64,000 bases of DNA from positions 111,086 to 175,085 of the forward strand of contig JBBTTA010000001.1 of assembly GCA_038064475.1 (NCBI GenBank). The letters are read 5' to 3'. The stretch is from Patescibacteria group bacterium. Its GTDB lineage: Bacteria > Patescibacteriota > Minisyncoccia > Phycocordibacterales > EsbW-18. Within the stretch, counting starts at the first letter, position 1. Every line of letters starts with the position of its first letter. A program made the position numbers and the translations under genes. This document shows, in pieces, positions 1 through 64,000 of the stretch. Below the pieces are notes generated by a model. That model had not been told where the DNA came from. It made no database searches and saw nothing but the letters and a program-made list of their open reading frames with translations.

Positions 1-293
1 CGATTACACATCACATCTGGATTTGGTGTGCGACCGTGTTTATATTCTTCAATCATATAGTCGGCGACATCACGTTTGTACGCTTCTTCAAGATCAAGAG
101 TTTCAAAAGGTATGTTGAGTTTCGCACACACCGCCATCGCATCCGCTCGGTCTTCGCGCCATGTGCACGTCAAAAATTCAGGGTGCCATGTTTTGATGAA
201 TACACCCGTTACATCGTGCCCACCATCCTTGAGAAGTGCGGCAGATACAGAGCTATCCACGCCTCCTGACATACCGACATATACTTTTGCCAT
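1..293 (-). CDS. mnmA: tRNA-specific 2-thiouridylase MnmA, N-terminal part (gene runs off the window start)
   Basis: Minus-strand translation from the ATG at 293 reads MAKVYVGMSGGVDSSVSAALLKDGGHDVTGVFIKTWHPEF..., which contains the SGGxDSS PP-loop typical of MnmA/TrmU. The ORF continues past coordinate 1. Confidence 0.8.
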   Translation of the reverse strand, partial: MAKVYVGMSGGVDSSVSAALLKDGGHDVTGVFIKTWHPEFLTCTWREDRADAMAVCAKLNIPFETLDLEEAYKRDVADYMIEEYKHGRTPNPDVMCN

Positions 294-457
294 ATCGCCA
301 CAAGTATACGCATGAATTGACGAAATTCAAGAAAAAATGTATTGTATTTTTGTTGGTTCCGACCAACACCCTCCAACATTTGCCTCGACAAGGTGTCCCC
401 TGGACAAGGCCCTTGTCTGAGGCTTTTTTTTAAGAAAGAAAGATATACTAGAGCTAC

Positions 458-976
458 ATGGTTGATATCGTACAAAAAGAAAATCACACACTTCGGGGTA
501 AGGCCGGACCTGTTGCACAGGCTGATTTTGGAAGTGAAAAACTTCATGAAATCATTGCGCGCATGTCTGATGCACTCTCTGGAGAAAATGACGGTGTTGC
601 GATTGCCGCACCCCAAATTGGCATTCCTCTCCGTATTTTTGTTATATCAGGGAAAGTACTTCGCAAAAAAAGAGACGGCTCACTAGCATCGGACCGTGTT
701 TTCATTAATCCAGAAATCGTAAACACTGCGCAGAAAAAAGAATGGATGGAAGAAGGATGTCTTTCTGTCCGCTGGCAATATGGTGAGGTCGAGCGTTTTA
801 TAAAAGCTACGGTGCGCGCACACGACGTGAACGGCAAAGCATTCACACTCGGCGGCGGCCGTCTCCTCTCACATATTTTTCAACACGAAATTGATCATCT
901 CAACGGCATTTTGTTTATCGACAAAGCACGCAACGTAAAAGAAATGCATCCTAACAAACCTCATTATGGATATTAA
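458..976 (+). CDS. def: peptide deformylase
   Basis: 172 aa carrying the GVAIAAPQIG, EGCLS and HEIDHLNG deformylase motifs. It sits immediately upstream of fmt and overlaps it. Confidence 0.9.
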   Translation: MVDIVQKENHTLRGKAGPVAQADFGSEKLHEIIARMSDALSGENDGVAIAAPQIGIPLRIFVISGKVLRKKRDGSLASDRVFINPEIVNTAQKKEWMEEGCLSVRWQYGEVERFIKATVRAHDVNGKAFTLGGGRLLSHIFQHEIDHLNGILFIDKARNVKEMHPNKPHYGY

Positions 977-1850
977 ATTTGTTTTTTGGGGAACGCCTGA
1001 TATTGCTGTTGCATCGCTCGAGGCCCTTGAAACACATGGACTGCTTCCCCGTCTCATTGTGACGGCTCCTGACAGAAAAGTTGGTCGCGGACTTGAACTT
1101 ACCCCAACAGACGTAAAGGTTTGGGCGAATGAGCGAAATATTCCTGTACTTTCACCCGAGAAACTTTCTGACCATACATTTATGGAAGCGCTCTCCCCCA
1201 CTTCGTACAGCATTTCTGAATGGGATGTCTTTGTTGTTGTTGCGTATGGAAAAATTCTCCCACACACAATTCTTTCACTTCCTCGTTTAGGAACAATAAA
1301 CATGCACCCATCTCTCTTGCCGCGCCATCGTGGTCCTGCTCCCGTTGAATCACAAATTCTTTTTGAGGGTACAAAAGATGGTGTAGGTATTTCTATCATA
1401 CTTCTCGACAAAGAAATGGACCACGGTCCCATTCTTGCTCATGCATCGGTCGGTGGTGCACTTTTATCATGGCCTATTGGAGCAGTTGAGCTTCGTGCAC
1501 TTTTAGGAGAAGCGGGCGGCACGCTCCTTTCAACTACGCTCCCAGAATTTGTACAAGGAAATATTACGCCAATTCCCCAAGACCACACACAAGCAACATT
1601 TTGCAAAAAAATAGAGAAAGAAGCTGGTTTGATTACTCTCACCGACGATCCATTCACTAATTTCAAAAAGATTTGTGCGTACGAGATTTGGCCACGTGCC
1701 TACTTCTTTGCAGAAAAGCACGGAAAACAAATTCGCGTTGTTATAACCAAAGCCTCATACGAAAATAACATCCTCACAATTGAGAGTGTTATTCCCGAAG
1801 GACGAAAAGAAATGACTTGGGACGAATTTCAACGCTATCTTGTATCTTAA
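966..1850 (+). CDS. fmt: methionyl-tRNA formyltransferase
   Basis: 294 aa with the N-terminal FWGTPD...A motif and the HPSLLPRHRG formyltransferase motif. The def-fmt gene order matches the usual arrangement. Confidence 0.9.
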   Translation: MDIKFVFWGTPDIAVASLEALETHGLLPRLIVTAPDRKVGRGLELTPTDVKVWANERNIPVLSPEKLSDHTFMEALSPTSYSISEWDVFVVVAYGKILPHTILSLPRLGTINMHPSLLPRHRGPAPVESQILFEGTKDGVGISIILLDKEMDHGPILAHASVGGALLSWPIGAVELRALLGEAGGTLLSTTLPEFVQGNITPIPQDHTQATFCKKIEKEAGLITLTDDPFTNFKKICAYEIWPRAYFFAEKHGKQIRVVITKASYENNILTIESVIPEGRKEMTWDEFQRYLVS

Positions 1851-1865
1851 ACACATTTGAAATTC

Positions 1866-1956
1866 CAGATACAAGGCGTGGGCGAGGACCAAACCGAGCA
1901 ATAGTTTTTCTATTGTGAGGGAGGATTGGAGCCCACAACACAGTAGGTGGATTTTC
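1866..1956. repeat. about 91-nt structured intergenic repeat, copy 1 (the second copy is at 20783..20875)
   Basis: Both copies begin cagatacaaggcg and end cagtagNtgNgatttc. They fold as nested stems gtgggc/gcccac, ccaa/ttgg and caatag/ctattg. Copy 1 lies in the gap between the convergent fmt and PPIase genes. Confidence 0.5.
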
Positions 1957-1964
1957 AAATGCGT

Positions 1965-2621
1965 TTAACGAACAATCTCAACGCTCGTGATAACAACATC
2001 TTCAACTGGTCGGTCACCTGTCGCAGTTTCGGTTGTTGCGATTGCATCAACAATTTCCATTCCGGAAATCACTTTTCCAAATACAGGATGCGAGCTTCCC
2101 ATTGGTGGCTTGTCAAAATCGAGTCCGGTATTATCAACAACGCTGATAAAGAACTGGCTACCACCTGAGTTTTTCTGACCTGTGTTTGCCATTGCTATCG
2201 TGCCGCGCACATTTGAATATCCTTCAACAAATTCGTCTTCAATCGTGTAGCCCGGACCACCCGTGCCCCAACGCATTGTTTGTGTTGCGTCTTTCGTCAA
2301 AGGATCCCCTCCTTGAATCATGAACCCTGCAATCACACGATGAAAACGCGTGTTGTCGTAAAAACCATCTCCTGCAAGTTTTATAAAATTACCTGTCGTA
2401 ATTGGCATGGCGTCGGAAAACAATTCAAACGTGAAGTCTCCACGATTTGTGTGAAAAATTGCTTGTGTCGCGCCTGCTGTTTTTGTTGTATCAGACGACG
2501 TTCCAATTTGTGGTTCATCTGCAATTGGTAATGAATTCATATCGGGAATACTTGAAATAATAAAGTATGCAACAAGTGCAACAATACTTAGCTTAACGAG
2601 TGACCAAAGAGCATTTCGCAT
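1965..2621 (-). CDS. peptidyl-prolyl cis-trans isomerase, cyclophilin type, with an N-terminal membrane anchor
   Basis: 218 aa containing HRVIAGFMIQGGDP and GTGGPGY, which are cyclophilin signatures. The N-terminus has a hydrophobic helix. Confidence 0.85.
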   Translation of the reverse strand: MRNALWSLVKLSIVALVAYFIISSIPDMNSLPIADEPQIGTSSDTTKTAGATQAIFHTNRGDFTFELFSDAMPITTGNFIKLAGDGFYDNTRFHRVIAGFMIQGGDPLTKDATQTMRWGTGGPGYTIEDEFVEGYSNVRGTIAMANTGQKNSGGSQFFISVVDNTGLDFDKPPMGSSHPVFGKVISGMEIVDAIATTETATGDRPVEDVVITSVEIVR

Positions 2622-2622
2622 A

Positions 2623-3000
2623 TTAGTTTTCTCCGAGTCCCATGGAACGAAGTATATTTTTCATAAAACGACCCCCCTTGCGCAACAAATGTGTTTTCTT
2701 GCTCTTTGTTCGCTGAAGTTCATCAACAAGACTGTCCTTTGCCGCATCGATTGCAGCATACAGGTCATCCTTCTCTGCAACTGCTCGGAGCGCCCCGTCT
2801 GCAGTCGTCAAATTCATCTCTGCCCTAAAAATATCTCCTGAGTGATGGTGCTGTGTTGTCTGTCCCAACTCGACTTGTACAAACGGATCTGCATCGCGAG
2901 GACCGAGGAACCGTTCGATCATACGCACTTTTTCTTCTGCATATGAACGAATTGCCGGTGTCAATTGCATGTGCACCGTCTTGATGTTGATGGTAAGCAT
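2623..3000 (-). CDS. hpf: ribosome hibernation promoting factor / ribosome-associated inhibitor A family protein
   Basis: 125 aa starting MQLTPAIRSYAEEKVRMIERFL, typical of the HPF/YfiA family. It ends 2 nt upstream of the PPIase gene. Confidence 0.8.
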   Translation of the reverse strand: MLTINIKTVHMQLTPAIRSYAEEKVRMIERFLGPRDADPFVQVELGQTTQHHHSGDIFRAEMNLTTADGALRAVAEKDDLYAAIDAAKDSLVDELQRTKSKKTHLLRKGGRFMKNILRSMGLGEN

Positions 3001-3059
3001 GGAAAACGTAGAACTAGAATAATAAATGCCTGTTACTTTCTCTATAGTACTACTTTTTC

Positions 3060-3959
3060 CTATCGGTCAAAAATACTTACAAGATACGTATCAATATCCC
3101 GCTGGTCCATGTCATAGAAGTACTCTTTTTCACGATGGAGGTCTTTTGCGAGATCGAGACCGACAAAACGCCAATGCCATGGTTCGAATTGGTAGTAGGT
3201 ATTGTTTTCAGGATACGAAAGAACAAATCCGTATTTGTATGCGTTTGCGAGAAGCCACGTATATGCTGGTGTAACATTGAATCCATCAAGCGCGCCGTTT
3301 GTTGCGACCGTTGAAAAATCCACCGTCGTGCCGAGTTGATGTTCTGAATATCCTTGATCTGCAGAAAATTGATTCGCCGTACCCGCACCATAGACGACAC
3401 TGTAGCTCGATTTGAGTGTTGTCTGTTCTCCAAATGAACGGAATGCGGAAATGATGCGAAGATCCACGTTATCGTTATCTGCTTCTTCCATGAGGTCTTC
3501 CAAAAAAGGCCATACTTTTGAGTGAATGTTTTCTGCCTCAACTTCTGGATATCTATATTGTTTTTCTATTTCTTTGAACGATGGCGGTGAGTAGTGTTCA
3601 TTCAAAAAGTACACTTTGGAGTATTTCTGCAATAGTTCAGGATCAGTTTTACTCAATTTTTCGAGCATACCAACCGTGTCAGCAATATCATCAATTTGGT
3701 CCTCCAAATCCTCGTTCTTTTTTTGTTCAGAGTAAAGAGCCTCAGACAATGTTTTATTTTCCAACTCTTTTTCTCCAAGTTTTGTTGAGAGATCCCCTAC
3801 CTCTGTCGTATATTTTTCATTCGCTGTGGCAAGTTTTGTCTGTGCTCTCCACCAGCCCAATGCAAGTCCCGCGCACAACACAAAGCCAATAAGAGCGTAT
3901 ATGTAGACTGACTGGGCTTTCTCTCTGGTATCGCTGTGATGCTCTGTATGTGTATTCAT
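3060..3959 (-). CDS. D-alanyl-D-alanine carboxypeptidase (VanY / peptidase M15B family), membrane-anchored with a coiled-coil region
   Basis: The C-terminus has YSEHQLGTTVDF and WHWRFVG, which are M15 motifs. The ORF track extends to 4040, but the ATG at 3959 (MNTHTEHH...) avoids overlapping the divergent GH18 start. Confidence 0.75.
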   Translation of the reverse strand: MNTHTEHHSDTREKAQSVYIYALIGFVLCAGLALGWWRAQTKLATANEKYTTEVGDLSTKLGEKELENKTLSEALYSEQKKNEDLEDQIDDIADTVGMLEKLSKTDPELLQKYSKVYFLNEHYSPPSFKEIEKQYRYPEVEAENIHSKVWPFLEDLMEEADNDNVDLRIISAFRSFGEQTTLKSSYSVVYGAGTANQFSADQGYSEHQLGTTVDFSTVATNGALDGFNVTPAYTWLLANAYKYGFVLSYPENNTYYQFEPWHWRFVGLDLAKDLHREKEYFYDMDQRDIDTYLVSIFDR

Positions 3960-4022
3960 ATCTTCATGAAATTTTTCAGCCAATAAAGATAGTGTATCAG
4001 GTATACTACTACCAATACACCT

Positions 4023-5216
4023 ATGCAAAAAGTACACCATTTTGGTTTCAGTTTCCTCTGTATTCTAGGGCTTGTTCTAGCGCCCTTCTTTGCGCATGCA
4101 GATATTCCAGATTTAGAGGTAACAGGTTGGATTCCCTACTGGACCGTCACTTCAGGAACGCGAGATGCGGCTCAACACCTTGAAACACTCACCGAAATCC
4201 ATCCGTTTGCCTACGTTATTAAGTCAGACGGCACGCTAAGTGACCTCGCAGATTTGGATAAACGCATATGGAAGCGTCTTTTCACAAAAGCGCGTCATGA
4301 GGATGTGTTGATTATTCCGACCGTCACCACAAGCAACGGCCCTTTGGTGCATAGCATTTTGACTAATGCACGACGTATGAAAGATCACGTCGAAGAAATT
4401 GTTGATATGGTTGAAGATGGCCGCTACGATGGTGTTGATATTAACTATGAAGGGAAATTAGCTGACACAAATCTTTTCTTTGCACTGTTCTTGCGTGAAC
4501 TCAAAAAAGAATTGGGATCAAAAATGCTTTCCTGCGCAATTGAATCACGCACGCCGCCTGAATCTCTCTACCGAGTTGTTCCTGATACAATCGAGTACGC
4601 AAACAACCTCCCCGCTATCGGTTTGTACTGTGACCGCGTGCAAATCATGACGTATGATCAACAACGCGCTGATCTTTTGTTAAACGATATGCGTAAGGGC
4701 GCGCCATACATTCCTGTATCTGACCCTGCATGGGTACGTAAGGTAGTTGACTACATGGCGCTCTCAATTCCTCGCGACAAAATGATGTTGGGTATTCCTA
4801 CCTACGGACATGAATTTGAAGTCATTACGATTCCTGATCAATTTTTGGAATACAATAAGGTCGGTTCACGAAATCCGGACACCGCACTCGATAAAGCAGA
4901 CGATAAAGATGTGGAGCCATCACGAAACAGCGCGGGTGAATTAAGTTTTTCGTACCTTCCTGACTTCATTGAGGACGATTTGCCACGAAATCTTCGTATT
5001 CCTGCAAACACCCCCGAAGGGAATAAAGCCGCCGCACAAGCACTCGCCTACGCCGGTATGACAGGACAAGCCGTTCCGGTCTATGTGGTGTGGTGGAGCG
5101 ATGCAGAAGCAATCGAAGATAAAGTTGAGCTCGCCGATGAGTTGGGGTTACGCGGTGTTGCAATATTTAAGATTGATGGGCATGAGGACGAAGATATGTG
5201 GAATATTTTTGAATAA
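4023..5216 (+). CDS. secreted glycoside hydrolase family 18-like (chitinase-like) protein
   Basis: The N-terminus looks like a signal peptide. The DGVDINYEG stretch matches the GH18 DxxDxDxE catalytic motif. Confidence 0.7.
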   Translation: MQKVHHFGFSFLCILGLVLAPFFAHADIPDLEVTGWIPYWTVTSGTRDAAQHLETLTEIHPFAYVIKSDGTLSDLADLDKRIWKRLFTKARHEDVLIIPTVTTSNGPLVHSILTNARRMKDHVEEIVDMVEDGRYDGVDINYEGKLADTNLFFALFLRELKKELGSKMLSCAIESRTPPESLYRVVPDTIEYANNLPAIGLYCDRVQIMTYDQQRADLLLNDMRKGAPYIPVSDPAWVRKVVDYMALSIPRDKMMLGIPTYGHEFEVITIPDQFLEYNKVGSRNPDTALDKADDKDVEPSRNSAGELSFSYLPDFIEDDLPRNLRIPANTPEGNKAAAQALAYAGMTGQAVPVYVVWWSDAEAIEDKVELADELGLRGVAIFKIDGHEDEDMWNIFE

Positions 5217-5254
5217 GAAAAAGCCCCGTATGGACATGTGGCCCACACAGAGCT

Positions 5255-5857
5255 TCAATTGACATGCATCTTTTTGCCGAACTTCTCAACGAAGTGGCAC
5301 ATCTGACCGGTGTACGCAAAGCAGAGCATGATTGTGTGATAAACGATGTTAATCGTCCACCACTTAAATCGCGATCTCTGCCACGGACTCGGATGATTCT
5401 CGTTCCAGAGCGCACGGAAAGTCAAAAGATCAATCGTCGCATCTGGGTAAAAGTACTTGAGAAGCCTTCGATATCGCCGCGCATGCGGCCCGTCGCAAAT
5501 GAGAAGAATGCTCTTCACATCCGGACGCACCTTGTGAATTTCTGTCACCTCCTGAATCGTATTGTTTGAGGTAACTGAGACCACACGCTTCGATGAAACA
5601 CCAAAGAAGTGCAGGTGCTTGAGCTTCGCTTTGTGCAATACATCCGCTCCGGGACCCAGATGCTCAGTGTTACCCCACGCAACCTCTTGCAATACTTCTT
5701 GATCTAAGAGGTATGCAGCGAAGGCAACACCTTGGCCTGTTGCACTGGGCAAGACCTTTTCGTGGTCATTGAGACCAGCGTATTCGGCAACAATACCGAG
5801 TTCATACGCGCCAACTTCTTTTCGTACTGTGTTACGAGGAACATAAGGATTCCGCAC
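5255..5857 (-). CDS. hypothetical protein of about 200 aa
   Basis: It is a long ORF and I recognised no confident family. The start codon is uncertain. Confidence 0.4.
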   Translation of the reverse strand: MRNPYVPRNTVRKEVGAYELGIVAEYAGLNDHEKVLPSATGQGVAFAAYLLDQEVLQEVAWGNTEHLGPGADVLHKAKLKHLHFFGVSSKRVVSVTSNNTIQEVTEIHKVRPDVKSILLICDGPHARRYRRLLKYFYPDATIDLLTFRALWNENHPSPWQRSRFKWWTINIVYHTIMLCFAYTGQMCHFVEKFGKKMHVN

Positions 5858-5923
5858 TTTTTACCACCTCCTTTTCTGAGAGGATTATATCACAAGAAGC
5901 CAGAGAAGTCAATAAGCACCCTT

Positions 5924-6790
5924 TCAGAGCGAATACTGTTTGAAGAGCGCTAACATACCACGAAGGTTTTTATCCCATTCAATCGTTTCGTGCGTTGAAA
6001 GCTCTACCGTAATTGCAGGAATATTAATTGAAGCAAGCCACCCTTCGGCGTCCCCTGTCACTTCATAACTATCAAATACATCGACTGTTTGATACCCAGC
6101 GGCAGTTGCGTATGAGGTCATGAGTGTGCGCGTCTCGGGTAAAATACCCATTTCACACTCTGATGCATACACGGCATTTGCTTGGCTGTGCCAGAACACA
6201 AAAGCATCGGGGCTTTGTGCGGTCACAAAATCACGAATCGCTCGAGTTTCAGGTTCAGAGAATGCAGACGTGCCCGCAGACACGACGTTCCCGCGCCATG
6301 TACTTTCTGGTTTCCATTTACAATCAAAGTTGCGGTTGAGGTCAACGTTGTTTGCATTGAAACGTCCAAGAGAATCATCTCCCCCAAGCGAAACGTCAGC
6401 GAGTGTGAAGCGTCCTTCCTTCCCTATGATTTTAAATACGCCGTCAGGATTTGCTGAAGGGATAATCGTTACCATGAGTGCGTCAGGAATTACTTCAGGA
6501 TGAAGTGTTAAGTAATCCATCGCTTCATACGCAAGCAAAACGCTATTCCATTCATATCCGCCGTGAATGCCTCCAACAAATACGAGATGGTTTTCACCGT
6601 CACCAAATGTTATCGCCTCAATAGGACGACCAAGGACCGAAGTACCAATCGTCGCACGCGTAACAACAGGTGTTTCCTCTACAGGCGGAACAACTTCAGG
6701 AACTTTGTCGCGCAGGAAAAAAACAAGGAGACCAATGAGCACTCCAAGAAGGAGAATGCCTCCGACAATCTTTTTACCGATGGGTCGCAT
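5924..6790 (-). CDS. zinc carboxypeptidase, M14 family, membrane-anchored (paralog 1)
   Basis: 288 aa with an N-terminal TM helix, GGIHGGYEWN and DLNRNFDC (M14 zinc-binding and NRN motifs). Its ATG shares one nucleotide with the stop codon of the upstream paralog. Confidence 0.7.
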   Translation of the reverse strand: MRPIGKKIVGGILLLGVLIGLLVFFLRDKVPEVVPPVEETPVVTRATIGTSVLGRPIEAITFGDGENHLVFVGGIHGGYEWNSVLLAYEAMDYLTLHPEVIPDALMVTIIPSANPDGVFKIIGKEGRFTLADVSLGGDDSLGRFNANNVDLNRNFDCKWKPESTWRGNVVSAGTSAFSEPETRAIRDFVTAQSPDAFVFWHSQANAVYASECEMGILPETRTLMTSYATAAGYQTVDVFDSYEVTGDAEGWLASINIPAITVELSTHETIEWDKNLRGMLALFKQYSL

Positions 6791-7677
6791 TATTCTTGGC
6801 TGGCAACGTATTCAATAACTGCGTCAGCACCCTTCCAGTTCTTTTCCCACTCTGTTGTGTCGTGTGTTGTAAGGAGAACGCTGATTGCTGGAATGCTTTC
6901 TTTCGCAAGCCAGTTCACCATGTCACCTGTAATGTCGTAAAAATCAAACTCTTCGTATGCGGGATACCCTGATGCCTTTGCGTAGAGGTTCGTCAATTCA
7001 AGTGTCTCTTCAGATACACCACCGTGACAGTTTGAAGCAAAGACTCCACCCGCTGAGCTGTAGAACACAACCACTGCGTCTGGGTCATTTTTCTCAATGT
7101 AGGCCTTCATTGCTTGGCTTTCTCGTTCAGAGAAGGCTCCTGTACCGCCGCTTACTGGAGTTTGCTGCCATACACCTGTTGCTTGCCAATCACAATCAAA
7201 GTTGCGATTGAGGTCAACATCGTTTGCGTTGAAGCGTCCAGGAATTGTTTCGCTCTTTGCAGTTGGCACGTCTTCTTTAGTGAATCGTCCTGATGTACCC
7301 ACAACTTCTTCCAAACCATCTGGGTTCAATACAGGAATAACTGATACCGTCACACCATCTGCAATCTCATCTGGATTTGCTTCCAAGAAATCAATAAGTT
7401 CGTATGAAAGCAATACTGTGTTCCATTCATAACCACCGTGAATACCTCCGACAAACAAAACCTCTTTATCTCCTTCACCAAAGTGATAGATAGGAATCTC
7501 ACGACCCTTAATTGATATACCAATAGATGTTTCTTCGAGAGCAACAGGAGTCGTTGTTGCATTCGTTGTTGTTGCTGTCTCTGGTGTCTCTGTAGTCTCC
7601 GGCTTACGTGTTGTAATCACCCAAATACCGAGCCCAATTAGAATAATGACAATAAGTGCTATAATGAATTTTTTCAT
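6790..7677 (-). CDS. zinc carboxypeptidase, M14 family, membrane-anchored (paralog 2)
   Basis: 295 aa with the same GGIHGGYEWN and DLNRNFDC motifs. It is clearly paralogous to the downstream gene. Confidence 0.7.
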   Translation of the reverse strand: MKKFIIALIVIILIGLGIWVITTRKPETTETPETATTTNATTTPVALEETSIGISIKGREIPIYHFGEGDKEVLFVGGIHGGYEWNTVLLSYELIDFLEANPDEIADGVTVSVIPVLNPDGLEEVVGTSGRFTKEDVPTAKSETIPGRFNANDVDLNRNFDCDWQATGVWQQTPVSGGTGAFSERESQAMKAYIEKNDPDAVVVFYSSAGGVFASNCHGGVSEETLELTNLYAKASGYPAYEEFDFYDITGDMVNWLAKESIPAISVLLTTHDTTEWEKNWKGADAVIEYVASQE

Positions 7678-7720
7678 GGAACTATTTTAGCATACTGGCT
7701 GTATTGTCAATTGGATACAC

Positions 7721-7747
7721 AAAAGGCCGCTTCCGCGGCCTTTTTTC
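7721..7747. terminator. rho-independent terminator, usable in both directions
   Basis: The hairpin ggccgc-ttcc-gcggcc is followed by tttttt and preceded by aaaa. Confidence 0.5.
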
Positions 7748-8265
7748 TAGTTGAATTTTATCGTTTGTGCGATATCGTCGATAAGTGAATCGAGGTTAAG
7801 ATCTTTTCGTTCCGCCTCACAAAGCTCTTGTTCCTTTTCATTCAAGTCATTGCACTGCAGAGATCGTGTACTGAATGCAAGTGCCACAGTTCGGTCATCC
7901 TTCACAAATACATACGCGTACTGTGTGTAAATATTTCCATCTCCACTATTTTTTATTTCAGTCACACAATACGTGTGTCCATCAATAGTGCGTTCTTCCG
8001 TTTCGCCTGCGCGCGCAATTTCAGTTCCCGCAGTGGTACAGAGATATGGCGCGTCAGAAATAATAATTTTTGGTGGCCAATCGTACGTAAACGTGTATTC
8101 AGCTCCAATTCGTCGTGGAAAGTTGAAATGAAATCCTTCTCCTTGTGTTGAATCCCATGAACCCAATACACCGATTTCATCGGCAAGACGTGACTTTATG
8201 ACTGCCGTTAGAACGGCTGCAAGGACGACAATGACAAGCGCCCCGATAATGATTTTCTCTTTCAT
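7747..8265 (-). CDS. hypothetical membrane-anchored protein
   Basis: 172 aa with an N-terminal TM helix. I recognised no family. Confidence 0.45.
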   Translation of the reverse strand: MKEKIIIGALVIVVLAAVLTAVIKSRLADEIGVLGSWDSTQGEGFHFNFPRRIGAEYTFTYDWPPKIIISDAPYLCTTAGTEIARAGETEERTIDGHTYCVTEIKNSGDGNIYTQYAYVFVKDDRTVALAFSTRSLQCNDLNEKEQELCEAERKDLNLDSLIDDIAQTIKFN

Positions 8266-8383
8266 ATATGTACCCTAGCACAAATAGCCGGTTAGGCATC
8301 ATTTACTCAAAAAATGGTACGAGAGGAAAAGAGACGTGGACGGCCCAGAAAAGGTGCCTGACCCCATTTACCTAGTTTACAAA

Positions 8384-8953
8384 TTAAAAGTTTCTTATAA
8401 TCGATTCACAAATATCTGCTGCTGTTTTTGCCCAATGTTCACTTATTTCTCCATTTCCCTCCGATAGTTCCTTGTGTAAATGCACATAGTTCCTTAAATC
8501 TCTGATGATGTGAATTTTATGATTTTCCATGTCGGAAAGATAGCCATTTTTGTGTGCAATCTCAAGAGCATCATTAAAGTTTTTTGCTTTTGGATATTTT
8601 TCAATTAATATAGCTTCAATAATCGAACCATATAAAATGATGGATGGTTTCCATAAGGAATTTTTTAGGCAAATTTTTGCAGATTTATAGTCTCTCTGAA
8701 GCAAGGGCTGTAGTCTTTTGCTGTTAATAAAGTCGAAGGTTCGCTCTGCAACTTTTTTTCTCATTGTTGGATCTTTTTCAAATAGATCCTTCGCACGATT
8801 ACTCATCATTTGTCGATATTCATCAGACACTAGCTTTGCTCTTGGAAATCGTTTTTGGTATTCAAGTGAAGACAGTTTGTGTTTTCTGTTTATATGAGTT
8901 GCGAGGCCTGAAGAAAATGTTTCTCCACAAATTTTACATTTTACTCTTTCCAT
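8384..8953 (-). CDS. C2H2-like zinc-finger protein with a C-terminal HEPN/DUF4145-like motif; possible defence or abortive-infection nuclease
   Basis: The N-terminus reads CKICGETFSSGLATHINRKH, a C-x2-C-x10-H-x4-H pattern. The C-terminus reads IIRDLRNYVHLH, an R..(R)N..H arrangement resembling the HEPN Rx4-6H motif. The gene is conspicuously AT-rich compared with its neighbours. Confidence 0.55.
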   Translation of the reverse strand: MERVKCKICGETFSSGLATHINRKHKLSSLEYQKRFPRAKLVSDEYRQMMSNRAKDLFEKDPTMRKKVAERTFDFINSKRLQPLLQRDYKSAKICLKNSLWKPSIILYGSIIEAILIEKYPKAKNFNDALEIAHKNGYLSDMENHKIHIIRDLRNYVHLHKELSEGNGEISEHWAKTAADICESIIRNF

Positions 8954-9121
8954 AGTTTTATATTGTTGCGGGACACTGGATTTTTGAATCCTCTCTTTGT
9001 ATTGACCGGTAAAGTGAGCATATCACAGGTATATGACTCGCGCAGTGCGACGGCACGAGCGGGAGTGCCGTTCTAGCAAGAACGGACACGTGTCATATGC
9101 CGGTGAGTATGCGAACGAATG

Positions 9122-9192
9122 TTGCGGGACTTGGATTCGAACCAAGATACCCTCCTCCAAAGGGAGGTGTCCTACCATTAGACGATCCCGCA
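9122..9192 (-). tRNA. tRNA-Gln (anticodon TTG)
   Basis: On the minus strand a cloverleaf can be drawn: acceptor TGCGGGA/TCCCGCA, anticodon stem CCTCC/GGAGG with loop CTTTGGA, and T-arm CTTGG-TTCGAAT-CCAAG. Confidence 0.85.
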
Positions 9193-9217
9193 GTAGCCAC
9201 ACTATACCTTTTGAAAC

Positions 9218-9442
9218 CTATTTTATAAAGGTGTCATCTATCTCAACAATTTTGTTGCGAGATGTGGTGCCCGCAACAATACACACCGCGCTTTGTGGAA
9301 CATTAAAATGTTTTGCGAGCACGCGGATAAGTTCCATATTTGCCTTCCCTTTTTCTGGCGTGGCGCGAATACCAACTTCAAGCCCCTCTGGAGTTTCTTT
9401 CACAAAATCTCCACGCAACACAACTTTAACGTTGTACTTCAT
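9218..9442 (-). CDS. DUF167 / YggU-family small protein
   Basis: 74 aa with EGKANMELIRVLAKHF...VAGTTSRNKIVEI, matching the YggU/UPF0235 pattern. Confidence 0.65.
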   Translation of the reverse strand: MKYNVKVVLRGDFVKETPEGLEVGIRATPEKGKANMELIRVLAKHFNVPQSAVCIVAGTTSRNKIVEIDDTFIK

Positions 9443-10469
9443 GTGGAGAAACGGTATCTACAAGTGCCAATTCAAGAGGCAAGTGAGCAATGTACGCACG
9501 AGACACTGCTCCATATGCGTCCAAGAATCGTGTAAGCACCGTTGAATTTATTTTTGGATTTTCTGTATGTGCAAATCCTTCCAAAATAGAAAGATCTTCT
9601 TCAGAAAACTCTTCTGCAAACACATCTTTCATATCTTTCGAATAACGAAGTAACAATACTGCGCGCAGTTTTTCCAACAACAGTTTTGCAAATACCTTCA
9701 TATCAACACCGGAATCTGTCGCGGAGCGAAGCGCGGCAAGGCCGCGCGAAGCGTCACTTTCTTGGATTGCGTACAGAATGCCATTGACGAGCTCGCCTTT
9801 TGGAGCCGACATAATAAGCGCGACTTCATCGACTGAAACTGTTTTATCAGACGACGATGCAAGAATTTTCTGCAAGACGCCGTTTGCATCACGGAACGAT
9901 CCGTCAGCCAAAAGTGCGATCAACTCCCCTGCCGCATGCTCAAGTTTAAAACCTTCTTTCTTCGCAACCTCAACAACGTATTCCTTAAGAAGTTTTCGTG
10001 AAGGTGATTTGAAGGTGTGCACTTCACAGCGAGAAACAATTGTTTCGGGGAGTTTTTCGAGTTCTGTTGTCGCGAGAATAAAAATGACGTGCGCTGGTGG
10101 TTCTTCGAGTGTTTTCAAAAGCGCGTTGAATGCTTCTTTTGTAAGCATGTGCACTTCGTCAATAATGTAGACCTTATACGTTGATTCAAATGGCAGTGTA
10201 TTCACCGCTTCACGAAGTGCGCGAACGTCTTCAATGCCACGATTTGATGCGGCATCAAGTTCGTAGAGATCAGTGTCAGTTGTGCCAAGCGCACGCGCCA
10301 CAATTCGCGCTACCGATGTTTTTCCTGTACCACGTGTGCCAGTGAACAGATATGCGTGCGATATATTTCCCTGTTTCAAAGCACCCTGAAGTGGCTTCAC
10401 CACTTGATCCTGTCCGCGGACGTCATCAAACTCCTGTGGACGATATTTTCGGTAGAGGGCGAGCGACAT
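9426..10469 (-). CDS. dnaX: DNA polymerase III subunit gamma/tau, short form
   Basis: It has the AAA+ clamp-loader Walker A (GTRGTGKTS) and the conserved LxxALEEPP box. At 347 aa it is short. Confidence 0.9.
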   Translation of the reverse strand: MSLALYRKYRPQEFDDVRGQDQVVKPLQGALKQGNISHAYLFTGTRGTGKTSVARIVARALGTTDTDLYELDAASNRGIEDVRALREAVNTLPFESTYKVYIIDEVHMLTKEAFNALLKTLEEPPAHVIFILATTELEKLPETIVSRCEVHTFKSPSRKLLKEYVVEVAKKEGFKLEHAAGELIALLADGSFRDANGVLQKILASSSDKTVSVDEVALIMSAPKGELVNGILYAIQESDASRGLAALRSATDSGVDMKVFAKLLLEKLRAVLLLRYSKDMKDVFAEEFSEEDLSILEGFAHTENPKINSTVLTRFLDAYGAVSRAYIAHLPLELALVDTVSPHEVQR

Positions 10470-10561
10470 GGGGCTATTGTAGCAAAATATTAAAAGAGCG
10501 CCCCTCCTTCGCCCCCTTCTTTGCTAAAGCTACGAAGGACAGGGAAGGCTACGGAGGGCAA

Positions 10562-10614
10562 GCAAAAACGAAGACCGCGACCCACTCCAGTTTTTCAACT
10601 GGGGCTGGTCGCGG
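10562..10614 (-). terminator. rho-independent terminator for the upstream minus-strand gene
   Basis: On the minus strand there is a GC-rich hairpin, GCCGCGACC...GGUCGCGG, followed by UCUUCGUUUUUGC. Confidence 0.5.
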
Positions 10615-10624
10615 CTGAAACTAG

Positions 10625-10966
10625 CTACATGACGTGGGGTGCCTTAGGTGCAAGCATCTCACCCCCCTCAACTCCAAACGGTGCATCATCCTTCGAGAAA
10701 AAGCGTATGACCCGAATTTCAATACCCTCTGAAATAAGACGGGGGCGAATCCCTTCCTCTCGAATAGGAACCTGTCGGGCGCACACCTGAAGAACTTCTG
10801 AGGTGAAAACATCGATATGTCCGAGTTTACAGAGACCCGTAAGAGCAAGGATTATTTCCATCTGCGAAAACAGTGGCTCGGTCGATCTATTCTCTTCATA
10901 GACAACGAAAGCTGCTTGTTCTTCTCGGAGAAAAAAGATGTAAGGACGACATTCCCAACTATGCAT
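10625..10966 (-). CDS. hypothetical protein, paralogous to 11071..11442
   Basis: 113 aa. Blocks such as FFLREEQAAFVVYEE and EPLFSQMEIILAL align with the neighbouring 123-aa ORF. Confidence 0.45.
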   Translation of the reverse strand: MHSWECRPYIFFLREEQAAFVVYEENRSTEPLFSQMEIILALTGLCKLGHIDVFTSEVLQVCARQVPIREEGIRPRLISEGIEIRVIRFFSKDDAPFGVEGGEMLAPKAPHVM

Positions 10967-11070
10967 CTCTATCTCCTTTCTGTTAATACATCTCTCTTAG
11001 GTATACGCCACAAAAAAGAAAAAGCAAACGAAAGGCCACACAGAGATTTGTGCGGCCAGAAATGATGACC

Positions 11071-11442
11071 TTACTGGTACAGACTTCCTGAAACGCCCCA
11101 GTCCTCTTCTTCCTCAAAAACAACATCTGAGAGTCTCAATGGTTCTGTGAGTAGATGCGGGGATATGCCGTCGGGTTTCAGCTGTGATCTGATGATCTCC
11201 TGTTGCACAAGTATTCCATCAGCCACGCTGAGCATTTGTATTGCCCACAGCACTTCCAAAATGAACTGGGCTTCAAACTTCGTAAAAAGGCGTGGTGTCG
11301 CTTTCAGTCGAAAGCTGGTCCCTTTGTCCTCTGTCACCTCTTTGTACAACAGAATAATTCCGTTTGCACCGTCGGAACGAGGCAAAAACAGCGAAGACCG
11401 CCCAGGAATGATTGGCATAGCGCCCCCTCTTTTTTGGTTCAT
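11071..11442 (-). CDS. hypothetical protein, paralogous to 10625..10966
   Basis: 123 aa with LFLPRSDGANGIILLYKE and PRLFTKFEAQFILEVL, which align with the downstream paralog. Confidence 0.45.
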   Translation of the reverse strand: MNQKRGGAMPIIPGRSSLFLPRSDGANGIILLYKEVTEDKGTSFRLKATPRLFTKFEAQFILEVLWAIQMLSVADGILVQQEIIRSQLKPDGISPHLLTEPLRLSDVVFEEEEDWGVSGSLYQ

Positions 11443-11526
11443 CTGTTTTTGTTATACGCTTCTCACAAAAAATATCAAGTACACATGACACTAAAAATAA
11501 TACCCTTCTCACATCTAACGTTCCAA

Positions 11527-11547
11527 CGTTCTATAGAACGATAGAAT
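11527..11547. promoter_or_regulatory. palindromic motif cgTTCTATAGAAcgatagaat, copy 1, a putative operator upstream of the ArsR-like gene
   Basis: It is a perfect 14-bp palindrome (cgttctatagaacg). A second 21-nt copy with one mismatch lies at 11886..11906. Confidence 0.4.
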
Positions 11548-11618
11548 ATTATTCTTTATTCTTTAAGAAAATTTGATGGGTGATTGTGTAGTCTATAGGC
11601 ATAAACCTACATACATCT

Positions 11619-11903
11619 GTGAATATTGATAAAAAGAAATTTCGATACCTCGAGAGAGTAACTCGTGGATCTTCACATAACCGCAGGATTCAAATTTTGT
11701 ATCTTCTTAACACAAAAGGAAATTTATCTGTTGAAACAATTTCCAACACCCTTCATACAAATTACAAGAATGCTGCACAACACACGCAACGCATGTTTAT
11801 TGCCGGTCTCATAGAAAAAACGCAAAGCGGCAGATCAGTACTTCACACACTTACACCACTTGGGAAATCCCTGCTTTCTTTCTATCGTTCTATAGAAAGA
11901 TAG
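11619..11903 (+). CDS. ArsR/SmtB-like winged-helix transcriptional regulator
   Basis: 94 aa with an HTH signature, RRIQILYLLNTKGNLSVETISNTLHTNYKNAAQHTQRMFIAGLIEK. The apparent start codon is GTG, so the true start is uncertain. Confidence 0.55.
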   Translation: MNIDKKKFRYLERVTRGSSHNRRIQILYLLNTKGNLSVETISNTLHTNYKNAAQHTQRMFIAGLIEKTQSGRSVLHTLTPLGKSLLSFYRSIER

Positions 11904-11906
11904 AAT
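11886..11906. promoter_or_regulatory. palindromic motif copy 2 (cgttctatagaaAgatagaat) overlapping the regulator's stop codon
   Basis: It matches the motif at 11527 with one mismatch. It is embedded in the 24-bp near-palindrome TCTATCgTTCTATAGAAaGATAGA. Confidence 0.4.
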
Positions 11907-11941
11907 GGGTTTTGGAAAAAATATAAAAATTTGGGGTTGTG

Positions 11942-12922
11942 TTAGCTAAGCGTTTTGTTTGTCTCTCGGATTAAAACCTCGCGCGCCTCAATCGCTGTCT
12001 TTACTTCCATCAATTCAAGTAAGAGAGGTTTCTGATACCCATCACCGTGCAAATACGATTTAAAATGCTTCTTCATTATTGAAAACGATTTATGTGGCAG
12101 AAGTTCTGCAAAAAGATTTGTGTGTTCAAGAAGTACGCGAAGTCGCTCGTGAAAATCCGGTCTCAATTTTCCGCTTAACAACCACGGATTCCCAAATATC
12201 GCGCGACCAAACATGATGCCATCACATCCCGAAGCTTTCACTTTCGCATGTGCGTCGTCCATATTCAAAACATCCCCGTTTCCAATGATGAGAGTGTCGG
12301 GTGAGATTTTATTGCGAAGCAGAACGGCACGCGCAATAAGTTCCCATCGCGCAGGCACTTTCGACATATCTTTTTTTGTGCGCGCATGCAGCGTCAGTGC
12401 CGCAGGTTTTTCTTCAAGCAGTGCTGGAATCCATGTTTCAATCTCGTCTTCATTAAAACCGCTACGTGTTTTCACTGACACAGGAATAGTGCTTCCCGCT
12501 TCATGAACACCTTCTTTCGTTGCGCGAATAAGTGCTTTTGCGAGCTCAGGATTTTTTATGATTGCCGCACCCGCACCTTGTTTGCACACATTCGTATCAG
12601 GACACCCCATATTGATATCAACGCCATCAAACCCCATCTCCGCCGCCAACTTCCCCGCTTGCTTCATGATGTCAGGATCTTTACTAAAAAACTGCGCGAT
12701 GATGGGCCGTTCGCTTTCAGTGTATGTAAGATCTTTAATGAGCACGTCATACCCACCCTTAAAAAGTCCATCGGCAGAGACAAATTCCGTCCATACGACG
12801 TCGGGTTTGCCATATTTCGCGATGATGCGACGAAATGCTGGGTCAGTAACATCTGCCAAGGGGGCGATACAGAAAAAAGGTTTATGTAGTGTCGTCCAAA
12901 AGTTATTCACAGGCACAACCAT
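11942..12922 (-). CDS. dusB: tRNA-dihydrouridine synthase
   Basis: 326 aa with the CIAPLADVTDPAFRRI and NMGCP motifs of the Dus family. Confidence 0.85.
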   Translation of the reverse strand: MVVPVNNFWTTLHKPFFCIAPLADVTDPAFRRIIAKYGKPDVVWTEFVSADGLFKGGYDVLIKDLTYTESERPIIAQFFSKDPDIMKQAGKLAAEMGFDGVDINMGCPDTNVCKQGAGAAIIKNPELAKALIRATKEGVHEAGSTIPVSVKTRSGFNEDEIETWIPALLEEKPAALTLHARTKKDMSKVPARWELIARAVLLRNKISPDTLIIGNGDVLNMDDAHAKVKASGCDGIMFGRAIFGNPWLLSGKLRPDFHERLRVLLEHTNLFAELLPHKSFSIMKKHFKSYLHGDGYQKPLLLELMEVKTAIEAREVLIRETNKTLS

Positions 12923-13031
12923 AGCACTTGCCTAGTCCGTATTCAAATGGTACATTCATACACCTGTTGTTCTTTGTTCGGCTAGTACGTGTCCGCATGG
13001 GGCGGAACGTTCTAAAGCAGTGGAGGAATGC

Positions 13032-13163
13032 ATGGCGACATTCAAGGGCAAGCCAACCGAGAAGAGCCTCAGCATGGTGAAGTTCTGCCCGAAGCGTACG
13101 AAGCGAAGCTACGCCCAGAGCCAGCAGAAGGATCGCCGCAGTAGGAAGCAGAAGTTCGGCTGA
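13032..13163 (+). CDS. small basic protein of 43 aa (MATFKGKPTEKSLSMVKFCPKRTKRSYAQSQQKDRRSRKQKFG), or alternatively a small RNA
   Basis: GGAGG lies 5 nt upstream of the ATG, and a canonical terminator follows about 30 nt after the stop. Codon usage is GC3-rich and atypical for the window. It is below the ORF-track size cutoff. Confidence 0.35.
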   Translation: MATFKGKPTEKSLSMVKFCPKRTKRSYAQSQQKDRRSRKQKFG

Positions 13164-13193
13164 CCCACCACCGCTACACAGAATCGAAGCACC

Positions 13194-13219
13194 GGAGTCC
13201 CTGTGGGACTCCTTTTTTT
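13194..13219 (+). terminator. rho-independent terminator
   Basis: The hairpin ggagtccc-tgt-gggactcc is followed by ttttttt. Confidence 0.7.
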
Positions 13220-13272
13220 GTTCGCGCTCATTAAGCGCGAACAACCCTTCGTAGCCTTGTGCGAAGTAGGGT

Positions 13273-14133
13273 TTATTCCACAGAAATTACTCCCTTCTTT
13301 TTGTAAAACACTTTATTACCGTAGCGAAGGTCAATGTATTCTAAGTACGCAAGGTCAGGTATTTCTGTTTTAAAATCAGATGAGTTCAAGATAACCGAAA
13401 GATCATTAAGTGCTGTCGTATACGATGATGAAGCCGTGAGGAGAATTTTGAATGTTGCCGTCTCCCCAATTCCCGAAGAAACGCTGGGACGAACCGTAAG
13501 AGTAACTGATGTGTCGGTCACATCACTTCGCGATGTGATGATTCCTTTTGTATCAAGTTCATCAAAGAGCGCATTAAGTGTTTTAAATTCCTCTTCTGGT
13601 AAAAACCACGAGCCAACGGGTTCGGTGAGAGACGTCAATCCACCACCATACCGAATATATGTTCCACCGGTGAGAAATGTGGGCGATGGTGCGTATACAA
13701 ATCCTGATGTATCGACAAAATAACATTTGCTGTCGTTTACACACCACACCGCAAACGGTTCACGTTCACGGATTGATACGGCCAACACGTCAAAGTCACG
13801 ACGTGACACATTTACGCGATCAAATCGTGGGTACGCATTCGTAAGAATTCCTTCAAGTTTATGTGTACGAATAAAAAGGATATTTTGTTTTGAAAAAATA
13901 TATCCATACGACCCTTCGAATTCTGGCGCAATGAGATTGAAAATATCTCGGTGCGAAACAGTTGTGATTCCATGAATCACCACACGATTAATGGAGAGTT
14001 GTGAGAGACGCGAAAGTTGTGAAAGGAGAAAAAGACATGACAACACGAGCACAATGCGAATTATCCACATGACAAGAAAGCGCCTGCGGCGTTCAACTCG
14101 TACGCGTTCAGTTGTAAAGCGTCGCCCAATCAT
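13273..14133 (-). CDS. ftsQ: cell division protein FtsQ/DivIB-like (POTRA domain), membrane-anchored
   Basis: It has a basic N-terminus, one TM helix, then INRVVIHGITTVSHRDIFNLI..., which is POTRA-like. Confidence 0.5.
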   Translation of the reverse strand: MIGRRFTTERVRVERRRRFLVMWIIRIVLVLSCLFLLSQLSRLSQLSINRVVIHGITTVSHRDIFNLIAPEFEGSYGYIFSKQNILFIRTHKLEGILTNAYPRFDRVNVSRRDFDVLAVSIREREPFAVWCVNDSKCYFVDTSGFVYAPSPTFLTGGTYIRYGGGLTSLTEPVGSWFLPEEEFKTLNALFDELDTKGIITSRSDVTDTSVTLTVRPSVSSGIGETATFKILLTASSSYTTALNDLSVILNSSDFKTEIPDLAYLEYIDLRYGNKVFYKKKGVISVE

Positions 14134-14147
14134 TTCGGCATTGTGGA

Positions 14148-15446
14148 TTATTGCGCCTTTGTAATACCCTCGGTCGTAGCCTTACGGGTGAGACGATCAC
14201 GGCCGCCCATGTAGGGACGAAGTACCTCTGGGATAAGGACTGATCCGTCTGCCTGCTGGAAGTTTTCAACGAGTGACACAAGGATACGTGGTGTTGGAAT
14301 TGCCGTGCAGTTCAGTGAGTGTGCAAATTGTCGTGCGCCGTCTTTGTCGGTGTACTTAATATTGAATCGACGACATTGAAAATCATGGAAGTATGATGCC
14401 GAGCTAATTTCGCGGTATTTCTCTTCCAAAGGCACCCATAATTCAATATCGTATTTCTTTACCTGACCCAAACCGAGATCAGCACCACAGTTTGCAACGG
14501 TGCGATATGGAATACCAAGCGTTTCGATAAACTCTTCGGTGTTGCGATTGAGCCACTCGTGCCACTTCACTGATTCCTCGTGATTTGCTTCACACAAAAT
14601 TACTTGCTCAAGTTTAAAAAATTCATGTACGCGAATAAGTCCTTTCACATCTTTACTGTAGCTTCCCGCCTCACGACGGTAACAAGGAGAAAATCCAAGA
14701 ATCTTTTTTGGCAATTCTTCTTTTGCAAGTACTTCATCGCCGTAATATCCCATAACCGGAATTTCAGCGGTTCCTGCAAGATAGTCTTCATCTTGTGTTG
14801 CGTAGATGTCTTCAACATCGTTTGGCAAATGTCCTGTGCCGTACAGAAGTTGTTTCTTCACAATAACGGGAGGAATCATTGGCATGAGATCTTTCTTTGT
14901 GAAGAAATCCATACCGTAATTCCAAATCGCAAAACACAGCCGTGCTCCATCATTCGTCAAATAGTATCCGCGAAATCCATGTACCTTTGAACCACGCTCA
15001 AAATCAACCATACCCAGTTCTCTCATTATCTCTACATGATCTTTTGCTTCAAAAGAAAATGCTGGTTTCTCTCCCCAACTTTTTATGTGCTGGTTGTCTG
15101 CGTCCGTTTCTCCTTCGGGAACTGATATGTCAGGGGTATTTGGTACCTGAAGCATCAAGGTCTTCCACATTTGCATCACCTCTTTGAGTTTTTCTTCAAG
15201 ACTGCCCAGTTCATCTTTTACGCGACGCATTTCAGATATCATCGCCGTACGCTCTTCTTGTGATGCCGATGTAATCGCATCACTCACTTTATTTTGTTCT
15301 GCACGCAAAGCCTCAACTTTTGTCATGAGCTCACGACGCTCATCATCAACAACAAGGAGTTCATCAATGTTTATGTTGACGTGCTTCTTTCGTGCACCAT
15401 CTTGCACAATGTCCTTATTCTCACGGATAAAATGTATATCAAGCAT
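14148..15446 (-). CDS. serS: seryl-tRNA synthetase
   Basis: It has the N-terminal coiled-coil arm and a class II core. I put the start at MLDIHFIRENKD; the ORF-track start further upstream overlaps dprA. Confidence 0.9.
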   Translation of the reverse strand: MLDIHFIRENKDIVQDGARKKHVNINIDELLVVDDERRELMTKVEALRAEQNKVSDAITSASQEERTAMISEMRRVKDELGSLEEKLKEVMQMWKTLMLQVPNTPDISVPEGETDADNQHIKSWGEKPAFSFEAKDHVEIMRELGMVDFERGSKVHGFRGYYLTNDGARLCFAIWNYGMDFFTKKDLMPMIPPVIVKKQLLYGTGHLPNDVEDIYATQDEDYLAGTAEIPVMGYYGDEVLAKEELPKKILGFSPCYRREAGSYSKDVKGLIRVHEFFKLEQVILCEANHEESVKWHEWLNRNTEEFIETLGIPYRTVANCGADLGLGQVKKYDIELWVPLEEKYREISSASYFHDFQCRRFNIKYTDKDGARQFAHSLNCTAIPTPRILVSLVENFQQADGSVLIPEVLRPYMGGRDRLTRKATTEGITKAQ

Positions 15447-15483
15447 ATGCGGGACTTTTGGAATATGGATTCTATTATACGGC

Positions 15484-16353
15484 ATGACACGCCCCGACGA
15501 AATCCGGCTTCTGGAGAAGGAGGAGTGGCCAGCATTTCTTCACGAAATAACCGATCCGCCTTCGAAACTCTTTGTACGGGGTGTTGTACCCCCTTCTGGT
15601 ACGCATTTTCTATCTGTCGTCGGCTCACGAAAATATTCTCCCTATGCAAAAAGTGTTTGTGAACGACTCATTGCTGGGCTTTCTGGCTATCCTATATCTA
15701 TTGTATCGGGTCTAGCGCTTGGTATTGATGGCATTGCGCATGAAGCAGCATTGGCGGCTGGACTCCACACTATTGCAGTCCCTGGGTCTGGTTTATCTGA
15801 CACGGTACTGTATCCACGTGCACATCTTCCCTTAGCACGTCGCATTATCCAGAGTGGTGGCGCGTTGATATCAGAGTTTGAGCATGAGTTCAAAGCAACT
15901 GATTGGAGTTTTCCTCAAAGAAATAGAGTGATGGCAGGTATGTCGCATGCAGTCCTTATTATTGAAGCGGGTGAAAAATCAGGAACACTCATCACCGCAC
16001 GACTTGGTATGGAGTATGGGCGACGAGTGCTCGTTGTTCCTTCGCCTCTTTTTACACCGTACGGAAAGGGTTCGAATGCTCTGTTGCGTGTCGGGGCTGA
16101 ACTTATTACCTCTTCATCAGATATTTTGGAAGCACTTGGTATTGAGGAAGCTGTACATAATGAAAAAGTGATGCCGCTCAATATATCTGACGACGAAAAG
16201 AAGATACTTGAAGTGCTCAATGAGCCGCTCCAAAAAGATCAGATCATTGCGCGCGCCGGCATGCCGGCGCGCGCTGTTCTCGTTCTCCTTTCGACACTCG
16301 AAATAAAAGGAATCATCACTGAACGTTTGGGAAAAATCGAACGTGTACGTTAG
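15484..16353 (+). CDS. dprA: DNA processing protein DprA/Smf
   Basis: GSRKYSPYAKSVCERLIAGLSGYPISIVSGLALGIDGIAHEAAL matches the DprA Rossmann-like domain. The start is the ATG at 15484; the longer ORF-track version overlaps serS in antisense. Confidence 0.8.
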   Translation: MTRPDEIRLLEKEEWPAFLHEITDPPSKLFVRGVVPPSGTHFLSVVGSRKYSPYAKSVCERLIAGLSGYPISIVSGLALGIDGIAHEAALAAGLHTIAVPGSGLSDTVLYPRAHLPLARRIIQSGGALISEFEHEFKATDWSFPQRNRVMAGMSHAVLIIEAGEKSGTLITARLGMEYGRRVLVVPSPLFTPYGKGSNALLRVGAELITSSSDILEALGIEEAVHNEKVMPLNISDDEKKILEVLNEPLQKDQIIARAGMPARAVLVLLSTLEIKGIITERLGKIERVR

Positions 16354-16400
16354 TATGAAGTTTGCAAAAGGTTGTGTATCGTAGTATTACTGTTCTTCAT

Positions 16401-18602
16401 ATGACAAAACTCGTCATCGTCGAGTCACCGGCGAAAGCAAAAACAATTGAAAAATATCTTGGCGAGGACTACGTTGTAAAAGCGAGCGTCGGTCACGTGC
16501 GCGATCTTCCAAAGAGCAACAAGAATGCAATTGATATCGAGAATGGTTTTACACCTAACTACGAAATCGTAGCCGCAAAACGCGCGGTGATTGATGAACT
16601 AAAAACAGCGGCGAAAAAAGCCGACCAAGTTATTCTTGCAACTGACCCCGACCGTGAAGGTGAAGCAATCGCATGGCACTTGGTGCAAGCGCTCGGCCTC
16701 CACAAAGCTGGTGCAAAAAAGAGTGGTGACGTACAGCGTGTTGTATTCCACGAAATCACAAAAGATGCCGTGCAAGAAGCGATGAAGCACCCACGCGCAA
16801 TTGATGAGAACCTCCGTCAAGCACAAGAAGCACGTCGAGTCTTGGACCGTCTCGTAGGATACGATCTCTCAGGACTTATTTGGAAAAAAGTTCGCTACGG
16901 TCTGTCGGCTGGCCGCGTGCAATCCCCCGCGCTTAGAATTCTCATGGAACGTGAGCGAGAAATTCGCGCATTTAAACCTGAAGACTACTGGATTCTCACT
17001 GCAGATACAAAAACAAAGTCAGGTGATGCGCTTGTGTTGACCGCAACCGAAGAACCTCGCGATCAAAAGCGTGTTGACACAATTATCTCTCTCGGAGAGA
17101 AAGCAGAGTGGCCAGTCACTGACATTAAAGAAACAACAGTTAATCGCCAACCAAAACCTCCGTTCACGACATCAACAATCCAGCAGGCAGCATCAACACG
17201 ACTCGGCTTCTCACCTTCACGCACGATGCGCGCGGCACAAAAACTCTATGAAAGTGGTCACATCACGTACATGCGTACTGACTCAACGACGCTTGCCGCT
17301 GTCGCCCAGAAACAAATTGTTTCTGTTATTGAATCTGAATATGGAAAAGAGTTTGCACGCCCAACAGCATACAAAAGCGCAAGTAAGAATGCACAGGAAG
17401 CCCACGAAGCTATTCGCCCAACTGATGTAGGGAAACAATCAGTAAAAAAAGGTGACGATGAAGATCGCCTCTACGAACTTATTTGGCGACGCACCGTAGC
17501 GAGCCAGATGGTGCCTGCACAGCTTTCGCAAACAAAAGTAGAAAGCATCCCCGATGCAAAAGATATGCCGGCGTTTACGGTCACAGGTTCACGCGTCATT
17601 TTTCCTGGTTGGTTAGCTGCTGATCCTGCATCTCGTGGTGAAGATGTCACGATTCCTCCAGTTGAGAAAGGTGAATTATTGAAATTGAAATCACTCACGG
17701 GAGATGCACGTCAAACACAGCCCCCAACACGCTACTCCGAAGCGGGTCTCATTAAAGAACTTGAGAAGCGTGGCATCGGTCGCCCTTCAACGTACGCCGC
17801 AATCATCAAAACAATTGAAGAGCGTGGGTATGTTTTGAAAGAAGGACGCACCTTGATGCCAACAGATACAGGAGATGTGGTGAGCACGTTCCTCGAAACA
17901 TATTTTGCTGATTACATCAGTGACTCATTTACGTCAGAAATGGAGGACGAGCTCGACGAAATCTCTCGTGGTGAACGTGATTATGCGAAAACATTGCAAG
18001 AATTTTATACACCATTTCAAAAAGAGCTCGCAAAGCGCTCAAAAGACGCAAAGAAAATCACTGACCTCGGTCCAGCGCCAAAAGAATTCCCCTGTCCGAA
18101 GTGTGGGAGTCCTATGGTCATGAAATTGGCGCGCAATGGAACGTTCATGAGCTGTTCTCGTTTTCCTGATTGTGATGGCGCTCGCGCACACGATGGTAAA
18201 GAAGTGACGCCACCTGAAGAATTGGGTAAAGATCCGGCATCAGGCGAATCTATTTTTGTACTTGAAGGACCCTACGGACCATACGTACAGATTGGTGTAA
18301 AAACCCCAAAAAATAAAAAACCTCGTCGCGCATCAATTCCAAAAGAGAAAGACCTTTCGACACTCACGATTGAAGAAGCCCTCAAGTATTTGAGCTTGCC
18401 GAGAGAACTTGGTGTACACCCAGAATCGGGCAAAGCAATCATAGCAAACATTGGACGCTTTGGTCCGTACATTGGACACGATGGTGATTTTCGATCACTC
18501 AAAACAGATGATGCGTATGCAATCACACTGAAACGCGCACTTGAGATATTAAAAGAGCCAAAGAAAGTCGGTCGCGGACGATTTGCCAAAAAGAAAAAGT
18601 AG
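16401..18602 (+). CDS. topA: DNA topoisomerase I
   Basis: The Toprim N-terminus reads LVIVESPAKAKTIEKYLG. The C-terminus has zinc-ribbon repeats such as CPKCGSPM. The start is set at MTKLVIVESP. Confidence 0.9.
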   Translation: MTKLVIVESPAKAKTIEKYLGEDYVVKASVGHVRDLPKSNKNAIDIENGFTPNYEIVAAKRAVIDELKTAAKKADQVILATDPDREGEAIAWHLVQALGLHKAGAKKSGDVQRVVFHEITKDAVQEAMKHPRAIDENLRQAQEARRVLDRLVGYDLSGLIWKKVRYGLSAGRVQSPALRILMEREREIRAFKPEDYWILTADTKTKSGDALVLTATEEPRDQKRVDTIISLGEKAEWPVTDIKETTVNRQPKPPFTTSTIQQAASTRLGFSPSRTMRAAQKLYESGHITYMRTDSTTLAAVAQKQIVSVIESEYGKEFARPTAYKSASKNAQEAHEAIRPTDVGKQSVKKGDDEDRLYELIWRRTVASQMVPAQLSQTKVESIPDAKDMPAFTVTGSRVIFPGWLAADPASRGEDVTIPPVEKGELLKLKSLTGDARQTQPPTRYSEAGLIKELEKRGIGRPSTYAAIIKTIEERGYVLKEGRTLMPTDTGDVVSTFLETYFADYISDSFTSEMEDELDEISRGERDYAKTLQEFYTPFQKELAKRSKDAKKITDLGPAPKEFPCPKCGSPMVMKLARNGTFMSCSRFPDCDGARAHDGKEVTPPEELGKDPASGESIFVLEGPYGPYVQIGVKTPKNKKPRRASIPKEKDLSTLTIEEALKYLSLPRELGVHPESGKAIIANIGRFGPYIGHDGDFRSLKTDDAYAITLKRALEILKEPKKVGRGRFAKKKK

Positions 18603-18608
18603 CAAGAT

Positions 18609-18639
18609 GGCCCCGCTGCGAAATGCAGCGGGGCCTTTT
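18609..18639. terminator. rho-independent terminator
   Basis: The hairpin ggccccgctgc-gaaat-gcagcggggcc is followed by tttt. Confidence 0.7.
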
Positions 18640-18745
18640 GATAGAGGTTAGCGAAAGTAGCCACGAAAGAAGAAATTTCTTACCGATTCCCGCGCCATGT
18701 TCTTGGCGAGACGGAAACGCGTGACTTGGTAGCGCCACCATCGCT

Positions 18746-19195
18746 TCATGCACCCTCCTCTACTGGAAAGAACCTATTGCCGATGCACCGCAATACGAAC
18801 AGTGTGTACCCCGAAATGAATCTGGATCGAAAGATGTGTGTGAGATCCTCGAATGTTTTCTGAGGATCTGTAGAATCCTTCACATATTCCTCGACTTTGA
18901 ATCGAATCTTACGGAGAAATCTTTGAGTAACCGCTGTCCCCTCAAAACGAAGGTATCCTTCGATGAGTTGCGAAACACTTGCGGTATCATTCTGATTAAA
19001 GAACCGATGCGATTCGATTTCAATCAACAGATCGATATCGATTCGCTCACCCAAATCACGCTCTTCTTGATTCTTCTCATAGTGGAGTTTGTCGAGGTCC
19101 TTCTCTTCCGAGAGATCCCGGCATCCCACATTAAGCGTCTTCGGAATCACGATGCCAGGAAGCGCTTCCTGCATCCGTTTCTGGTCGATAGACAT
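18746..19195 (-). CDS. hypothetical protein of about 150 aa
   Basis: The start is set at MSIDQKRMQ, with GGGGAG 7 nt upstream. This avoids overlapping the divergent rel gene. Confidence 0.45.
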   Translation of the reverse strand: MSIDQKRMQEALPGIVIPKTLNVGCRDLSEEKDLDKLHYEKNQEERDLGERIDIDLLIEIESHRFFNQNDTASVSQLIEGYLRFEGTAVTQRFLRKIRFKVEEYVKDSTDPQKTFEDLTHIFRSRFISGYTLFVLRCIGNRFFPVEEGA

Positions 19196-19284
19196 TCTGT
19201 ACTCCCCTTCCGAGATCAAATCTTTATGAACTCTACTCTTCGACCATGGATTGTCAATGAAGGCTTTTATGCCTATACTCAACC

Positions 19285-20766
19285 ATGACTCCTTCGCTCG
19301 AAATGCTTTTAAAGAGCCTTTCTCGAGCTTCCGCACAGGATCGAGACCTTGTTTCTCGCGCATGGAAATTCGCTGAGGAAGCCCATCACTCCCAAAAACG
19401 TGAGTCCGGAGAACCTTTCTTCACCCACGTTGCAAAAACCGCGGAGACGCTTGCGGCGCTTGGTGCCGACGCACCAACAATCGCCGCTGGACTCCTCCAC
19501 GACAGTATTGAAGACACAGGAAAAGATATTGAAGAAATCCGCGATACGTTTGGTCTCGAAGTTGCATTCCTTGTTGATGGTGTGACAAAACTTGGAAAGC
19601 TCAAATATCGTGGACTCAAACGTCACGTTGAATCATTGCGTAAACTTTTTATCGCAACCGCCGAAGACCCACGCGTCATTCTGATTAAGCTCGCCGATCG
19701 TCTGCATAATATGAAGACACTCTCGGCACTCCCTCAAGAAAAACGTATGCGTATCGCGCTTGAGACTTTGGAGATTTACGCGCCTATCGCGCATCGGCTC
19801 GGTATCGGAAAAGTAAAAGGAGAACTTGAGGATCTCGCCTTTCAAGCCGCATACCAAGAAGCATTCACAGAAACACGAAAGGCACGTGATGAAAAAGCAA
19901 AGCGCGCTGAAAGTGAGCTCAAAAAAATGGTTTTGAAGATTGGTACGATGCTTCGAGGCACCGGTGTAAAAGTACATACCCTCGATACACGCATCAAACA
20001 CCTGTACAGTCTCCACAAAAAACTACAAGAAAAAGGTAAAAACATTGAGAACGTCTACGACATTGCGGCATTGCGCATCATTGTGGAAACAGTTGAGGAG
20101 TGTTACCTCGTGCTTGGTTTAATTCACAGCGCATGGAAACCTTTACCTGGACGCATCAAAGACTACATCGCCGTTCCAAAACCAAACGGCTATCGCAGTT
20201 TACACACGAGTGTGTTCACGGGTACCGGTTCGGTCATTGAAATTCAAATTCGCACACAAGAAATGCACGATGTTGCTGAGCATGGTATTGCGTCACATGT
20301 GGCATACAAAGAAGACGGCTCGACAGACGGAAGTTTTGCGCTTGCACAAAATCTCATCAAAAGTCCCCTCCAAATAGCAGCCCAAGGCATTTCTCCACGC
20401 TGGATTAAAGACCTTGCTGAAACACACAAAGACGAACAGCAAGCACAATCATTTATAAAAAATCTCAAAACCGACTTCCTCGGCGATCGTATTTTCGTCT
20501 TCACACCAAAAGGCGAAGTCGTTGATCTCCCTTCAGATGCAACACCAATCGACTTTGCCTACTCAATTCACACCGATCTTGGACATCATGCTGCGGGAGC
20601 GCGCGTGAATGGAAAATATGTTGCGCTTGGCACCAAACTCAAGCACGGCGACATTGTTGAAATTGAAACAAAAGAGGCGAGTCACCCTTCTGCAAAATGG
20701 CTTACGTGGGTAAAAACAAGTTTTGCAAAGAAGAAAATACGTACTGCGCTTGAGCACAAAAAATAG
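19285..20766 (+). CDS. rel: bifunctional (p)ppGpp synthetase/hydrolase, short Rel/SpoT form with HD, synthetase and TGS domains
   Basis: The HD hydrolase motif is HDSIEDT. The synthetase motifs are YRSLHT and DxxALR. The C-terminus has a TGS-like GDIVEI region. The protein is 493 aa. Confidence 0.85.
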   Translation: MTPSLEMLLKSLSRASAQDRDLVSRAWKFAEEAHHSQKRESGEPFFTHVAKTAETLAALGADAPTIAAGLLHDSIEDTGKDIEEIRDTFGLEVAFLVDGVTKLGKLKYRGLKRHVESLRKLFIATAEDPRVILIKLADRLHNMKTLSALPQEKRMRIALETLEIYAPIAHRLGIGKVKGELEDLAFQAAYQEAFTETRKARDEKAKRAESELKKMVLKIGTMLRGTGVKVHTLDTRIKHLYSLHKKLQEKGKNIENVYDIAALRIIVETVEECYLVLGLIHSAWKPLPGRIKDYIAVPKPNGYRSLHTSVFTGTGSVIEIQIRTQEMHDVAEHGIASHVAYKEDGSTDGSFALAQNLIKSPLQIAAQGISPRWIKDLAETHKDEQQAQSFIKNLKTDFLGDRIFVFTPKGEVVDLPSDATPIDFAYSIHTDLGHHAAGARVNGKYVALGTKLKHGDIVEIETKEASHPSAKWLTWVKTSFAKKKIRTALEHKK

Positions 20767-20782
20767 AACATTTCTGAGGCCG

Positions 20783-20875
20783 CAGATACAAGGCGCGAGC
20801 GAGGATCGGACTGAGCAATAGTTATTTCTATTGTGAAGGAGAACCGGAGCTCGCAACGCAGTAGATGCGGATTTC
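20783..20875. repeat. about 91-nt structured intergenic repeat, copy 2
   Basis: It is roughly 85% identical to 1866..1956. Its stems are gcgagc/gctcgc and tcgg/ccgg, which are compensatory versus copy 1. It lies between the convergent rel and parB genes. Confidence 0.5.
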
Positions 20876-20885
20876 AGGAATGTTC

Positions 20886-21839
20886 TTAGACGCTGAAGTT
20901 GTTGATTGAGTATAGATCGTCGTCCGAGGGATCTTTCTTTGGGGTAGGTGGCTCACCTTCAGTTCCCTCTTGTGGCACTGTTGTATCTCTGGGTGCTTTT
21001 GTCGGAGCATTCTCCCCTTCTCCATTCAAAATACGGAGTACCTTACGCACGTCGTCTTCTGACATAACGTCAATTAAAATACGCCCACCGACAGCGCCCG
21101 GTTCAACGCGAACACGCGTGCCAAGTGTTTCTGATGCGCGCTCTTCAAGCTCCACAATATCTGGATCGTACATACGCTCTCGTTTGCGCACTTTATCAAA
21201 TGCAATACGACGAGAAATTTGTTCTGCGTCACGCACGTTAATTTTCTTCGCAATAATTTCTTTGAAAAGGGTACGTTGTTCTTCAGGACGATCAACAAGC
21301 ATAAGGAGTGGTCGTGTGTGACCTTCCGTAATCTGTCCTTCAGCGAGCGCTTGTTGCATCGCTTCGGGAAGCATGAGAATACGAAGTGTGTTTGAAACAT
21401 ATTCACGACTGCGGCCGATTTTCTTTGCGATATCCGTGTGTGAAAGACCAAATTGTCCTGCAAGTTGTTTAAATGCCTGCGCGCGTTCAACGGCATTGAT
21501 ATCTTCACGTTGAAGGTTCTCGATGATAGCAATCTCAAGTTTTACCTGTTCATTTTCTTGATCATCACGAATAATGACAGGGACTTGTGTTAGCCCAGCT
21601 ATTTTTGCCGCGCGTAAACGGCGTTCTCCGGCGATGAGCTCATATTCCATGCCCATACCACCGTTATCTCGAGAAACCTCACGCTGTGTCACCACAAGCG
21701 GTTGCAAGACACCATATTGACGAATTGAGTTCGCAAGATCCTTAAGACGCCCCTCATCAAAGTCGCGCCGTGGTTGATATGGATTCGGCACGATGCGATC
21801 CACTTCGACCCAAAAAATAGAATTACTCTGGTATGCCAT
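20886..21839 (-). CDS. parB: chromosome partitioning protein ParB/Spo0J
   Basis: It has the ParB box GERRLRAAK and the HTH GLSHTDIAKKIGRSREYVSNTLR. The start is set at MAYQSN. Confidence 0.85.
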   Translation of the reverse strand: MAYQSNSIFWVEVDRIVPNPYQPRRDFDEGRLKDLANSIRQYGVLQPLVVTQREVSRDNGGMGMEYELIAGERRLRAAKIAGLTQVPVIIRDDQENEQVKLEIAIIENLQREDINAVERAQAFKQLAGQFGLSHTDIAKKIGRSREYVSNTLRILMLPEAMQQALAEGQITEGHTRPLLMLVDRPEEQRTLFKEIIAKKINVRDAEQISRRIAFDKVRKRERMYDPDIVELEERASETLGTRVRVEPGAVGGRILIDVMSEDDVRKVLRILNGEGENAPTKAPRDTTVPQEGTEGEPPTPKKDPSDDDLYSINNFSV

Positions 21840-21935
21840 GTGTTCAGTGTAGCAAAATGAAACGCTCACGTCAGTGTGGAGATTCTGGGGATGTCTTATC
21901 GTACGAGCAGTTTTCTGCTAGAATCAATCCGAAAT

Positions 21936-22016
21936 GCCGGAGTGGCGGAATGGTATACGCGCACGACTCAAAATCGTGTCTCGAAAGGGATGAGGGTTCG
22001 AGTCCCTCCTCCGGCA
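21936..22016 (+). tRNA. tRNA-Leu (anticodon CAA), class II with a long variable arm
   Basis: A cloverleaf can be drawn: acceptor GCCGGAG/CTCCGGC, anticodon loop CTCAAAA, variable arm TCTCGAAAGGGAT and T-arm GAGGG-TTCGAGT-CCCTC. Confidence 0.9.
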
Positions 22017-22027
22017 CAAAGACAGTT

Positions 22028-22063
22028 GAGGCGGACGCATAGCGTCCGCCGATTACTGATTTT
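22028..22063 (+). terminator. terminator after tRNA-Leu(CAA)
   Basis: The hairpin gcggacgc-ata-gcgtccgc is followed by gattactgatttt. Confidence 0.6.
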
Positions 22064-22064
22064 C

Positions 22065-22187
22065 GCCGGAGGAGGGACTCGAAGGCGAATGCGGGCACCT
22101 TGTCAGCAGACAAGGTCGCATGAGCAGGGCCGAGCGGAGTAAGGAGCGACGGCGACGAACGAGCGCTTGGCCGAGTCCCGACGACTC
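22065..22187. repeat. tRNA-Leu 3'-flank structured element, copy 1 of 3
   Basis: It starts with gccggaggagggactcgaa, the exact reverse complement of this tRNA's T-arm and acceptor 3' half. A conserved GC-rich core follows (cgaatgcgggcaccttgtcagcagacaaggtcgcatgagcagg...gagcgacggcgacgaa). It ends with cgagtccc, which pairs with gggactcg in the first segment. Confidence 0.5.
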
Positions 22188-22201
22188 TTACCTACACCTT
22201 T

Positions 22202-23095
22202 ATGAAACCAAAAATCCTCGTCATCCTAGGGCCTACAGCTACGGGCAAAAGTGATATTGCGGTCCACCTTGCGAAAAAATTCGATGGGGAAGTCGTGTCC
22301 GCTGATTCACGGCAGGTATATCGCGGACTTGATATTGGCAGTGGAAAAATAACAAAGCATGAGATGAAGGGCGTTACGCATCACATGCTTAATGTAGTGA
22401 GCCCAAAAAATACATACACTGCAGCTCGTTTTGCATATGACGCGAATCGTATAGTAGAAAAAATCCTTTCAAAGAAAAAGTTGCCGATTATTGTTGGCGG
22501 CACAGGCATGTATATTGATGCACTTGTTGATGGTGTTATGTTTCCAGAAGTTCCTCCCAATCCCCTCCTTCGTAAAAAATTTGAAAAGAAATCCACCGAA
22601 GACCTTTTCCGTCTTCTTAAGAAAAAAGATTCTGTCCGTGCCAAAACAATAGACAAACATAATCGTCGTCGACTTATTCGCGCACTTGAAATTGTTGCTC
22701 TACTCGGAAAAGTCCCCTCTCAAAAAAAGAAAAGTATTTTTACACCACTCCATATTGGATTATTACTTTCTGATAAGGAACTCCGCGCAAGAATCCACAC
22801 TCGCCTACTCGCCCGAATGAAAAAAGGAATGGCAAGGGAAGTCGCACACCTCAAAAAAAGTGGTGTCTCGTGGAAACGTTTCGCAGAACTCGGACTTGAG
22901 TATCGCTATGTCGCACTGTATCTCCAGAAAAAGATTTCAAAACAGGGGATGTTGGTGAAGCTTGAAACAGAAATCTGGCGCTATGCGAAACGACAAATGA
23001 CGTGGTTTACACCAAATAAAAAAATCAATTGGTTCCGTCCGACGAAAGATGCGCGAAACATTGAAAAAAAAGTGAAACAGTTCCTCACCACATAA
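22202..23095 (+). CDS. miaA: tRNA dimethylallyltransferase
   Basis: The P-loop is GPTATGKS and the SADSRQVYRGLDIGSGK motif is present. Confidence 0.9.
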   Translation: MKPKILVILGPTATGKSDIAVHLAKKFDGEVVSADSRQVYRGLDIGSGKITKHEMKGVTHHMLNVVSPKNTYTAARFAYDANRIVEKILSKKKLPIIVGGTGMYIDALVDGVMFPEVPPNPLLRKKFEKKSTEDLFRLLKKKDSVRAKTIDKHNRRRLIRALEIVALLGKVPSQKKKSIFTPLHIGLLLSDKELRARIHTRLLARMKKGMAREVAHLKKSGVSWKRFAELGLEYRYVALYLQKKISKQGMLVKLETEIWRYAKRQMTWFTPNKKINWFRPTKDARNIEKKVKQFLTT

Positions 23096-23315
23096 TCTTC
23101 GTGGTATAAATGTTCCACTGGTGGGGTGGCCCTCCTTCGCATAAAGCTACGGAGGGTAAACGTCGCAGAATAAATGTAATCTTGTTCCCGATTTACACAA
23201 GAGCGAAGCGATTGTATTCTAAATCGCAATCCCTTTCTTGGCGGTATTCATTGTACAAAATTCGAACCTTTTTTGAAACCAATCCCGACGAGGAATGAAT
23301 CGCCCCGCCTCCGCA

Positions 23316-23732
23316 CTATTTATTTTCCTTTTTAGTCTGAGAGCGTTTCTCGTACGCTTTCCAACCAAGTAGCAAAAGAATGATAAGAACAACAAGAGCG
23401 CCTGCCAGAGCCCATGTCATCGGAGCCTTTTCTGCGAGATACGGAACAACATGATTTGAAACCAATAAAAGACCTGTCAGTCCAAAAATAATATCTAAAA
23501 TTCTATTCTCGATGACTTCATGAATATCAAAAAAGTACTCAATTGCTTCCCATGTCACCATACCGAAAAATGCTATACCGATAAGAAGATTTCGAGGCGC
23601 ATCAATAAAAGGCATGATAAATGCCATAACAACACCAGACCAAAAATGGACGATCATCCACAAATCCCAATATTTTCCTTCAGAAAAACTCCACGAAACA
23701 GATGGTGTACGAAGTCGGTGTTCAAGGTTCAT
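23316..23732 (-). CDS. hypothetical polytopic membrane protein
   Basis: 138 aa with several hydrophobic helices. Confidence 0.45.
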   Translation of the reverse strand: MNLEHRLRTPSVSWSFSEGKYWDLWMIVHFWSGVVMAFIMPFIDAPRNLLIGIAFFGMVTWEAIEYFFDIHEVIENRILDIIFGLTGLLLVSNHVVPYLAEKAPMTWALAGALVVLIILLLLGWKAYEKRSQTKKENK

Positions 23733-23736
23733 ATAT

Positions 23737-24633
23737 CTATACTACCTCGACATCTCGTAATGCAGCAATGCGTTCCTCAACTGGAGGATGCGTCATAAAG
23801 AGTTTTGTTAAAAACCCTCGACCGCTTTTTGCTCCAAATGGGTTTGCAATAAAGAGATGCGCCGTCGCGTGATTTGCGGCACGCATCGTGCCACTGTGCG
23901 TTGCAATTTTTTCGAGCGCTGACGCAAGACCTTCGGGATACCGCGTCAAAAGTGCACCTGACGCATCGGCCAAAAATTCTCGTTTACGAGAAATAGCAAG
24001 TTGCATGAGTGTTGCGGCAATTGGTGAGAGAATTGCAAGCACAATACCGATGAGCATCACGATGGCCCCCGCACGATTATCTCTATTACCTCCTCCAAAC
24101 ATACGTGAGCGAAGAAAAAAATCTGAAAGGAGGGTAATACAACCCACGAGCACAACGACAACGGTTGAGAGCAAAATATCGCGATTTCCAATATGTGAAA
24201 GTTCGTGCGCAATAACCCCTTCAAGTTCAGTGCGTGACAACACTGCCAAAAGTCCCGTCGTCACTGCAACGGTCGCATGCTCTTTATTACGCCCCGTGGC
24301 AAACGCATTGGGCACAGGATCATCAATCACGTAGAGCTTCGGCATAGGAAGCCCTGCAGTGATAGAAAGATTTTCAGTCACCGTATAGAGATCAAAAAAT
24401 TCTTCGCGCGAGGCTGGACGAGCGCGTGACACTGACAAAGCGATTTTGTCAGACCACCAATAGCTCGCAATATTCATGATGATGCTCACCACCACTGCTC
24501 CGTAGAGAATTTCTGGCGCACCATATGCTGCACTCACTCCCCACCCAATAAGAATAATTGCGACAAAGAAAAGCGACATCAAGACCCACGTCTTGAATAC
24601 GTTTGTGTCTTTGTGTGTGTAGAGACTTGCCAT
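23737..24633 (-). CDS. htpX: zinc metalloprotease HtpX-like (peptidase M48)
   Basis: It has the HELSHIGNRD HExxH motif and TM helices. The start is set at MASLYTHKD. Confidence 0.8.
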   Translation of the reverse strand: MASLYTHKDTNVFKTWVLMSLFFVAIILIGWGVSAAYGAPEILYGAVVVSIIMNIASYWWSDKIALSVSRARPASREEFFDLYTVTENLSITAGLPMPKLYVIDDPVPNAFATGRNKEHATVAVTTGLLAVLSRTELEGVIAHELSHIGNRDILLSTVVVVLVGCITLLSDFFLRSRMFGGGNRDNRAGAIVMLIGIVLAILSPIAATLMQLAISRKREFLADASGALLTRYPEGLASALEKIATHSGTMRAANHATAHLFIANPFGAKSGRGFLTKLFMTHPPVEERIAALRDVEVV

Positions 24634-24819
24634 ATTAGTGACCGACGTACATGAGTTCACGCATTTCTTCACTCATCAATCCTGAATTTCTATCAATCTC
24701 TTCAATCGCACGTACACTTTTCCATCCCACGAATAAAAACAAGATGAGGAACGCAAGAATGACATACCAGATGTTCCCCATCGGCCGTGTGCTTGATGCG
24801 TGGAATCCTGACATGCGTG

Positions 24820-25374
24820 TTAGTTAAACGCTACTTTCACCGGCTCACGTTGTTCGCTTCCCTCCTCAAGTTCAAAGAAATCACGTTGCTTCACATCAAA
24901 CATGCCGACAATGAGGTTGTTTGGAAATGTACGAATTGCAGTATTGAGATCGCGAACGTTTGTGTTGTAAAAGCGACGTGCTGCTTGAATTTTATTTTCT
25001 GTGTCCGAAAGTTCGCGCTGTAATTCAAGAAAGTTTTGATTCGCTTTGAGATCAGGGTAGGCTTCGGCAATTGCAAAGAGGGATTTGAGAGCTCCCGTGA
25101 GCATATTTTCTGCTTGTGCATGTTCCGCCACTGTTTGTGCACCGAGTGCCTGCGCGCGTGCCTTGGTGACATTTTCAAATGCCTCGCGTTCGTGCGTCGC
25201 ATATCCTTTAACCGTTTCAACCAAATTAGGAATGAGATCGTAGCGGCGCTTCAACTGCACATCAATATCTGCCCATGCCTCGTCCGCACGAACGCCCAAA
25301 CGTACAAATTTGTTGTACGTGAGCATGAGCCAGAGGGCGATGACGACAATAATGCCGACAAGAATATACAGCAT
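24820..25374 (-). CDS. lemA: LemA family protein
   Basis: 184 aa with an N-terminal TM helix and NKFVRLGVRADEAWADIDVQLKRRYDLIPNLVETVKGYATHE, which is the LemA signature. Confidence 0.8.
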   Translation of the reverse strand: MLYILVGIIVVIALWLMLTYNKFVRLGVRADEAWADIDVQLKRRYDLIPNLVETVKGYATHEREAFENVTKARAQALGAQTVAEHAQAENMLTGALKSLFAIAEAYPDLKANQNFLELQRELSDTENKIQAARRFYNTNVRDLNTAIRTFPNNLIVGMFDVKQRDFFELEEGSEQREPVKVAFN

Positions 25375-25457
25375 GGTTAGTGTTTAGACTTATAGATTGT
25401 TTAGTATACCACGAGGGCATGGGGTCAGACCCCCCTAGTCTGGGGTCTCCATTGTTT

Positions 25458-27158
25458 TTACGAATGTAGGTGTTTGGGCGCGTACTCAAGACTTCCCCTC
25501 ACCTTTTTCCCTGGGTTGAATATACCTTTCGGATCAAAAATATTCTTTGTTTGTTCAAAAAGTTTATACATGTCGTCTCCGAATTGCTGACGCAAGAATG
25601 GTGTTCGGATAATGCCATCGTTGTGCTCCCCCGACGCGGAACCTTTGTATGAAAAAACGAGGTTATATACTTTTTGAGCAATTTCAGGAATTACCTTGCG
25701 TACGTTTTCATCGGAAAGATTCATGAGCGGTATGATATGAAAATTTCCGTTTCCGATATGTCCTGCAATATTGTGAATCATGTAGTCGTTGTACTCATTT
25801 AAGATAGCGTACAGTTTTGGCAAAAACTCAGACAGCACACGTGGTGGCACCACAATATCGTCAATAAACGGCGCTGTCGAAACATGCTTTGATTTGTGGC
25901 GGAGCAAATTGAATGATTCGCGTCGAATAAGCCAATACTCTTCCATCTCTTTCTTATTCTTGAGTATCTCAACATAGCGCGGCTTAAACATCGCTAGTTC
26001 TTTTGCAAGCATTTCCGCTTTTTTCTTCAAGAGCACTGGGTCTTTGCCATCAAACGTAATCTGTAAAACCAATTTTGGAAGACCATGGCGAGCTATAGAA
26101 AGTGCCTCTGGAATACTTCCTTTCAAAAGCGTAAAAATATTTTTGAAACCAAGACGCTTCACAAACTGCACAAAGAACCTCAATGCAAGGCGAAGTGTTT
26201 TATCGTCGTACGATTCAAATGTTGTTGGTGTGTGTGCAAGTACTGTTTTGACAAGTTCCCCCAACCCTTCAAACGAATCCAAAAAGAGAATCATCATTTG
26301 CGAATGTGGATCAGGCGGGACGAGATCAAATGTAATCTCGGTGATAATACCGAGCGTTCCTTGTGAGCCCGTAAAAAGACGTGTGAGGTCAAGTGTTTCT
26401 TTGTGCGGGTCATACACATCCCATAGTGCATATCCTGAAGAGTTTTTGGTTACCTGTGGACGGGCATCTTGAATTATCTGCTGATTGTTCTTCACTAATG
26501 CATACATACGGCGATAGAGATCCCCTTCAAAGTCTTTCTGCAGGAGTTTCTGTTCAAGTGCCTCATGCGAAAGTTTTCCAAATGTGTATTCGTTACCATC
26601 AGAAAGCACAACCCTAAGCTCACGAATATAGTCGGCTGTCTTTCCGTACGCAAGCGTCAATTCCCCTCCTGCATTATTCGCCACCATGCCACCCACTGTG
26701 CACAATTCGCGAGATGCGGGGTATGACGGCATCAGGAGTCCACGCTTCATACTCTCGCGGTCAAAATCACGAAAAAACACCCCCGGTTCAACGGTACCTG
26801 TTGTTTGTGTAAATCCTTTGATATGCGAAAAGTATTTCGTCATATCAAGAACAATGCTTTCAGACAATGCCCCACCATCCATACCCGTGCCACCCGAGCG
26901 CGCGGTCAAGGACCACCCTTCGTGTTCTCCGACCGCACGTACAATCGTCGTGATATCCGACACGTTTTTTGGAACAATCACAGCCAAAGGTTTCAGTTCA
27001 AAAAGGGATGTGTCACGGCTCGCCGAACGAAGCGTGGCCTCGTCGGTGGTAATATCACCTGTAATACGTGACGAAAGCGTTTTGAGGAACTCATCCATAA
27101 CTTCGTCTAGTATAGCGTGTTTTTGTCCCGTTTGAGCCTGTGTGTGGACAGAAACCAC
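25458..27158 (-). CDS. FAD-linked oxidase (D-lactate dehydrogenase / GlcD-like)
   Basis: It has an FAD-binding PCMH domain (SGGTGMDGGALSESIVLD) and a C-terminal oxidase domain. The exact start is uncertain. Confidence 0.8.
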   Translation of the reverse strand: MVSVHTQAQTGQKHAILDEVMDEFLKTLSSRITGDITTDEATLRSASRDTSLFELKPLAVIVPKNVSDITTIVRAVGEHEGWSLTARSGGTGMDGGALSESIVLDMTKYFSHIKGFTQTTGTVEPGVFFRDFDRESMKRGLLMPSYPASRELCTVGGMVANNAGGELTLAYGKTADYIRELRVVLSDGNEYTFGKLSHEALEQKLLQKDFEGDLYRRMYALVKNNQQIIQDARPQVTKNSSGYALWDVYDPHKETLDLTRLFTGSQGTLGIITEITFDLVPPDPHSQMMILFLDSFEGLGELVKTVLAHTPTTFESYDDKTLRLALRFFVQFVKRLGFKNIFTLLKGSIPEALSIARHGLPKLVLQITFDGKDPVLLKKKAEMLAKELAMFKPRYVEILKNKKEMEEYWLIRRESFNLLRHKSKHVSTAPFIDDIVVPPRVLSEFLPKLYAILNEYNDYMIHNIAGHIGNGNFHIIPLMNLSDENVRKVIPEIAQKVYNLVFSYKGSASGEHNDGIIRTPFLRQQFGDDMYKLFEQTKNIFDPKGIFNPGKKVRGSLEYAPKHLHS

Positions 27159-27186
27159 TCAAACGTGCTACTATCCTTGAGCATAT

Positions 27187-27405
27187 ATGCAGAGTATTCC
27201 TGTCATACAGATAGTACTTTCGGTTCTCTTGATCGTACTCATCCTCATGCAGCAGTCAGAAGGCGGCATGGGCAATATGTTTGGTGGTGATGATGCGGGT
27301 AACCTCCGCCGCACACGACGCGGTCCTGAACGGGCCATCTTCATTGCTACAGTCATGGTAGCGATACTCTTTGCGGTAACATCACTTCTTGCACTTCTCT
27401 ACTAG
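27187..27405 (+). CDS. secG: preprotein translocase subunit SecG
   Basis: 72 aa with two TM helices and MQQSEGGMGNMFGG in the loop, which is typical of SecG. Confidence 0.75.
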   Translation: MQSIPVIQIVLSVLLIVLILMQQSEGGMGNMFGGDDAGNLRRTRRGPERAIFIATVMVAILFAVTSLLALLY

Positions 27406-27431
27406 AGACAATCTCTCAAACACGCCCCTGC

Positions 27432-29153
27432 GTGTTTTCTTGTATGGATATCCAAACACACGGTATATCAAGCACTGATTCTCCTACGCGAAACGTATGG
27501 GGTAATTCCACATTTCTTGAGCGCGTCCTTTTGCTTTGTCTCTCAGCTATTGTTGTTGTCAGCGGTTACATATTCTTTTCACACCTCACGACACGCCTAA
27601 CTCTTGAACAACCCTCACGCGGTGGTTCATTCACTGAGGGTATTGTCGGCACACCACGTTTTATCAATCCGCTCCTCGCACAATCACAAGCCGACCAAGA
27701 TTTGAGCATACTTTTGTTTTCGGGTTTGATGCGTGCTTTGCCTGACGGCACACTTGTTCCTGACCTCGCTCGTGACTTTACGGTGTCCGAAGACGGAACC
27801 CAGTACACATTCATGCTTGATAGAGATGCCGTTTTCCACGATGGCACAGCGATCACTGCCGATGACGTTGTCTTTACCATTACACGAGCACACGATCCAG
27901 CATTGCAAAGCCCTCAGGAAGACGTGTGGACGGGTATCGGTGTTGAAGCATTAAATGAGCGAACAGTCACCTTCACCCTGTCACGTGCATACGCATCATT
28001 CCTTGAAAACCTTACGATTGGTATTTTGCCCGCACACCTTTGGGAGAGCACGCCCCCTGAAGAGTTTTCCGCACACATTTTGAACACTGAACCTGTTGGT
28101 AGTGGTCCGTACAAACTAGCATCAGTGAAACGAAATACATCAGGTATTCCTACAAGCTACATCTTGAGTGCATTTAATGATTCAACACGCGGCCGACCAC
28201 ATATCAATGAAATCATTATTCGCATTTTTGGAAATGAAAAAGATGTCCTAAGTGCATTTCTCGATAATGATATCGACAGTCTTGATGGACTTGACCCGAT
28301 TGATGCAAAAACGCTTACAGACAACGGTGCCCTTGTCAGTCAATATGATCTTCCTCGGGTATTTGGTCTGTTCTTCAACCAAAATAAAAATGACACGCTC
28401 ACGAGCATTTCAGTTCGTCGTGCACTCAACGCCGCGATTGATAAAGAAGTAATCGTTGAGGAGGTACTCAACGGTTTTGGTGAAGCACTCTACTCGCCTC
28501 TTCCAACAAATCTCTTTGCCGCATCAACAACAAACGTTACTAACCATACAGAAGAGGCACGGGGTATTCTCGAACGCGCAGGGTTTGTACTGAATGAAGA
28601 GACAGGATTTTTTGAGGATGACGACATTCCACTCTCCGTTCATATCGCAACAGCAAATTCACCTGAACTTCGCACCGTCGCCGATATGGTAAAAGACGCG
28701 TGGGAGAAGGCTGGTATTGAAACAACAGTCGAACTTTTTGATATTGGCCAACTCCACCATGAGGTAATCCGCCCACGCTCGTACGATGTACTTTTGTTTG
28801 GTGAAGTGGTTGGCCGTGATGGCGATCTCTATCCATTTTGGCATTCATCACAACGCAACGACCCTGGGCTCAACGTTGCCCTCTATGCAAGCATTACCGC
28901 CGATGCTATACTCGAGGACATCAGAGCAACCCTTGATTCGGCTACGCGAGAGGAACTCTACACGTCCTTCGTGGACGAGATAGAGTCAGATGTGCCCGCG
29001 GTATTTCTGTATATGCCGCACCTTCTCTATGTTGCTCCAAAAAATGTGTCTGGTATGACTATTGGAGTCGTCCACACAGGAGCTGAAAGATTCTTGGATG
29101 TTCATGAATGGTATGTGCGTACTGAACGTGTTTGGAAATTCCTTTCACACTAA
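27432..29153 (+). CDS. ABC transporter substrate-binding protein, family 5 (peptide/nickel type), membrane-anchored
   Basis: 573 aa with an N-terminal TM helix. It shows the family 5 SBP fold, but I recognised no specific signature motif. Confidence 0.7.
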   Translation: MFSCMDIQTHGISSTDSPTRNVWGNSTFLERVLLLCLSAIVVVSGYIFFSHLTTRLTLEQPSRGGSFTEGIVGTPRFINPLLAQSQADQDLSILLFSGLMRALPDGTLVPDLARDFTVSEDGTQYTFMLDRDAVFHDGTAITADDVVFTITRAHDPALQSPQEDVWTGIGVEALNERTVTFTLSRAYASFLENLTIGILPAHLWESTPPEEFSAHILNTEPVGSGPYKLASVKRNTSGIPTSYILSAFNDSTRGRPHINEIIIRIFGNEKDVLSAFLDNDIDSLDGLDPIDAKTLTDNGALVSQYDLPRVFGLFFNQNKNDTLTSISVRRALNAAIDKEVIVEEVLNGFGEALYSPLPTNLFAASTTNVTNHTEEARGILERAGFVLNEETGFFEDDDIPLSVHIATANSPELRTVADMVKDAWEKAGIETTVELFDIGQLHHEVIRPRSYDVLLFGEVVGRDGDLYPFWHSSQRNDPGLNVALYASITADAILEDIRATLDSATREELYTSFVDEIESDVPAVFLYMPHLLYVAPKNVSGMTIGVVHTGAERFLDVHEWYVRTERVWKFLSH

Positions 29154-29180
29154 TTTTTAATCGTTTATCTCTTTGCCGCA

Positions 29181-31208
29181 GTGCGGCACTCTATGCAGAA
29201 AAGTACATCAGAGGGTTCTACAGAACGAACTCATTCATCACCCATCGGAGACAATCGTCCTCGCCGACGCCCCTTTAGCGCAACAGGCGGTAGCGGGCGT
29301 CCTCACTCAAGTCACGCAAGTCACACATCTTCCGCAGTTGGTGACCGTCGATCAACAAGCGACCCACGTGGAAGCGGTTCTCGTCCTACCGGCACTCGCC
29401 CAAGTGGCGGTCGTAGTGGTGGTTCGCGTATGGGTAGTGGCGGTCGTAGTGGTGGTCGTATGCGCCCTCCAAAGCACACACGTCAGAATCACATCGTGTC
29501 ATCAGTACCACGCCGAAGCAATGTTATTCCTCCTCCGGGAGAAGGCGTGCTTCGTGTGATTCCCCTCGGTGGTGTGGAAGAAATCGGAAAGAACATGACA
29601 GCGATCGAATATGGTGATGACATCATCATTATCGATGCGGGTTTTCAGTTCAGTGAAGTTGAAACTCCTGGTATCGACTACATTCTTCCCGATACTACCT
29701 ACCTCAAAGAACGCAAAGAAAAAATTCGTGCGCTTTTCATTACACACGGTCACTTTGACCACATCGGCGCAATTCCCTATCTCATGAATGACCTCGGCAA
29801 TCCACCGATTTACTCTCGTCAGTTCGGAGCTCTCTTGATACAAAAGCGTCAAGCAGAATTCCCTGACACACCACAACTAAATATTCGTGTTATCCGCGGT
29901 GATGAGAAAATTCAGATTGGTACAAACTTTGTTATTGGTACCTTCTCTATCTCACACGCAATTCCAGACTCAATGGGTCTTATTATCGACACACCACAAG
30001 GCACTATTGCGTTTATTGAAGACGTTCGTGTAGACCATGTCGATGGTGTTGCGACAGCTGGAGAAATCGATCACTACAAGGGTCTCAAAGAAAAGAAAGT
30101 ACTTCTCTTCACCCTCGACTCAACATCAATTGAAAAACCAGGGTTCTCAACTCCTGAATCAAAAGCTGTTGAAACAATTGAAAAGATTATGAAAGACGTT
30201 CCGGGACGTCTCATCATTGGAACATTTGCCTCACAAGTTGAACGTGTTATTCAGATTATCAATGCCGCAGATCACTACAATAAAAAAGTAGTCATTGATG
30301 GTCGCAGTATGAAGACAAACATTGAAATCGTAAAAGAGCTAAAGCTCTTGAAGCACGACAATATCGTTCCGATTGAAGAAATGGATAGCTACCCTCCAAA
30401 TAAAATTGTGGTCATGGCAACAGGTGCGCAGGGTGAGGAATATTCTGTATTCGATCGTATTGCAAACAAGTCACATAAATACATCACCCTCAACAAAAGC
30501 GATACAGTACTTTTCTCATCATCAGTTATTCCAGGAAATGAAACCGCAATCACACGTCTCATGGACAACTTGTATCGCCAAGATGCAAAAGTGATTACGT
30601 ACATGGATTCTCCTGTCCACGCATCAGGACACGGTAGTCGCGGTGAATTGGAATGGATTCACAAACAGATGAACTACAAATACTTCATGCCCGTCCATGG
30701 TTTTCACTACAAACTCCGCATGCATGCTGAACTCGCAGAAGGACTTGGCGTGAAGCGTGAAAACATCATCATTCCTGATAACGGTTCTATCATTGAATTT
30801 TCAAACAACGGTGACACCATGCATGTTCGTAAGGAAAAAGCATCAAATGAACGCATCATGGTTGACGGTTTCTCAATCGGAGGCCAACAAGAAGTGGTTG
30901 TTCGCGACCGTCAGACTCTTGCTGAACAAGGTATCTTCATGATTGTCGTATCAGTCAATCCAAAGACGGGTAAACTCCGTAAATCACCTGACATTATTTC
31001 TCGTGGTTTTGTCTACCTCAAAGAACAGCAAGAACTCATCAATGGTGCCCGCTCGCTCGTTGCAAAAACGGTTGAACACACAACAAAAGGGATGCAACCG
31101 ATCAACTTTGATATCGTAAAGAACGTTGTAACTGACGAAGTACGTCGCTTCCTCTTCCAGAAGACAGCCAAGTCTCCCATCGTCATTCCTGTCGTCATCG
31201 GGGTATAA
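29181..31208 (+). CDS. rnj: ribonuclease J with an RG/RS-rich disordered N-terminal extension of about 110 aa
   Basis: It has the metallo-beta-lactamase HxHxDH motif (HGHFDHIGAIPYL) and a beta-CASP domain. The N-terminus is low-complexity and rich in R, G and S. Confidence 0.85.
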   Translation: MRHSMQKSTSEGSTERTHSSPIGDNRPRRRPFSATGGSGRPHSSHASHTSSAVGDRRSTSDPRGSGSRPTGTRPSGGRSGGSRMGSGGRSGGRMRPPKHTRQNHIVSSVPRRSNVIPPPGEGVLRVIPLGGVEEIGKNMTAIEYGDDIIIIDAGFQFSEVETPGIDYILPDTTYLKERKEKIRALFITHGHFDHIGAIPYLMNDLGNPPIYSRQFGALLIQKRQAEFPDTPQLNIRVIRGDEKIQIGTNFVIGTFSISHAIPDSMGLIIDTPQGTIAFIEDVRVDHVDGVATAGEIDHYKGLKEKKVLLFTLDSTSIEKPGFSTPESKAVETIEKIMKDVPGRLIIGTFASQVERVIQIINAADHYNKKVVIDGRSMKTNIEIVKELKLLKHDNIVPIEEMDSYPPNKIVVMATGAQGEEYSVFDRIANKSHKYITLNKSDTVLFSSSVIPGNETAITRLMDNLYRQDAKVITYMDSPVHASGHGSRGELEWIHKQMNYKYFMPVHGFHYKLRMHAELAEGLGVKRENIIIPDNGSIIEFSNNGDTMHVRKEKASNERIMVDGFSIGGQQEVVVRDRQTLAEQGIFMIVVSVNPKTGKLRKSPDIISRGFVYLKEQQELINGARSLVAKTVEHTTKGMQPINFDIVKNVVTDEVRRFLFQKTAKSPIVIPVVIGV

Positions 31209-31217
31209 TAGAACCCT

Positions 31218-32375
31218 ATGCAACCGAAGCATCTTCGCCGAATCACGTATGCGTTCGCGTTTTTTGTGACACTTCATGTAGCGCTCATCACCTACATCAA
31301 TTCGAATGCCCTCGCCCGCATTGTAGGACAAAATCATGTGGATATAGTGTATACGGGAGGATTTTTGATTGCCCTTGTCTTTCTTCTCGTCTTGCCACGC
31401 CTCCTTCGAAATAACGGGGATGTAAGAACGACACTTGCACTCATAGTGCTTCAGATAGGTACACTGTGTGGACTTGCGTTCTTCCCCGCTTCCCCACTAT
31501 TTGTCTTTTTTTTCCTGATACAACTCATTATTCCACCTCTTTTGTATCTCGATATCGATGTCTTCCTCGAACATGCAACGAAAGACGAAACCACAGGAAG
31601 AACCCGCGGGGCATTTCTCACGTTTCTTAATGTCGCATTCCTCATTTCACCTCTCATCACGGGATTTGTACTCGGTCAGGGAGAAGTGTATTCATTGGTA
31701 TATCTTCTTTCGGCAGGAGTACTCCTTCCTGCGCTTGCCCTTATTCTAGTTGCATTCAAACATTTTAAAGACCCCCCCTATCGCCACATAGAGATTGTCG
31801 ATGGTATTCGTAAGGTCGTGGCTTCAAAAAACCTTCGAGGTATATTCATTTCAAATTTCCTGTTGCGCTGTTTCTTCGCAGTCATGACTATCTTCATGCC
31901 ACTCTATCTTCACAGCGAGCTCCAGTTGCCGTGGATTACGATTGGAGGCCTCTTTACCGTAATGCTTCTTCCTTTTGTCTTGTTTGAGTATCCCCTTGGA
32001 CGCCTTGCCGATACACGTTTTGGCGAGAAGGAAATCCTTGCGTGTGGATTCTTTGTTATGGCATCTGCAACCGCACTCATCCCCTTTATTCCTGCTTCTG
32101 CACTCGTGCTCCTGAGCATAACGCTCTTCATGACGCGTGTCGGTGCAAGTGCTCTTGAGAGTATGAATGATACGTTTTTTTTCAAACATGTCAGCGAGAC
32201 GGACACAGAAACGATTGCCCTGTTCCGTATGTTTGAGCCACTCTCCTACATCATTGCGCCGCTTTTGGCTGGACTTGTCCTCGTTTTCATTGATATCCGC
32301 TTTATTTTCCTTGTTCTCGGTGCTGTAATGACTCTTGGCATACCTGTTGCACTCGGTCTTCGTGATACTCGCTAG
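31218..32375 (+). CDS. MFS transporter
   Basis: 385 aa with about 12 predicted TM helices, typical of MFS topology. Confidence 0.7.
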   Translation: MQPKHLRRITYAFAFFVTLHVALITYINSNALARIVGQNHVDIVYTGGFLIALVFLLVLPRLLRNNGDVRTTLALIVLQIGTLCGLAFFPASPLFVFFFLIQLIIPPLLYLDIDVFLEHATKDETTGRTRGAFLTFLNVAFLISPLITGFVLGQGEVYSLVYLLSAGVLLPALALILVAFKHFKDPPYRHIEIVDGIRKVVASKNLRGIFISNFLLRCFFAVMTIFMPLYLHSELQLPWITIGGLFTVMLLPFVLFEYPLGRLADTRFGEKEILACGFFVMASATALIPFIPASALVLLSITLFMTRVGASALESMNDTFFFKHVSETDTETIALFRMFEPLSYIIAPLLAGLVLVFIDIRFIFLVLGAVMTLGIPVALGLRDTR

Positions 32376-32420
32376 TTGTACACGGAAGAATATGTTCGGT
32401 ACAATAGTGGGGCTTATTGA

Positions 32421-32720
32421 ATGGTAATTTTTCTCATGGATCACAACGCACAAAAACAAGTCACGATTTACTCAACACCAACATGTCATTTTTGTCACAT
32501 GGCAAAAGACTATTTTGGAGCACACAACATCGCCTTCACTGATTACAATGTTGGCGAAAATATGGAAAAGCGAGCTGAAATGGTCGCAAAAAGCGGACAA
32601 CTAGGCGTGCCTGTTATTGTGGTGACTGATCCAGACATTCCCGAAGGAGGAGAAGGACGCGACCATATCGTGATTGGATTTGACGAAGAGTATCTTGCAA
32701 ATCTTCTCGGAACAAATTAA
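32421..32720 (+). CDS. glutaredoxin-like / NrdH-like thiol-disulfide oxidoreductase
   Basis: It has a CHFC active site in VTIYSTPTCHFCHMAKDYF and a thioredoxin fold. Confidence 0.7.
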   Translation: MVIFLMDHNAQKQVTIYSTPTCHFCHMAKDYFGAHNIAFTDYNVGENMEKRAEMVAKSGQLGVPVIVVTDPDIPEGGEGRDHIVIGFDEEYLANLLGTN

Positions 32721-32746
32721 AAAAGAGGCCAGAGGCCTCTTTTTTG
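32721..32746. terminator. bidirectional rho-independent terminator
   Basis: The hairpin agaggcc-aga-ggcctct is flanked by aaaa and tttttt. Confidence 0.75.
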
Positions 32747-32757
32747 TTACAGAACCT

Positions 32758-33642
32758 CTATTGCAGTGGCAAGATTCGTGCGAGTGACTCCACACGACCG
32801 GTGTACACCAGTGTTGGAATACCAAGAAAACAATCGTTCTTCACATCGATCGCCGCGCCACCAGAATTTCCTCTCTCGATTTTGGCTGATGTGATGTAGT
32901 GGTCCGTATCAATTCCAGAAATAATTCCTTCCGTTGCAGTGATTGATTCTTTTGAACCAATTCCTGGATAACCGAGGATGACAACGCTATCCCCAATCAC
33001 AGGGCGTTCGGTACACACTTTCCACGGCAACACACCAAGTGTGGCTTCAGGTACAGGTGCTTCTGCAATATCTTTTCCTTCTTCGAGCACTATATCGTCC
33101 CCATCGATTTCGTACTCAGTATCATTATCAAAACGCTTCAGAAGACATTCCTCTGCCCTAATCACTTCTTCAGTCACCACATGTTTGTTCGTCATCATAC
33201 GAACCCCCGTTTCTTCGCGTATAAGCGTTGCTGACCCTCGTCCCGTTCTATCAACACCCTCTGCATCTTCAAACTGACATTCGACGACATACACATACGG
33301 GCTCCACGATGCAACAAGTCCTGCAATATTCGAGTCATCTTTAAGTGTTGTTAGGTTTTCTGAGAGAGCACCAAGCTCATCGGCAAGTTTCTTCGCCTCT
33401 GCGTCACGAAGTGCGGCGCTTTCTCCCATCTCCTCAAAGACAGTACGGAGTATATCTGTGTCCCCCGCAACTCCTGCAATCTCCTCTGATAAAGCCCCAA
33501 AGCGGTCGCTTATATTTTGAGAAAGGGCACGCTGTGCGCGGTATAAAGAAATAACACCGTAGCCCAACGCGATTGAAACAAGGAGCAAAAAAGCGCACAC
33601 ACTCGCAAGAATCAACATATTCTGTTTCGTAAGCACACGCAT
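32758..33642 (-). CDS. trypsin-like serine protease (S1 family), membrane-anchored with a coiled-coil region
   Basis: It has a C-terminal GNSGGA catalytic-serine motif and TNKHVV around the catalytic histidine. Confidence 0.65.
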   Translation of the reverse strand: MRVLTKQNMLILASVCAFLLLVSIALGYGVISLYRAQRALSQNISDRFGALSEEIAGVAGDTDILRTVFEEMGESAALRDAEAKKLADELGALSENLTTLKDDSNIAGLVASWSPYVYVVECQFEDAEGVDRTGRGSATLIREETGVRMMTNKHVVTEEVIRAEECLLKRFDNDTEYEIDGDDIVLEEGKDIAEAPVPEATLGVLPWKVCTERPVIGDSVVILGYPGIGSKESITATEGIISGIDTDHYITSAKIERGNSGGAAIDVKNDCFLGIPTLVYTGRVESLARILPLQ

Positions 33643-33674
33643 AGCAACTATGATACCACAGCGTATATGAGGTT

Positions 33675-35465
33675 TTAGATGGCTCCTTCGCGTCGTGCTT
33701 TTGAGCGATCGTTTTCTGTCAAATATTGTTTTCGCAAACGAACGCTTTTTGGTGTAACCTCGAGAAACTCATCTTCTGCCATCCATTCAAGACCTCGTTC
33801 GATTGAAAGTATCATCGGTGGTACCAAATTCAACGCTTCGTCAGTTCCTGATGCGCGAACATTTGTGAGTTGTTTCCCCTTTGTTGGATTCGCCATCATC
33901 TCATCTCCCTTTGCTGTGTTACCAATAACCATACCTTCATACACTTCAGTTGCAGGGCCAATGTAGAGCGTGCCGCGATCCTGAAGGCCCCAGAGTGAGA
34001 AGCCGAGTGACTTACCTCCTGCCATAGAAATCATAGAACCGACAATGCGCTTTTTAATTTCTCCCGCCCATGGACGAAAGGCAATAAAACGTGAGGCAAG
34101 AATTCCCTCTCCACGCGTATCAACAACGAACTGGTTTCGATAGCCAAGCAAACCGCGTGTTGGACCTTCAAAAATAATGCGAACGTGCATGTCATGAACG
34201 TGCATGTTCTGCATGACAAAGCCACGCACACTAAGTCGTTCAATAATCGATCCCTGAAATTCAATAGGCGTATCAATAACGAGTTCTTCAAACGGTTCCA
34301 TCTTTACACCATTCTCTTCTTTGATGATAACTTTTGGCTGAGATACCTGAAGTTCAAATCCTTCACGACGCATAATATCGATAAGAACGGCAATGTGGAG
34401 TTCACCACGTCCGTAGACTTCAAACACATCTGGTTTTGGAAATTCAACGCGAAGCCCAACGTTCACTTCAAGCTCGCGCTCCAAACGCTCTCGGACTTGT
34501 CGCGACGTAACAAATTTTCCCTCTTTACCGGCAAAAGGCGAATTGTTCACGAGGAAGTTCAAAACGATTGTTGGTTCGTCAATTGCAATCGCAGGCAAGG
34601 GTGTTATTTCAGGATCCGATGTTACTGTTTCTCCAATGTAAATATCTGGTAGCCCTGCGATAAGCACGATGTCACCTGCACCTGCAGATGAAACATCAAT
34701 ACGTTCAAGTCCTTTAAAATTAAAAATCTTCGTAATTTTCCCTGTGCGCGCTTCCCCATTAGGCTTTTTTACCGTTACTGACTGACCAGCCGATACCGTG
34801 CCTTGATAAATTCTCCCAACAGCCATTCGTCCAAGAAAATTGTCGTATGCGAGATTGAATGGCTGAAGTGTAAATGGTCCATCAGTTCCTTCAGATGTTG
34901 GTTTAACATGTTCCAAAACAACATCAAGGAGTGGCATCAAATCTTTTGTCTCATCCTCTATGTTTCGTTTTGCAATACCATCACGTCCAATCGCATACAC
35001 AACAGGGAAATCAAGCTGTGCGTCGTTTGCTCCCAATTCCATAAAAAGCTCAAGGACCAAATCAACAGCATGTTTTGGATTTGCCGCAGGCTTATCAATT
35101 TTGTTGATGACGACAATTGGTTTCAAACCAAGCTCGAGTGACTTCTTCAAAACGAAACGTGTCTGTGGCATTGGTCCTTCCTGTGCGTCAACAACGAGGA
35201 GCACTGAATCAATTGAACGGAGTACGCGCTCTACTTCAGAACCGAAATCAGCATGTCCTGGTGTGTCCACAATATTGATACGTGTTCCTTTGTACTCAAC
35301 TGAACAGTTTTTTGCATAAATGGTAATACCACGCTCTTGTTCAAGCGTATTGGAGTCCATTGAGAAGCCTTCTTCCATTGCACCCGTCTGACGCAAAAGA
35401 GCGTCGGTAAGTGTCGTCTTACCGTGGTCCACGTGTGCAATGATGGCTATGTTTCGTATTTCCAT
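33675..35465 (-). CDS. typA: translational GTPase TypA/BipA
   Basis: The G1 motif is [13 protein letters not shown] and the DTPGHADF motif is present, with EF-G-like domains. The start is set at MEIRNIAII; the ORF-track start is a GTG 30 nt upstream. Confidence 0.9.
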
Positions 35466-35574
35466 CCCGTTAGAAGTAGGCCGCGGCAAAGCCACTTTCT
35501 ACCTGATTATTTTGTAATTGCTTTGTTTTCATTTTTGTACCTATCTATATCTATTGGCCGCGACTTCTAACGGG
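35466..35574 (-). promoter_or_regulatory. bipA leader with a long inverted repeat and a 20-aa upstream ORF
   Basis: A perfect 12-bp inverted repeat (cccgttagaagt / acttctaacggg) with a GC-rich extension encloses about 85 nt. On the minus strand a uORF, MKTKQLQNNQVESGFAAAYF, occupies 35532..35470 and ends 4 nt before the bipA AUG. Confidence 0.35.
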
Positions 35575-35612
35575 ATCCATAACAAAAGTAAAACGCCCTT
35601 CGTCAAAAGATG

Positions 35613-36866
35613 TTAACGTCGGTTTCGATTGTACGGCAGCTCGATAAACGTGAGTGCCTTACCTGCCTTTCCTGCGCGACCTGTTCGTCCAATACGGTGA
35701 ATGTAGTCTTCGTACGTTCCCGGCAAATCATAGTTAATAACGTGCGACACGTCGGCAATGTCGAGTCCTCGTGCGGCAACGTCCGTTGCCACAAGAATCG
35801 TCACGTGATTCTTTTTAAACTGTGTGAGTGCGCGCTGACGCTTTGCATGGTTCTTATCACCGTGAATAGATTCTGCCAAAAAACCATGTTTGATGAGATC
35901 TTTTGAAAGTGCTTCAACACCGTGCTTCGTGCGTCCAAAAATAAGCACTTTGTGAAAGCCCTCACCACGCAATACTTCAACAAGCTTCTCAAGCTTTCGC
36001 TCACCTTCTTTAAGACGGACAACGTCCTGATCAACGTTCTTTGCGGTGTCGCGTGTCTTCACCGATACCGTCACAGGATCTTTGAGGAATTGTGAAATGA
36101 GCGCAGTTATTTCTGGTGACATTGTCGCAGAGAAAAAGAGTGTGTGACGATCCTTTGGTGTTTTCGCCATCATGAACTTCACGTCCCCAATGAACCCCAT
36201 GTCGAGCATACGGTCTGCTTCGTCCAATACAACGCTTTGAAATCCCGAGAGATCAAGGTATCCGTGTTCAATCATATCCTTAAGACGTCCTGGTGTGCCG
36301 ATCACAACATGTGGGCGACGACGAAGTGCAATCAACTGTGGACGCATGGGTGCACCACCGACAATACATGCGGAATAAATATTGGTACCACGTGTAAATC
36401 CCCTGAGCTCCTCCTCAATTTGAATTGCGAGTTCGCGTGTTGGTACGATAACAAGCGCGCTTTGGTTACGCGTTGTAAATATTTTGTGAAGAAGGGGAAT
36501 AAGAAATGCTGCTGTCTTCCCTGTTCCTGTGTTTGCAATACCAACAACATCTTTTCCTTCGAGAATGTAAGGAATTGATTGATCCTGAATTGGTGTTGGG
36601 ATTGTGTAACCTTTTTTTTCAATCGCAGTCTTAATGCGCTCATCAATAACAAAATCATTAAATGAGTGCTTTGGCGCGATGACTTCTGCTTCTTCAATCA
36701 CTGACACTTTGTACACGAATTTTGATACGTCACTAAACGTTTGATCTTTGAATCGATTATGACCACTTTTTGGTGCACCAAATCGACGACCTCCTCCTCT
36801 AAAAGGTGGGCGCGTTGAACGTTGAAAACGGTTTTTGCCGCCTTGTGGGCGATGCTTTGTATACAT
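35613..36866 (-). CDS. DEAD-box ATP-dependent RNA helicase with an RG-rich N-terminal extension
   Basis: It has the motifs GTGKTAAF, DEAD, SAT and HRIGRTGRAG. The N-terminus reads RPPFRGGGRRFGAPKSG. Confidence 0.85.
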   Translation of the reverse strand: MYTKHRPQGGKNRFQRSTRPPFRGGGRRFGAPKSGHNRFKDQTFSDVSKFVYKVSVIEEAEVIAPKHSFNDFVIDERIKTAIEKKGYTIPTPIQDQSIPYILEGKDVVGIANTGTGKTAAFLIPLLHKIFTTRNQSALVIVPTRELAIQIEEELRGFTRGTNIYSACIVGGAPMRPQLIALRRRPHVVIGTPGRLKDMIEHGYLDLSGFQSVVLDEADRMLDMGFIGDVKFMMAKTPKDRHTLFFSATMSPEITALISQFLKDPVTVSVKTRDTAKNVDQDVVRLKEGERKLEKLVEVLRGEGFHKVLIFGRTKHGVEALSKDLIKHGFLAESIHGDKNHAKRQRALTQFKKNHVTILVATDVAARGLDIADVSHVINYDLPGTYEDYIHRIGRTGRAGKAGKALTFIELPYNRNRR

Positions 36867-37092
36867 ACGAAACTGATTTGACCTTTATGTGTCTGTAAGA
36901 CGGTCAAAATTCTCGTCAGTTTCGTTGTCGTTTCACTAAACTGGAAACGTATATCTCGTGCTTATTCGCACAAAGCCTGTTGGCAGAAACCTAGGAGAAA
37001 ACCTTACGTGAGAATAATAAACTATCTGAGACAGTATGTCAACCCCGCGTAAAGTAAGTTCAACAAGTAAGTGCCCCCTCTTTCCTACTTTT

Positions 37093-37111
37093 GGAGGCTA
37101 AGCCTCCAAAT
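37093..37111 (-). promoter_or_regulatory. hairpin motif UUGGAGGCUUAGCCUCCAA in the helicase 5' region; a second copy lies upstream of gyrA
   Basis: The identical 19-nt hairpin (an 8-bp stem with a 3-nt loop) occurs at 37093..37111 and 54835..54853. Both copies are upstream of minus-strand genes. Confidence 0.3.
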
Positions 37112-37160
37112 GATTAGACCCTCCGGTTTATGGGGTCAGACCGCATTTATCGCTCACCTC

Positions 37161-37198
37161 AAACATGCAAAGCCGCGTCTACCGAAGGCAGACGCGGC
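37161..37198 (-). terminator. rho-independent terminator after the 37225..37812 gene
   Basis: On the minus strand the hairpin GCCGCGUCU...AGACGCGGC is followed by UUUGCAUGUUU. Confidence 0.6.
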
Positions 37199-37224
37199 TC
37201 GACTCGATACCTGAAGTGTTTTTT

Positions 37225-37812
37225 CTACAGAAGACCATCAACAAAGTCTTCGACTTTGTTTTGATATCCAGCCTCACAGGCTTCCTTTGCCCATAAAAGA
37301 CCATCAGAGCCTGATTCCCTTGCAACGCGGCGCATAACATTCTTAAACACTGTTGAGCCCGGTTTTATGTTAAGCCCGTCCTTCAAGTACTTTTGAGCGC
37401 GGGCGGGAGCGGCCTCACACGTCACGTTGACTTGTATTTCTTCAAGTATAACGTCGACTGCATCTTCCGTGCTTGTAGCAATTTGTCCCGTGGTGCCGTG
37501 ACGCGCTGTCACGTAGAGCGTGTACGTTCCAGGGCCAACAACGTTCCACGGTAACGTGTAGGGTGATGTTGTGCCAACCATCAAAGGAAATGGATCGGCA
37601 TTAACCACCTCACTTACACCATTTACCCACAACGTAAGACTCTTCACCGATGCAATCGGACTATGCTCCACAACTCCTGTGACGTTATACGTTTGTGGGA
37701 ACGAATCAAACGTCAACGTCGGAACGGGATCAAGACTTACAATCGGTGTATGTGCGTGAACAACACCGACACTCAAGAACGCTAGAGCCAAACTCGCCAA
37801 TACAATTTTCAT
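37225..37812 (-). CDS. hypothetical secreted protein
   Basis: It has a signal peptide (MKIVLASLALAFLSVGVVHA) and a Thr/Val-rich, beta-rich body. Confidence 0.45.
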   Translation of the reverse strand: MKIVLASLALAFLSVGVVHAHTPIVSLDPVPTLTFDSFPQTYNVTGVVEHSPIASVKSLTLWVNGVSEVVNADPFPLMVGTTSPYTLPWNVVGPGTYTLYVTARHGTTGQIATSTEDAVDVILEEIQVNVTCEAAPARAQKYLKDGLNIKPGSTVFKNVMRRVARESGSDGLLWAKEACEAGYQNKVEDFVDGLL

Positions 37813-37907
37813 ACACAATATTTTTAAACTACTAATGCGCGCATAATACACATGAGTGCTCAAATTTATTTAAAGAAAAACCTCGACTGTATGTCGAGGT
37901 TTTTCTT

Positions 37908-40640
37908 TTACACTTCCTGATGTTTCGGTGTGGGCGCTGGTGCTTTCATTGATTTCGTGCGCGATGCTTTTCCTTTCTTCACAATTGTCATGATGAATTC
38001 GCGCTCGCCTTTTTCGTTTTCAGTCGGAGCAATATCAACAGACACTTTACCCCCTTCCAAAATTCCCTTCGATACCATAAGTTGTGCCACTTTCGTCAAA
38101 ATCTTGTCCTGAATAAGACGCTTCAATGGACGTGCGCCGTATGTTGGATTAAATCCTTTTTCAGCAAGATATTCAATCGTCGCAGGAGACACTTCAAGTT
38201 CAATCTCTTTTTCAGTAAGGCGCTTTGTGACATTCTTAATCTGAATTTCAACGATGCGTGCAATAGCTTCTTTCGGCAAAATATTGAAGACAAGAATTTC
38301 ATCAAGACGGTTCAAGAATTCTGGGCGGAACTGATCACGAAGTGCTTCCATAACTTTATCGCGAACGTTCATGTTTGATTGTTCATGTGCGTCTGACGAA
38401 CCAAATCCAATCGCATGCATGCGATCGAGGTACTGTGCACCAACATTTGATGTCATAATAACAACGGTATTTTTGAAATTCACAACGCGCCCTTTTGCGT
38501 CAGTCAAACGTCCATCATCCAATACCTGTAAGAGAACGTTGAAGACTTCGGGGTGTGCCTTTTCAATTTCATCAAAGAGAATCACGCTGTAGGGTCGGTG
38601 ACGAACGAGTTCTGTCATTGAACCACCTTCTTCGTGTCCGACATATCCCGGAGGCGCACCAATCACTTTTGACACCGAGTGGCGTTCCATGTATTCAGAC
38701 ATGTCGATGCGGATGAGTGCTTTCTCATCGTCAAACATAAATTCAGCAAGCGCTTTCGCAAGTTCAGTTTTACCAACACCGGTTGGACCAAGAAACATAA
38801 ATGACCCAATCGGACGATTAGGGTCTGCAATACCTGCGCGTGAACGCTTCACGGCATTTGCAATTTTTTCAACCGCTTCATCCTGACCAATGACACGCTC
38901 TTTCAAGACATCTTCCATACGTGAAAGTTTCTCCGCTTCGCTTTCAAGCATGCGTGCGACAGGAACACCCGTCCAACGTGCAACAATTTCAGCAATCTCT
39001 TGTTCAGTTACTTCTTCTTTCAAAATACGACGAGATTTTTGCAAACGTTTCAAACGAGCGTCTTTTGTCTGCAATTCTTTTTCAAGAGCAGGGATGTGGC
39101 CGTAACGAATTTCTGCAGCACGTGCAAGATCTGCTGTTGCTTCGGCAGCTTCAGCCTCGAGACGCTCGCGTTCAAGCGATTTCTTAATATCTTTAATTTC
39201 AGTTATCGTTCCTTTTTCGTTCTTCCATTTAAGTTCAATTTCACTGATTGTTTCCTTGAGGTCAGCAATCCCTTTTTCAATAGCTTTCGTACGTGTCTTT
39301 GCTTTTGCCGCCTTGTCGCTCTTGCCCGCTGCTTCGTTTTTCAAAGCCTCGCGTTCAATTTCAAGAAGCATAATGGCACGGTGCGTCTCTTCAAGAATTG
39401 GTGGCTTGTTTTCAAGCGAAATACGGAGTGCTGATGATGCTTCGTCGATAAGATCGACGGCTTTGTCAGGCAAAAATCGCTCACTGATGTAGCGGCTTGA
39501 AAGGTTTGCTGCGGCAATGAGTGCATCATCAGTGATTTTGACACCGTGGTACAACTCATACTTTTCTTTGAGACCTCGCAAAATAGCAACGGTATCCTCA
39601 ATCGATGGCTCGTTGATATAGACCGGTTGGAAGCGACGTGTGAGTGCGGGATCTTTTTCAATGTGACGCTGGAATTCTTTAAGCGTTGTTGCACCAATCG
39701 CGCGAAGCTCGCCGCGAGCGAGTGCGGGCTTCAACATGTTTGACGCATCCATTGCGCCGTCTGCGGCGCCCGCACCAACGATCGTATGAATCTCATCAAT
39801 GAAGAGAACAATTTTGCCATCTGCTTTTTCGATTTCCTTCACAATCGCTTTCAAACGTTCTTCAAATTCTCCACGATATTTTGTTCCGGCAATCAACGAA
39901 CCCAAATCGAGTGAAACGAGATCTCTGTCTTTGAGTGATTCAGGGATATCGCCTGATGCGATACGCTGTGCAAGCCCTTCGACGACTGCAGTTTTTCCGA
40001 CGCCAGCTTCACCAATCAAAATAGGATTGTTTTTTGTGCGACGAGAAAGAATTTGAATGATGCGATTGATTTCTTTATCGCGACCAATTACGGGATCGAG
40101 TTTATTTTCTTTTGCGAGGTGTGTGAGACTTCGTGTGTAGCGTGCAAGTGCGCGCGGCTTCTTTGTCGTACCATGTGCTTCGTGTGTCGCGTGCTTTTCG
40201 CGCAACTCTTTCAAGATGCGTGTGACGTTTTCTTTTTCAATCTTAAATCGTGACAACACATCACGTACGTCATCAGACGCTTCAAGTGCAGCAATAAAGA
40301 GGTGCTCGGTTGAAATAAACTGGTCAGAGAATGACGACGCAACTTGTGCTGATGCTTCAAGAGACTTCGCCAATTCCTGCGTCAAATACATTTGGTATGA
40401 CGGTGCAATCATGGGACCGTTTTCAGGTGCCTCAATTGCTTCAAGGAGTGCGTCGGTAAGAGAAATCGTATCGACTTCGAGTTTGTCCAAAATAGACGCA
40501 ACCATTGATTCTTCCTGCAAAATCAACGCCGTGACGAGGTGTACGACGTTTACATTGCTCTGACCACGCTCTATAGCGAGTTCATGAGCTTTTTTGATGG
40601 CCTCTTTGGCCTTTGTAGTGAAGTTTTTAAATGGAGGCAT
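37908..40640 (-). CDS. clpB: ATP-dependent chaperone ClpB
   Basis: It has two AAA+ modules with Walker A GEAGVGKT and GPTGVGKT, plus a long middle coiled-coil typical of ClpB. Confidence 0.85.
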
Positions 40641-40695
40641 ATTGGTGAATATACGCTTCTAAAAATATACTACATTAATCGGCTTCGGTCAATCC

Positions 40696-41445
40696 TTACT
40701 GAACGATCGGCGCAAACGTCATATCGCTACCGTTTGCAATGAGTCCCACCACCCTGCCTTCTATATCAACAAGTGGGCTCCCTGGTACTAAACTCCCTCC
40801 CGACACTCCCGCACGAACCAGTGGTCCTCCCTCCGTTTCAGGTATAAGTTCAGCAACAATGCCTGCAGATACCGTTAATGAGGCCCCCCCACCGACTGCA
40901 ATGACTGTTTCTCCCAACACAAGCGTTGTAAAAGCTGAGAATGATGCGGGTAAAAGTGTCGCAACATCTAAGTCTTCGCGTGACTGCATTTTCAAGGTGC
41001 CCTGACCATCGTTTTGTGACGCGAGCACGGTTGCAGAAATTTCTCGAGTATCGTTGAGAACAACGACATATCGGTTTCGCTCATTGAGCGCGTTCGCCGT
41101 CATCACGGTGCCTTGTGTGTCCGTGATAATACCAAGCGCTACAAATTGTTTTATGTCGTTACTCTGAACACGATACACACGCACAATTGATGGCAATGCC
41201 TTTTCGATAGCTTGAGAAATAAGCTCACCTTCACGCACAATGACCGTCGTCTCCTGTTCTGTAGCAGAACCTTGAATAATCGTTTCGATTGGTTGTTCAA
41301 TGATGCGGCTGATGACACGTGTGATGTCTGCGGGCGCTTTTTCTATCAACGACACGGTAACAATGCCCGTCGCAACTGAGGTGACAAACGAGATAAGAAG
41401 TGTAAGAAGAATTGCTTGATTAGGAGTGAGCTTCTCAAGTTCCAT
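40696..41445 (-). CDS. membrane-anchored HtrA/DegP-like trypsin-fold domain protein, possibly catalytically degenerate
   Basis: It has an N-terminal TM helix and a GVSGGSLV...VDIEGRVVGLIANG serine-protease-like C-terminus. The region expected to carry the catalytic histidine reads MTANALNE, with no His. Confidence 0.45.
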   Translation of the reverse strand: MELEKLTPNQAILLTLLISFVTSVATGIVTVSLIEKAPADITRVISRIIEQPIETIIQGSATEQETTVIVREGELISQAIEKALPSIVRVYRVQSNDIKQFVALGIITDTQGTVMTANALNERNRYVVVLNDTREISATVLASQNDGQGTLKMQSREDLDVATLLPASFSAFTTLVLGETVIAVGGGASLTVSAGIVAELIPETEGGPLVRAGVSGGSLVPGSPLVDIEGRVVGLIANGSDMTFAPIVQ

Positions 41446-41470
41446 AGAATGCTAGTATACCACAAGTACG

Positions 41471-42637
41471 TTATGAAATGATGTCAGACAAGACGCTCAT
41501 AAGTACGTCAATATCTTCACGTGTTGTGCTGTATCCAAATGAAAAACGAATCGTATTATTTGCATGCTCGCGATCAAATGCAGCGATGACATATGAACCT
41601 TCTCCCCCACCTGAAAGACATGCACTCTTCGCAGATGCAGCAATACCGTGTTCACTCAGCTGTGCAACAAGAAATTCTCCTTCAGATCCTGGAAATGTTA
41701 CGTTAACAATTCCCCCTGCGCATTCTGTTTTTTCTCCATTCACAATACACTCAGAAAATCGTTCGTGAATTCTTTTAATCAAATATGTCGAGAGTGCATT
41801 GAAATGCAACGCTGTTTCTTCGTAACGTTTCTGTGCGAGTGTTAACGCTTTTTCTAAGCCAACAATTGCTCCTGTGTTTGGTGTTGCACCTTCATAACCA
41901 GAACGCCCATGAAGCACGCCACAGAGCCCCACATAGGGCACACCAGTACGAACAAAGAGTAGTCCTGAACCAGCAGGACCGTACATCTTGTATGCATCTA
42001 GCGTTACAAGATCCGCGCCGAGCTTTTTCATATCGAGACGTATCGTCAATGGCGCCTGTGTTGCGTCGGTGTGCAGAAGTGGTGTCTGTCCGTGGCTTGT
42101 TTTCCGTTTTTCTCGAATGATTTTTGCAATCTCTTCAATTGGTTGTACCGTACCGATTTCATTATTCACCAACATCACCGAGACAAGCACGGTGTTGTCT
42201 TGAATAAGTTCTTGTAGTTTTGTTACATCAACAACACCTTCTGTGGTAACTGGTGCAAAAGAAACAGAGAGTCCGCGTCGCGCGAACATTTCTGCACATG
42301 CGCGCACTGATGAATGCTCCAACATCGAGACAACAACATGCATGTTTGAAAGTTCGCGGCCAGAGTCCTGAAGAGCGTTTACAACACCCCACAATGCCCG
42401 CATGTTTGCGTCTGTGCCGCCCGATGTGAAATACAGTTCGTCTTGAGACGCGTTCAAAAGTTTTCCAATTGAAGCGCGCGCTTCTTCAATCACTTCTTTG
42501 TTTGCAACACCGTCACGATGGAGCGCACGGGGGTTCGCAAATCGTTCACGGAAAAAAGGCTGCATTGCCGCATCAACATCTCCATGCAGTGGTGTTCCCG
42601 AAGCGTAGTCGAGATAGATGACTGGTCGCTCTTTCAT
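41471..42637 (-). CDS. cysteine desulfurase (class V aminotransferase, NifS/IscS-like)
   Basis: It begins VIYLDYASGTP and has a PLP-lysine region. The start is set at MKERPVIY; the ORF-track extension overlaps infB. Confidence 0.8.
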   Translation of the reverse strand: MKERPVIYLDYASGTPLHGDVDAAMQPFFRERFANPRALHRDGVANKEVIEEARASIGKLLNASQDELYFTSGGTDANMRALWGVVNALQDSGRELSNMHVVVSMLEHSSVRACAEMFARRGLSVSFAPVTTEGVVDVTKLQELIQDNTVLVSVMLVNNEIGTVQPIEEIAKIIREKRKTSHGQTPLLHTDATQAPLTIRLDMKKLGADLVTLDAYKMYGPAGSGLLFVRTGVPYVGLCGVLHGRSGYEGATPNTGAIVGLEKALTLAQKRYEETALHFNALSTYLIKRIHERFSECIVNGEKTECAGGIVNVTFPGSEGEFLVAQLSEHGIAASAKSACLSGGGEGSYVIAAFDREHANNTIRFSFGYSTTREDIDVLMSVLSDIIS

Positions 42638-42741
42638 ACACGCATTGTAATGCGAAACACTCAGCCCCGCACTTGGTATTTTTGATATTTTATTGTATAG
42701 TAAGAGTCCTATGACCTCGGCAACGGTCGGATATACACCAT

Positions 42742-44238
42742 ATGACAACGTCTCACGAAAAATCGTCGCGCCCACCTGTCCTTGTCGTGCTTGGTCACGT
42801 TGACCACGGTAAGTCCAGCCTCCTTGATTACGTTCGCAAATCAAACATCGTCGCGGGTGAAGCGGGTGGTATTACCCAACACACAGCTGCCTACGAAGTT
42901 GTTCATAAAGATTCGTCAAAAAAAGACCAGAAAATAACGTTCATCGACACACCTGGCCACGAAGCATTCGGCGCACAACGAAAGCGTGGCGCCGCTTTGG
43001 CTGATATTGCAGTTCTTGTTGTATCCGCAGAAGACGGTGTGAAGGCACAAACAAAAGACGCCCTTTCTGCAATCATTGCGTCAAACATTCCCTACATCGT
43101 TGCAATCAATAAAATCGATTTGCCTGCGGCAAATGTTGAACGAACACTCGGCACGCTTCTTGAAAATGAAATCTACGTTGAAGGACGTGGCGGTACTGTT
43201 CCCTTCGTTCCGATAAGTGCAAAAACTGGTGAAGGCGTTCCTGAACTCCTTGATATGGTGTTGCTCTTGGCCGAGGTGAATCAATACACAGGTGAAGCGA
43301 AAAAGCTTGCCGAAGGTATCATTGTCGAATCACATCGCGATCCGAAGCGTGGTATCTCTGCAACATTCATTATTCGTGAAGGAACGCTCGATGTTGGTAT
43401 GGCAGTTGCTTCAAGCGGTGCGTACGCTCCTGTACGCAGTATTCTCGATCACACAGGTGTTCAACTTAAGACTGCAACCATGTGTGCGCCGGTGACGGTG
43501 GTCGGCTGGAGTGCATTGCCTTCAGTTGGTGAGATTGTTGTCTCGTTTGAAAAGAAGAAAGACGCTGAAAGCTATGCGGACGAACACCGCATCTCCCCTG
43601 TTGCACAAACTGCCGCATCTGAAGATGCAGACATGGCAATCCTCCCTATCATCATCAAAGCAGACGTAATGGGTTCTCTCGATGCTCTTCGACACGAAAT
43701 CAATAAAATTAAAGATGATCGACTCACTATTAAAATCATCAGTGCTGATGTGGGTGCGATTGGCGAAAATGATATTAAACGCGCTGGTGGTGATGCGCGA
43801 ACCGTTATTCTTGGCTTCAACACATCAATTGAAGACAGCACGCGAGAACAAGCGGAACGTGCAGGCATTGAAATTCACACAGAAACAATCATCTACAAAC
43901 TTGGTGAATGGCTCACCGAGCTCATGCAAACTCGCCGTCCAAAACAAATGGAAGAAGTGGTGCATGGCAAAGCAAAACTCTTGCGTATCTTTAGTAAGTT
44001 ACGTACGAAGCAAGTGATCGGTGCGCGTGTTGATGATGGTGCGATCGGACTTGGTGATACCGTAACCATTCTCCGCCGAGGGGAGCCAATTGGTCACGGA
44101 AAAATTATTGAGCTCCAGAAAAATCGAAATAATGTAAAAGAAGTTGAGCAAGGTTCTGAATTCGGTGCAAAGATTGATAGCAGTGTTGAAGTTGCGGTCG
44201 GAGATGAGTTGTCAGCATTTACTCACATTGAGCAATAA
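42742..44238 (+). CDS. infB: translation initiation factor IF-2, short form lacking the long N-terminal region
   Basis: It has the G domain [17 protein letters not shown] and DTPGHEAF. It is immediately followed by rbfA, which is the conserved gene order. Confidence 0.85.
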
Positions 44239-44239
44239 T

Positions 44240-44554
44240 ATGCACGAAGGAACACGAGAAGAAACATTTGCGCATCTTGCTGCAGAGTTTATCAATCGAG
44301 AATCAAACCGCGAATCACTTATTACCGTCACGCGCGTGATGTCGTCAACGGACAGCAAACGTGCTGATGTCTACATCACTGTACTCCCTGACACACGCGT
44401 TCCTGAGGCCCTCGACTTTTTGAAACGTAAACGAAGTGAGTTCCGTGAATTCGTAAAAACACATACGCGCGGACGTTCAGTTCCAACATTTGATTTTGTG
44501 TTTGATGTTGGTGAAAAAAACCGACAAGAAATCGAAGCATTGTCACAACATTGA
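44240..44554 (+). CDS. rbfA: ribosome-binding factor A
   Basis: 104 aa beginning MHEGTREETFAHLAAEFINRESNRESLITVTRV, which resembles RbfA. It sits directly downstream of infB. Confidence 0.7.
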   Translation: MHEGTREETFAHLAAEFINRESNRESLITVTRVMSSTDSKRADVYITVLPDTRVPEALDFLKRKRSEFREFVKTHTRGRSVPTFDFVFDVGEKNRQEIEALSQH

Positions 44555-44625
44555 GGCACGGGCGGGAATCGAACCCGCGCATGACGGTTTTGCAGACCGT
44601 AGTGTTACCACTTCACCACCGTGCC
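44554..44625 (-). tRNA. tRNA-Cys (anticodon GCA)
   Basis: On the minus strand: acceptor GGCACGG/CCGTGCC, anticodon loop CTGCAAA and T-arm GCGGG-TTCGATT-CCCGC. Confidence 0.85.
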
Positions 44626-44670
44626 ATGATTGTGTACAGAGTATCTCTATTTTGGTATTTTGGGAAGCAA

Positions 44671-44753
44671 GCTGGGGTGGCGAAATGGTATACGCGACAG
44701 ACTTAAGATCTGTTGTCCGCAAGGACGTGAGGGTTCGATCCCCTCTCCCAGCA
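44671..44753 (+). tRNA. tRNA-Leu (anticodon TAA), class II
   Basis: Acceptor GCTGGGG/TCCCAGC (with one G-U pair), anticodon loop CTTAAGA, long variable arm and T-arm GAGGG-TTCGATC-CCCTC. Confidence 0.9.
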
Positions 44754-44766
44754 CTAAAATTGTTGA

Positions 44767-44799
44767 GACGAACACATGTGTTCGTCGATTACTATTTTT
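44767..44799 (+). terminator. terminator after tRNA-Leu(TAA)
   Basis: The palindrome gacgaacacatgtgttcgtc is followed by gattactattttt. Confidence 0.6.
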
Positions 44800-44919
44800 G
44801 CTGGGAGAGGGGATCGAAGGCGAGTGCGGGCGCCTTGTCAGCAGACAAGGTCGCATGAGCAGGACTGAGAGGAATGAGGAGCGACGGCGACGAATGAGCT
44901 CTTGGTCTGAGCCCCTCTC
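44800..44919. repeat. tRNA-Leu 3'-flank structured element, copy 2 of 3
   Basis: It starts with gctgggagaggggatcgaa, the exact reverse complement of this tRNA's 3' half. The core is about 90% identical to copy 1. It ends with cccctctc, which pairs with gagagggg in the first segment. Confidence 0.5.
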
Positions 44920-44968
44920 TTAAAATATAAATTGCGAATAGAGCGTTATTTTAGTAGGATACAAACAC

Positions 44969-45040
44969 CCATCCGTAGCTCAATGGTAGAGCAGCTCCCT
45001 CTTAAGGAGTTGGTTGTAGGTTCGACTCCTACCGGGTGGA
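44969..45040 (+). tRNA. tRNA-Lys (anticodon CTT)
   Basis: Acceptor CCATCCG/CGGGTGG, D-arm GCTC-AATGGTA-GAGC, anticodon loop CTCTTAA and T-arm GTAGG-TTCGACT-CCTAC. Confidence 0.85.
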
Positions 45041-45130
45041 CTTTCAAAGAAAGTCCTGCATATTAGAGTGTGCGGAGCACATTCTACTCCGGCAAGCTTT
45101 GCCTGATTCGCGTTCTGACGCGACAAAGCT

Positions 45131-45224
45131 TACCGGGTGGACAAGTGAGCCGGTATCGATGAGCTTGCTTATCGGAAACGGCGAGCGCGGACACTCGGTA
45201 TCCTATACCGGGTGGACAAGTGAG
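45131..45224 (+). repeat. two 19-nt direct repeats (taccgggtggacaagtgag) that copy the 3' end of tRNA-Lys; they resemble att-site remnants
   Basis: The 12-nt core taccgggtggac is present at the tRNA 3' end (45030..45041) and again at 45131..45149 and 45206..45224. Confidence 0.5.
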
Positions 45225-45246
45225 TTTTAGTCGCCTGCTCACGTTC

Positions 45247-45328
45247 GGGCGAGTGGCGAAATTGGTAGACGCGCCAGCCTTAGGAGCTGGTGGAGCAATC
45301 CTTGGAGGTTCGAGTCCTCTCTCGCCCA
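45247..45328 (+). tRNA. tRNA-Leu (anticodon TAG), class II
   Basis: Acceptor GGGCGAG/CTCGCCC, anticodon loop CTTAGGA, long variable arm and T-arm GGAGG-TTCGAGT-CCTCT. Confidence 0.9.
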
Positions 45329-45335
45329 CACATAC

Positions 45336-45368
45336 AAAAACAACGCCAGTTTATTGGCGTTGTTTTTG
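45336..45368 (+). terminator. terminator after tRNA-Leu(TAG)
   Basis: The hairpin aaaaacaacgcc-agtttatt-ggcgttgttttt is present. Confidence 0.6.
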
Positions 45369-45384
45369 TATGTGCTGACGAAAA

Positions 45385-45495
45385 CGAGAGAGGACTCGAA
45401 GGACGGAGCGGTGTTGCAGAAGCTTCTGCAACCGCGAGTCCGTGCCTAGCCCGAACCGAGCGACGGCGAGGTGAGAGGCGAAGGAGAGTCCTCTT
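45385..45495. repeat. tRNA-Leu 3'-flank structured element, copy 3 of 3 (the divergent member)
   Basis: It starts with cgagagaggactcgaa, the reverse complement of this tRNA's 3' half. It shares gagcgacggcga with the other copies. Its internal hairpin gttgcagaagcttctgcaac replaces the ccttgtcagcagacaagg hairpin of copies 1 and 2. It ends with gagtcctct, which pairs with agaggactc. Confidence 0.45.
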
Positions 45496-45656
45496 CCCTT
45501 TCAAGCCCCTGTTAAGCCTTTATTTTTGGCCATATAGCTTGACTTTTTGGGTGAAAGTGCTATAATCGTCGGCAGAGTTGGGAACGTGTGTTCCCTAAAG
45601 TTCTTCGTCAACCTAGAGTCAAAACAAACTTCCCTATTGGGAAAGGAGATACAAAA

Positions 45657-46757
45657 ATGCTCATCTGGTTCGCAATCGTAGTGCTTTTCGTAATCCTCGT
45701 CATCCTTGCCGGAAAACTCGGCTGGTTCATGACCGAGGTTCCCGAGGGCTCTATGAAGTTCGTAAAAGCTGGTGAGGATTACGTCCGTACAATCCTCAAC
45801 ATCAAGAACAAGACGATGGTCAGGAAGTTTGATCCAGCAACTGGAGTCGAAGAAGAAGTCATCGAAACTGGATTCAATCCACTGTCTTTGTCTCCTCTTC
45901 GTGTATTCGGTTTTCACTGGATCAGTTGGATGTGGCCTCTTCGGCGTCTGCATCGGTTTTCTTTGACTACGAACATTCTCATTACGGAAACCGAACAGGG
46001 TCAAAAGAAACTCCACGAGTGGGTGCAGACCAAGCCACACGACAACACCGACCGACTTGGTCTCATGATCCGATCATACTTCTTTTTGAAGGGGGTCGAG
46101 CTCAAGGGGCAGTTCAAGGTAGACGTCGTTGTGTTCGCTCTCATGGAGATCGTCAACCCGCGTCTTGCAGTCTTCGTGTACAATGCTGACTTCGTCAAGA
46201 TCTTGGGACCAGCAATCCTTTCTGGATATGCTGACAATGCCAAGACCAAAGACATCGTCCAGTTCACGAACCTGAAGAAAGGACGTGGGAGTAAGTTCGC
46301 ACAAGATGTTTGTGAGTATGTAAATACAGGCCGCAGAAGTAAGGTCGCAACCGAGAAAATCGAAAACGTATACGGCGTTCGACTTGTCGAGACGTTTGTA
46401 TACGAGTTCGACCAAGCAGATGCTGATCCCGAGGCTCTCAAGGCCGCACAGGCTCAGAAAGTTGCCGAGCTCCAAGCAAAGGCAACTATCACAAGAGCAA
46501 CGGGTCAAGCTGAAGCTCGAGTGATCGAAGCCAATGCAAAAGCCACCGAGCTCTCGTCGAACGTCAAAGCACTCGTCGAGGTTGGGGTTGATCCCAACGA
46601 AGCGATGCGTAGTTACGCGACCATCCGTTCGACAGAGAATGTTCCAAACCTTCAGACGTGGGTGCAAGGTGGCGGTGTGGTTCCGACAGTTTCTGTTGGC
46701 AATCCCACTTCCCCTTCCCCTTCGTCCAAGAACAAACCCAAGGAGACTCCCTCATGA
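45657..46757 (+). CDS. SPFH / band-7 (stomatin/HflK-like) domain membrane protein
   Basis: It has an N-terminal TM helix, a band-7 core and a coiled-coil, AQAQKVAELQAKATITRATGQAEARVIEANAKA. AAGGAG sits 8 nt upstream of the ATG. The region's GC is visibly elevated. Confidence 0.75.
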   Translation: MLIWFAIVVLFVILVILAGKLGWFMTEVPEGSMKFVKAGEDYVRTILNIKNKTMVRKFDPATGVEEEVIETGFNPLSLSPLRVFGFHWISWMWPLRRLHRFSLTTNILITETEQGQKKLHEWVQTKPHDNTDRLGLMIRSYFFLKGVELKGQFKVDVVVFALMEIVNPRLAVFVYNADFVKILGPAILSGYADNAKTKDIVQFTNLKKGRGSKFAQDVCEYVNTGRRSKVATEKIENVYGVRLVETFVYEFDQADADPEALKAAQAQKVAELQAKATITRATGQAEARVIEANAKATELSSNVKALVEVGVDPNEAMRSYATIRSTENVPNLQTWVQGGGVVPTVSVGNPTSPSPSSKNKPKETPS

Positions 46758-47815
46758 TGAAGCGATTTTTGTTTCGTGCGAAGCGTTTCGCACGCAAGTG
46801 CGATATCAGGCTTCGTCGGAGGTTTCGTTCATTCGCAACCTTCGTCACGGTTCAGCGACGACGTGTTGGTTCTCACCTTCGCGTCGTGGTTTGGCCGAGG
46901 CTCAAGCTTCGACTGAACCAATTCAGTGTCCTTCTCATCACGAGAGGTATCGTACCTATCAAGGCACACTACCTGAAACATCGACTGATGGTTGTGACTG
47001 CCTTTAAGTTCGTGCTGAAAATCACTGCGGTCATCGTAGTGCTTCTCATAGCACGCGCACAGGGGCTCTTCGGAGAGAGCCTTTCTTTGAGGGAGTATCG
47101 GTGGTGGATCCTTGGAGTGCTTGTTGCACTCTGTGTGGTTCTACTTTCCGTGCTCCTATATCGGAAAGGGGTTCGCCTCAAGAAGTTTTCACTTCCGGGT
47201 TCTGTGGGTGAGAGGTTCAGCTTCAAAGGCTTCCTCAAACTTGCTCTGCTTGTGTTCGTGATCTTCTTCTTCAAGGATGTCATCGTAGCTACGGCTGCGG
47301 GCATCTGGAGCATTCGTCCCACCGACGAGAATATCGCTCGTTGGGAGAAGGACAAGCGTGCTGCTGAAGAAGCGACACGCAAAGCTCGCAGAACGGATTG
47401 GCCGTGCACATACGACCTCTCGGAGTACGGCGGGAAGCACGTCGCTAACCACGACGCGAAGTTCCTCAAGCCGGACGATGGAGAGGCGTGGAAGGTCTGT
47501 TTCTATGACCGACGCAAGCCCGAGCCCCTCTCCAACCAGCAGTTGAATAACTTCTGGAAGGACACCTTCCCTACACTCGTCGGAGATTCTGCTGGCTGGG
47601 ATGTAATCGTGATCAAAAACCGTGACTTCAACACGAAGACGTGTATGGTCCGGGACAAGCACAACAACGCATACTACCGACAGCAGTTTCCGAAGGAGTC
47701 TGGCGAGGTTTCGATCGACATGGTCGACGAGTCTCGCCGGCTCGTCATCGGCGGGGACAGCAAGGAAGAGGCCGAGTCGGGTAAAATCCCGCAAGTGTTC
47801 ACAATTTCCTGTTAG
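46754..47815 (+). CDS. hypothetical membrane protein co-transcribed with the SPFH gene
   Basis: Its ATG overlaps the SPFH stop (ATGA). It has two or three TM helices centrally and a soluble C-terminal domain. Confidence 0.5.
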   Translation: MMKRFLFRAKRFARKCDIRLRRRFRSFATFVTVQRRRVGSHLRVVVWPRLKLRLNQFSVLLITRGIVPIKAHYLKHRLMVVTAFKFVLKITAVIVVLLIARAQGLFGESLSLREYRWWILGVLVALCVVLLSVLLYRKGVRLKKFSLPGSVGERFSFKGFLKLALLVFVIFFFKDVIVATAAGIWSIRPTDENIARWEKDKRAAEEATRKARRTDWPCTYDLSEYGGKHVANHDAKFLKPDDGEAWKVCFYDRRKPEPLSNQQLNNFWKDTFPTLVGDSAGWDVIVIKNRDFNTKTCMVRDKHNNAYYRQQFPKESGEVSIDMVDESRRLVIGGDSKEEAESGKIPQVFTISC

Positions 47816-47834
47816 ACTCAAGGTTGAAATTCCA

Positions 47835-47870
47835 GAGGCGACGCCACAAGCGTCGCCTCTTTTCTTTTTT
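47835..47870 (+). terminator. rho-independent terminator
   Basis: The hairpin gaggcgacgc-cacaa-gcgtcgcctc is followed by ttttctttttt. Confidence 0.75.
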
Positions 47871-47920
47871 ATACATAACAAAACACCCCCTACACACCAC
47901 CATAGTGGTGTCGGGCGAAC

Positions 47921-47945
47921 AAAAACCACCAGTAGGTGGTTTTTG
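47921..47945. terminator. bidirectional terminator
   Basis: The hairpin aaaaaccacc-agta-ggtggttttt is present. Confidence 0.6.
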
Positions 47946-47968
47946 TTTTAGCCGGCAAGTTTTTGTTT

Positions 47969-48277
47969 TTAGATTCCGCCTTCAACTTGCGGCTCTATCT
48001 GTTCGTTTATTGAAGGTAGAGGCTCGTTACTTCCTATAGTCCCATGAATGATACGGATGATGCCAAACACTGACACCATGATGACCATGCCAATGATTCC
48101 ATAAAGCATATTCCTCTTCCCTGTTGCACGCTCACCTTCGTCATCAACATTCTTTATGAACTGGAATATTCCGTAAATGAAGAGGAGAAATGCAACAGCA
48201 AAAAGCAACATGATGACCGGACGCACGATGACATCATACAGTCGCGTCAAAAGTCCATTAACGGTCATTGGCTCCAT
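47969..48277 (-). CDS. small two-helix membrane protein, pilin-like paralog 1 (TrbC/VirB2-like architecture)
   Basis: 102 aa. The core LLFIYGIFQFIKNVDDEGERATGKRNMLYGIIGMVIMVSVFGIIRII is shared with the five upstream ORFs. Confidence 0.55.
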   Translation of the reverse strand: MEPMTVNGLLTRLYDVIVRPVIMLLFAVAFLLFIYGIFQFIKNVDDEGERATGKRNMLYGIIGMVIMVSVFGIIRIIHGTIGSNEPLPSINEQIEPQVEGGI

Positions 48278-48291
48278 GAACTGAAATATAG

Positions 48292-48642
48292 TTAGTTTCC
48301 TTCAACACCAGGAACTGGTAGTGACCCACCTTGATCAACACCAACCGCGTCACCAATCCATCGGATGATACCAACGATAGAAACGATAACGAAGAGTGCA
48401 ATGATACCTCCGATCATGAGGTTTTTACCTTGTTCTTTTGCTTCGTCACTACCTGAAGCGAAGATAAACTTCACCAAACCCCAGAAGAAAACAAGGAGAG
48501 CGATACCGACAACGATAGGTGTTGCAAGATCAACCAACCGGCCGATCGCTTCAACAATGTTCTCCACATTACCCAACTGTGCGTGTGCAAATGCTGGCAC
48601 AAATGCCGCAGCCGCAAGCGCGATAAGACCAATTCTTTTCAT
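48292..48642 (-). CDS. pilin-like small membrane protein, paralog 2
   Basis: 116 aa with a signal peptide ending AFAHA, then a hydrophobic helix, the loop GSDEAKEQGKN and a second helix IGGIIALFVIVSIVGIIRWI. Confidence 0.55.
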   Translation of the reverse strand: MKRIGLIALAAAAFVPAFAHAQLGNVENIVEAIGRLVDLATPIVVGIALLVFFWGLVKFIFASGSDEAKEQGKNLMIGGIIALFVIVSIVGIIRWIGDAVGVDQGGSLPVPGVEGN

Positions 48643-48749
48643 ACGTGTAAATATCTAGTTTTTAAACCTATAGGCCTTCGAAAGAAAGCTATGTATCCAT
48701 TATACCCTGCCCTGTGTGTGAGCAAGGACGCTATACACAGATGGGGAAA

Positions 48750-49118
48750 CTATGGTGTTGGAGGTGGTATTACTATTGGTGGAAGAATTGGAGGTGTTCC
48801 CGGTGTTATACCAACCTCTATTCCAATCCAGCGTATAATTCCGAAAATTGCAAAAAGTACAAAGAGTGCAATCGCACCTTGTACCATAAGTCGACGCCCT
48901 CCTTCTTTCGCACCTTCGTCTTCCGCATTCGCAATGTATTTTACAAGACCCCAAATAAAAACAAGAAGTGCAAGTGAAGCTGCAATGATTGTCAGTGTAG
49001 TGATAACTTGTCGAAAACTGGTTAAAAGGAGCTTTGTATTTGAAAGATTACCTCCTCCTTGCGCCAACACAAGAACCGGAAGAGCAAGAAGCCCAGATAT
49101 AAACAATAATTTTTTCAT
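48750..49118 (-). CDS. pilin-like small membrane protein, paralog 3, with a Pro-rich C-terminal tail
   Basis: 122 aa with the same core, LVFIWGLVKYIANAEDEGAKEGGRRLMVQGAIALFVLFAIFGIIRWI. Confidence 0.55.
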   Translation of the reverse strand: MKKLLFISGLLALPVLVLAQGGGNLSNTKLLLTSFRQVITTLTIIAASLALLVFIWGLVKYIANAEDEGAKEGGRRLMVQGAIALFVLFAIFGIIRWIGIEVGITPGTPPILPPIVIPPPTP

Positions 49119-49137
49119 AAAATAATATTAATTAATT

Positions 49138-49446
49138 TCAACCGAAGATATCGGTCTTGATAAACTGAACGATACCCCAGAAAGAGAAAAGAACGAACAA
49201 ACCGATAATACCGTATACCATTATTTTTCGGCCGTCATCCTTCGCTTTTCCATCCCCCGCTGATGCAATGTACTTTACGATTCCCCATACGAACGCAAGA
49301 ACTGCCAAAGCGCTCGCCAGCACAATAAGTGGGTTGATAAGGCCGATCGCGTCATTAATAAGTTCTGTAAGATTTGCAGGTGCGGCAAAGGCAAGACTTG
49401 GAACAATCAAGGAAAGAATAAAAGCTGATTTTTTCATATTATCCAA
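49138..49446 (-). CDS. pilin-like small membrane protein, paralog 4
   Basis: 102 aa reading AFVWGIVKYIASAGDGKAKDDGRKIMVYGIIGLFVLFSFWGIVQFI. Confidence 0.55.
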   Translation of the reverse strand: MDNMKKSAFILSLIVPSLAFAAPANLTELINDAIGLINPLIVLASALAVLAFVWGIVKYIASAGDGKAKDDGRKIMVYGIIGLFVLFSFWGIVQFIKTDIFG

Positions 49447-49873
49447 AATGAATTATTTCTGCTGAGTTTGTTCCTGCTCGTATCTGGTCAAGTGTTCCTT
49501 TGATGACGTTCGCAAGCACCGTCGCCCCAAGAAGTACCGCTGTGCCGATAAGTGTATACAAAAGAGTTTTCTTTGCGCTTTTCAACGCCTCCTCATTACC
49601 ACGTGCCTTCACAAACAAAAATCCGGAGTAAATGATGAAAAAAACAGCGACATAAAATCCAATCGTCGTTGCAGCTTTTGCGGCTTCGACAACAACTTCT
49701 TGAATTGAATCAAATTTAAGTGGGTTAACAATTTGAACAGGGCCCGGATTAGGTGTTCCTTGCGCAAAGGCAAAAGATACCGAAATAAATAGTCCAAAAA
49801 ATAATGCTATATAAAGTTTTTTAAAATGCGTTTCCATATCCTCCGTATCCAGACTTAACAAATGTTGTAACAA
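49439..49873 (-). CDS. pilin-like small membrane protein, paralog 5 (longer form)
   Basis: It has the same topology and loop, GFLFVKARGNEEALKSAKKTLLYTLIGTAVLLGATVLANVI. The start is uncertain; METHFKK at 49837 is possible. Confidence 0.5.
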   Translation of the reverse strand: MLQHLLSLDTEDMETHFKKLYIALFFGLFISVSFAFAQGTPNPGPVQIVNPLKFDSIQEVVVEAAKAATTIGFYVAVFFIIYSGFLFVKARGNEEALKSAKKTLLYTLIGTAVLLGATVLANVIKGTLDQIRAGTNSAEIIHFG

Positions 49874-50219
49874 TAAGATTCACGATAAGCCAAGCTGACA
49901 AAGCTATTATAAAGCCAATACCTGCATTTTTAAAGATGCTTTTTGCTTGTTCCATCCTTCCAGGATTGCCTCCCGCTGTAATAAGCAAAAACCCAGCCCA
50001 CAAGAAAAGAATTGTCACCAAGGGAATTGAGATCTTAAAGAGGAGAAAATCAATGAGACCGTCAACAAGTTGAACGAGACTCGCAAAATTACAGTCCAAA
50101 CCGTCACAGGGAACAAGACCTTCCGGCTCTGCTGCCCCAACAAGGATCGGTACCAAAAGAAGCATAAAAACGGCAACGCTTGCGTACACTCCCCATCGTT
50201 TGCCTGCCGTTTGTTTCAT
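49821..50219 (-). CDS. pilin-like small membrane protein, paralog 6 (with a Cys pair in the N-terminal region)
   Basis: 132 aa reading ILFLWAGFLLITAGGNPGRMEQAKSIFKNAGIGFIIALSAWLIVNLIV. Confidence 0.5.
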   Translation of the reverse strand: MKQTAGKRWGVYASVAVFMLLLVPILVGAAEPEGLVPCDGLDCNFASLVQLVDGLIDFLLFKISIPLVTILFLWAGFLLITAGGNPGRMEQAKSIFKNAGIGFIIALSAWLIVNLIVTTFVKSGYGGYGNAF

Positions 50220-50245
50220 ATATCTATTGTATCGCCTCCCCAGTT

Positions 50246-51547
50246 CTAGTCTATGAGGTTTTGCAGGCGTGTATCCGCTTCTCCTACCGCTTGGCTCACT
50301 CCACGGCGGCCTGATGCGATGTCAGAAATCATCGTTCCCAAAATGCCATCTGTCTCCGTTGGGCTTGGATCAAGAAATCCATGTGCAATAAGTGCTTCTG
50401 TGTAAAAGATTGATTTGAACGCATCGGTTGGTTTTTGTGCCAAGAGGTCTCGGCGAACAGGAGAAAGTAAAAACTTGTCCGACCACAATTGACCAGCTTG
50501 TGCACCCGAGAGTGCAAATGCTGCTTGGAATGCCCCGCCGACGTTGTCAGATTGCTTCATGAGCGCAATACCGTAGAATTTTCCGAATGTAGATTTTGTC
50601 GGGCCATCAGATACTTGTGGTACACGCGCAACATCGAAATTGAGGTTCGGATTTTTTTCCTGAATATCAAGAAGCTCACTTGCAAAACCAAGGTAGAGTG
50701 CAAGATCACCTCGCAAAAACATATCGAGCGATGCAGGTAATGCACGATTCCATGAATAGACCAGCTTCACCGGATTTGCGAACTCGGTGTAAAAACGAAT
50801 TGCTGAATCCGCGGGCGCCTCCGCAAATCCAAGCCTGTCAGAAAGAATTGATTCCACACCTTGTGTCGGAATACGTGTCGTGATTGGATTCCCCGCTTGC
50901 ATAACGAGTGTTGCAAGAATTTCTTTTGCATTCGTTACGTTTTCATACCCACCGAGTGCAATTGTGCTTTGCAAAACACTAAATGATGGATCCGTTTTTG
51001 TAAGTTTTGTTGAAAGATCGACAAGTTCGTCCCACGCTTTTGGCGGAAGGGCTAAGCTTGCTGCATTAAAGAGTGAGCGGTTCCAATACATGACAAGAGG
51101 ATCGACAAGAATTGGAAGTGCCAAAACACCCTCATCGGTGAGATAAATTTCTGATCCTTCGGCGAATGTGTCGCGGAAGGTGCGTTCCGTCATTGATGTA
51201 AAGGGTACGGTGTAAATCTTATCTTCGTAGCGCATGATATATTCATGCGGCAAAATGATTGCATCAGGCCCACGTTGTGCCGCCAAGGCTTCAATAAGTT
51301 CGGTATCGAATGTATCAGGTGAGAATTCTTTGTAGGTAACTGCGGAAAGTGAGTTGTCGGTGTCTTGGTTGTAGAGCGTCAAAATGTCTCCAACAAGCGC
51401 TGTGTCGAGCGTTCCCCAAATTGTGCCCGCTGCGGGCACAGCGTCTCCTCCACTGCCTCCAAATTTTCCGAATGTTGCAATTGCGGCAACACCCATGACG
51501 ATAAAGAACCCAAATATTGCGAGAAGTACTGCTTGAAATGTTTTCAT
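50246..51547 (-). CDS. membrane-anchored extracytoplasmic solute-binding-protein-like protein
   Basis: 433 aa with an N-terminal TM helix and a large periplasmic-type domain resembling family 1 substrate-binding proteins. It is the first large gene upstream of the pilin-like array. Confidence 0.5.
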   Translation of the reverse strand: MKTFQAVLLAIFGFFIVMGVAAIATFGKFGGSGGDAVPAAGTIWGTLDTALVGDILTLYNQDTDNSLSAVTYKEFSPDTFDTELIEALAAQRGPDAIILPHEYIMRYEDKIYTVPFTSMTERTFRDTFAEGSEIYLTDEGVLALPILVDPLVMYWNRSLFNAASLALPPKAWDELVDLSTKLTKTDPSFSVLQSTIALGGYENVTNAKEILATLVMQAGNPITTRIPTQGVESILSDRLGFAEAPADSAIRFYTEFANPVKLVYSWNRALPASLDMFLRGDLALYLGFASELLDIQEKNPNLNFDVARVPQVSDGPTKSTFGKFYGIALMKQSDNVGGAFQAAFALSGAQAGQLWSDKFLLSPVRRDLLAQKPTDAFKSIFYTEALIAHGFLDPSPTETDGILGTMISDIASGRRGVSQAVGEADTRLQNLID

Positions 51548-51654
51548 TTTAATTAAGGAAGTAAGAAGTAATTAGTAAGAAGTAAGGTGCAGAGTTGCAG
51601 ATTTAATTTGGTTCTTTTCTTTCTTATTTATTACTCATTATCTTTTACTTTATT

Positions 51655-52185
51655 TTACTTCTTTTTTCTTAAAATCATACCGTAATGGTGTGACCCGGCA
51701 TCCACATCTTGCTCAAACTCCAATCCTGCTTGTTCAAACAGCGTCCGGGCGGCATTTTTACCAAACACAGCATCGGTGTGCGGCCCCATGCCGCCAAACG
51801 AGTCTGTCCAATCGACGATAAGTACTTTGCCGCCCGGACGCAAAATGCGCGCGACCTCTTGTGCAAATCGATCGCGCGCTTCTATCTGAAACAACACATT
51901 AGAGACAATAGCTGCGTCCAAAAAGCCGTCGGCAAGTGTTGTTGCATGATCGCTCTCCAAATCACTCCAAATAACGTGGAGATTTTTGAAACCCTTTGCA
52001 TGTGCCTCTTTCTTTACCTTCGCCAAAAGATCTTTCTGCACGTCGATCGCATAGACGGCTCCATTATCCCCAACCTCTTTAAGCGCCTCCAAGGCGTGTG
52101 CCCCCGCGCCAACACCAAGATCAGCAACCTTCATACCAGCACCTAATTTAAACTGTGAAATTATTTTGTCAGGACGAGCGAACAT
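51655..52185 (-). CDS. class I SAM-dependent methyltransferase
   Basis: 176 aa with VADLGVGAGAHALEA (motif I) and LRPGGKVLIVDW. Confidence 0.7.
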   Translation of the reverse strand: MFARPDKIISQFKLGAGMKVADLGVGAGAHALEALKEVGDNGAVYAIDVQKDLLAKVKKEAHAKGFKNLHVIWSDLESDHATTLADGFLDAAIVSNVLFQIEARDRFAQEVARILRPGGKVLIVDWTDSFGGMGPHTDAVFGKNAARTLFEQAGLEFEQDVDAGSHHYGMILRKKK

Positions 52186-52208
52186 ATACTTCTAGTGTAC
52201 TATAAAAG

Positions 52209-52270
52209 AACAGAGAACAAAAAACAGAGGAAACACTTGTATTGTGGCCCTCTGTTTTTTGTTCTCTGTT
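52209..52270. terminator. perfect 22-bp inverted repeat (aacagagaacaaaaaacagagg / cctctgttttttgttctctgtt), a terminator-like hairpin
   Basis: It lies between the gyrA stop and the methyltransferase start. On the minus strand it is followed by CUUUUAUAG. Confidence 0.55.
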
Positions 52271-52286
52271 ATCTGTTTTCGTTTGC

Positions 52287-54761
52287 TTACAAGCAAACAA
52301 GTGATGCAATCGTGTCCCCTTCACGCATTTTCATGATGCGTACACCTTGTGTAACGCGTCCGAGTTGAGGGATTTCCTTCAATGCAACACGGATAACCTG
52401 TCCTTTTTGTGAAATAACCACCAATTCCTCAACAACGTCCGATGACACAATCTGTGCGGCAATCACTTTACCTGTCTTTGGTGTTACGTTCGCCGTCTTG
52501 ACACCTCCACCACCGCGCTTCTGTACTTTGTATTCACCAACAGGAGTTCGTTTACCATAGCCGTTTGACATGAGAATAAGGAGAGCATCGTTGTTGTCAT
52601 TCTTACCGACAACACCTGCACCAACAACATGATCGCCCTTATCCATATCAACACCACGCACACCTCCAGCAGTACGTCCCATCTGACGAACATCAGATTC
52701 TTTGAAACGAATTGACTGTCCTTCGCTTGTTGCAAGAATTATTTCGTCGCCTTCTGACACAAATGCGCTTGAAATGAGTTCGTCGCCTGAGTCGAGTGAG
52801 ATCGCAATAATACCGCTCTGGCGTACGTCATAGAAACTTTCTGATGCAACTTTCTTTGCAACGCCCATCTTCGTCACCATAAGCACACTCCCCTGTTTTG
52901 CTTTTGCGTCTTTCGACAATGCCAACACTGATGTCACACGTTCTCCATCAGATAGGGAGAGGAAGTTCATGATTGATTTTCCTTTTGTTGCGCGCTTGCC
53001 TTCTGGCAATTCATGCATCTTCAATTGGTACACCTTTCCGCGATCCGTGAAAAAGAGAAGATCGCTGTGTGTAGAGCAGCTCAAAAACGTTGTGACGAAG
53101 TCTTCCTCTTTTGTATTCAAATCAATCACACCAATACCGCCACGCTTCTGTGTTTTGTATTCCGTTGGGTTTGTTCGCTTAATGTAGCCACCGGCAGTGT
53201 ACACAAGCACGTTCTCCTCGTCAGGAATAAGATCCTCAACTGAAAGCATTTTTACACCACCCTTCACCACTTTTGTACGACGATCGTCACCATACTTCAG
53301 AGCGATCTCGGTGAGTTCTTCTTTAATCGTGTCGCGCATTTTCTTCTCGCTCTTCAAGAGTGTCTTGAGTTCACCAATGAGTTTCTGAATCGCATTGAGT
53401 TCATCCTCAATCTTCTTTCTCTCAAGCCCGGCGAGGCGTTGCAACTTCATTTCAAGAATCGCGATTGCCTGACGTTCAGAAAATCCAAATGTTTTCATGA
53501 GCGCCAACTTTGCCGTCGCACCATCATCCGATTTCTTAATTGTCACAATCACCTTATCAATATGGTCAAGCGCCTTGCTCAAACCAAGCAAGATGTGTTC
53601 ACGTGCTTCTGCTTCGCGAAGATCAAACTCCGTACGTCGCTTGATAACAACCATGCGGTGCTTGATAAACTCTTCCAAAATACTCTTCAGTGAAAGTGTG
53701 AGTGGAATGCCGTCAACGAGACATACGGTGTTTGTGTGAAATGTTTCTTCAAGTTGCGTGTGACGATACAGATAGTTGAGTACTTTCTGTGGATGCCCAC
53801 CAGTTTTGAGATCAATCGCAATACGAAGATCCTTTGCTGATTCATCGCGAATGTCTCGAATACCGTCGATTTTTTTCTCGTGCACCAAATCGGCAATCTT
53901 CATGATGAGATCTGCTTTGTTCACACGATATGGGATTGATGAAATGATGATTTGGAATTGTCCTTTCTTCCCTTCAACGATTTCTGCTTCACCGCGTGTC
54001 ACAATACCTCCCTTTCCTGTCGCGTACGCATGCTTGATATCTTTTTCACCGAAAATAACTCCCCCCGTTGGGAAGTCTGGGCCCTTTACGTGTTCCAAAA
54101 GTTCGTCTGTTGTTGCTTCAGGATTTTCAATCAACACTTTTGTCGCATTAATCACTTCGCGCAAGTTGTGTGGTGGAATGTTTGTCGCCATACCAACTGC
54201 GATACCGAGTGTGCCGTTCAAAAGAAGTCCGGGGACTGCTGCAGGAAAGACGGTTGGTTCTTTGAGACGACCATCGTAGTTCGGACGCCATAGAACCGTA
54301 TCTTTTTCAAGATCACGAAGAAGCTCTGCGGCCAAGCGTGACATGCGAGCTTCGGTGTAACGCATTGCCGCTGGTGGATCACCATCGATTGAACCGAAGT
54401 TTCCTTGACCAATCACCCATGGATATCGATATGAAAATGTCTGCGCCATACCAACCATCGCATCGTACACAGATGCGTCACCGTGCGGGTGGTATTTACC
54501 AAGCACATCACCGACAACAGTCGCTGACTTGCGTGGTTTTGAAGACGCAGTGAGATTGATGTTGTGCATCGCGTAGAGAATACGACGATGTACTGGTTTC
54601 AAACCGTCACGTACGTCAGGCAGAGCACGCGATGTGATAACTGACATCGCGTAGTCGAGGTACGATTCACGCATCTCGGTTGAGACGTTGCGCGACACAA
54701 TACCAGAGGCACGTGGTGCCTCTGGTGTAGGTTCATTTGTGGCTTCTTTTGTTCGCGCCAT
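52287..54761 (-). CDS. gyrA: DNA gyrase subunit A
   Basis: It contains [27 protein letters not shown] with the active-site Tyr region, a QRDR-like segment and a C-terminal beta-pinwheel. Confidence 0.9.
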
Positions 54762-54834
54762 ACTCCTCTATTATATCAAAAAATGTAGGAAAATCCAGTG
54801 TTTTCCACCTGTTTTGGAGGATTAACCTCGCCTT

Positions 54835-54853
54835 GGAGGCTAAGCCTCCAAGG
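54835..54853 (-). promoter_or_regulatory. hairpin motif UUGGAGGCUUAGCCUCCAA, gyrA upstream copy
   Basis: It is identical to the motif at 37093..37111 and lies about 75 nt upstream of the gyrA start. Confidence 0.3.
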
Positions 54854-55129
54854 CTAGTTTGGGAAGAGATTCTTGAGTGCCTCAAAACCCTCCCCGAAGC
54901 CCTTACGTAGACTCTCAAATGGGCTCTGTGTTGTCGGTTGTGTCGGTTGTGTAGGTTCTCTATCTGAACGCACAGCAAGTGTCACAAACCACAAAAGTGC
55001 AACAAAAAATGTCAGAGACAACGCAGTCAGAAACGCAATTCGGCGGCGTTCATGGAGTGGGCGTTCATGTATCTTTCGAAGAGTTTGAAATAGCATCGCG
55101 TTATGCGGCGACGGGATCGAGAACGACAA
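54854..55129 (-). CDS. hypothetical small membrane protein
   Basis: 91 aa with one TM helix and a TQPTQPT repeat. Confidence 0.4.
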   Translation of the reverse strand: MSFSIPSPHNAMLFQTLRKIHERPLHERRRIAFLTALSLTFFVALLWFVTLAVRSDREPTQPTQPTTQSPFESLRKGFGEGFEALKNLFPN

Positions 55130-55748
55130 TGTCGCCTTCTTTATCTATAACATCCTTCTTTCTAATCGTAAGTTTATCAACTGGCTTTATATCTGACTCC
55201 CCTTCTTCTTTCAAAAATGCTTTCAAAGTTTCTTTCGTATAGTGCATCGGAATAATGAGGTGCGGTTCGAATGACACAGCAATCTTGCCTGCCTGCGTGG
55301 GTGTAAGCACGTCTTCATTACCGACAGGAAGGAAGAGAATATCGATGTCGCCAATTTCTTCGAGTGTTTCAGGTGAGAGTTGTGGATTTGAAAGCGCACC
55401 GAGGAAACACAAACGCATTTCTTCAAGCGTCACAACATACACCGTATTGATTTTCTCTTCCCCACCATAGACTGATTCTGATGCAAAACCGCGCACATAT
55501 ACTTCTGCAAATTCGTATTCACCAGGACCTTGTATAACAAATGGCTCTTTATCGCCACGTGAGACTGTTTCAACACCATTCATGTCAGGGTGGTCTAGTG
55601 TTACAAGCGCGATGTCAGCTCCAAAGCTCGACGCAGGAAGTTTTGATTTCTTGGAGACAGGATTAAAGGCAAGAACGGTGTCGCCGAACTGTACTTTGAA
55701 CGATTCGAGTGTGTTGTACGTAATAATCATGTAGAGAGAGTATACCAA
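55101..55748 (-). CDS. MBL-fold metallo-hydrolase
   Basis: 215 aa with a beta-lactamase-like fold, for example LDHPDMNGVE and IIPMHY. Confidence 0.55.
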   Translation of the reverse strand: MVYSLYMIITYNTLESFKVQFGDTVLAFNPVSKKSKLPASSFGADIALVTLDHPDMNGVETVSRGDKEPFVIQGPGEYEFAEVYVRGFASESVYGGEEKINTVYVVTLEEMRLCFLGALSNPQLSPETLEEIGDIDILFLPVGNEDVLTPTQAGKIAVSFEPHLIIPMHYTKETLKAFLKEEGESDIKPVDKLTIRKKDVIDKEGDIVVLDPVAA

Positions 55749-55769
55749 AAATCGTGACTCTAAACCCCT

Positions 55770-56741
55770 TTACCGAAGATACAATTCCTTGTTCTGTTTA
55801 TGCTCCTCAAACGTCTTTGCGTAGTAGATTTTGCCCGACTTGTCAGAGAGATAGAAGTAGTAGTCAGATGTAACAGGTTCTGCGGCGGCGCGAAGTGAAT
55901 CGAGGCCAGGGTTCGTAATCGGTGTTGGCGTCAAACCACGATAGACGTACGTGTTGTAGGGTGAATCAACTTTAAGGTCTTCAAGAGTGAGGTCTGCTGA
56001 ACCTTTTCCTAAGAGATAGACAAACGGCGCATCTACTTGCAGTGCCATATCGTCGTCGAGACGTTTCCATAAAATACCTGAAACAATTTGCCTATCCTCA
56101 AACGTCTTCGCTTCCTCTTCAAGAATTGATGCCATGATGACAATGTCAGAGAGTGTTCGACTAGAAGATGCAATTGATGAAGTTAGTGTTGTAATCTTTT
56201 CATTGAACGTATCTTCTAACGTTTGAATGATACGTGTTGCTGTCGCATTTGGTGGAAAGAAATATGTATCAGGAAAAAGATATCCTTCACGTGACTCCGC
56301 TCCTCTGATAAACGCTTCTTTAGAAAATGCTGGCAAGGTTGTTGCAAAAATATCTGCCATCTCATGCACTGATGTTCCTTCAGGAATAAGCACACGCAAA
56401 GGCTTCACACGAAAATCTGCATGCGTCATACGCCACGCAGTCACAAATAAGCGCGGTGCGCCTTCAAAGTAGTATTCCCCTGCCTTCACGCCAGTGCCGC
56501 CGCCCGTGAGTACAGCAAACACTTTAAAAAAGAATTCTGATGCAATAAGGTTTTTTGCCTCAAGGATATCTGCTGTCTCATGAAGTGTTGCCCCATCTGG
56601 AATATGCGCGTACGTTGGGTACTCGCCTCCACGCCTCGCCCATGCCGGGGCTACGGCCGAGGGTGGTGTCTGTAAAAACACAATCAAAAGAATGAGAAGG
56701 CAGGTAGCGGCACTGATTATAATCGTTCGGCGTGACAGCAT
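55770..56741 (-). CDS. mltG: endolytic murein transglycosylase MltG (YceG family)
   Basis: It has an N-terminal TM helix and the YceG-like motif IPEGTSVHEMADIF. Confidence 0.8.
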   Translation of the reverse strand: MLSRRTIIISAATCLLILLIVFLQTPPSAVAPAWARRGGEYPTYAHIPDGATLHETADILEAKNLIASEFFFKVFAVLTGGGTGVKAGEYYFEGAPRLFVTAWRMTHADFRVKPLRVLIPEGTSVHEMADIFATTLPAFSKEAFIRGAESREGYLFPDTYFFPPNATATRIIQTLEDTFNEKITTLTSSIASSSRTLSDIVIMASILEEEAKTFEDRQIVSGILWKRLDDDMALQVDAPFVYLLGKGSADLTLEDLKVDSPYNTYVYRGLTPTPITNPGLDSLRAAAEPVTSDYYFYLSDKSGKIYYAKTFEEHKQNKELYLR

Positions 56742-56743
56742 GA

Positions 56744-58066
56744 CTAGCTAGGAAGATTTATTGGTGGTTCACTCTTACGTGATTCAATGCGGCCCAGTGT
56801 TGGTGTTTCAGACACGCCACCTGGGAAGTGGAAAATCGTCGCCAACTCTTCAGAGTTGAGTATAAAAGGTTTTCTTTTATATTTTTCCTTAAAAAGGAAT
56901 TGCGTGCTGATGCCACTGTGCGGTGCGTGGAAATATCCGCGCAAACGATATGCTTCAAACATATTCTTTTTCATCTTTGGAAGCTTTTTTCCAAAAGGAT
57001 CTTGAAACCAATAGTCATGGCTGGTTCCAAAAGCTTTCTTAAAACCATTCAAATAGCCCGAGCTGTACTGTGCCAACACACCGTTAAGCGCCCCTTTGTG
57101 CCCATTATTGAAGTATTCTTTCTCAGCAAGATAGAGCGCACGAATACCTACGTCATATCCAGTTTTGCTGGTGCTTCGTTCAAGTGCCTCAATCGTGTCT
57201 TTCTCCACTGGTGTTAGGTTTATTTTATTGTCTTCGGGATCTTCACCTCGAATTTTTCGCTTCTTGATGATCGATGCGATTTCAGTTTTTACATCGTCCT
57301 TCCACTTATCCGTTGGTTCACGCCATTCTTTTACTTTCTTTCCTACATCAAAGACATCTTCAGGTTTTGTAAATTGAGAAAGAAGCGATACGTTTTTTGG
57401 GTCTTCTTTTTTATGTGCACGAAGAAGAATTTGGATCCATGCCTGTTCGCCTTTGCCGAGTCCACCCAAGTATTCAAGGACCTGTGTAATCGGATCAATT
57501 TTAAATTCTTCTTTGGGATCTTTATCGAGACCGTAATCAATATATGTCTTTATTGGGTAGGGATCTATTTTCGTAAGTGCGAATTCAGCAGCATAGAGAT
57601 CTGCCTTGTTTTTGTCATACATAAAGGCAAGTGTGTAGTCAGGCACCTCGGTCACTTCAACTGTCGGATACTGTGCGTAGAGGCTGTTTTGAATTCCTTT
57701 GACCGAATCCTTCCACGTCCAAATGAAAAATTTTACCTGTCCCTCAATAGACACAAGTTCAAGCGAAAACCACGGACGTACTCCCCCTTTCCAATATTTG
57801 TCGTACCATGTTCCCTCTCCACCAGTCGCATAAAAAACGCCAAGCGCCAATTCCATTGCTGCAGGAGATTTTGAAACTTCTTTTGGTACACGAATTTCCA
57901 AAAGTACTGGCTCTTTGCTCTGTATGTACTGTGCGCGGCGATATGCCATCCACTGCTGCCAAAACGCACTGATGAGTGCGAGCGGAAGCCAGAGGGGAGC
58001 AAAACGCCACACAAGTTTGAGGACAGAGACAATCGTATCAAGCGTGCTACCAAAATATTCGAACAT
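56744..58066 (-). CDS. hypothetical membrane-anchored protein of about 440 aa
   Basis: The start is set at MFEYFGSTLD, which is followed by a TM helix. The body is large, soluble and K/E-rich. I recognised no family. Confidence 0.45.
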   Translation of the reverse strand: MFEYFGSTLDTIVSVLKLVWRFAPLWLPLALISAFWQQWMAYRRAQYIQSKEPVLLEIRVPKEVSKSPAAMELALGVFYATGGEGTWYDKYWKGGVRPWFSLELVSIEGQVKFFIWTWKDSVKGIQNSLYAQYPTVEVTEVPDYTLAFMYDKNKADLYAAEFALTKIDPYPIKTYIDYGLDKDPKEEFKIDPITQVLEYLGGLGKGEQAWIQILLRAHKKEDPKNVSLLSQFTKPEDVFDVGKKVKEWREPTDKWKDDVKTEIASIIKKRKIRGEDPEDNKINLTPVEKDTIEALERSTSKTGYDVGIRALYLAEKEYFNNGHKGALNGVLAQYSSGYLNGFKKAFGTSHDYWFQDPFGKKLPKMKKNMFEAYRLRGYFHAPHSGISTQFLFKEKYKRKPFILNSEELATIFHFPGGVSETPTLGRIESRKSEPPINLPS

Positions 58067-58118
58067 GGTTCTATGATAGCCTGTTGAAATTGATTTACCA
58101 ATACAGCTTTTTGGATAC

Positions 58119-58150
58119 AAAACACCCCGACGTTTGTCGGGGTGTTTTCT
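58119..58150. terminator. rho-independent terminator
   Basis: The hairpin aaaacaccccgac-gttt-gtcggggtgtttt is present. Confidence 0.7.
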
Positions 58151-58256
58151 TGTATAAAACGGTGGAGCGAACTTAGTTTTTTGAAAAGCCTCGGAAAGTG
58201 CGACGGCACTGGACGGAGCAAAAATACAGGAGTATTTTTGCGTGCTTTTCAAAAAA

Positions 58257-59327
58257 CTATGCGAGCGTATATTTTCCGTCTGACGTCTTTTCGAAGTGCT
58301 TGCTGTCCTGAAGGTTTACCACAATCGTGTTTGGCTTCACGTAACGTTCCTTCAACACCTTCTCGATAATTTCGTCCTTTGCAAGCGTACCGTGCTGTTT
58401 CAAGACCTTCTTGATAACGTCCCGAACGACTCCTTCAACATACCCCCATTCAGAGAGGGCGTAGAGACCGCGTCCAACGAGAACAAATCGTCCGTCCTTA
58501 ATAAGTTCGTTGTGTGCTGTTGCAATGTGCGCCTTACGATCAAAAAGTTCGCTAATGCGCTTTGCAACTTCAGTAAAGTGCAATGGTGAACCATGTTGAC
58601 GAATGGCGAGGTATGCGTAGTCGCGGATACCTTTTGGTGTGATATTCGCTGATGAGGTTGGCCCCCATTCGCCGAGAGGATTGCTACCAATCATTTTTGA
58701 AATCGAGAGCCAGCGCTTTACCATTTCTTCGTTACGGTAGTGTTCTGCAAGATCCTTGATGTGTTCCAAAAATCCTTGAACGATATCTGTTTCAGACACG
58801 AGTTCATCGTCAGAAAGTGTCGTGTATAGTTTTTTTAATGCTTCTTCAATCTTTTCTGCAACACCACCATCAACGTGCCAACGGTGCACAAAGTGCTCGT
58901 CTTCTTTTCGTTTTTCAAATGCTTCGCCGATAACAAGAAGTGCATTGAAGTGATTGCGTGTGCTCTGATCAGTTGAGAGGTGATTCAAAAATGCTTCCTC
59001 AGACACGATGCCACCACAGAAAAGCATTTCTTCGCGGAGTTCGTTAAATGCTACTTGCTCTTTTGTGTATACGTCTGACTTGCGAATAGTTGCGAGGGCG
59101 TAGTTTTCAATCTGACGAACACGTTCTCGTGTGATGTTATACTCACCACCAATTGCTTCAAGCGTCATGCGCTTTGCCTTGTCGTTGAGACCGTAGCGCT
59201 TCACGAGAACATCTTTTGCGCGATCCGTGAGTACACTCAAAAGGCGCTTCGTCACTTGCTTTGGGTTGAAGTGAATCGACGCCTTTGGTGTGCTCACTGC
59301 CTTTGTTTTTGCGGCTGTTTTTGCCAT
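58257..59327 (-). CDS. sigma-70 region 4-like HTH domain protein with an unrelated C-terminal domain
   Basis: The N-terminal segment LEAIGGEYNITRERVRQIENYALATIRK matches sigma-70 region 4.2. The remaining roughly 250 aa have no recognisable sigma regions 2 or 3. Confidence 0.55.
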   Translation of the reverse strand: MAKTAAKTKAVSTPKASIHFNPKQVTKRLLSVLTDRAKDVLVKRYGLNDKAKRMTLEAIGGEYNITRERVRQIENYALATIRKSDVYTKEQVAFNELREEMLFCGGIVSEEAFLNHLSTDQSTRNHFNALLVIGEAFEKRKEDEHFVHRWHVDGGVAEKIEEALKKLYTTLSDDELVSETDIVQGFLEHIKDLAEHYRNEEMVKRWLSISKMIGSNPLGEWGPTSSANITPKGIRDYAYLAIRQHGSPLHFTEVAKRISELFDRKAHIATAHNELIKDGRFVLVGRGLYALSEWGYVEGVVRDVIKKVLKQHGTLAKDEIIEKVLKERYVKPNTIVVNLQDSKHFEKTSDGKYTLA

Positions 59328-59458
59328 ATGGTGTCAAACGTGTTCTAAGCTGTTAAACGCCCTTTCTACCCCCTAGATATGCGTATCAGTGTATCATTGA
59401 CTGGATTACCCGTCAAGGGCGACTCTTGGGGTCAGCCCCCAAACGTAGAACATTATTA

Positions 59459-61858
59459 CTACTCCGGAATAATGTTCAAAATCCTGTCCTGTATGTAAAT
59501 ACGTCGCTTTACTGAGCTGTTTCCTAGCCATTTAGCTACCGCTGGCATTGCCTTTGCCGCCTCAAAAACCTCCTCTTCCGAAGCCCCCCGAGACGCCTCA
59601 ACCGTGCCACGGACCTTACCGGAGACCTGAACGGCAATCATAACTGAGCCCCCCTTGAGGGCCTCCTCATCCAGAGCCGGCCATGAGGCCTCATGTTGCC
59701 GCCCTGTGTTCCCAATCACCCCCCAGAGCTCTTCGGTAATGTGCGGTGCAAATGGCGCAAGTAAGAGGAGGAGTGTGTTGTACCACTCACGAGGTACGAA
59801 TGGCAGTTCTTCAAGACTATTCGTAAGTATCATGAGCGAGCTGACCGCAGTATTGAACTTCATTGCCTCAATATCACCACTCACTTTTTTAATTGTTGCG
59901 TGCAAAACTCGTTTTACGTCGAGAGATTCATCAACATCATCAGCAACCTTTTCGGAGAGCTTCCACACACGTTCAAGAAAACGGCGTATGCCCACGAGAC
60001 CGTTCGTTGACCATGCAATCATCTGATCATACGGACCCATAAACATTTCATAGGTGCGAAGTGCGTCAGCACCAAATCGTTCAACGACTTCGTCAGGGTT
60101 CACGACGTTGCCCAATGACTTCGACATCTTCTCTCCATCTTCCCCCAAAACAAATCCGTGCGACAAGCGTCGTGCGTATGGTTCCAATGTTGGCACAACA
60201 CCAATGTCGTACAAGAATTTGTGCCAGAAACGTGAATACAACAGGTGAAGCGTTGTGTGTTCCATACCGCCGTTGTAGAGATCAACTGGCAACCACTCCT
60301 TCATGTTCTTTTTGTCTGCTAATGCTTCATTATTTTTTGGATCAGTATAACGAATGTAGTACCACGATGAACCTGCCCAGTTTGGCATCACATCTGTTTC
60401 ACGCTTCGCTTTCCCTCCACACTTTGGGCATGTCGTATTCACCCACTCATGCATTTGTGAAAGTGGTGAATCACCTGAATCCGTTGGTTCATATTTTTCA
60501 ACAGGCGGCAACACCACAGGAAGCTCTCCTTCAGGCACAGGGACCCAGCCACACTTCTCACACGAAATCATTGGGATTGGTTCGCCCCAATAACGCTGAC
60601 GTGAAAACACCCAGTCGCGGAGACGATATGTTGTCGTTATTGCACTCCCCACATGTTTTGTTATTTTTTCTTTTGCTTCTTCAGTCGAAAGCCCGTCAAA
60701 TTTCCCTGAGTTGATGAGTGTGCCATCTCCAGAATACGGAAGCGACTCTGATGTTTCAATCACTTGTACAACAGGAATATTGTATTTCTTCGCGAAATCA
60801 AAATCACGTTCGTCGTGCGCAGGCACCGCCATGATGGCGCCTGTTCCGTAGCCACCAAGTACGTAATCAGCAATAAACATTGGAATTTCAACACCGTTTG
60901 CGGGATTGATTGCAACAATACCCTCGAGTTTGACTCCCGTTTTTTCTTTGCCTAATGCCTGTCGTTCAATATCTGTCTTTGTCTTTGTTTGCTCAACGTA
61001 TCGTACAACCTCCTCTTTGTTTTCTAATGACTTGTGACTAGTGACTAGTGACTGCAGAAATTCGTGTTCAGGGGCAAGTACAAGATATGTTGCACCAAAG
61101 AGTGTGTCAGGGCGTGTTGTGAATACCTTAATTCCTGATTCCTGATCTTTTATTTTGAATTCTATTTCCGCTCCCTTACTTGGTGCAATCCAATTCTTTT
61201 GTCCCGCAGTCACTGCAGGAATAAAATCAACTATGTCCAAATCATCATACAGACGTTGTGCGTACTTCGTAATTGCAAGCATCCACTGTTCGCGCTCTCG
61301 TTTTTCAACAGGTGTACCACAACGTTCGCAACATCCACCAACCACCTCTTCATTCGCCAAACCAATTTTATCTTTTGGACACCAGTTGATCGTAGTTCTT
61401 GTTTTGTATGCCAAATCGTTTTTGTAGAGCTGTAAAAATATCCACTGCGTCCATTTGTAGTAGTTAGGATCTGACGTATTTATTTCTCGTGACCAATCAA
61501 ATGAAATACCAAGCATCTGCATCTGCTTTTTGTAGACGGCAATATTTTCTTTTGTTACTTCATGCGGATTACGCCCCGTCTTGATAGCATAGCTTTCTGT
61601 TGGCAAACCGAATGCATCCCATCCCATTGGATAGAGGACGTTTTCACCTTGTGCACGTCGCTTACGAACGAGGGCATCAAGCGCAGTGTAGCTCCGGACG
61701 TGTCCGGTGTGAAGCCCTGCGCCAGACGGAAATGGAAACTCAACAAGGATGTATGATTTCTTTTTTGAAGAACCATCCCCCGCGCGAGCATACGAGGGGT
61801 CATCAGCCCATATCTTTTGCCATTTCGGCTCAATCGCTTTAGGATCATACTCCTGCAT
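59459..61858 (-). CDS. leuS: leucyl-tRNA synthetase
   Basis: It has the class I HIGH motif (HTGHVRSY) and KMSKS, plus a CP1 editing domain. The start is set at MQEYDPKAIEPKWQ. Confidence 0.9.
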   Translation of the reverse strand: MQEYDPKAIEPKWQKIWADDPSYARAGDGSSKKKSYILVEFPFPSGAGLHTGHVRSYTALDALVRKRRAQGENVLYPMGWDAFGLPTESYAIKTGRNPHEVTKENIAVYKKQMQMLGISFDWSREINTSDPNYYKWTQWIFLQLYKNDLAYKTRTTINWCPKDKIGLANEEVVGGCCERCGTPVEKREREQWMLAITKYAQRLYDDLDIVDFIPAVTAGQKNWIAPSKGAEIEFKIKDQESGIKVFTTRPDTLFGATYLVLAPEHEFLQSLVTSHKSLENKEEVVRYVEQTKTKTDIERQALGKEKTGVKLEGIVAINPANGVEIPMFIADYVLGGYGTGAIMAVPAHDERDFDFAKKYNIPVVQVIETSESLPYSGDGTLINSGKFDGLSTEEAKEKITKHVGSAITTTYRLRDWVFSRQRYWGEPIPMISCEKCGWVPVPEGELPVVLPPVEKYEPTDSGDSPLSQMHEWVNTTCPKCGGKAKRETDVMPNWAGSSWYYIRYTDPKNNEALADKKNMKEWLPVDLYNGGMEHTTLHLLYSRFWHKFLYDIGVVPTLEPYARRLSHGFVLGEDGEKMSKSLGNVVNPDEVVERFGADALRTYEMFMGPYDQMIAWSTNGLVGIRRFLERVWKLSEKVADDVDESLDVKRVLHATIKKVSGDIEAMKFNTAVSSLMILTNSLEELPFVPREWYNTLLLLLAPFAPHITEELWGVIGNTGRQHEASWPALDEEALKGGSVMIAVQVSGKVRGTVEASRGASEEEVFEAAKAMPAVAKWLGNSSVKRRIYIQDRILNIIPE

Positions 61859-61926
61859 AGATAAAAAGAATACTACCACTCAAAAACAGAATCAGGAAGC
61901 AAGAATCATGAATCATGCGTGTGAGC

Positions 61927-61958
61927 AAAAATCCGCCCGAAGGCGGATTTTTGCTTTT
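61927..61958. terminator. rho-independent terminator
   Basis: The hairpin aaaaatccgcc-cgaa-ggcggattttt is followed by gctttt. Confidence 0.75.
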
Positions 61959-61976
61959 GATTCTTGATTCTACTCT

Positions 61977-62921
61977 TTAGTACTTCGGAAATGCAGGATA
62001 TTTCTGCGGATCAACCGTTCGTTCGAAACACGTACGTCCTTCACCATGTTCAAAGATTCCTTCCATTCCCCATGGATCACGCGCAGGCACTGTTGCTTCA
62101 CTCATTACACTCTCGCGTGCAAATGTTGCACACAAATCGAACGAAAGCTGGCCTGTAACAGCGTACTCGTATGTCTCACCTGTCTCTGGATCCGTTGGCG
62201 CAACATACCCACTGAACTCATCTGAAAGATCAGAAAGGGCGACAGGAAGTTTTTGTCGTGTCTGCCAGTAGTTCAAAACCTCCCACTGAATACCCGAGAG
62301 ATCAGACACGCGCTGCTCATCAAACTTCAATGCACGTCGTTCGCTTGGAGAACCAATCGTCAAAAACCCACAGACAATTGCTCCAAGAACAAGAAGTGCG
62401 GCAATAACGATGAGTGGTTTATTAACAGATGTATCACCTCGCATTGATCTGCGAAGATCGTAGAAGTAGTAGCCAAAGACACTGCCCGCAACAGCAAAGA
62501 CAGCAAGCATCTTCATCACAAAGCGAATCGTCACTTCACTACCGAGGTATGTGTTCAAGAGTGCAATAACGTCACCCACAACAACCGCACCTGCGGCAAA
62601 AAGTGTAAACCATACAAACCACTTACGAATTGAAAGTGTTGCTTTTGCAGAGTTCGCCGCAATGTCTTTGCGTACCCACCACGACAAAACGAGGAACAAT
62701 GGAAAGACAACGAGAAGCGTTGAAATCGTGAACTGCAACGTTGACGCTGTTGATGAGTAAGAGAAGTAGTAATTTGAGAGTGCATCAGGAAACTTTGAGT
62801 TGATAATTGCAAAAAGCATTGCAAGAAGGCTTCCTGCTGATGTGTAAAGTGAGAGTGCAATGCCCACATAGACGAAGAAGTCCTTTGGAGACATTTTTGG
62901 TCGATCAATTGTTGGTTCCAT
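61977..62921 (-). CDS. hypothetical polytopic membrane protein
   Basis: 314 aa with about 6 TM helices and a soluble C-terminus. Confidence 0.45.
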   Translation of the reverse strand: MEPTIDRPKMSPKDFFVYVGIALSLYTSAGSLLAMLFAIINSKFPDALSNYYFSYSSTASTLQFTISTLLVVFPLFLVLSWWVRKDIAANSAKATLSIRKWFVWFTLFAAGAVVVGDVIALLNTYLGSEVTIRFVMKMLAVFAVAGSVFGYYFYDLRRSMRGDTSVNKPLIVIAALLVLGAIVCGFLTIGSPSERRALKFDEQRVSDLSGIQWEVLNYWQTRQKLPVALSDLSDEFSGYVAPTDPETGETYEYAVTGQLSFDLCATFARESVMSEATVPARDPWGMEGIFEHGEGRTCFERTVDPQKYPAFPKY

Positions 62922-62979
62922 ATGTGTACTTAATGAATATATGCCTCATGGTAGCACCCTTTTTATGCACCCGAGAAAC

Positions 62980-63007
62980 TTGACAAAAACTTAAGATTTG
63001 CTATATT
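62980..63007 (+). promoter_or_regulatory. near-consensus sigma-70 promoter (TTGACA, 16-nt spacer, TATATT)
   Basis: cTTGACAaaaacttaagatttgcTATATTagc is read directly from the sequence. It points into the GC-rich non-coding-looking locus. Confidence 0.4.
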
Positions 63008-63014
63008 AGCGATA

Positions 63015-63535
63015 TCTAGACGTTTGGGTCAAGTGCCCTCCGCCGTAGAGTTCCTTCACAGCAGTTCAGTCTCACCTACCGCCCCTAAACGGGCAAAGGA
63101 GAATGGATGAGGAATCGTCACGGTCCGGTCGCGAACGCGACCAACTTGTTCAACTTCATGAGGAACACCTCGACGCCGGCCTGACCGACGGCTGCGACGA
63201 GTACCCCGCTCGCGAACATCGTGTTCGCGTAAGAGTAACCATGTTCCGCAACACTTCGAGCGTGCGGAACCAATCCCTCGGGAGCACCGATGACGGAAAC
63301 GCCACCGGATTAAGACGCGAGTGCGAGCTCGCACTTCCGCCCACAGCATGTCGCGAGGACATTCTGCACACTCGTTGTTCAAAAGAACCCTGATGATGGG
63401 TCACTGGGACACAGCCGCGACACCGTCCGGCGCCCCCACCCTTTCCCAACCAAAACTGGGACGAATCAGGTATACGAGGCCTTCGAAAAAAAACTAAAAA
63501 GGCGTCTCAAAAAAAGAAAAGAACTGCAACAAACT
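63015..63535 (+). ncRNA. rnpB: GC-rich structured RNA candidate, possibly RNase P RNA
   Basis: Local GC is well above the background. Three mutually overlapping short ORFs in different frames, a typical structural-RNA artefact, cover it. A promoter and a terminator bracket it. P4-like GGUCCGG and ACCGGAUUAAG strands are complementary to each other. There is a GUAAGAG motif after a hairpin, and UCCCUCGGGAGCA resembles the P15 region. The RNA would be short for type A RNase P. Confidence 0.35.
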
Positions 63536-63538
63536 GGC

Positions 63539-63580
63539 CCCGCTCGCGCAATGCGCGAGCGGGGCCTTTTACTTTTCTGA
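63539..63580. terminator. strong bidirectional rho-independent terminator
   Basis: A 14-bp GC-rich hairpin, ggccccgctcgcgc-aat-gcgcgagcggggcc, is followed by ttttacttttct. Confidence 0.75.
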
Positions 63581-63582
63581 TA

Positions 63583-64000
63583 TTATGGTTGGCTTATTAT
63601 TTCCCACTTTTTATTTTGTCGTAGTGCAAACATACCAGCAACAAACAATGCCATTGAGGTGAGTGCAGAAAGCATGCAATACACACATATCGCTTTAATA
63701 ACAAATAGTTGTAAAAATACCAAAACCAGCGAAACACATAATCCCGCAAAAGTGAGTTTTGATGCAAGTACAACATACTTTTTTTCCATACGCGTCAAAG
63801 AGAGAAGCGCTAAAAGAAATATGCTTGCATAGTAGAGCACACCAAAAAACGCCACGGGGATACCACCAATTTCAGAATACGTACTCGTCAAAACCGTCTC
63901 ACATCCCCCAATGATTGAACATGGCACGGGAGCCTCCAACACATGCTCAATAGTTAAAAACATTGCGTCCAAAAATCCTACAAAGGCAAGAATAGTGAAC
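63583..64000 (-). CDS. vitamin K epoxide reductase (VKOR)/DsbB-like membrane protein, partial (N-terminus beyond the window end)
   Basis: It has TM helices and the Cys motifs CSIIGGCETV and CVYC. The reading frame stays open past coordinate 64000. Confidence 0.55.
   Translation of the reverse strand, partial: FTILAFVGFLDAMFLTIEHVLEAPVPCSIIGGCETVLTSTYSEIGGIPVAFFGVLYYASIFLLALLSLTRMEKKYVVLASKLTFAGLCVSLVLVFLQLFVIKAICVYCMLSALTSMALFVAGMFALRQNKKWEIISQP

Follow-up and report, generated by a model that had tools for sequence, protein, structure and literature searches.

The tRNA cluster in this window (the whole 64,000-nucleotide stretch of Patescibacteria DNA that was analysed) probably receives miniature, non-coding elements that insert site-specifically and whose target is the stretch of a tRNA or tmRNA gene running from the T-loop to its 3' end; we give this reading a probability of about 0.55. 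Five of the six tRNA genes in the window are followed by a short non-coding block whose end is a copy of the 3' end of that same tRNA, and these inserts range in size from 56 to 190 bp. Four of the genes lie within 800 bp, as the preliminary description had it, with tRNA-Cys, -Leu, -Lys, and -Leu spanning 777 bp. The six genes are:

44553-44625, minus strand: tRNA-Cys(GCA), without a trailing insert; the rbfA stop codon adjoins its 3' side
44671-44754, plus strand: tRNA-Leu(TAA)
44969-45041, plus strand: tRNA-Lys(CTT)
45247-45329, plus strand: tRNA-Leu(TAG)
21936-22017, plus strand, outside the given interval: tRNA-Leu(CAA), carrying P0 and element E0
9121-9192, minus strand, outside the given interval: tRNA-Gln(TTG)

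It is accepted that elements integrating at tRNA or tmRNA genes leave a characteristic mark, a regenerated tRNA gene together with a displaced fragment of its 3' end (PMC4383910). Behind tRNA-Lys, the sequence TACCGGGTGGAC, comprising the last three T-stem nucleotides, the 3' strand of the acceptor stem, the discriminator, and C74, recurs exactly at 45131-45142 and 45206-45217, and both displaced copies are part of a longer perfect repeat of 19 nt, TACCGGGTGGACAAGTGAG, at 45131-45149 and 45206-45224, spaced by 75 nt. These repeats were reported previously and their positions are exact; a 14-nt version with up to two mismatches is found three times against 0.13 expected, and none of 100 shuffles reaches three. 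As part of the same explanation, we read them as two displaced tRNA-end copies bounding an old conserved insert and a lineage-specific one:

45042-45142, plus strand: insert A, an 89-nt structured block with hairpins, then the first displaced tRNA-Lys 3'-end copy (45131-45142)
45143-45224, plus strand: insert B, with a 56-nt body between the two TACCGGGTGGACAAGTGAG copies

In insert A a stem is formed by 45089-45101 pairing with 45124-45136, and the insert is also present in L221 and L223 with compensatory stem changes. Insert B occurs only in the window lineage, and its body is new sequence rather than a tandem copy of insert A. As had been proposed, the repeats resemble scars that repeated site-specific insertion leaves at the 3' end of a tRNA gene, and the cluster behaves as an insertion hotspot, in that the element content behind the same four tRNAs varies among relatives. 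A weak promoter-like pair, read by eye, lies upstream of tRNA-Lys (TTGCGA-17-TAGGAT, 44932-44960) and is also found in L221. tRNA-Gln(TTG) has a displaced 3'-end copy, GTCCCGCAAC, about 150 nt downstream (8974-8965, minus strand), and the block between the two (region 8965-9192, minus strand) does not belong to the family described next.

The blocks behind all three tRNA-Leu genes are members of one family, E, about 130 to 190 bp long including P0. Each is built in the order P0, arm b, P2 hairpin, P3 hairpin, arm g, where P0 is an often terminator-like hairpin, arm b is the reverse complement of tRNA positions 54 to 64 (in some copies up to 73), P2 and P3 are covarying hairpins with an AGCA-type P2 loop and a GA-GC-GACG-GC-GA P3 cap, and arm g is a displaced, partial direct copy of the tRNA end. 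A covariance model, R1, has exactly three matches in the 64-kb window, the three tRNA-Leu elements, at 91 to 101 bits:

44755-44798, plus strand: P0 of E1, a terminator-like hairpin (stem 44767-44786) and T-run
44798-44925, plus strand: element E1, behind tRNA-Leu(TAA), R1 91.3 bits
45330-45381, plus strand: P0 of E3, a long A/T-rich bidirectional terminator-like hairpin (arms 45322-45348 and 45355-45381)
45380-45503, plus strand: element E3, behind tRNA-Leu(TAG), R1 92.6 bits
22063-22190 (R1 match), plus strand, outside the given interval: element E0, behind tRNA-Leu(CAA), 100.7 bits

Perfect inverted copies of the tRNA's own 3' end, 20, 16, and 19 nt long behind tRNA-Leu(TAA), (TAG), and (CAA), respectively, lie 45 to 60 nt downstream and are followed by the common core. 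In E1, arm b (44799-44818) is the exact reverse complement of the tRNA-Leu(TAA) 3' end, whose last 20 nt (44734-44753, from T54 to the discriminator) form the 5' arm of a hairpin of about 90 nt; P2 and then P3 with a GAGCGACGGCGA loop (44879-44890) follow, and arm g (44909-44919) copies the T-loop and T-stem directly at 10 of 11 positions. E3 is arranged likewise, with arm b (45385-45400) the exact reverse complement of tRNA-Leu(TAG) 45309-45324; next come P2, then P3, whose GAGCGACGGCGA lies at 45458-45469, and finally arm g (45486-45494). In E0, arm b (22065-22083) is exactly complementary to the tRNA-Leu(CAA) 3' end and arm g lies at 22172-22179. Arm g is thus shortened to 8 to 11 nt in the window copies and arm b is still perfectly complementary to the tRNA. 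The P0 of E1 is 93% identical to that of the orthologous element in L221. We note that the preliminary description missed the inverted copies behind the three tRNA-Leu genes and the displaced tRNA-Gln copy.

Family E extends to other Patescibacteria genomes and to metagenome contigs, with 44 pattern matches lying 40 to 70 nt behind a co-oriented tRNA, representing 22 different anticodons, and one copy directly behind a tmRNA gene. Because TCGAAGG and GAGCGACGGCGA were held constant in the search patterns, the invariance of these two motifs is partly an artefact. Matches to the patterns in viral contigs were all judged to be chance. The arms are specific to the tRNA that each copy follows: arm b agrees with the tRNA in front of it at 10.4 of 15 positions, versus 6.4 (SD 1.8) for other tRNAs, and arm g at 13.7 of 17 versus a comparison value of 9.3. 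In arm g, positions 54 and 55 are mismatched in almost every copy and 63 to 73 in almost none, a profile that places the junction in the T-loop; Williams in 2002 reportedly described a T-loop sublocation class of tRNA integration sites.

Occupancy varies among genomes. Empty sites, with unrelated DNA directly behind tRNA-Leu(TAA), are seen in L162, L127, L170, and L132, and at the orthologous tRNA-Leu(TAG) upstream of the SPFH gene the window carries a full type-B-like element, L223 a type-A one, and L220 and L225 a mini element, with L221 lacking any. Tandem arrays of different E subtypes, with a tRNA-end copy bounding each, stand behind tRNA-His in L145 and tRNA-Cys in L132. It is from this presence and absence, together with the arrays, that we infer mobility. 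The elements are too small for any ORF and are best read as non-autonomous. No recombinase was identified anywhere, integrases, reverse transcriptases, and transposases are absent from the 25 most frequent Pfam families among 118 flanking ORFs, and neither an excised nor a free form was observed.

Insertion would leave the tRNA intact, with the element directly after its 3' end and a second, displaced copy of that end on the element's far side, which would later decay. Recombination probably occurs in the 3' half of the T-loop or in the T-stem, presumably catalysed in trans by a recombinase recognising the universal T-loop. Arm b would pair with the tRNA-end sequence, and we propose that the target site is therefore rebuilt as a one-strand hairpin, giving the order tRNA end, loop, inverted arm, body, and displaced end. 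The same order of parts is known from folded single-stranded sites, namely, integron attC and CTX-phage attP. How the arms come to match a new tRNA is a guess, perhaps by gene conversion between copies or by palindrome correction; the similarity of P0 and core among copies is mosaic, which is compatible with either route.

The most serious alternative, although an unlikely one, is that E and insert A are functional structured RNAs, produced together with the tRNA or beside it as 3' trailers or small RNAs, that are selected and not mobile, with arm b pairing with the tRNA 3' half or arm g and so controlling folding, processing, termination, or decay of the tRNA transcript. Conservation, which counts for the insertion elements as well as for this alternative, is strong: 22 of 25 predicted pairs have changed on both sides, 88% of cells are paired versus 61% in shuffles and 39 to 46% with the partners slid, and the covariation score is 0.745 versus 0.245 in shuffles. 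Several loop motifs are conserved, and on the tRNA sense strand G-U pairs are more frequent than A-C pairs (43 versus 18), both of which are also expected of a functional RNA. Cores are 83 to 92% identical between genomes whose SPFH proteins are just 60% identical, and insert A with its compensatory changes is kept in three lineages. Moreover, arm b is an exact complement over 16 to 20 nt in the window and its L221 orthologue tracks the changed tRNA-Leu(TAA) sequence, despite the decay of arm g, which could equally mean selection on RNA or on DNA pairing with the tRNA end. Mini elements, with no terminator between them and the tRNA, must be cotranscribed with it. However, the same orthologous tRNA may have no element, a mini, a type-A, or a type-B-like one, and empty sites are common, which is unlike an essential partner; different subtypes also coexist within tandem arrays, and in many copies a terminator-like hairpin and T-run separates the tRNA from E. 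In many copies, too, arm b pairing reaches the discriminator, unlike a tRNA acceptor end, and no Rfam family matches E. A mobile element that depends on an RNA of its own would also fit the functional-RNA reading, and the two readings are not strictly exclusive.

It is much less probable that the tRNA-end copies arose locally without any element, as neutral by-products of template switching at a terminator palindrome (inverted copies) and slippage (direct copies). A single near-perfect palindrome of about 90 nt (z of -11 to -13) is indeed made up by tRNA end, P0, and arm b in the window, and near-palindromes can be corrected by template switching, which could keep arm b matched without function and may still account for its maintenance. 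As a full explanation, local copying is refuted by the homology of the core across genomes; it cannot explain a shared, covarying core of 127 positions behind tRNAs of 22 anticodons in many genomes, the fixed T-loop junction, or arrays of different subtypes, and the 56 nt of insert B are no duplicate of their neighbour.

The preliminary description had instead taken the tRNA-Lys repeats and the GC-rich SPFH operon as remains of an integrative island that had lost its integrase. The operon lies outside all the inserts and has its own promoter and terminator:

45539-45566, plus strand: sigma-70-type promoter (TTGACT-16-TATAAT, 11 of 12 matches), outside E3
45657-46757 and 46754-47815, plus strand: SPFH-like gene and partner, overlapping by 4 nt, a syntenic core operon
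47834-47870, plus strand: intrinsic terminator, 11 bp with 8 GC (47834-47860), then a T-run

The strong terminator is present as described. As to the SPFH/band-7 assignment, PF01145 Band_7 is found weakly in a 48%-identical homologue, and there is no Pfam SPFH call on the window protein itself. The elevated GC is also real: GC is 0.519 versus a window mean of 0.457 (z of 3.4), GC3 is 0.57 and 0.65 versus 0.37 to 0.44 in neighbouring genes, and the tetranucleotide profile is the most deviant in the window (z of 5.0). This uneven composition, the variation of the repeats among relatives, and the position beside tRNA genes with att-like repeats fit an island, but the gene order is conserved, and the island is therefore refuted. 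It is kept in L220, L221, L223, and L225 over the parts covered by contigs, with SPFH proteins 38 to 64% identical, and L220 covers all of it (Trypsin_2, Aminotran_5, IF-2, RbfA, tRNAs, SPFH, partner, T4SS_pilin array, SBP, methyltransferase, and GyrA); it is unchanged whether tRNA-Leu(TAG) has no, a mini, or a full element. The operon in relatives is likewise 2 to 5 GC points above its own locus, so the composition belongs to the genes and is no sign of recent arrival. Neither the tRNA-Leu(TAG) nor the tRNA-Lys 3' end recurs on the far side of the operon, which is thus unbounded by tRNA-end copies. Already contradicted by these data, the island is highly improbable, and the tRNA cluster has ordinary core genes, those of the SPFH operon and the pilin array, as its neighbours.

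We found no published description of the E family, and it shares features with several known systems. Islands and prophages that tyrosine integrases insert into tRNA and tmRNA genes (the Islander model, PMC4383910) also regenerate the tRNA and leave a displaced 3' direct repeat at the far end; they too have a T-loop junction, use tmRNA as a target, and form tandem insertions with decaying older distal copies. In contrast, the window inserts are only 56 to 190 bp without an integrase or any gene, E has a conserved folded core and an internal inverted target copy, and classical double-stranded attP features are absent, with no inverted core-type sites flanking the junction. CIME-type cis-mobilisable elements are non-autonomous derivatives of integrative elements (reviewed in PMC5704250). 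Like E they have att-like ends, lack recombination genes, and are presumably mobilised in trans, but they are kilobase-sized deletion derivatives of a known parent, whereas no parent is known for E, and the E core is conserved as a structure across many lineages. Bacterial MITEs and REPINs are similarly short, non-coding, hairpin-forming, intergenic, and present in many copies, although E lacks terminal inverted repeats at its own ends, has repeats that are 13- to 21-nt copies of a specific gene end rather than short random target duplications, and keeps to a strict association with tRNA genes, whose orientation it always shares.

Integron attC cassettes and the CTX-phage attP hairpin share with E the order of site copy, loop, inverted arm, body, and site copy, a hairpin of about 20 bp that would restore the target site on one strand, arrays beside one fixed site of short units that often lack an ORF, and a structure more conserved than the sequence. 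However, neither an IntI or Xer enzyme nor an attI site or a Pc promoter was found with E, nor were the R and L boxes and extrahelical bases that define attC, and the E target is a tRNA gene end. The tycheposons and tRNA-flanked cargo arrays of Prochlorococcus (bioRxiv 10.1101/2020.12.28.424599) are kilobase-sized and gene-bearing, with their own recombinases and in a different phylum, but in those streamlined genomes, as with E, partial tRNA repeats stand in arrays that record repeated site-specific insertion.

Four tRNA genes are clustered within 777 bp of the window, as the preliminary description had proposed, with ARAGORN and Rfam in agreement on each:

44553-44625, minus strand, tRNA-Cys(GCA)
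44671-44754, plus strand, tRNA-Leu(TAA)
44969-45041, plus strand, tRNA-Lys(CTT)
45247-45329, plus strand, tRNA-Leu(TAG)

When the tRNAs were individually compared with the full window by k-mers, each of the three tRNA-Leu genes proved to have, 45 to 60 nt downstream, a perfect reverse-complement copy of its 3' end that spans the T-loop and the 3' strands of the T-stem and acceptor:

22065-22083, 19-nt inverted copy behind tRNA-Leu(CAA), which lies 23 kb away (21936-22017)
44799-44818, 20-nt inverted copy behind tRNA-Leu(TAA)
45385-45400, 16-nt inverted copy behind tRNA-Leu(TAG)

The three blocks behind these genes (E0, E1, and E3, the window copies of the noncoding family E) can be aligned and share TCGAAGG, a hairpin, and the 12-mer GAGCGACGGCGA, which occurs exactly three times in the window (0.35 expected); the distal end of each block is a short direct copy of the tRNA T-loop and T-stem. 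From T54 through the inverted arm (arm b), each locus folds as a near-perfect hairpin of ∼90 nt (as DNA, −35 to −40 kcal/mol, z −11 to −13), and arm b and the tRNA end form a helix of 16 to 20 bp in the predicted fold. The inserts, including those behind tRNA-Lys, range from 56 to 190 bp and contain no open reading frame (ORF).

Complete copies of E have a constant order of parts, with the tRNA followed by P0, arm b, P2, P3, and arm g. P0 is a hairpin and often terminator-like, arm b is the reverse complement of tRNA positions 54 to 64 (to ∼73 in a long-armed class), P2 is a hairpin with an AGCA-type loop, P3 is a two-part stem with the cap GA-GC-GACG-GC-GA, and arm g is a direct tRNA copy from the T-loop to position 73/74. 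The arms are matched to the tRNA that each copy follows. The displaced repeats are 12 to 21 nt long and end at position 73/74, with identity to the tRNA beginning in the T-loop; between arm g and the tRNA, positions 54 to 55 almost always differ, 56 to 58 sometimes, and 63 to 73 almost never, a mismatch profile that puts the junction in the T-loop 3' half or the T-stem.

The fold is reflected in the alignment, with changes on both sides in 22 of the 25 predicted pairs. Paired cells make up 88%, against 61% in column shuffles and 39 to 46% with partners slid, and covariation scores 0.745, falling to 0.245 in the shuffles and to 0.11 to 0.17 with slid partners. G-U pairs outnumber A-C pairs (43 versus 18), and the folding strand is therefore the tRNA sense strand. 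The search patterns fixed TCGAAGG and the 12-mer, whose invariance is thus partly a selection effect; both vary among lower-scoring model matches, including a compensatory change of C-G to T-A within the 12-mer. We note that the loops of P0 (CTGCT) and P2 (AGCAG) are mutually complementary in some type-B copies (L142, L164, L176, L010, L138, and L139, all fetched loci), which suggests a kissing-loop contact in those copies. The complementarity is absent in L009, L149, L152, and L173, and a kissing loop was rejected as a general feature because it is confined to some type-B copies.

The family extends well beyond this contig. When genome contigs were scanned with a loose pattern, only four of 119 matches proved real, most being chance matches in GC-rich genomes; the four lie just 3' of co-oriented tRNAs (Cys, Gly, Leu, and Val), and two are in Candidatus Paceibacterota genomes. 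A stricter pattern yielded 69 loci on metagenome contigs, and over all fetched loci and the window 44 pattern matches are located 40 to 70 nt 3' of a co-oriented tRNA, representing 22 anticodons. A covariance model built from 32 copies recovers exactly three copies in the window (91 to 101 bits), as well as 58 further genuine-looking matches in the metagenome loci and one false positive in coding sequence (L144). The 29 pattern matches in viral contigs were all chance, and none was scored by the covariance model. Nearly all E copies are directly behind a tRNA; in L148 (8032-8580, minus strand) a copy with full-length arms immediately follows a tmRNA gene with the tag peptide AKSVTSPYFTANDFAFAYAKA, so that tmRNA genes are targets of the family in addition to tRNA genes. 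Rfam 15, searched at gathering and permissive thresholds, returned tRNA models alone for the window and for four loci covering all subtypes, apart from spurious microRNA-like matches caused by the long hairpin. Literature searches returned no description of such elements, and this family of tiny, structured, tRNA-end-linked elements in Patescibacteria is apparently undescribed.

The arrangement of hairpin, inverted tRNA-end arm, body, and direct copy recurs with other cores in L173 (4769-5040), L174 (4560-4869), and L132 (3050-3270), those in L173 and L174 being non-E core families behind tRNA-Lys; because the cores at the three loci are unrelated, the architecture is common to several families. 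Among the commonest neighbors of E-bearing tRNAs (25 loci, alignment A3) are HD-domain proteins (7) and CCA-adding enzyme genes (PolyA_pol head domain, 4 loci), which may merely reflect ordinary tRNA-gene neighborhoods. A possible gene-bearing block between repeats is seen only in L153 (174-1480). There, tRNA-Ser(CGA) precedes a block of ∼1.1 kb that contains an ORF for a Vut_1-family transporter, and beyond this block are a degenerate tRNA-end-like box with TAAAAT, P0, and a copy of E with arms matched to tRNA-Ser; the block may be a gene-carrying cassette delimited by E. In L132 (∼520-560), a similar box (GTTCGAGC...TATAAT...CAGCAC) lies 5' of an orphan E.

All relatives syntenic with the window have the four tRNAs between rbfA and SPFH, but their orientation and element content vary, bearing out the suggestion of an insertion hotspot at the cluster.

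Element content behind three tRNA genes of the cluster in the window and four syntenic relatives
tRNA-Leu(TAG): window, full type-B-like; L221, none; L223, type A; L220, mini; L225, mini
tRNA-Cys: window, none; L221, mini; L223, E; L220, none; L225, outside the fetched locus
tRNA-Leu(TAA): window, E1; L221, mini plus E1 orthologue; L223, none; L220, none; L225, outside the fetched locus

At other loci (L162, L127, L170, and L132) tRNA-Leu(TAA) directly abuts unrelated DNA, and since such empty sites exist, P0 and E jointly constitute the insertion. Tandem arrays behind a single tRNA mix subtypes, each bounded by a tRNA-end copy (tRNA-His in L145 and tRNA-Cys in L132). The accepted mark of integration into tRNA and tmRNA genes is a displaced gene fragment alongside the regenerated gene (PMC4383910). 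The displaced copies, occupancy differences, and arrays fit the signature of site-specific insertion at tRNA 3' ends that had been claimed for this region, and the latter two are, as judged from sequence comparison, what repeated insertion of this kind would give. The cluster spans 9348-9747 in L220, 4069-4995 in L221, 5705-6309 in L223, and 44553-45329 in the window, and the flipped tRNAs among relatives suggest local inversions, perhaps between inverted tRNA-end copies. In L221 (3752-3830), a tRNA-Cys 5' fragment whose anticodon loop contains an insertion of ∼30 nt lies ∼240 nt upstream of the intact tRNA-Cys and is a different kind of tRNA-gene scar.

Displaced tRNA ends are also found behind genes that lack E. 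The final 12 nt of the tRNA-Lys gene, TACCGGGTGGAC, have exact further copies at 45131 and 45206, both within a perfect 19-nt repeat and spaced 75 nt apart, confirming the tandem direct repeats described earlier; a 14-nt version with up to two mismatches occurs three times, against 0.13 expected. The first of the two blocks behind tRNA-Lys(CTT), insert A (45042-45130), is shared, together with its repeat, by L221 and L223, where its stems show compensatory changes and the repeat has diverged slightly; it is thus an old insert that has been conserved. Insert B, a 56-nt unrelated sequence bounded by the two 19-nt repeats, was not found in L221 or L223 and therefore represents a later, lineage-specific event; a tandem duplicate is ruled out, as its body is unrelated to insert A. 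The tRNA-Gln(TTG) gene (9121-9192, minus strand) is followed ∼150 nt downstream by a displaced copy of its own 3' end (GTCCCGCAAC, 8974-8965), and the intervening ∼150-nt block is structured and outside family E. The covariance model gave nothing above noise for the tRNA-Lys and tRNA-Gln inserts, ruling them out as diverged E copies. At the tRNA-Gln locus (8384-9192, minus strand), a 189-amino-acid ORF with an N-terminal CxxC...HxxxxH begins right past the displaced copy. Only tRNA-Cys, which adjoins rbfA, has no trailing block, and five of the six tRNA genes in the window thus have one.

The preliminary description took the neighboring SPFH operon (45657-47815) as part of a decayed integrative island at a tRNA-Lys att site. 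Its elevated GC content is real (0.519 versus 0.457, z 3.4; GC3 of 0.57 and 0.65 versus 0.37 to 0.44 for neighboring genes), its tetranucleotide profile is the most deviant in the window (distance z 5.0), and the strong terminator reported at its end is located at 47834-47870. However, the operon has its own promoter (45539-45566, outside E3), and a search for SPFH homologues recovered four syntenic relatives (SPFH identity of 38 to 64%) that share the gene order of the window on the stretches covered by their contigs; L220 covers the whole order (Trypsin_2, Aminotran_5, IF-2, RbfA, tRNAs, SPFH-like, partner, T4SS_pilin array, solute-binding protein, methyltransferase, and GyrA). The operon is kept whatever the element content behind the tRNAs and is likewise GC-raised in the relatives, by 2 to 5 GC points above their own locus. 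No tRNA-end copy was found beyond it in a search of the window, and there are no cargo genes of foreign composition between the repeats, the operon being outside them. The operon belongs to the core genes, has a composition of its own, and is not island cargo. The window SPFH-like protein (45657-46757) has no Pfam match at 1e-3, and a 48%-identical homologue (P0007) matches PF01145 weakly. The array of small ORFs at 47969-50219 (minus strand), described earlier as pilin-like, matches PF18895 T4SS_pilin, as judged from two of its members in the window, and is kept at the same place in relatives, with three to six genes. The source is a Patescibacteria metagenome-assembled genome, and an identical contig is known from Hainich groundwater.

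We put at roughly one in three (0.35) the probability that these are undescribed gene-less, hairpin-structured mobile cassettes of Patescibacteria or, alternatively, a new RNA family, with each member tailored to one tRNA and acting on the 3' half of that tRNA; there is a substantial chance that they are a new class of element or RNA. As mobile cassettes, they would be recombined with a tRNA gene in the T-loop region by an enzyme supplied in trans, by either the host or an element. Arm b would pair with the tRNA-end sequence, rebuilding the target site as a one-strand hairpin, and the docking site would be the universal segment that runs from the T-loop to the 3' end in every tRNA or tmRNA gene, with elements piling up behind tRNA genes in integron-like or CRISPR-like arrays. 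The E cores are 83 to 92% identical within and between genomes while P0 follows orthology, which fits a conjecture that arms come to match a new tRNA by exchange between copies; palindrome correction might then keep arm b matched.

E could instead be a functional RNA that acts on the tRNA 3' half. In favor of this reading, arm b is perfectly complementary in the window despite a decayed arm g, and in the L221 orthologue, where the tRNA has changed, arm b has changed with it; no terminator separates the tRNA from a mini element, and the cores are highly conserved. Orthologous tRNAs vary in occupancy, however, which argues against an essential host function, and a mobile element needing its own RNA would fit both sets of facts. 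If mobile, these would be among the smallest site-specific elements known, and they would show how a docking site can be re-tailored to many tRNAs, which bears on integrase choice of tRNA genes and on programmable insertion. Such elements would explain much of the noncoding DNA and rearrangement around tRNA genes in very small genomes and would mislead island-finding tools, with displaced tRNA fragments taken as island ends. If they are functional RNAs, they would point to an unrecognized level at which a major lineage of uncultured bacteria handles its tRNAs. Under either reading, the covariance model of E provides a handle for surveys and experiments.

The mobile cassettes envisaged here share with tyrosine-integrase tRNA islands the regenerated tRNA gene and displaced 3' direct repeat, but no integrase gene was found in the inserts, and Phage_integrase is not among the 25 most frequent Pfam families of 118 flanking ORFs. 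A regular expression for integrase motifs returned nothing in the window, and the recombinase negative is a weak one, because only the 25 commonest families were summarized and the expression is crude. MITEs and REPINs have terminal inverted repeats, whereas the sequence after the first repeat of E is not an inverted copy of that before the second, and their target duplications are arbitrary, whereas the E repeats are always the tRNA end; casposon-like and MITE-like elements were rejected for this lack of terminal inverted repeats. A T-box or other tRNA-sensing leader was rejected, since pairing is with positions 54 to 73 and not with the anticodon or CCA and there is no Rfam T-box match; the genes downstream of E vary (miaA, tRNA-Lys, and SPFH). 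Also rejected were a retron noncoding RNA (no reverse transcriptase beside the three window copies or among the 25 most frequent flanking families), an IS110 bridge RNA (contiguous pairing, not in internal loops, and no recombinase), a retroviral-type primer-binding site (arm b is without CCA), a tRNA minihelix mimic (the pairing of arm b often extends through the discriminator), and IS91 GTTC targeting (that family does not generate long repeats). Beside the array there is no IntI integrase, attI, or Pc promoter, the neighbors being housekeeping genes, and the R and L boxes and extrahelical bases of integron attC sites were not found in E. The integrated order, which runs from a site copy through loop, inverted arm, and body to a second site copy, is compatible with that of folded single-stranded sites such as attC and the attP of CTX phage.

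Follow-up and report, generated by a model that had tools for sequence, protein, structure and literature searches.

Short folded non-coding units behind tRNA and tmRNA genes of Patescibacteria: candidate integrative cassettes

Three units behind the tRNA-Leu genes of the window

The window analyzed here, a 64-kb stretch of Patescibacteria DNA, contains three tRNA-Leu genes, and a protein-less element of about 200 bases lies behind each of them (Table 1). Downstream of all three genes there is a hairpin, an antisense segment (X'), a GC-rich core, and a short direct repeat (X_right), in that order. X' is the exact reverse complement, over 16–20 nt, of the region between the T-loop and the acceptor 3' strand of its own tRNA-Leu, while X_right, an 8–9 nt direct repeat of the T-arm, ends each window unit. 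This layout had been described in the original prediction and was confirmed as real and non-random. The invariant core motif GAGCGACGGCGA has three exact occurrences in the 64 kb, one in each copy, compared with 0.35 expected when at most one mismatch is allowed.

Copies 1 and 2 do have similar cores, with ~85% identity over 92 nt against the ~90% previously given; copy 3 represents a different subtype. The internal hairpin, as predicted, keeps its position across the window copies and changes its sequence, and the trailer-hairpin stem of copy 1 shows compensatory changes relative to copy 2. The trailer hairpins had been described as terminators in all copies; the hairpins are present, and a consensus terminator scan scored only that of copy 2 as terminator-like. 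The miaA start codon lies 22 nt beyond X_right of copy 1, and no promoter was found between the two. In locus L032 the next tRNA begins 5 nt past X_right. Judging from the sequence, the unit is probably co-transcribed with its tRNA, and in L032 and at miaA read-through is required.

Table 1. Features of the tRNA-linked units and probable remnants in the window; tRNA-Leu positions were called by ARAGORN and Rfam
Feature	Position	Strand	Description
tRNA-Gln (9122-9192) and repeat	8965-9192	-	3' end GTCCCGCAAC repeated directly at 8965-8974, GGATTC ahead
tRNA-Leu(CAA)	21936-22016	+	Segment X TTCGAGTCCCTCCTCCGGC, positions 54-72, at 21997-22015; inverted repeat 21997-22020 with 22060-22083 (24 nt, 92%)
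Copy 1 trailer	22017-22064	+	A-rich run; hairpin GGCGGACGC-ATA-GCGTCCGCC at 22030-22050; T-rich GATTACTGATTTTC
Copy 1 X'	22065-22083	+	GCCGGAGGAGGGACTCGAA (19 nt), exact reverse complement of tRNA positions 54-72, 0 mismatches in 19
Copy 1 core, subtype A	22084-22171	+	P2 22097-22116; P3 with GAGCGACGGCGA 22144-22155; 135.8 bits
Copy 1 X_right	22172-22179	+	CGAGTCCC, direct repeat of tRNA positions 56-63; pairs with X' as closing stem P1 (22074-22081 with 22172-22179)
tRNA-Leu(TAA)	44671-44753	+	Segment X at 44734-44752; inverted repeat 44734-44753 with 44799-44818 (20 nt, 100%)
Copy 2 trailer	44754-44798	+	Hairpin 44767-44786, then T-rich GATTACTATTTTT; scored terminator-like
Copy 2 X'	44799-44818	+	TGCTGGGAGAGGGGATCGAA, exact reverse complement of tRNA positions 54-73 (20 nt, 100%)
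Copy 2 core, subtype A	44819-44908	+	P2 44833-44850; GAGCGACGGCGA 44879-44890; 124.2 bits
Copy 2 X_right and P1 3' strand	44909-44919	+	CCCCTCTC at 44912-44919 repeats tRNA; closing stem 44805-44815 with 44909-44919
tRNA-Lys 3' end and trailer	45030-45224	+	TACCGGGTGGAC(AAGTGAG) direct repeats starting at 45030, 45131, 45206; decayed subtype-A remnant 45150-45205
tRNA-Leu(TAG)	45247-45328	+	Segment X at 45309-45327
Copy 3 long hairpin, 27-nt arms	45322-45381	+	Overlaps tRNA 3' end
Copy 3 X'	45385-45400	+	CGAGAGAGGACTCGAA, complementary in reverse to tRNA positions 54-69 and without mismatch to 45309-45324 (seen in the sequence itself)
Copy 3 core, subtype B	45401-45485	+	P2 45413-45432; GAGCGACGGCGA 45458-45469; 86.3 bits
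Copy 3 X_right	45486-45494	+	GAGTCCTCT, T-arm direct repeat, 3' strand of P1; closing stem 45382-45397 with 45486-45501

Three of the six tRNA genes in the window carry intact units, and two more have probable remnants, recognized by eye. One of these is tRNA-Lys, which the original prediction had listed as lacking the element: the 3' end of this tRNA is directly repeated twice in its trailer, which contains CCGGTA, TCGATGAGC, and GGCGAGCGCGGACAC; the latter two correspond to the loop motif and to the first part of the type-A core. This remnant was identified by eye and carries no covariance-model score. The other is tRNA-Gln, where the 3' end recurs as a direct repeat 150 nt downstream (two matches compared with 0.10 expected); this is probably a remnant that arose by the same process and lacks a core.

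A covarying core behind many kinds of tRNA gene

Based on an alignment of 67 copies (alignment A3), the core forms a three-way junction with strong covariation. Paired cells amount to 90.5%, versus 72% in shuffled and ~35% in slid controls; double changes occur in 32 of the 36 pairs; and the covariation score is 0.561, versus 0.215 shuffled and ~0.09 slid. Compensatory changes in excess of both shuffled and slid controls are the generic mark of a structured non-coding RNA. At columns 83/172 and 84/171 the pair is G-U in some copies and A-U in others, which identifies the tRNA-sense strand as the folding one, and a strand-specific G-U (G-T) pattern of this kind fits either RNA or single-stranded DNA. 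The conserved, covarying fold of the core bears out the earlier view that the element is not a passive repeat. Where it is complete, the closing stem P1 exactly reproduces the acceptor/T-stem minihelix of the neighboring tRNA; many copies retain only 8–10 bp of it. In folds of the whole transcript, the 20-bp hairpin formed by X and X' beats the acceptor and T arms of the tRNA.

A coding role was rejected, as the ERRRR-type frame that crosses GAGCGACGGCGA is short and lacks conservation from copy to copy. By-eye comparisons, which have the standing of leads, found that neither the junction lengths nor the conserved bases of the core match the hammerhead, HDV-like, twister-sister, SRP domain IV, group II domain V, box C/D, or K-turn patterns.

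We found ~90 copies in genomes and metagenomes of Patescibacteria (CPR), and every real match in the genome scan belongs to Patescibacteria. The covariance model recovers 22 copies in Patescibacteria genomes and 69 in metagenome loci. Fifty-four of 69 distinct copies lie 16–65 nt behind a tRNA gene on the same strand, and these tRNAs fall into 14 amino-acid classes (Leu, Ser, Gly, Tyr, His, Trp, Asp, Glu, Met, Cys, Lys, Val, Pro, and Ala). One further neighbor is a tmRNA: the L080 unit lies 32 nt after the tmRNA gene (100.8 bits), and its X' matches the tmRNA 3' end. Leu accounts for 21 of the 54 tRNA-linked copies, and the specificity for tRNA-Leu that was originally proposed is refuted by the presence of the same core beside other tRNAs. 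The core family spans ~20 kinds of tRNA and several CPR classes; besides types A and B, L127, L131, and L133 provide further types, a GAGCGAAGCGAA type and short ones. All host tRNAs were called intact.

A search of Rfam at the gathering score and at E up to 10, which the original prediction had suggested as a way to recognize the family, returned only tRNAs and chance miRNA-type hairpin matches on the X:X' palindrome, and we found no description of the element in the literature. The element is a well-supported candidate RNA family absent from Rfam 15. The covariance model assigned none of the 13 loci from a core-motif scan of viral contigs (IMG/VR) as real, and blastn searches of GenBank phages and PLSDB plasmids were without a match.

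Around ~80 copies, all-against-all clustering of the ORFs located within 4 kb yielded only syntenic housekeeping genes, with no recurring family of recombinases, transposases, or reverse transcriptases and no tnpA, tnpB, or iscB family; Rfam likewise gave no guide-RNA or IS605-related match. Pfam searches of the window neighbors revealed no integrase, recombinase, or reverse transcriptase, so the nearby integrase that might have explained the antisense segments as attachment cores is found neither at the window copies nor at the ~80. A cargo-bearing or autonomous version, sought as an ORF between tRNA and core, was not found among ~90 copies, in which the largest insertions are 30–50 nt and lie in stem P3 (L070, L062). 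A 200-nt unit is too small to encode a recombinase, transposase, or reverse transcriptase.

Flanking repeats, turnover, and decay

Each copy has flanks that match its own neighbor, as claimed for the window, and this holds for ~20 tRNA species, Leu or not, and tmRNA as well as for orthologous and sister copies (L131, L081). Across the tRNAs of these loci, at least 9 nt of positions 59–72 are copied downstream, inverted or direct, in 57 of 120 cases; upstream there are 0–1. The direct repeat is anchored at T-loop position 56 and extends to the tRNA end, at times into the trailer of a previous unit, with a length of 8 to more than 30 nt. In L101 it begins at position 56 although the T-loop there reads GTCAGCA, and in L127 it stops at the tRNA end. 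Over 40 anchored copies, a mean of 2.3 of the 7 positions in the acceptor part of X' are mismatched, indicating that pairing between X' and the tRNA is not strictly maintained.

X' is inherited along with the unit. Re-templating of X' from the target at each insertion was considered and is opposed by the extra unit of L127, which is tRNA-proximal and whose X' has three mismatches to the tRNA, and by features shared within lineages: a GAGAA variant of X' that recurs in Leu, Tyr, and Gln contexts, and a bulge common to both Gly units of L081.

Occupancy of orthologous tRNAs is sporadic. Within the Cys-Leu-Lys-Leu cluster, units occur at differing members in the window, L028, L032, L072, and L098, and the L108 cluster has none, with spacers of 19–40 nt. 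The tRNA-Leu(CAA) genes of L127 and L129 are identical and L127 has one extra tRNA-adjacent unit, the X_right of which continues into the trailer that directly follows the tRNA in L129; insertion in L127 or deletion between direct repeats in L129 would both give this difference. Tandem arrays occur, as in L070 (A-B-A), with arrays or decay also in L003, L031, L030, and the Lys and Gln trailers of the window, and different core subtypes replace one another at a single site. Together, the arrays, the decayed copies, and the L127/L129 difference show turnover by gain or loss.

A unit is present at tRNA-Leu(CAA) in all five relatives examined. The miaA-linked relatives are occupied in four of four cases, and no exact comparison of an empty with a filled site was obtained for the loci of the window; among the loci compared we saw neither an excised circle nor an exact empty/filled pair within one population. 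In L015/L030 and in L081, near-identical cores occur within one genome between unrelated flanks, with hairpins more diverged than the cores. This greater divergence of hairpins and flanks weakens core identity as proof of recent transposition, and the identity would be explained equally well by recent movement and by gene conversion between units of long residence.

Comparison with known systems and possible origins

Tyrosine-integrase islands and prophages reportedly occupy tRNA and tmRNA genes, with one class sublocated at the T-loop. The units resemble them in using the same hosts, in lying 3' of the gene with a replacement 3' end, in the direct repeat from T-loop to gene end, and in serial or tandem occupation. 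Direct-repeat flanks beside an intact gene and the use of tmRNA are both observed here, as expected for tyrosine integrases, but an adjoining integrase is not. The units differ further in being ~200 nt rather than kilobases long, in containing no ORF, and in having an inverted copy of the att segment, a covarying RNA-type fold, and ~20 kinds of tRNA per family. Like CTX phage attP(+), used by XerCD, and integron attC, they carry an inverted repeat that can fold a strand into a target-mimicking duplex, show strand-specific conservation of structure, and would need no recombinase gene of their own to be mobile. However, alignments A2 and A3 show no R-box (GTTRRRY) or dif-like constant motif, the 3' half of a tRNA serves as target, and the stem, consisting of local tRNA sequence, differs at each locus.

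MITEs and palindromic repeats (Correia, RPE, REP/BIME, IS200/IS605 PATEs) are similarly small, non-coding, multi-copy, co-transcribed, and strongly folded, whereas the inverted repeats of the present units (X/X' and X'/X_right) come from the neighboring gene and change from one locus to the next, a short target duplication of fixed length is absent, and location is strictly behind tRNA or tmRNA genes. A complete P1 also recalls mascRNA at MALAT1, viral tRNA-like structures, and mitochondrial tRNA punctuation, in being an acceptor/T minihelix that could in principle be cleaved by RNase P and RNase Z. On this sequence-based comparison, the units differ from such processing modules in that a 90-nt two-arm core replaces the T-loop and many copies have a P1 of 8–10 bp.

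We interpret the units as miniature, non-autonomous, non-coding integrative cassettes for the 3' part of Patescibacteria tRNA and tmRNA genes, a reading to which we give about an even chance of being correct. Such a cassette would consist of X (tRNA position 56 to the 3' end), an A-rich trailer, a hairpin, a T-rich run, X' (reverse complement of positions 54–72), and the three-way-junction core. It would enter by recombination within the T-loop/3' end of the gene, which would be completed by the cassette-borne X and so retain its function, while the original 3' end would be displaced and remain distal to the core as X_right. Repeated entry would produce tandem arrays, in which older units would decay. 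The cassette would be transcribed with the tRNA, and X' and X_right, pairing as P1, would close the fold (P2, P3) and thereby sequester X'. We infer only from this arrangement that the route could be a Campbell-type circle or a double crossover of imported DNA, that a T-arm-like stem could be the substrate of a recombinase supplied in trans or the process be plain homologous recombination, and, likewise, what X' may be needed for and how new tRNA kinds may be reached. Several points speak against this reading: no enzyme gene recurs near the units, neither an excised circle nor an exact empty/filled pair within one population was seen, and the near-identity of cores within a genome also fits gene conversion. 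An att-type model has no need of X' by itself, and it leaves the correct 3' ends for ~20 tRNAs in one core family unexplained. The persistence of a unit at tRNA-Leu(CAA) in five relatives would also fit a useful host function.

The possibility that the units are a host cis-acting RNA module of tRNA/tmRNA transcripts, selected and homogenized by gene conversion and not mobile, is unlikely. Such a module could mark 3' processing or punctuation sites, insulate transcription, or act as an antisense trap governing how much of the read-through precursor matures. The tRNA-sense fold, transcription within polycistronic precursors (L032) and ahead of miaA, and retention of the unit in five of five relatives at tRNA-Leu(CAA) all agree with such a role, as do flanks that track the local tRNA inside otherwise homogenized units (L081, L131). 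A complete P1 mimics the acceptor/T minihelix, the shape recognized by RNase P, RNase Z, and the CCA-adding enzyme, and the predicted advantage of the X:X' hairpin over the tRNA arms suggests that X' could act on the tRNA. However, whole clusters lack a unit (L108, L028), decayed and truncated copies are common, subtypes swap at one site, arrays have no obvious use, and the acceptor part of X' is mismatched; the antisense or processing role suggested in the original prediction agrees poorly with orthologous tRNAs being only sporadically occupied and with the decay seen in some copies. We consider a protein-less homing element of a new kind similarly unlikely: a Y-shaped, single-stranded circle of ~230 nt, DNA or RNA, served by host or trans-acting enzymes only, whose long arm, the tRNA 3' half paired to its own antisense, would direct T-loop insertion and regenerate the gene 3' end. 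Rather doubtful, too, is a guide- or structure-directed homing element on single-stranded DNA or RNA, with an excised form of the same size and shape, in which X' would pair with the 3' half of the target tRNA gene or rebuild a T-arm-like stem for a trans-acting enzyme (HUH Y1 transposase, integron/Xer-like recombinase, or RNA-guided nuclease or recombinase). Consistent with the latter, structure conservation is strand-specific, the unit carries a complement to its target, the junction is fixed at tRNA 55/56 whatever the T-loop sequence (L101), hosts include tmRNA, no protein is encoded in cis, and a circular X-trailer-hairpin-X'-core-X unit is predicted to fold into three hairpin arms. Yet neither a candidate enzyme nor a circular junction was found, an 18–19 nt direct repeat is unlike IS200/IS605 peel-and-paste unless the unit itself carries X, and P1 would sequester the guide.

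Passive attL/attR scars, left after deletion of an integrase-mediated prophage or island, are very improbable. The tRNA 3'-end direct repeats starting in the T-loop, the tmRNA host, and the serial copies are reportedly a classic signature of tRNA-targeting integrases, but scars would not conserve a ~95-nt core with compensatory changes at ~20 tRNA kinds in several CPR classes, adjacent integrase or phage genes and matches to phages or plasmids are absent, and att recombination does not yield the inverted copy X'. Of the earlier proposal of tRNA-Leu-targeting integrative remnants, the integrative idea comes closest to our reading, while the units are intact and lack an integrase. The least probable reading, so improbable that we set it aside, is a retroelement-like RNA, with X' as the site where the cognate tRNA would bind as primer, or a retron-like msr/msd RNA. 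A retroviral primer-binding site is complementary to a tRNA 3' region, which the 16–20 nt complement in X' resembles, and retron ncRNAs are structured and closed by terminal repeats, like the three-way junction here. However, X' enters the complement of the genomic trailer rather than that of CCA, often lacks the discriminator complement too, and in copy 3 ends 3 nt before the acceptor end, and there is no reverse-transcriptase ORF beside ~80 loci, so this part of the original prediction is not upheld.

Patescibacteria genomes are streamlined, at ~1 Mb, yet, of the six tRNA genes in the window, three have intact units and two others have probable remnants. A non-coding element that is confined to tRNA/tmRNA 3' ends, rebuilds them, and keeps a covarying fold would exploit the most conserved genes of a genome in a novel manner. 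If the units are mobile, they would be a marker of recombination in an uncultured radiation and might point the way to a recombination activity specific for the T-arm or to a targeting principle that resembles guides; if they serve the host, they would reveal an unrecognized level at which tRNA transcripts are handled. Either way, they bear on the annotation of tRNA flanks and of 'intergenic' RNA motifs in CPR genomes.

Layout, fold and transcription of the units

Both ARAGORN and Rfam call the same six tRNA genes in the window, three of which are tRNA-Leu on the + strand, and the downstream layout claimed for these in the original prediction is present behind all three (anticodons CAA, TAA and TAG; copies 1, 2 and 3). 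We refer to the tRNA segment as X, its reverse complement as X', and the terminal repeat of the T-arm as X_right. In the window copies, GG and then a GC-rich core of ~90 nt come after X'; X_right, the final 8–9 nt of the unit, repeats the tRNA T-arm and pairs with X'. The cores of copies 1 and 2 (subtype A) are ~85% identical, and copy 3 represents a second core subtype (B). The core dodecamer GAGCGACGGCGA occurs three times and nowhere else in the 64 kb (0.35 expected with up to one mismatch). No ORF was found inside the units, and an Rfam search of the window units matched no family.

Features of the window and of loci (L-numbers) from other Patescibacteria genomes and metagenomes
Feature	Source	Position	Strand	Detail
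Copy 1 X'	window	22065-22083	+	19 nt, exactly reverse-complementary to tRNA positions 54-72
Copy 2 X'	window	44799-44818	+	20 nt, exact complement of tRNA positions 54-73
Copy 3 X'	window	45385-45400	+	16 nt, complement of tRNA positions 54-69
tRNA-Leu(CAA), copy 1 and miaA start	window	21869-22202
tRNA-Lys trailer	window	45030-45224
tRNA-Gln 3'-end repeat	window	8965-9192	-
Segment after copy 3	window	45657-48640
Unit behind tmRNA gene	L080	8027-8580	-
LOOT RNA (RF03000)	L090	332-449	-	72.7 bits
A-B-A array (Cys)	L070	2265-2941		oriented
B-A array	L003	1-325
Stretch before unit	L091	upstream of 324
Stretch before unit	L108	upstream of 142		oriented
GAGAA junction variant	L013, L028, L032, L072, L098, L099, L103, L121, L127, L079

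Each isolated window unit folds as a three-way junction whose stems are P1 (formed by X' and X_right), P2 and P3, with folding z-scores of -4.9 to -5.5 on the + strand and, on the - strand, of -2.2 and -2.5 (copies 1 and 2) and -5.0 (copy 3). Across 67 aligned copies, standard pairs fill 90.5% of cells (72% when shuffled, 32–39% with partners slid), and in 32 of the 36 pairs both partners vary. At two P3 pairs, some copies have G-U and others A-U (34/28 and 24/35); on the opposite strand these G-U pairs would become A-C mismatches. The conserved core structure is that of the tRNA-sense strand. Its invariant unpaired bases are a GAAGG behind X' and those of the GAGCGACGGCGA tip, within which tandem G-A pairs can form.

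In L032, 5 nt separate X_right from the start of the operon's next tRNA, and in the window the miaA start lies 22 nt beyond copy 1; no promoter-like site was found between tRNA-Leu(CAA) and the miaA ATG. These observations indicate that the unit is transcribed at least sometimes and that tRNA-Leu(CAA), itself a MiaA substrate, probably shares one transcript with copy 1 and miaA. When tRNA and unit are folded jointly, a 20-bp X:X' hairpin outcompetes the acceptor and T arms of the tRNA, so read-through RNA needs either co-transcriptional folding or X_right if X' is to stay occupied.

Host genes and range

One core-pattern scan over 185,579 species genomes returned 45 loci, of which ~16 are real, all in Patescibacteria (Saccharibacteria, Kaiserbacteria, Nomurabacteria, Paceibacteria and Minisyncoccia); the remainder are chance matches within GC-rich coding DNA. 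A covariance model trained on 19 copies identified 22 copies in the genome-scan loci and the window, plus 69 further copies in loci of one metagenome scan. A same-strand tRNA lies directly upstream of 54 of 69 distinct copies: Leu in 21 (four anticodons), Ser in seven, Gly in five, Tyr, His, Trp, Asp and Glu in three each, Met, Cys and Lys in two each, and Val, Pro and Ala in one each. One copy lies 3' of a tmRNA gene, with an X' matching the tmRNA 3' end. With the same core behind non-Leu tRNAs and a tmRNA, the proposed tie to tRNA-Leu is refuted. In every copy, complement and repeat are those of its own neighbor gene. Of 120 distinct tRNAs in these loci, 57 have downstream, and 0–1 upstream, a copy (inverted or direct) of 9 nt or more from the non-conserved positions 59–72.

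The L080 unit lies 32 nt behind the tmRNA gene. On the 3' side of its X_right, a second hairpin precedes a short piece of X', after which come a small hairpin and a piece of X; this stretch looks like a unit whose core has been lost. Two units, in L091 and L108, have no called tRNA. Upstream, both have a common conserved stretch (GAGCGTACGATTT..AGCCACCACGC..GCGTGC.., then GGTTCGAGC/GGTGCGAGC..) for which Rfam has no family, and which may be an RNA gene of no recognized kind or a gene end acting as host. L090 carries a LOOT RNA ~900 nt from its unit on one contig.

Turnover of units and behavior of the flanks

Occupied members of the Cys-Leu(TAA)-Lys-Leu(TAG) cluster differ among the window, L028, L032, L072 and L098; in L108 this cluster has zero units and spacers of 19–40 nt. 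Relatives of the window organism, selected via MiaA (61–75% identity), keep the order relA-parB-tRNA-Leu(CAA)-unit-miaA; their tRNA-Leu(CAA) is the same or has one T-loop base changed, and their unit subtypes differ. A tRNA-Ser(GGA) follows miaA in L127, L129, L131 and L133 and is absent there from the window. Compared with L129, L127 has one additional unit, adjoining the tRNA, and the complete X_right of this unit continues into the trailer found directly behind the tRNA in L129. This is a presence/absence difference that either insertion or deletion would produce. The direct repeat starts at T-loop position 56, also with a GTCAGCA loop (L101), and in L127 stops at the tRNA end.

Tandem arrays behind one tRNA occur in L070 and L003, and distal to the intact units of L030 and L031 are older, truncated 3' ends. 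One L070 copy has a 48-nt insertion in P3. The window tRNA-Lys, previously described as element-free, has two more direct repeats of its 3' end TACCGGGTGGAC downstream, with AAGTGAG attached; because parts of the hairpin loop motif and of the start of a type-A core survive between the repeats, its trailer looks like a decayed type-A unit. The tRNA-Gln 3' end GTCCCGCAAC recurs 150 nt downstream, right after GGATTC-AAAAA-AATCC; this may be what the process behind the units has left here, lacking a core.

X' moves together with the unit. In the additional L127 unit it has three mismatches to the tRNA, in L081 both Gly units share a one-base bulge in it, and a junction variant, GAGAA for TCGAA, is seen repeatedly behind tRNAs for Leu, Tyr and Gln, where it would place tandem G-A pairs against G57 and A58 in P1. 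The flanks also track the local tRNA. A T-loop change in L131 appears in X' and X_right alike, and the L081 Gly units share one sequence from the T-part of X' to the end of the core and differ at the four acceptor bases, exactly as their two tRNAs do. In 40 anchored copies, the acceptor parts of X' and X_right average 2.3 and 3.1 mismatches in 7, respectively, and only four copies have both intact. Within a single genome, cores can reach 96–98% identity with hairpins at ~85% and unrelated flanks (L015/L030); cores are therefore exchanged or homogenized more quickly than other parts of the unit. Small added hairpins occur in X_right between T-loop positions 58 and 59 (L002, L036, L040, L081; e.g., AAGCTGTAATCAGCGG) and, often in type-B units, within X', where they separate its acceptor part from its T part (L031, L032-Cys, L044, L070, L090).

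Possible origin

Window neighbors of the units encode IF-2, an aminotransferase, ClpB, ParB, MiaA, unknowns and T4SS pilins, and no recombinase, transposase or reverse-transcriptase family was found to recur within 4 kb of copies. We found no real copies on IMG/VR contigs, GenBank phages or PLSDB plasmids, and full-text searches found no paper describing the unit. After copy 3, beside tRNA-Leu(TAG), lie two ORFs of 366 and 385 aa without Pfam match, then two T4SS-pilin genes; GC content is 0.52 at 46–48 kb versus ~0.45 elsewhere, and this segment may be foreign.

The arrangement of the units is the one left by elements that integrate into tRNA or tmRNA genes and supply a new 3' end in place of the old one. 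Among the three explanations originally offered (antisense regulator or processing partner, integrative element, retroelement-like RNA), the integrative element is nearest. X-trailer-hairpin-X'-core-X would represent over one unit length of a circle, integrated via crossover within X. Given this topology, we take the units to be integrative cassettes, miniature and non-autonomous, whose specificity is for the T-loop/3' end of tRNA-like genes, a reading with about an even chance of being correct. Such cassettes would be co-transcribed and under selection to fold on themselves; a trans-acting recombinase recognizing a T-arm-like stem is a candidate catalyst, and homologous recombination of imported DNA, with tRNA and X_right as arms, could be an alternative route.

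A host RNA module handling tRNA transcripts would fit the persistence of units at tRNA-Leu(CAA) and the match of flanks to the local tRNA, but occupancy is sporadic, copies decay and arrays occur, and we consider it rather unlikely. A single-strand homing element, directed by a guide or by structure, is quite unlikely, and passive integrase scars are highly improbable. Hardly credible is a retroelement of the primer-binding-site or retron type, as both a CCA complement and a reverse transcriptase are missing. Whatever their origin, the units constitute a well-supported candidate RNA family not in Rfam 15, and are possibly a tRNA-gene-targeting integrative element of a new form, or something more distant.

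Follow-up and report, generated by a model that had tools for sequence, protein, structure and literature searches.

An ordered array of six VirB2/TrbC-like pilin-type genes next to a solute-binding protein gene in a Patescibacterium

Introduction

A large part of uncultured bacterial diversity belongs to the Patescibacteria, whose type IV secretion (T4SS)-like apparatus is the one T4SS that its carrier is known to need for growth. A survey of these bacteria reported 441 arrays of 2-11 VirB2-like genes in 383 assemblies, with a mean identity of about 25% (Quinonero-Coronel et al. 2025, PMC12102498); an array was defined there as 2-11 pilin genes of low mutual identity, in tandem or with one non-pilin gene between. 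According to the same survey, 1135 Patescibacteria assemblies have members of the Pfam family described below next to virB4, and about 800 of 1948 have pilins at a distance from it (PMC12102498). Southlakia epibionticum carries an essential series of six pilins inside its T4SS cluster, SEML1_0006-0019 (Wang et al. 2023, PMC10633639). Patescibacteria have not been seen to carry a pilus of this type, and monoderm T4SSs are normally pilus-free (PMC12102498).

Here we describe a six-gene array in a 64-kb stretch of DNA, called the window, from a Paceibacteria-type groundwater MAG, and compare it with the corresponding loci of 80 related species, which are classed as Paceibacteria. With six contiguous genes that are 27-42% identical in a Patescibacteria MAG, the locus fits the published definition of a VirB2 array (PMC12102498). 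The initial annotation of this DNA held that such arrays had already been described in Patescibacteria, which both publications confirm (PMC12102498, PMC10633639), and the locus adds no new kind of system. It shares with the other Patescibacteria arrays, Southlakia's included, membership of the PF18895/PF04956 family, a tandem arrangement, identities of about 25-40%, a monoderm ultrasmall host, and neither a relaxase nor a coupling protein in view. The setting differs, however. The Southlakia array lies inside the T4SS cluster by virB4, whereas here and in the 80 related Paceibacteria no virB4-like gene comes closer than 10 kb to the array, which forms one unit with a methyltransferase and a solute-binding protein beside gyrA. 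In the literature on Patescibacteria pilin arrays we found no description of the gene order, the leaderless last member or the penultimate spacer reported below.

More distant comparisons are also of interest. The VirB2, TrbC, TraA and TraM subunits of Gram-negative T4SSs (the Agrobacterium T-pilus, RP4, F and pKM101) likewise have a signal peptide and a helix-loop-helix, in about 70-100 residues. Those diderm systems have one major pilin gene beside virB3/virB4 and a separate VirB5 tip protein, whereas the present locus has six genes of four types, in a monoderm and away from the ATPase. Pilins of the PF04956 family form extracellular conjugative pili that contain bound phospholipid, and some of them are cyclised. 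Several divergent VirB2 genes in a row are found in the T4SSs of Bartonella and Anaplasma as well, where the paralogues are thought to serve antigenic or host-surface variation (cited in PMC12102498); unlike those paralogues, the genes described here are conserved in order and type across species.

Results

The six-gene array

Six consecutive, paralogous ORFs, all on the minus strand, occupy 47969-50219, exactly where the initial annotation had reported a tandem of six, and they share one alignable core and one Pfam family. As maximal ORFs they encode, from gene 6 to gene 1, 102, 116, 122, 102, 144 and 132 aa. We use the starts of the public gene calls, since their ribosome-site and signal-peptide context is better than that of the maximal ORFs; the lengths are then 102, 116, 122, 99, 132 and 132 aa. 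The start of gene 2, for example, is set at the ATG at 49837, behind GGAGG, although the maximal ORF extends to 49873. The array and its neighbors, in the order of transcription, are as follows (types A to D are defined by the comparison with other species, below).

51655..52185, minus strand: small class I SAM-dependent methyltransferase (Pfam Methyltransf_31/11/25)
50246..51547, minus strand: membrane-anchored extracellular solute-binding protein (SBP) of the sugar/MalE type (SBP_bac_1, 56 bits; SBP_bac_8, 53.8 bits)
49821..50219, minus strand: gene 1, type A; signal peptide, N-terminal extension with a conserved Cys pair, two hydrophobic helices
49439..49837, minus strand: gene 2, type B; the most TrbC/VirB2-like of the six
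49138..49437, minus strand: gene 3, type C (the core type); signal peptide AFA|A
48750..49118, minus strand: gene 4, type C; signal peptide VLA|Q, proline-rich C-terminal tail
48643..48749, minus strand: long intergenic spacer between genes 4 and 5; candidate internal promoter and 5' UTR
48292..48642, minus strand: gene 5, type C, penultimate; signal peptide AHA|Q, candidate major subunit
47969..48277, minus strand: gene 6, type D; leaderless, short, always last
47918..47947, minus strand: terminator-like hairpin closing the array; 13-bp stem, then a T-run, usable from both strands

Common to all six proteins in an alignment is a core that runs from a helix ending in (F/I)WG..K(F/Y)I through a charged loop to G(I/A)I(G/A)LFV...GI(I/V). 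Pairwise identity among the paralogues is 27-42%, where BLAST aligns them. The spacings from gene 1 to gene 6 are -17, +1, 19, 107 and 14 nt, so that the earlier picture of tight packing, with 14-19 nt gaps or overlaps, holds for most of the array and fails at the 107-nt gap at 48643-48749. The C-terminal tails of the six proteins differ in length and composition.

Family membership

Profile searches place the six proteins in one family, PF18895 (T4SS_pilin; gathering score 26.6 bits), with scores for genes 1 to 6 of 54.0, 35.8, 42.6, 25.8, 48.8 and 32.4 bits. Five pass the cut-off; gene 4, at 25.8 bits, is just short of it, yet is 42% identical to gene 3 and 42% identical to gene 5, which are 37% identical to each other. 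Because all six match one Pfam family, their resemblance is not due to chance. The TrbC/VirB2 model PF04956 (gathering score 27.9 bits) is passed by gene 2 alone, at 30.1 bits; genes 1 and 5 score 17.5 and 11.9 bits, below the threshold, and genes 3, 4 and 6 give no match. The initial annotation had read the genes as TrbC/VirB2-like pilins and proposed HMM searches as a check; the PF18895 and PF04956 matches, together with the topology, back that reading. Public annotation also names close homologues 'pilin'. The NCBIfam model NF045849 (Mbov_0395, a Mycoplasma ICE pilin-like protein; cut-off 40 bits) is matched by all six below 40 bits, best by gene 6 (36.9 bits) and by genes 1-5 at 18-28 bits, and by these scores the six proteins are related to that family and not members of it.

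Where else are such proteins found? A tblastn search of 72,556 plasmids with gene 2 gave 14 matches only, all of them to TrbC/VirB2-family genes of Bacillus conjugative plasmids. When the 65 ORFs of a Bacillus conjugation cluster were searched, a TrbC/VirB2-family ORF of 92 aa was the top match of all four type profiles (E = 3e-6 to 0.014). The small TrbC/VirB2-family proteins of Bacillus cereus-group conjugative plasmids, grouped here with Mbov_0395/MMCAP2_0565 of Mycoplasma ICEs, are the closest plasmid-borne relatives found, and as their matches are below curated cut-offs, they indicate relationship, not membership. The Bacillus 92-aa protein is leaderless, like type D; the Bacillus cluster has a single pilin copy with VirD4-like and VirB11-like ATPases, in contrast to the six genes here.

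Topology and predicted structure

Topology was called by hydropathy and a scan with the -3/-1 rule. A signal-peptide-like or hydrophobic N-terminus and two helices had been claimed for all six proteins, and this stands for genes 1-5; gene 6 has the two hydrophobic helices and lacks the leader. The five leaders are of the Sec type with an AxA site and are followed by an amphipathic stretch and then by the helix-loop-helix hairpin, whereas gene 6 encodes a bare hairpin. An AF2 model of gene 5 (mean pLDDT 79.6) predicts a leader helix (2-19), the hairpin helices (23-61 and 66-100) and a disordered tail. In genes 2, 4 and 5 the residue that follows the AxA site is Gln, and the same is true of 32 of 55 penultimate orthologues; Agrobacterium VirB2 likewise has A|Q at this point.

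The distinctive features of the first and last genes recur in the 55 orthologous arrays: three hydrophobic segments are present in 49 of the type A genes and two or more Cys residues in 53, while the last genes have two hydrophobic segments in 50 of 55 cases and a median length of 92 aa. Structure searches with these proteins returned generic helical hairpins only. In a profile search of PDB sequences, the one solved pilin to appear was TraM of the pKM101 N-pilus (8cw4), which ranked second with an E value (0.31) that is not significant.

Conservation of gene order

The order of the array is fixed. Four old types follow one another as A-B-C(1-5 copies)-D, D being leaderless, and the present array is A-B-C-C-C-D. 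When each gene was compared with 60 other arrays, gene 1 found its best match in the first gene of 56, gene 2 in the second gene of 52, gene 5 in the penultimate gene of 49 and gene 6 in the last gene of 55; the best matches of gene 3 are middle and penultimate genes. Across arrays, 91% of first genes, 89% of second genes and 90% of last genes have a best match that occupies their own position in the other array. If each gene is traced to its nearest relative, that relative belongs to a different genome in 55/55 cases for type A, 54/55 for type B, 149/166 for type C and 55/55 for type D. For the remaining 17 of the 166 type C genes it lies within the gene's own genome, at identities up to 83%, and the number of type C copies per array varies by species from 1 to 5. 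Identity within a type is 34-43% and similar for all types. The higher HMM scores of the penultimate gene might be taken as a sign of stronger conservation; we rejected this, as the HMM is built mostly from that type and all types fall within the same 34-43%.

The conservation extends beyond the pilin genes, since the layout methyltransferase, SBP, pilin array, terminator is found in dozens of Paceibacteria species.

Spacing is conserved at one place too. In 55 arrays the gap just 5' of the penultimate gene measures 104 nt at the median, and 96% of the arrays have 60 nt or more there, as against medians of 10-16 nt for the other gaps. Here this spacer (48643-48749) contains a perfect TATAAT at 48704-48699 and TTGCTC at 48725-48720, with a spacing of 15 nt. 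TATAAT occurs in 28 of 53 such spacers, compared with 12.8 +/- 3.1 in shuffled spacers (maximum 23 in 500). A generic promoter scan of the region was at chance level (8 sites, 7.3 expected). As an RNA element the spacer gave no Rfam match, and its fold is not significant (z -0.95).

Upstream genes and the transcription unit

The initial annotation noted a membrane-anchored solute-binding-like protein upstream, and the SBP_bac_1 protein at 50246-51547 is just that. Among solved structures it is closest to sugar ABC-binding proteins (4qrz, 9e-13) and to MalE, and it has at least 517 relatives in species-representative genomes. In all 77 related loci with downstream DNA, the SBP gene leads directly, on the same strand, into the pilin genes, with a median gap of 5 nt. 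No ABC permease was found near it in the 64-kb window.

The methyltransferase gene is directly upstream of the SBP gene in 71 of 81 related loci, and the transcription unit probably begins with it. In the relatives the median gap between methyltransferase and SBP is 14 nt, versus 225 nt between gyrA and methyltransferase; in the window the former is 107 nt. A hairpin after gyrA (52209-52270; dG -38 kcal/mol, z -7.5) separates gyrA from the methyltransferase. At the other end, the hairpin at 47918-47947 has a dG of -18.8 kcal/mol (z -4.4), and none of 200 shuffles folds as well; the convergent plus-strand gene has a terminator of its own at 47834-47860. Because synteny of the array region also takes in the functionally unrelated gyrA, adjacency to the SBP gene is no proof of shared function.

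T4SS genes

VirB4, VirB6 and VirD4 are absent from the window and from 10 kb past each end (84 of the 324 kb of the contig), as are the other T4SS genes VirB3 and VirB8. That the window has no T4SS ATPase had been noted before, and it is borne out: all ORFs of at least 490 aa are annotated, and none is a VirB4 or VirD4 ATPase. Nor does virB4 occur less than 10 kb from the array in any of the 80 related loci, in which clustering of the ORFs of at least 450 aa revealed no recurrent ATPase. Table S1 of PMC12102498 gives five relatives with the same array (L007, L023, L040, L053 and L087) as VirB4-positive. Because no VirB4, VirB6 or VirD4 gene is near the array, the link of these pilins to a T4SS is drawn from homology and from other lineages.

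Discussion

What might such an array do? On balance we think it likely that the products of the six genes are pilin-type subunits (PF18895), akin to VirB2 and TrbC, of the type IV secretion-like apparatus of Patescibacteria. After export, the hairpins would be embedded in the membrane, the charged loop facing the cell interior and both termini the exterior, in the manner of VirB2 and TraA, and a VirB4/VirB6 machine encoded elsewhere in the genome would assemble them into one mixed structure, which may be a surface filament or an envelope-spanning conduit. The types would hold different, non-redundant places in that structure. Type C, with its variable copy number and the promoter-like spacer before the penultimate copy, is the candidate for the bulk subunit, and A, B and the leaderless D are candidates for specialised tip, adaptor or base subunits. 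It is the spacer and copy number only that point to gene 5 as the major subunit. The structure might serve contact or exchange with a host cell, and the binding protein encoded alongside may be active on the same surface. Put this way, the question 'why so many pilins?' becomes a testable proposal, namely that the pilins have distinct structural roles in one assembly.

One might think instead that the six are interchangeable variants of a major pilin, duplicated and diverged so as to present different surfaces, with host range or evasion as the benefit. The idea of surface variation was raised by the authors of PMC12102498, and the low identity between members (27-42%), the C-terminal tails of varying length and composition, and the 1-5 copies of type C, with 17 of 166 closest to a gene of their own genome at up to 83% identity, would all suit it. 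Types A, B and D, however, are single-copy and hold their position in about 90% of comparisons, which span at least 55 species, 90-100% of genes have their closest relative in another genome, and the types differ in build, A having the Cys pair and D no leader. The Southlakia pilins, moreover, are essential, which argues against redundancy (PMC10633639). Order and type that are fixed across at least 55 species argue against interchangeable, fast-turnover variants, and the 'subunit diversification or surface variation' of the initial annotation is its weak part; the conserved layout favours non-redundant subunits of one assembly, and we regard the variant explanation as improbable. A different question is whether the proteins are pilus subunits at all. 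They could be membrane-resident two-helix proteins of VirB2-like ancestry that act apart from any T4SS and together with the binding protein, for instance in a small complex for uptake or anchoring. Such a role would agree with the detachment of the array from virB4 in 80 of 80 loci examined, with its coupling to the SBP gene in 77 of 77 loci (median gap 5 nt), with the lack of an ABC permease near that gene and with the fact that no Patescibacterial T4SS pilus has been observed to date. Yet the same family adjoins virB4 in 1135 assemblies and lies inside the essential Southlakia cluster, and relatives with the same array retain VirB4. The synteny takes in gyrA, so that co-location can be historical, and two-helix hairpins would seem to be without known permease chemistry. 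A T4SS-independent role strikes us as unlikely.

Small hydrophobic proteins in a row also bring to mind fragments of one decayed gene, type IV (PilA-like) pilins or phage holins, and gene 2 has a weak match to Phage_holin_3_6 (E = 0.73). The initial annotation had itself raised the possibility of fragments of a degraded larger gene, but every ORF is complete with a start and a stop of its own, and dozens of species have orthologues of it at the matching position. All six proteins lack the G|F/M-T-L-I-E class III leader, have no type IV pilin Pfam match, and form a two-helix hairpin with no globular domain; as for holins, PHROGs gave no match and no phage gene is close by. These findings already contradict all three ideas, which we consider very improbable.

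Returning to pilin-type subunits, might the whole unit be a single device? In a large Paceibacteria clade, methyltransferase-SBP-A-B-C(n)-D could form one module, in which an ordered heteromeric VirB2-like filament or conduit works with a co-translated sugar-type SBP that captures, for example, host-derived solutes at the contact site; this would be a device for host-to-epibiont uptake, with structural genes that became separated from those of the ATPases. We offer this as a speculative and rather doubtful extension. It may also be relevant to the origin of the Patescibacterial pilins that the nearest plasmid relatives of these VirB2-like proteins belong to monoderm conjugation systems.

As to the wider surroundings, the tRNA cluster that had been noted nearby is present at 44553-45329, and the GC-elevated island is seen as a G+C content of 0.50-0.525 at 45-48 kb, against about 0.45. 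This stretch was considered as a mobile island or prophage and rejected, as it matches nothing in PHROGs or Pfam and contains no integrase. It carries two genes, and for one of them weak homologues occupy the corresponding place in 10 other loci.

The array and its relatives

The parent contig of the window (323,904 bp; Hainich groundwater, ENA ERZ1292624) is deposited at NCBI as a 'Patescibacteria group bacterium' MAG. Six consecutive minus-strand ORFs span exactly 47969-50219, with the same start codons as the public gene calls on that contig, and are numbered P1 to P6 in transcription order. Alignment reveals one core common to all six, with identities of 27-42% where BLAST aligns pairs, confirming the initial annotation's six small tandem paralogues.

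Pilin-like genes of the array
P1: 49821-50219, minus strand, 132 aa
P2: 49439-49837, minus strand, 132 aa; ATG behind GGAGG, maximal ORF to 49873
P3: 49138-49437, minus strand, 99 aa
P4: 48750-49118, minus strand, 122 aa
P5: 48292-48642, minus strand, 116 aa
P6: 47969-48277, minus strand, 102 aa

By hydropathy and a -3/-1 scan, P1 to P5 begin with a basic N-terminal stretch and a hydrophobic leader that runs into an AxA-type site, and two hydrophobic helices come after it; the predicted cleavage sites are GAA↓E (P1), AFA↓Q (P2), AFA↓A (P3), VLA↓Q (P4) and AHA↓Q (P5). The proposed build of leader plus two helices thus stands for these five but not for P6, which is leaderless, beginning at the mature-like region, and has two helices only. 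In the AF2 model of P5 (mean pLDDT 79.6, hairpin above 90) a leader helix at residues 2-19 precedes helices at 23-61 and 66-100, which are separated by a four-residue loop, and the tail is disordered. The packing is operon-like: the spacings from P1 to P6 are -17, +1, 19, 107 and 14 nt, so that the described tight packing holds at four junctions and fails at the 107-nt gap. The array ends at a 13-bp hairpin with a T-run (47918-47947; dG -18.8 kcal/mol, z -4.4).

The TrbC/VirB2-pilin-like identity claimed for these genes is borne out by Pfam. Against T4SS_pilin (PF18895), P1 to P6 score 54.0, 35.8, 42.6, 25.8, 48.8 and 32.4 bits, P4 falling under the cut-off of 26.6, and P2 also passes TrbC/VirB2 (PF04956; 30.1 against a cut-off of 27.9). 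All six match NF045849, the NCBIfam model for a pilin-like conjugal transfer protein of Mycoplasma ICEs, below its cut-off (top score 36.9 versus 40). Searching word-sharing candidates with a profile of P1 to P6 gave 698 homologues; PF18895 is present in nearly all, and NCBI names several of them 'pilin', in MAGs of Patescibacteria and of Zambryski-, Wolfe- and Campbellbacteria. The family is very large: of 1.84 billion cluster representatives scanned exhaustively with HMMER, 47,920 match at E <= 1e-3 and 8,410 of them at E <= 1e-10. In a PDB sequence search the pKM101 pilin TraM (8cw4) ranked second, at E = 0.31; fold searches were of no help, since any helical hairpin gives a match. Many top family matches among the representative proteins are single polypeptides of 200-930 aa with 2-8 pilin repeats (for example 353, 820 and 933 aa), which could be either true fusions of whole arrays or read-through or wrong-genetic-code artefacts of gene calling on packed arrays.

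A conserved neighbourhood

Features upstream of the array
50246-51547, minus strand: membrane-anchored SBP_bac_1 solute-binding protein (SBP), directly upstream of P1, 26 nt away
51655-52185, minus strand: SAM methyltransferase (MTase), 176 aa, upstream of the SBP gene
52209-52270, between the MTase gene and gyrA: strong, perfect hairpin of about 23 bp (dG -38 kcal/mol, z -7.5)

The hairpin is probably a bidirectional terminator; that it is a long palindrome is the sole reason why microRNA-precursor models match it on both strands. The closest solved relatives of the SBP are sugar-binding proteins and MalE, and no ABC permease gene lies near it. A second solute-binding protein (27432-29153; SBP_bac_5, peptide/nickel type) likewise lacks adjoining permease genes; binding proteins of this orphan kind may be characteristic of the genome.

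Two pilin homologues on long contigs had the same surroundings: Lactamase_B_3, a small ORF, GyrA, in some cases the MTase, the SBP, and then 5-7 pilins. Species-representative genomes were then scanned with an SBP alignment, yielding at least 517 relatives, and all ORFs of the best 80 loci (SBP identity 40-59%) were searched with an HMM made from the pilin homologues. Pilin genes directly follow the SBP gene on the same strand in 77/77 loci with usable downstream DNA, in two of which the contig ends within the first pilin gene. The 61 complete arrays have six genes (n=27), five (14), seven (13), four (5), eight (1) or three (1). Upstream lie GyrA in 72 and the MTase in 71 of 81 loci. Median gaps are 5 nt from SBP to first pilin, 14 nt from MTase to SBP (the MTase being almost always joined into the unit just ahead of the SBP, 71 loci) and 225 nt from GyrA to MTase, and so the MTase, SBP and pilin genes look like a single unit distinct from gyrA. 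As the loci were picked via the SBP and gyrA also lies within the synteny, adjacency alone is no proof of shared function. It is conceivable that the MTase is linked to pilin or SBP modification.

Ordered, old pilin types

Do the genes of an array have fixed places? We took the best BLAST match of each window pilin, array by array, in 60 other complete arrays. It was the first gene for P1 in 56/60, the second for P2 in 52/60 and the last for P6 in 55/60, while P3 to P5 matched middle and penultimate genes. Among all arrays of at least five genes, first genes had their best match in their own position class in 91% of cases, second genes in 89%, penultimate genes in 80% and last genes in 90%; for middle genes the best match was a middle gene (52%) or a penultimate one (42%). 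Four types follow, and the window array reads A-B-C-C-C-D.

Pilin types
Type A, first: leader, and an extension bearing a conserved cysteine pair (at least two Cys in 53/55)
Type B, second: leader, NP motif, core GF.fv.A.Gn..ki..Ak..llw..IGaaiLLGA
Type C, middle and penultimate: core FfWG..kfI...G.e..Gk..m.WGi.aLFV
Type D, last: leaderless, two hydrophobic segments only in 50/55, median 92 aa

These paralogues are old: every type A gene (55/55) and every type D gene (55/55), together with 54/55 type B and 149/166 type C genes, has its nearest relative in another genome. Copy number varies in type C only (1-5). Between-species identity within a type is alike across types (34-43%), and therefore we claim no type as more conserved; the penultimate gene's high HMM scores, considered as a sign of conservation, reflect how the HMM was built.

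Ahead of the penultimate gene the arrays (n=55) have a long gap: its median length is 104 nt, and in 96% of them it measures 60 nt or more, against medians of 10-16 nt for all other gaps. A perfect TATAAT occurs in 28/53 such spacers, usually about 56 nt upstream of the start codon, versus 12.8 +/- 3.1 in shuffles (maximum 23; 500 shuffles). In the window it lies at 48704-48699, with TTGCTC 15 nt upstream; the spacer there matches no Rfam family and has no significant RNA fold. The simplest reading is a candidate internal promoter from which the last C-type gene and the D gene would be transcribed.

Relation to known systems and possible roles

What machine might these pilins serve? The absence of a visible T4SS ATPase, pointed out earlier, holds: all window ORFs of at least 490 aa are housekeeping genes (GyrA, LeuRS, ClpB, TopA, RNase J, BipA, IF-2, RelA/SpoT and others), and neither these nor the 10 kb past either window end include VirB4, VirD4 or VirB6. 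In the related loci examined no virB4-like gene lies within 10 kb of the array. Five assemblies with the same SBP-array synteny are listed as Paceibacteria with VirB4 present (PMC12102498), so relatives do have the machinery, though at a distance of 10 kb or more from the array. That the pilins and SBP have a membrane role independent of a T4SS is, we think, unlikely.

VirB2 and TraA pilins are the established basis for the steps that we favor. The pilins would be exported by Sec and their leaders cleaved, after which they would collect in the membrane with the two ends on the outside and the charged loop on the inside; a VirB4-dependent machine would then extract and polymerize them, and the outer surface would carry the termini, variable tails included. 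The four types may hold different places in one assembly, with type C the candidate bulk subunit and A, B and D candidate specialized subunits. The same surface may also be where the SBP works. One might think instead that the pilins are interchangeable surface variants, and surface variation had been suggested for them; positional orthology of the types contradicts this reading, which we regard as improbable.

The published precedent invoked for the array, like the gene identity, proved right. Exactly this kind of array is described in PMC12102498: 441 arrays of 2-11 VirB2-like genes each in 383 Patescibacteria assemblies, at about 25% mean identity, with pilins near virB4 in 1135/1948 assemblies. 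In Southlakia an essential pilin series lies within the T4SS cluster (Wang et al. 2023, PMC10633639), whereas here and in relatives the array is detached from virB4. A 2025 review stresses that the pilus has not yet been seen. A solute-binding protein, gyrA and a fixed type order go unmentioned in both PMC12102498 and Wang et al., and our full-text literature search turned up no paper that connects them. The locus belongs to a known, very large family of arrays and is ordinary among them; the A-B-C(n)-D order, leaderless last gene, spacer, MTase-SBP linkage and virB4 detachment are useful refinements rather than a new category.

A tblastn search of 72,556 plasmids with P2 gave only 14 weak matches (E = 0.05-0.9), all 'TrbC/VirB2 family protein' genes of Bacillus cereus-group conjugative plasmids. 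Within one 18-kb conjugation region (NZ_CP031063.1), all profiles rank the same leaderless 92-aa ORF first of 65 (27762-28040, annotated TrbC/VirB2-family, within the conjugation cluster), with E-values of 3e-6 (B), 2e-5 (A), 4e-4 (penultimate C) and 0.012-0.014 (others). Together with the Mycoplasma ICE model, these matches indicate that the nearest mobile-element relatives are monoderm conjugation systems. The Bacillus genes qualify, and sit at odds with, the published statement that monoderm T4SSs are without VirB2 homologues.

Other observations

At 45330-47930 the G+C content is raised (0.50-0.525 versus about 0.45) over two plus-strand ORFs, 45588-46757 and 46658-47815, neither with a Pfam or PHROGs match. 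In 10 related loci a gene weakly homologous to the first (22-28% identity) occupies the matching convergent position; the second lacks such homologues. The public call at 47189-47929, an antisense minus-strand ORF of 246 aa in place of the plus-strand ORF, looks spurious because the latter has a strong terminator of its own at its end (47834-47860).

Just past the window's high end (extract positions 1455-5714) a sortase gene precedes that of a 1169-aa protein without a Pfam match, likely a sortase-anchored surface protein. DsbA-like and VKOR genes nearby are in keeping with disulfide bonds being made in exported proteins, for example the type A pilin with its Cys pair. A membrane-anchored protein matching only DUF8128 (56744-58252), which the literature searched does not mention, adjoins a Sigma70_r4 and HARE-HTH protein (58257-59327), and the pair is kept in the closest relatives. 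At 15184-18602 DprA, the DNA-processing protein A of natural transformation, is encoded immediately upstream of topoisomerase I, and its presence fits the reported competence of Patescibacteria.
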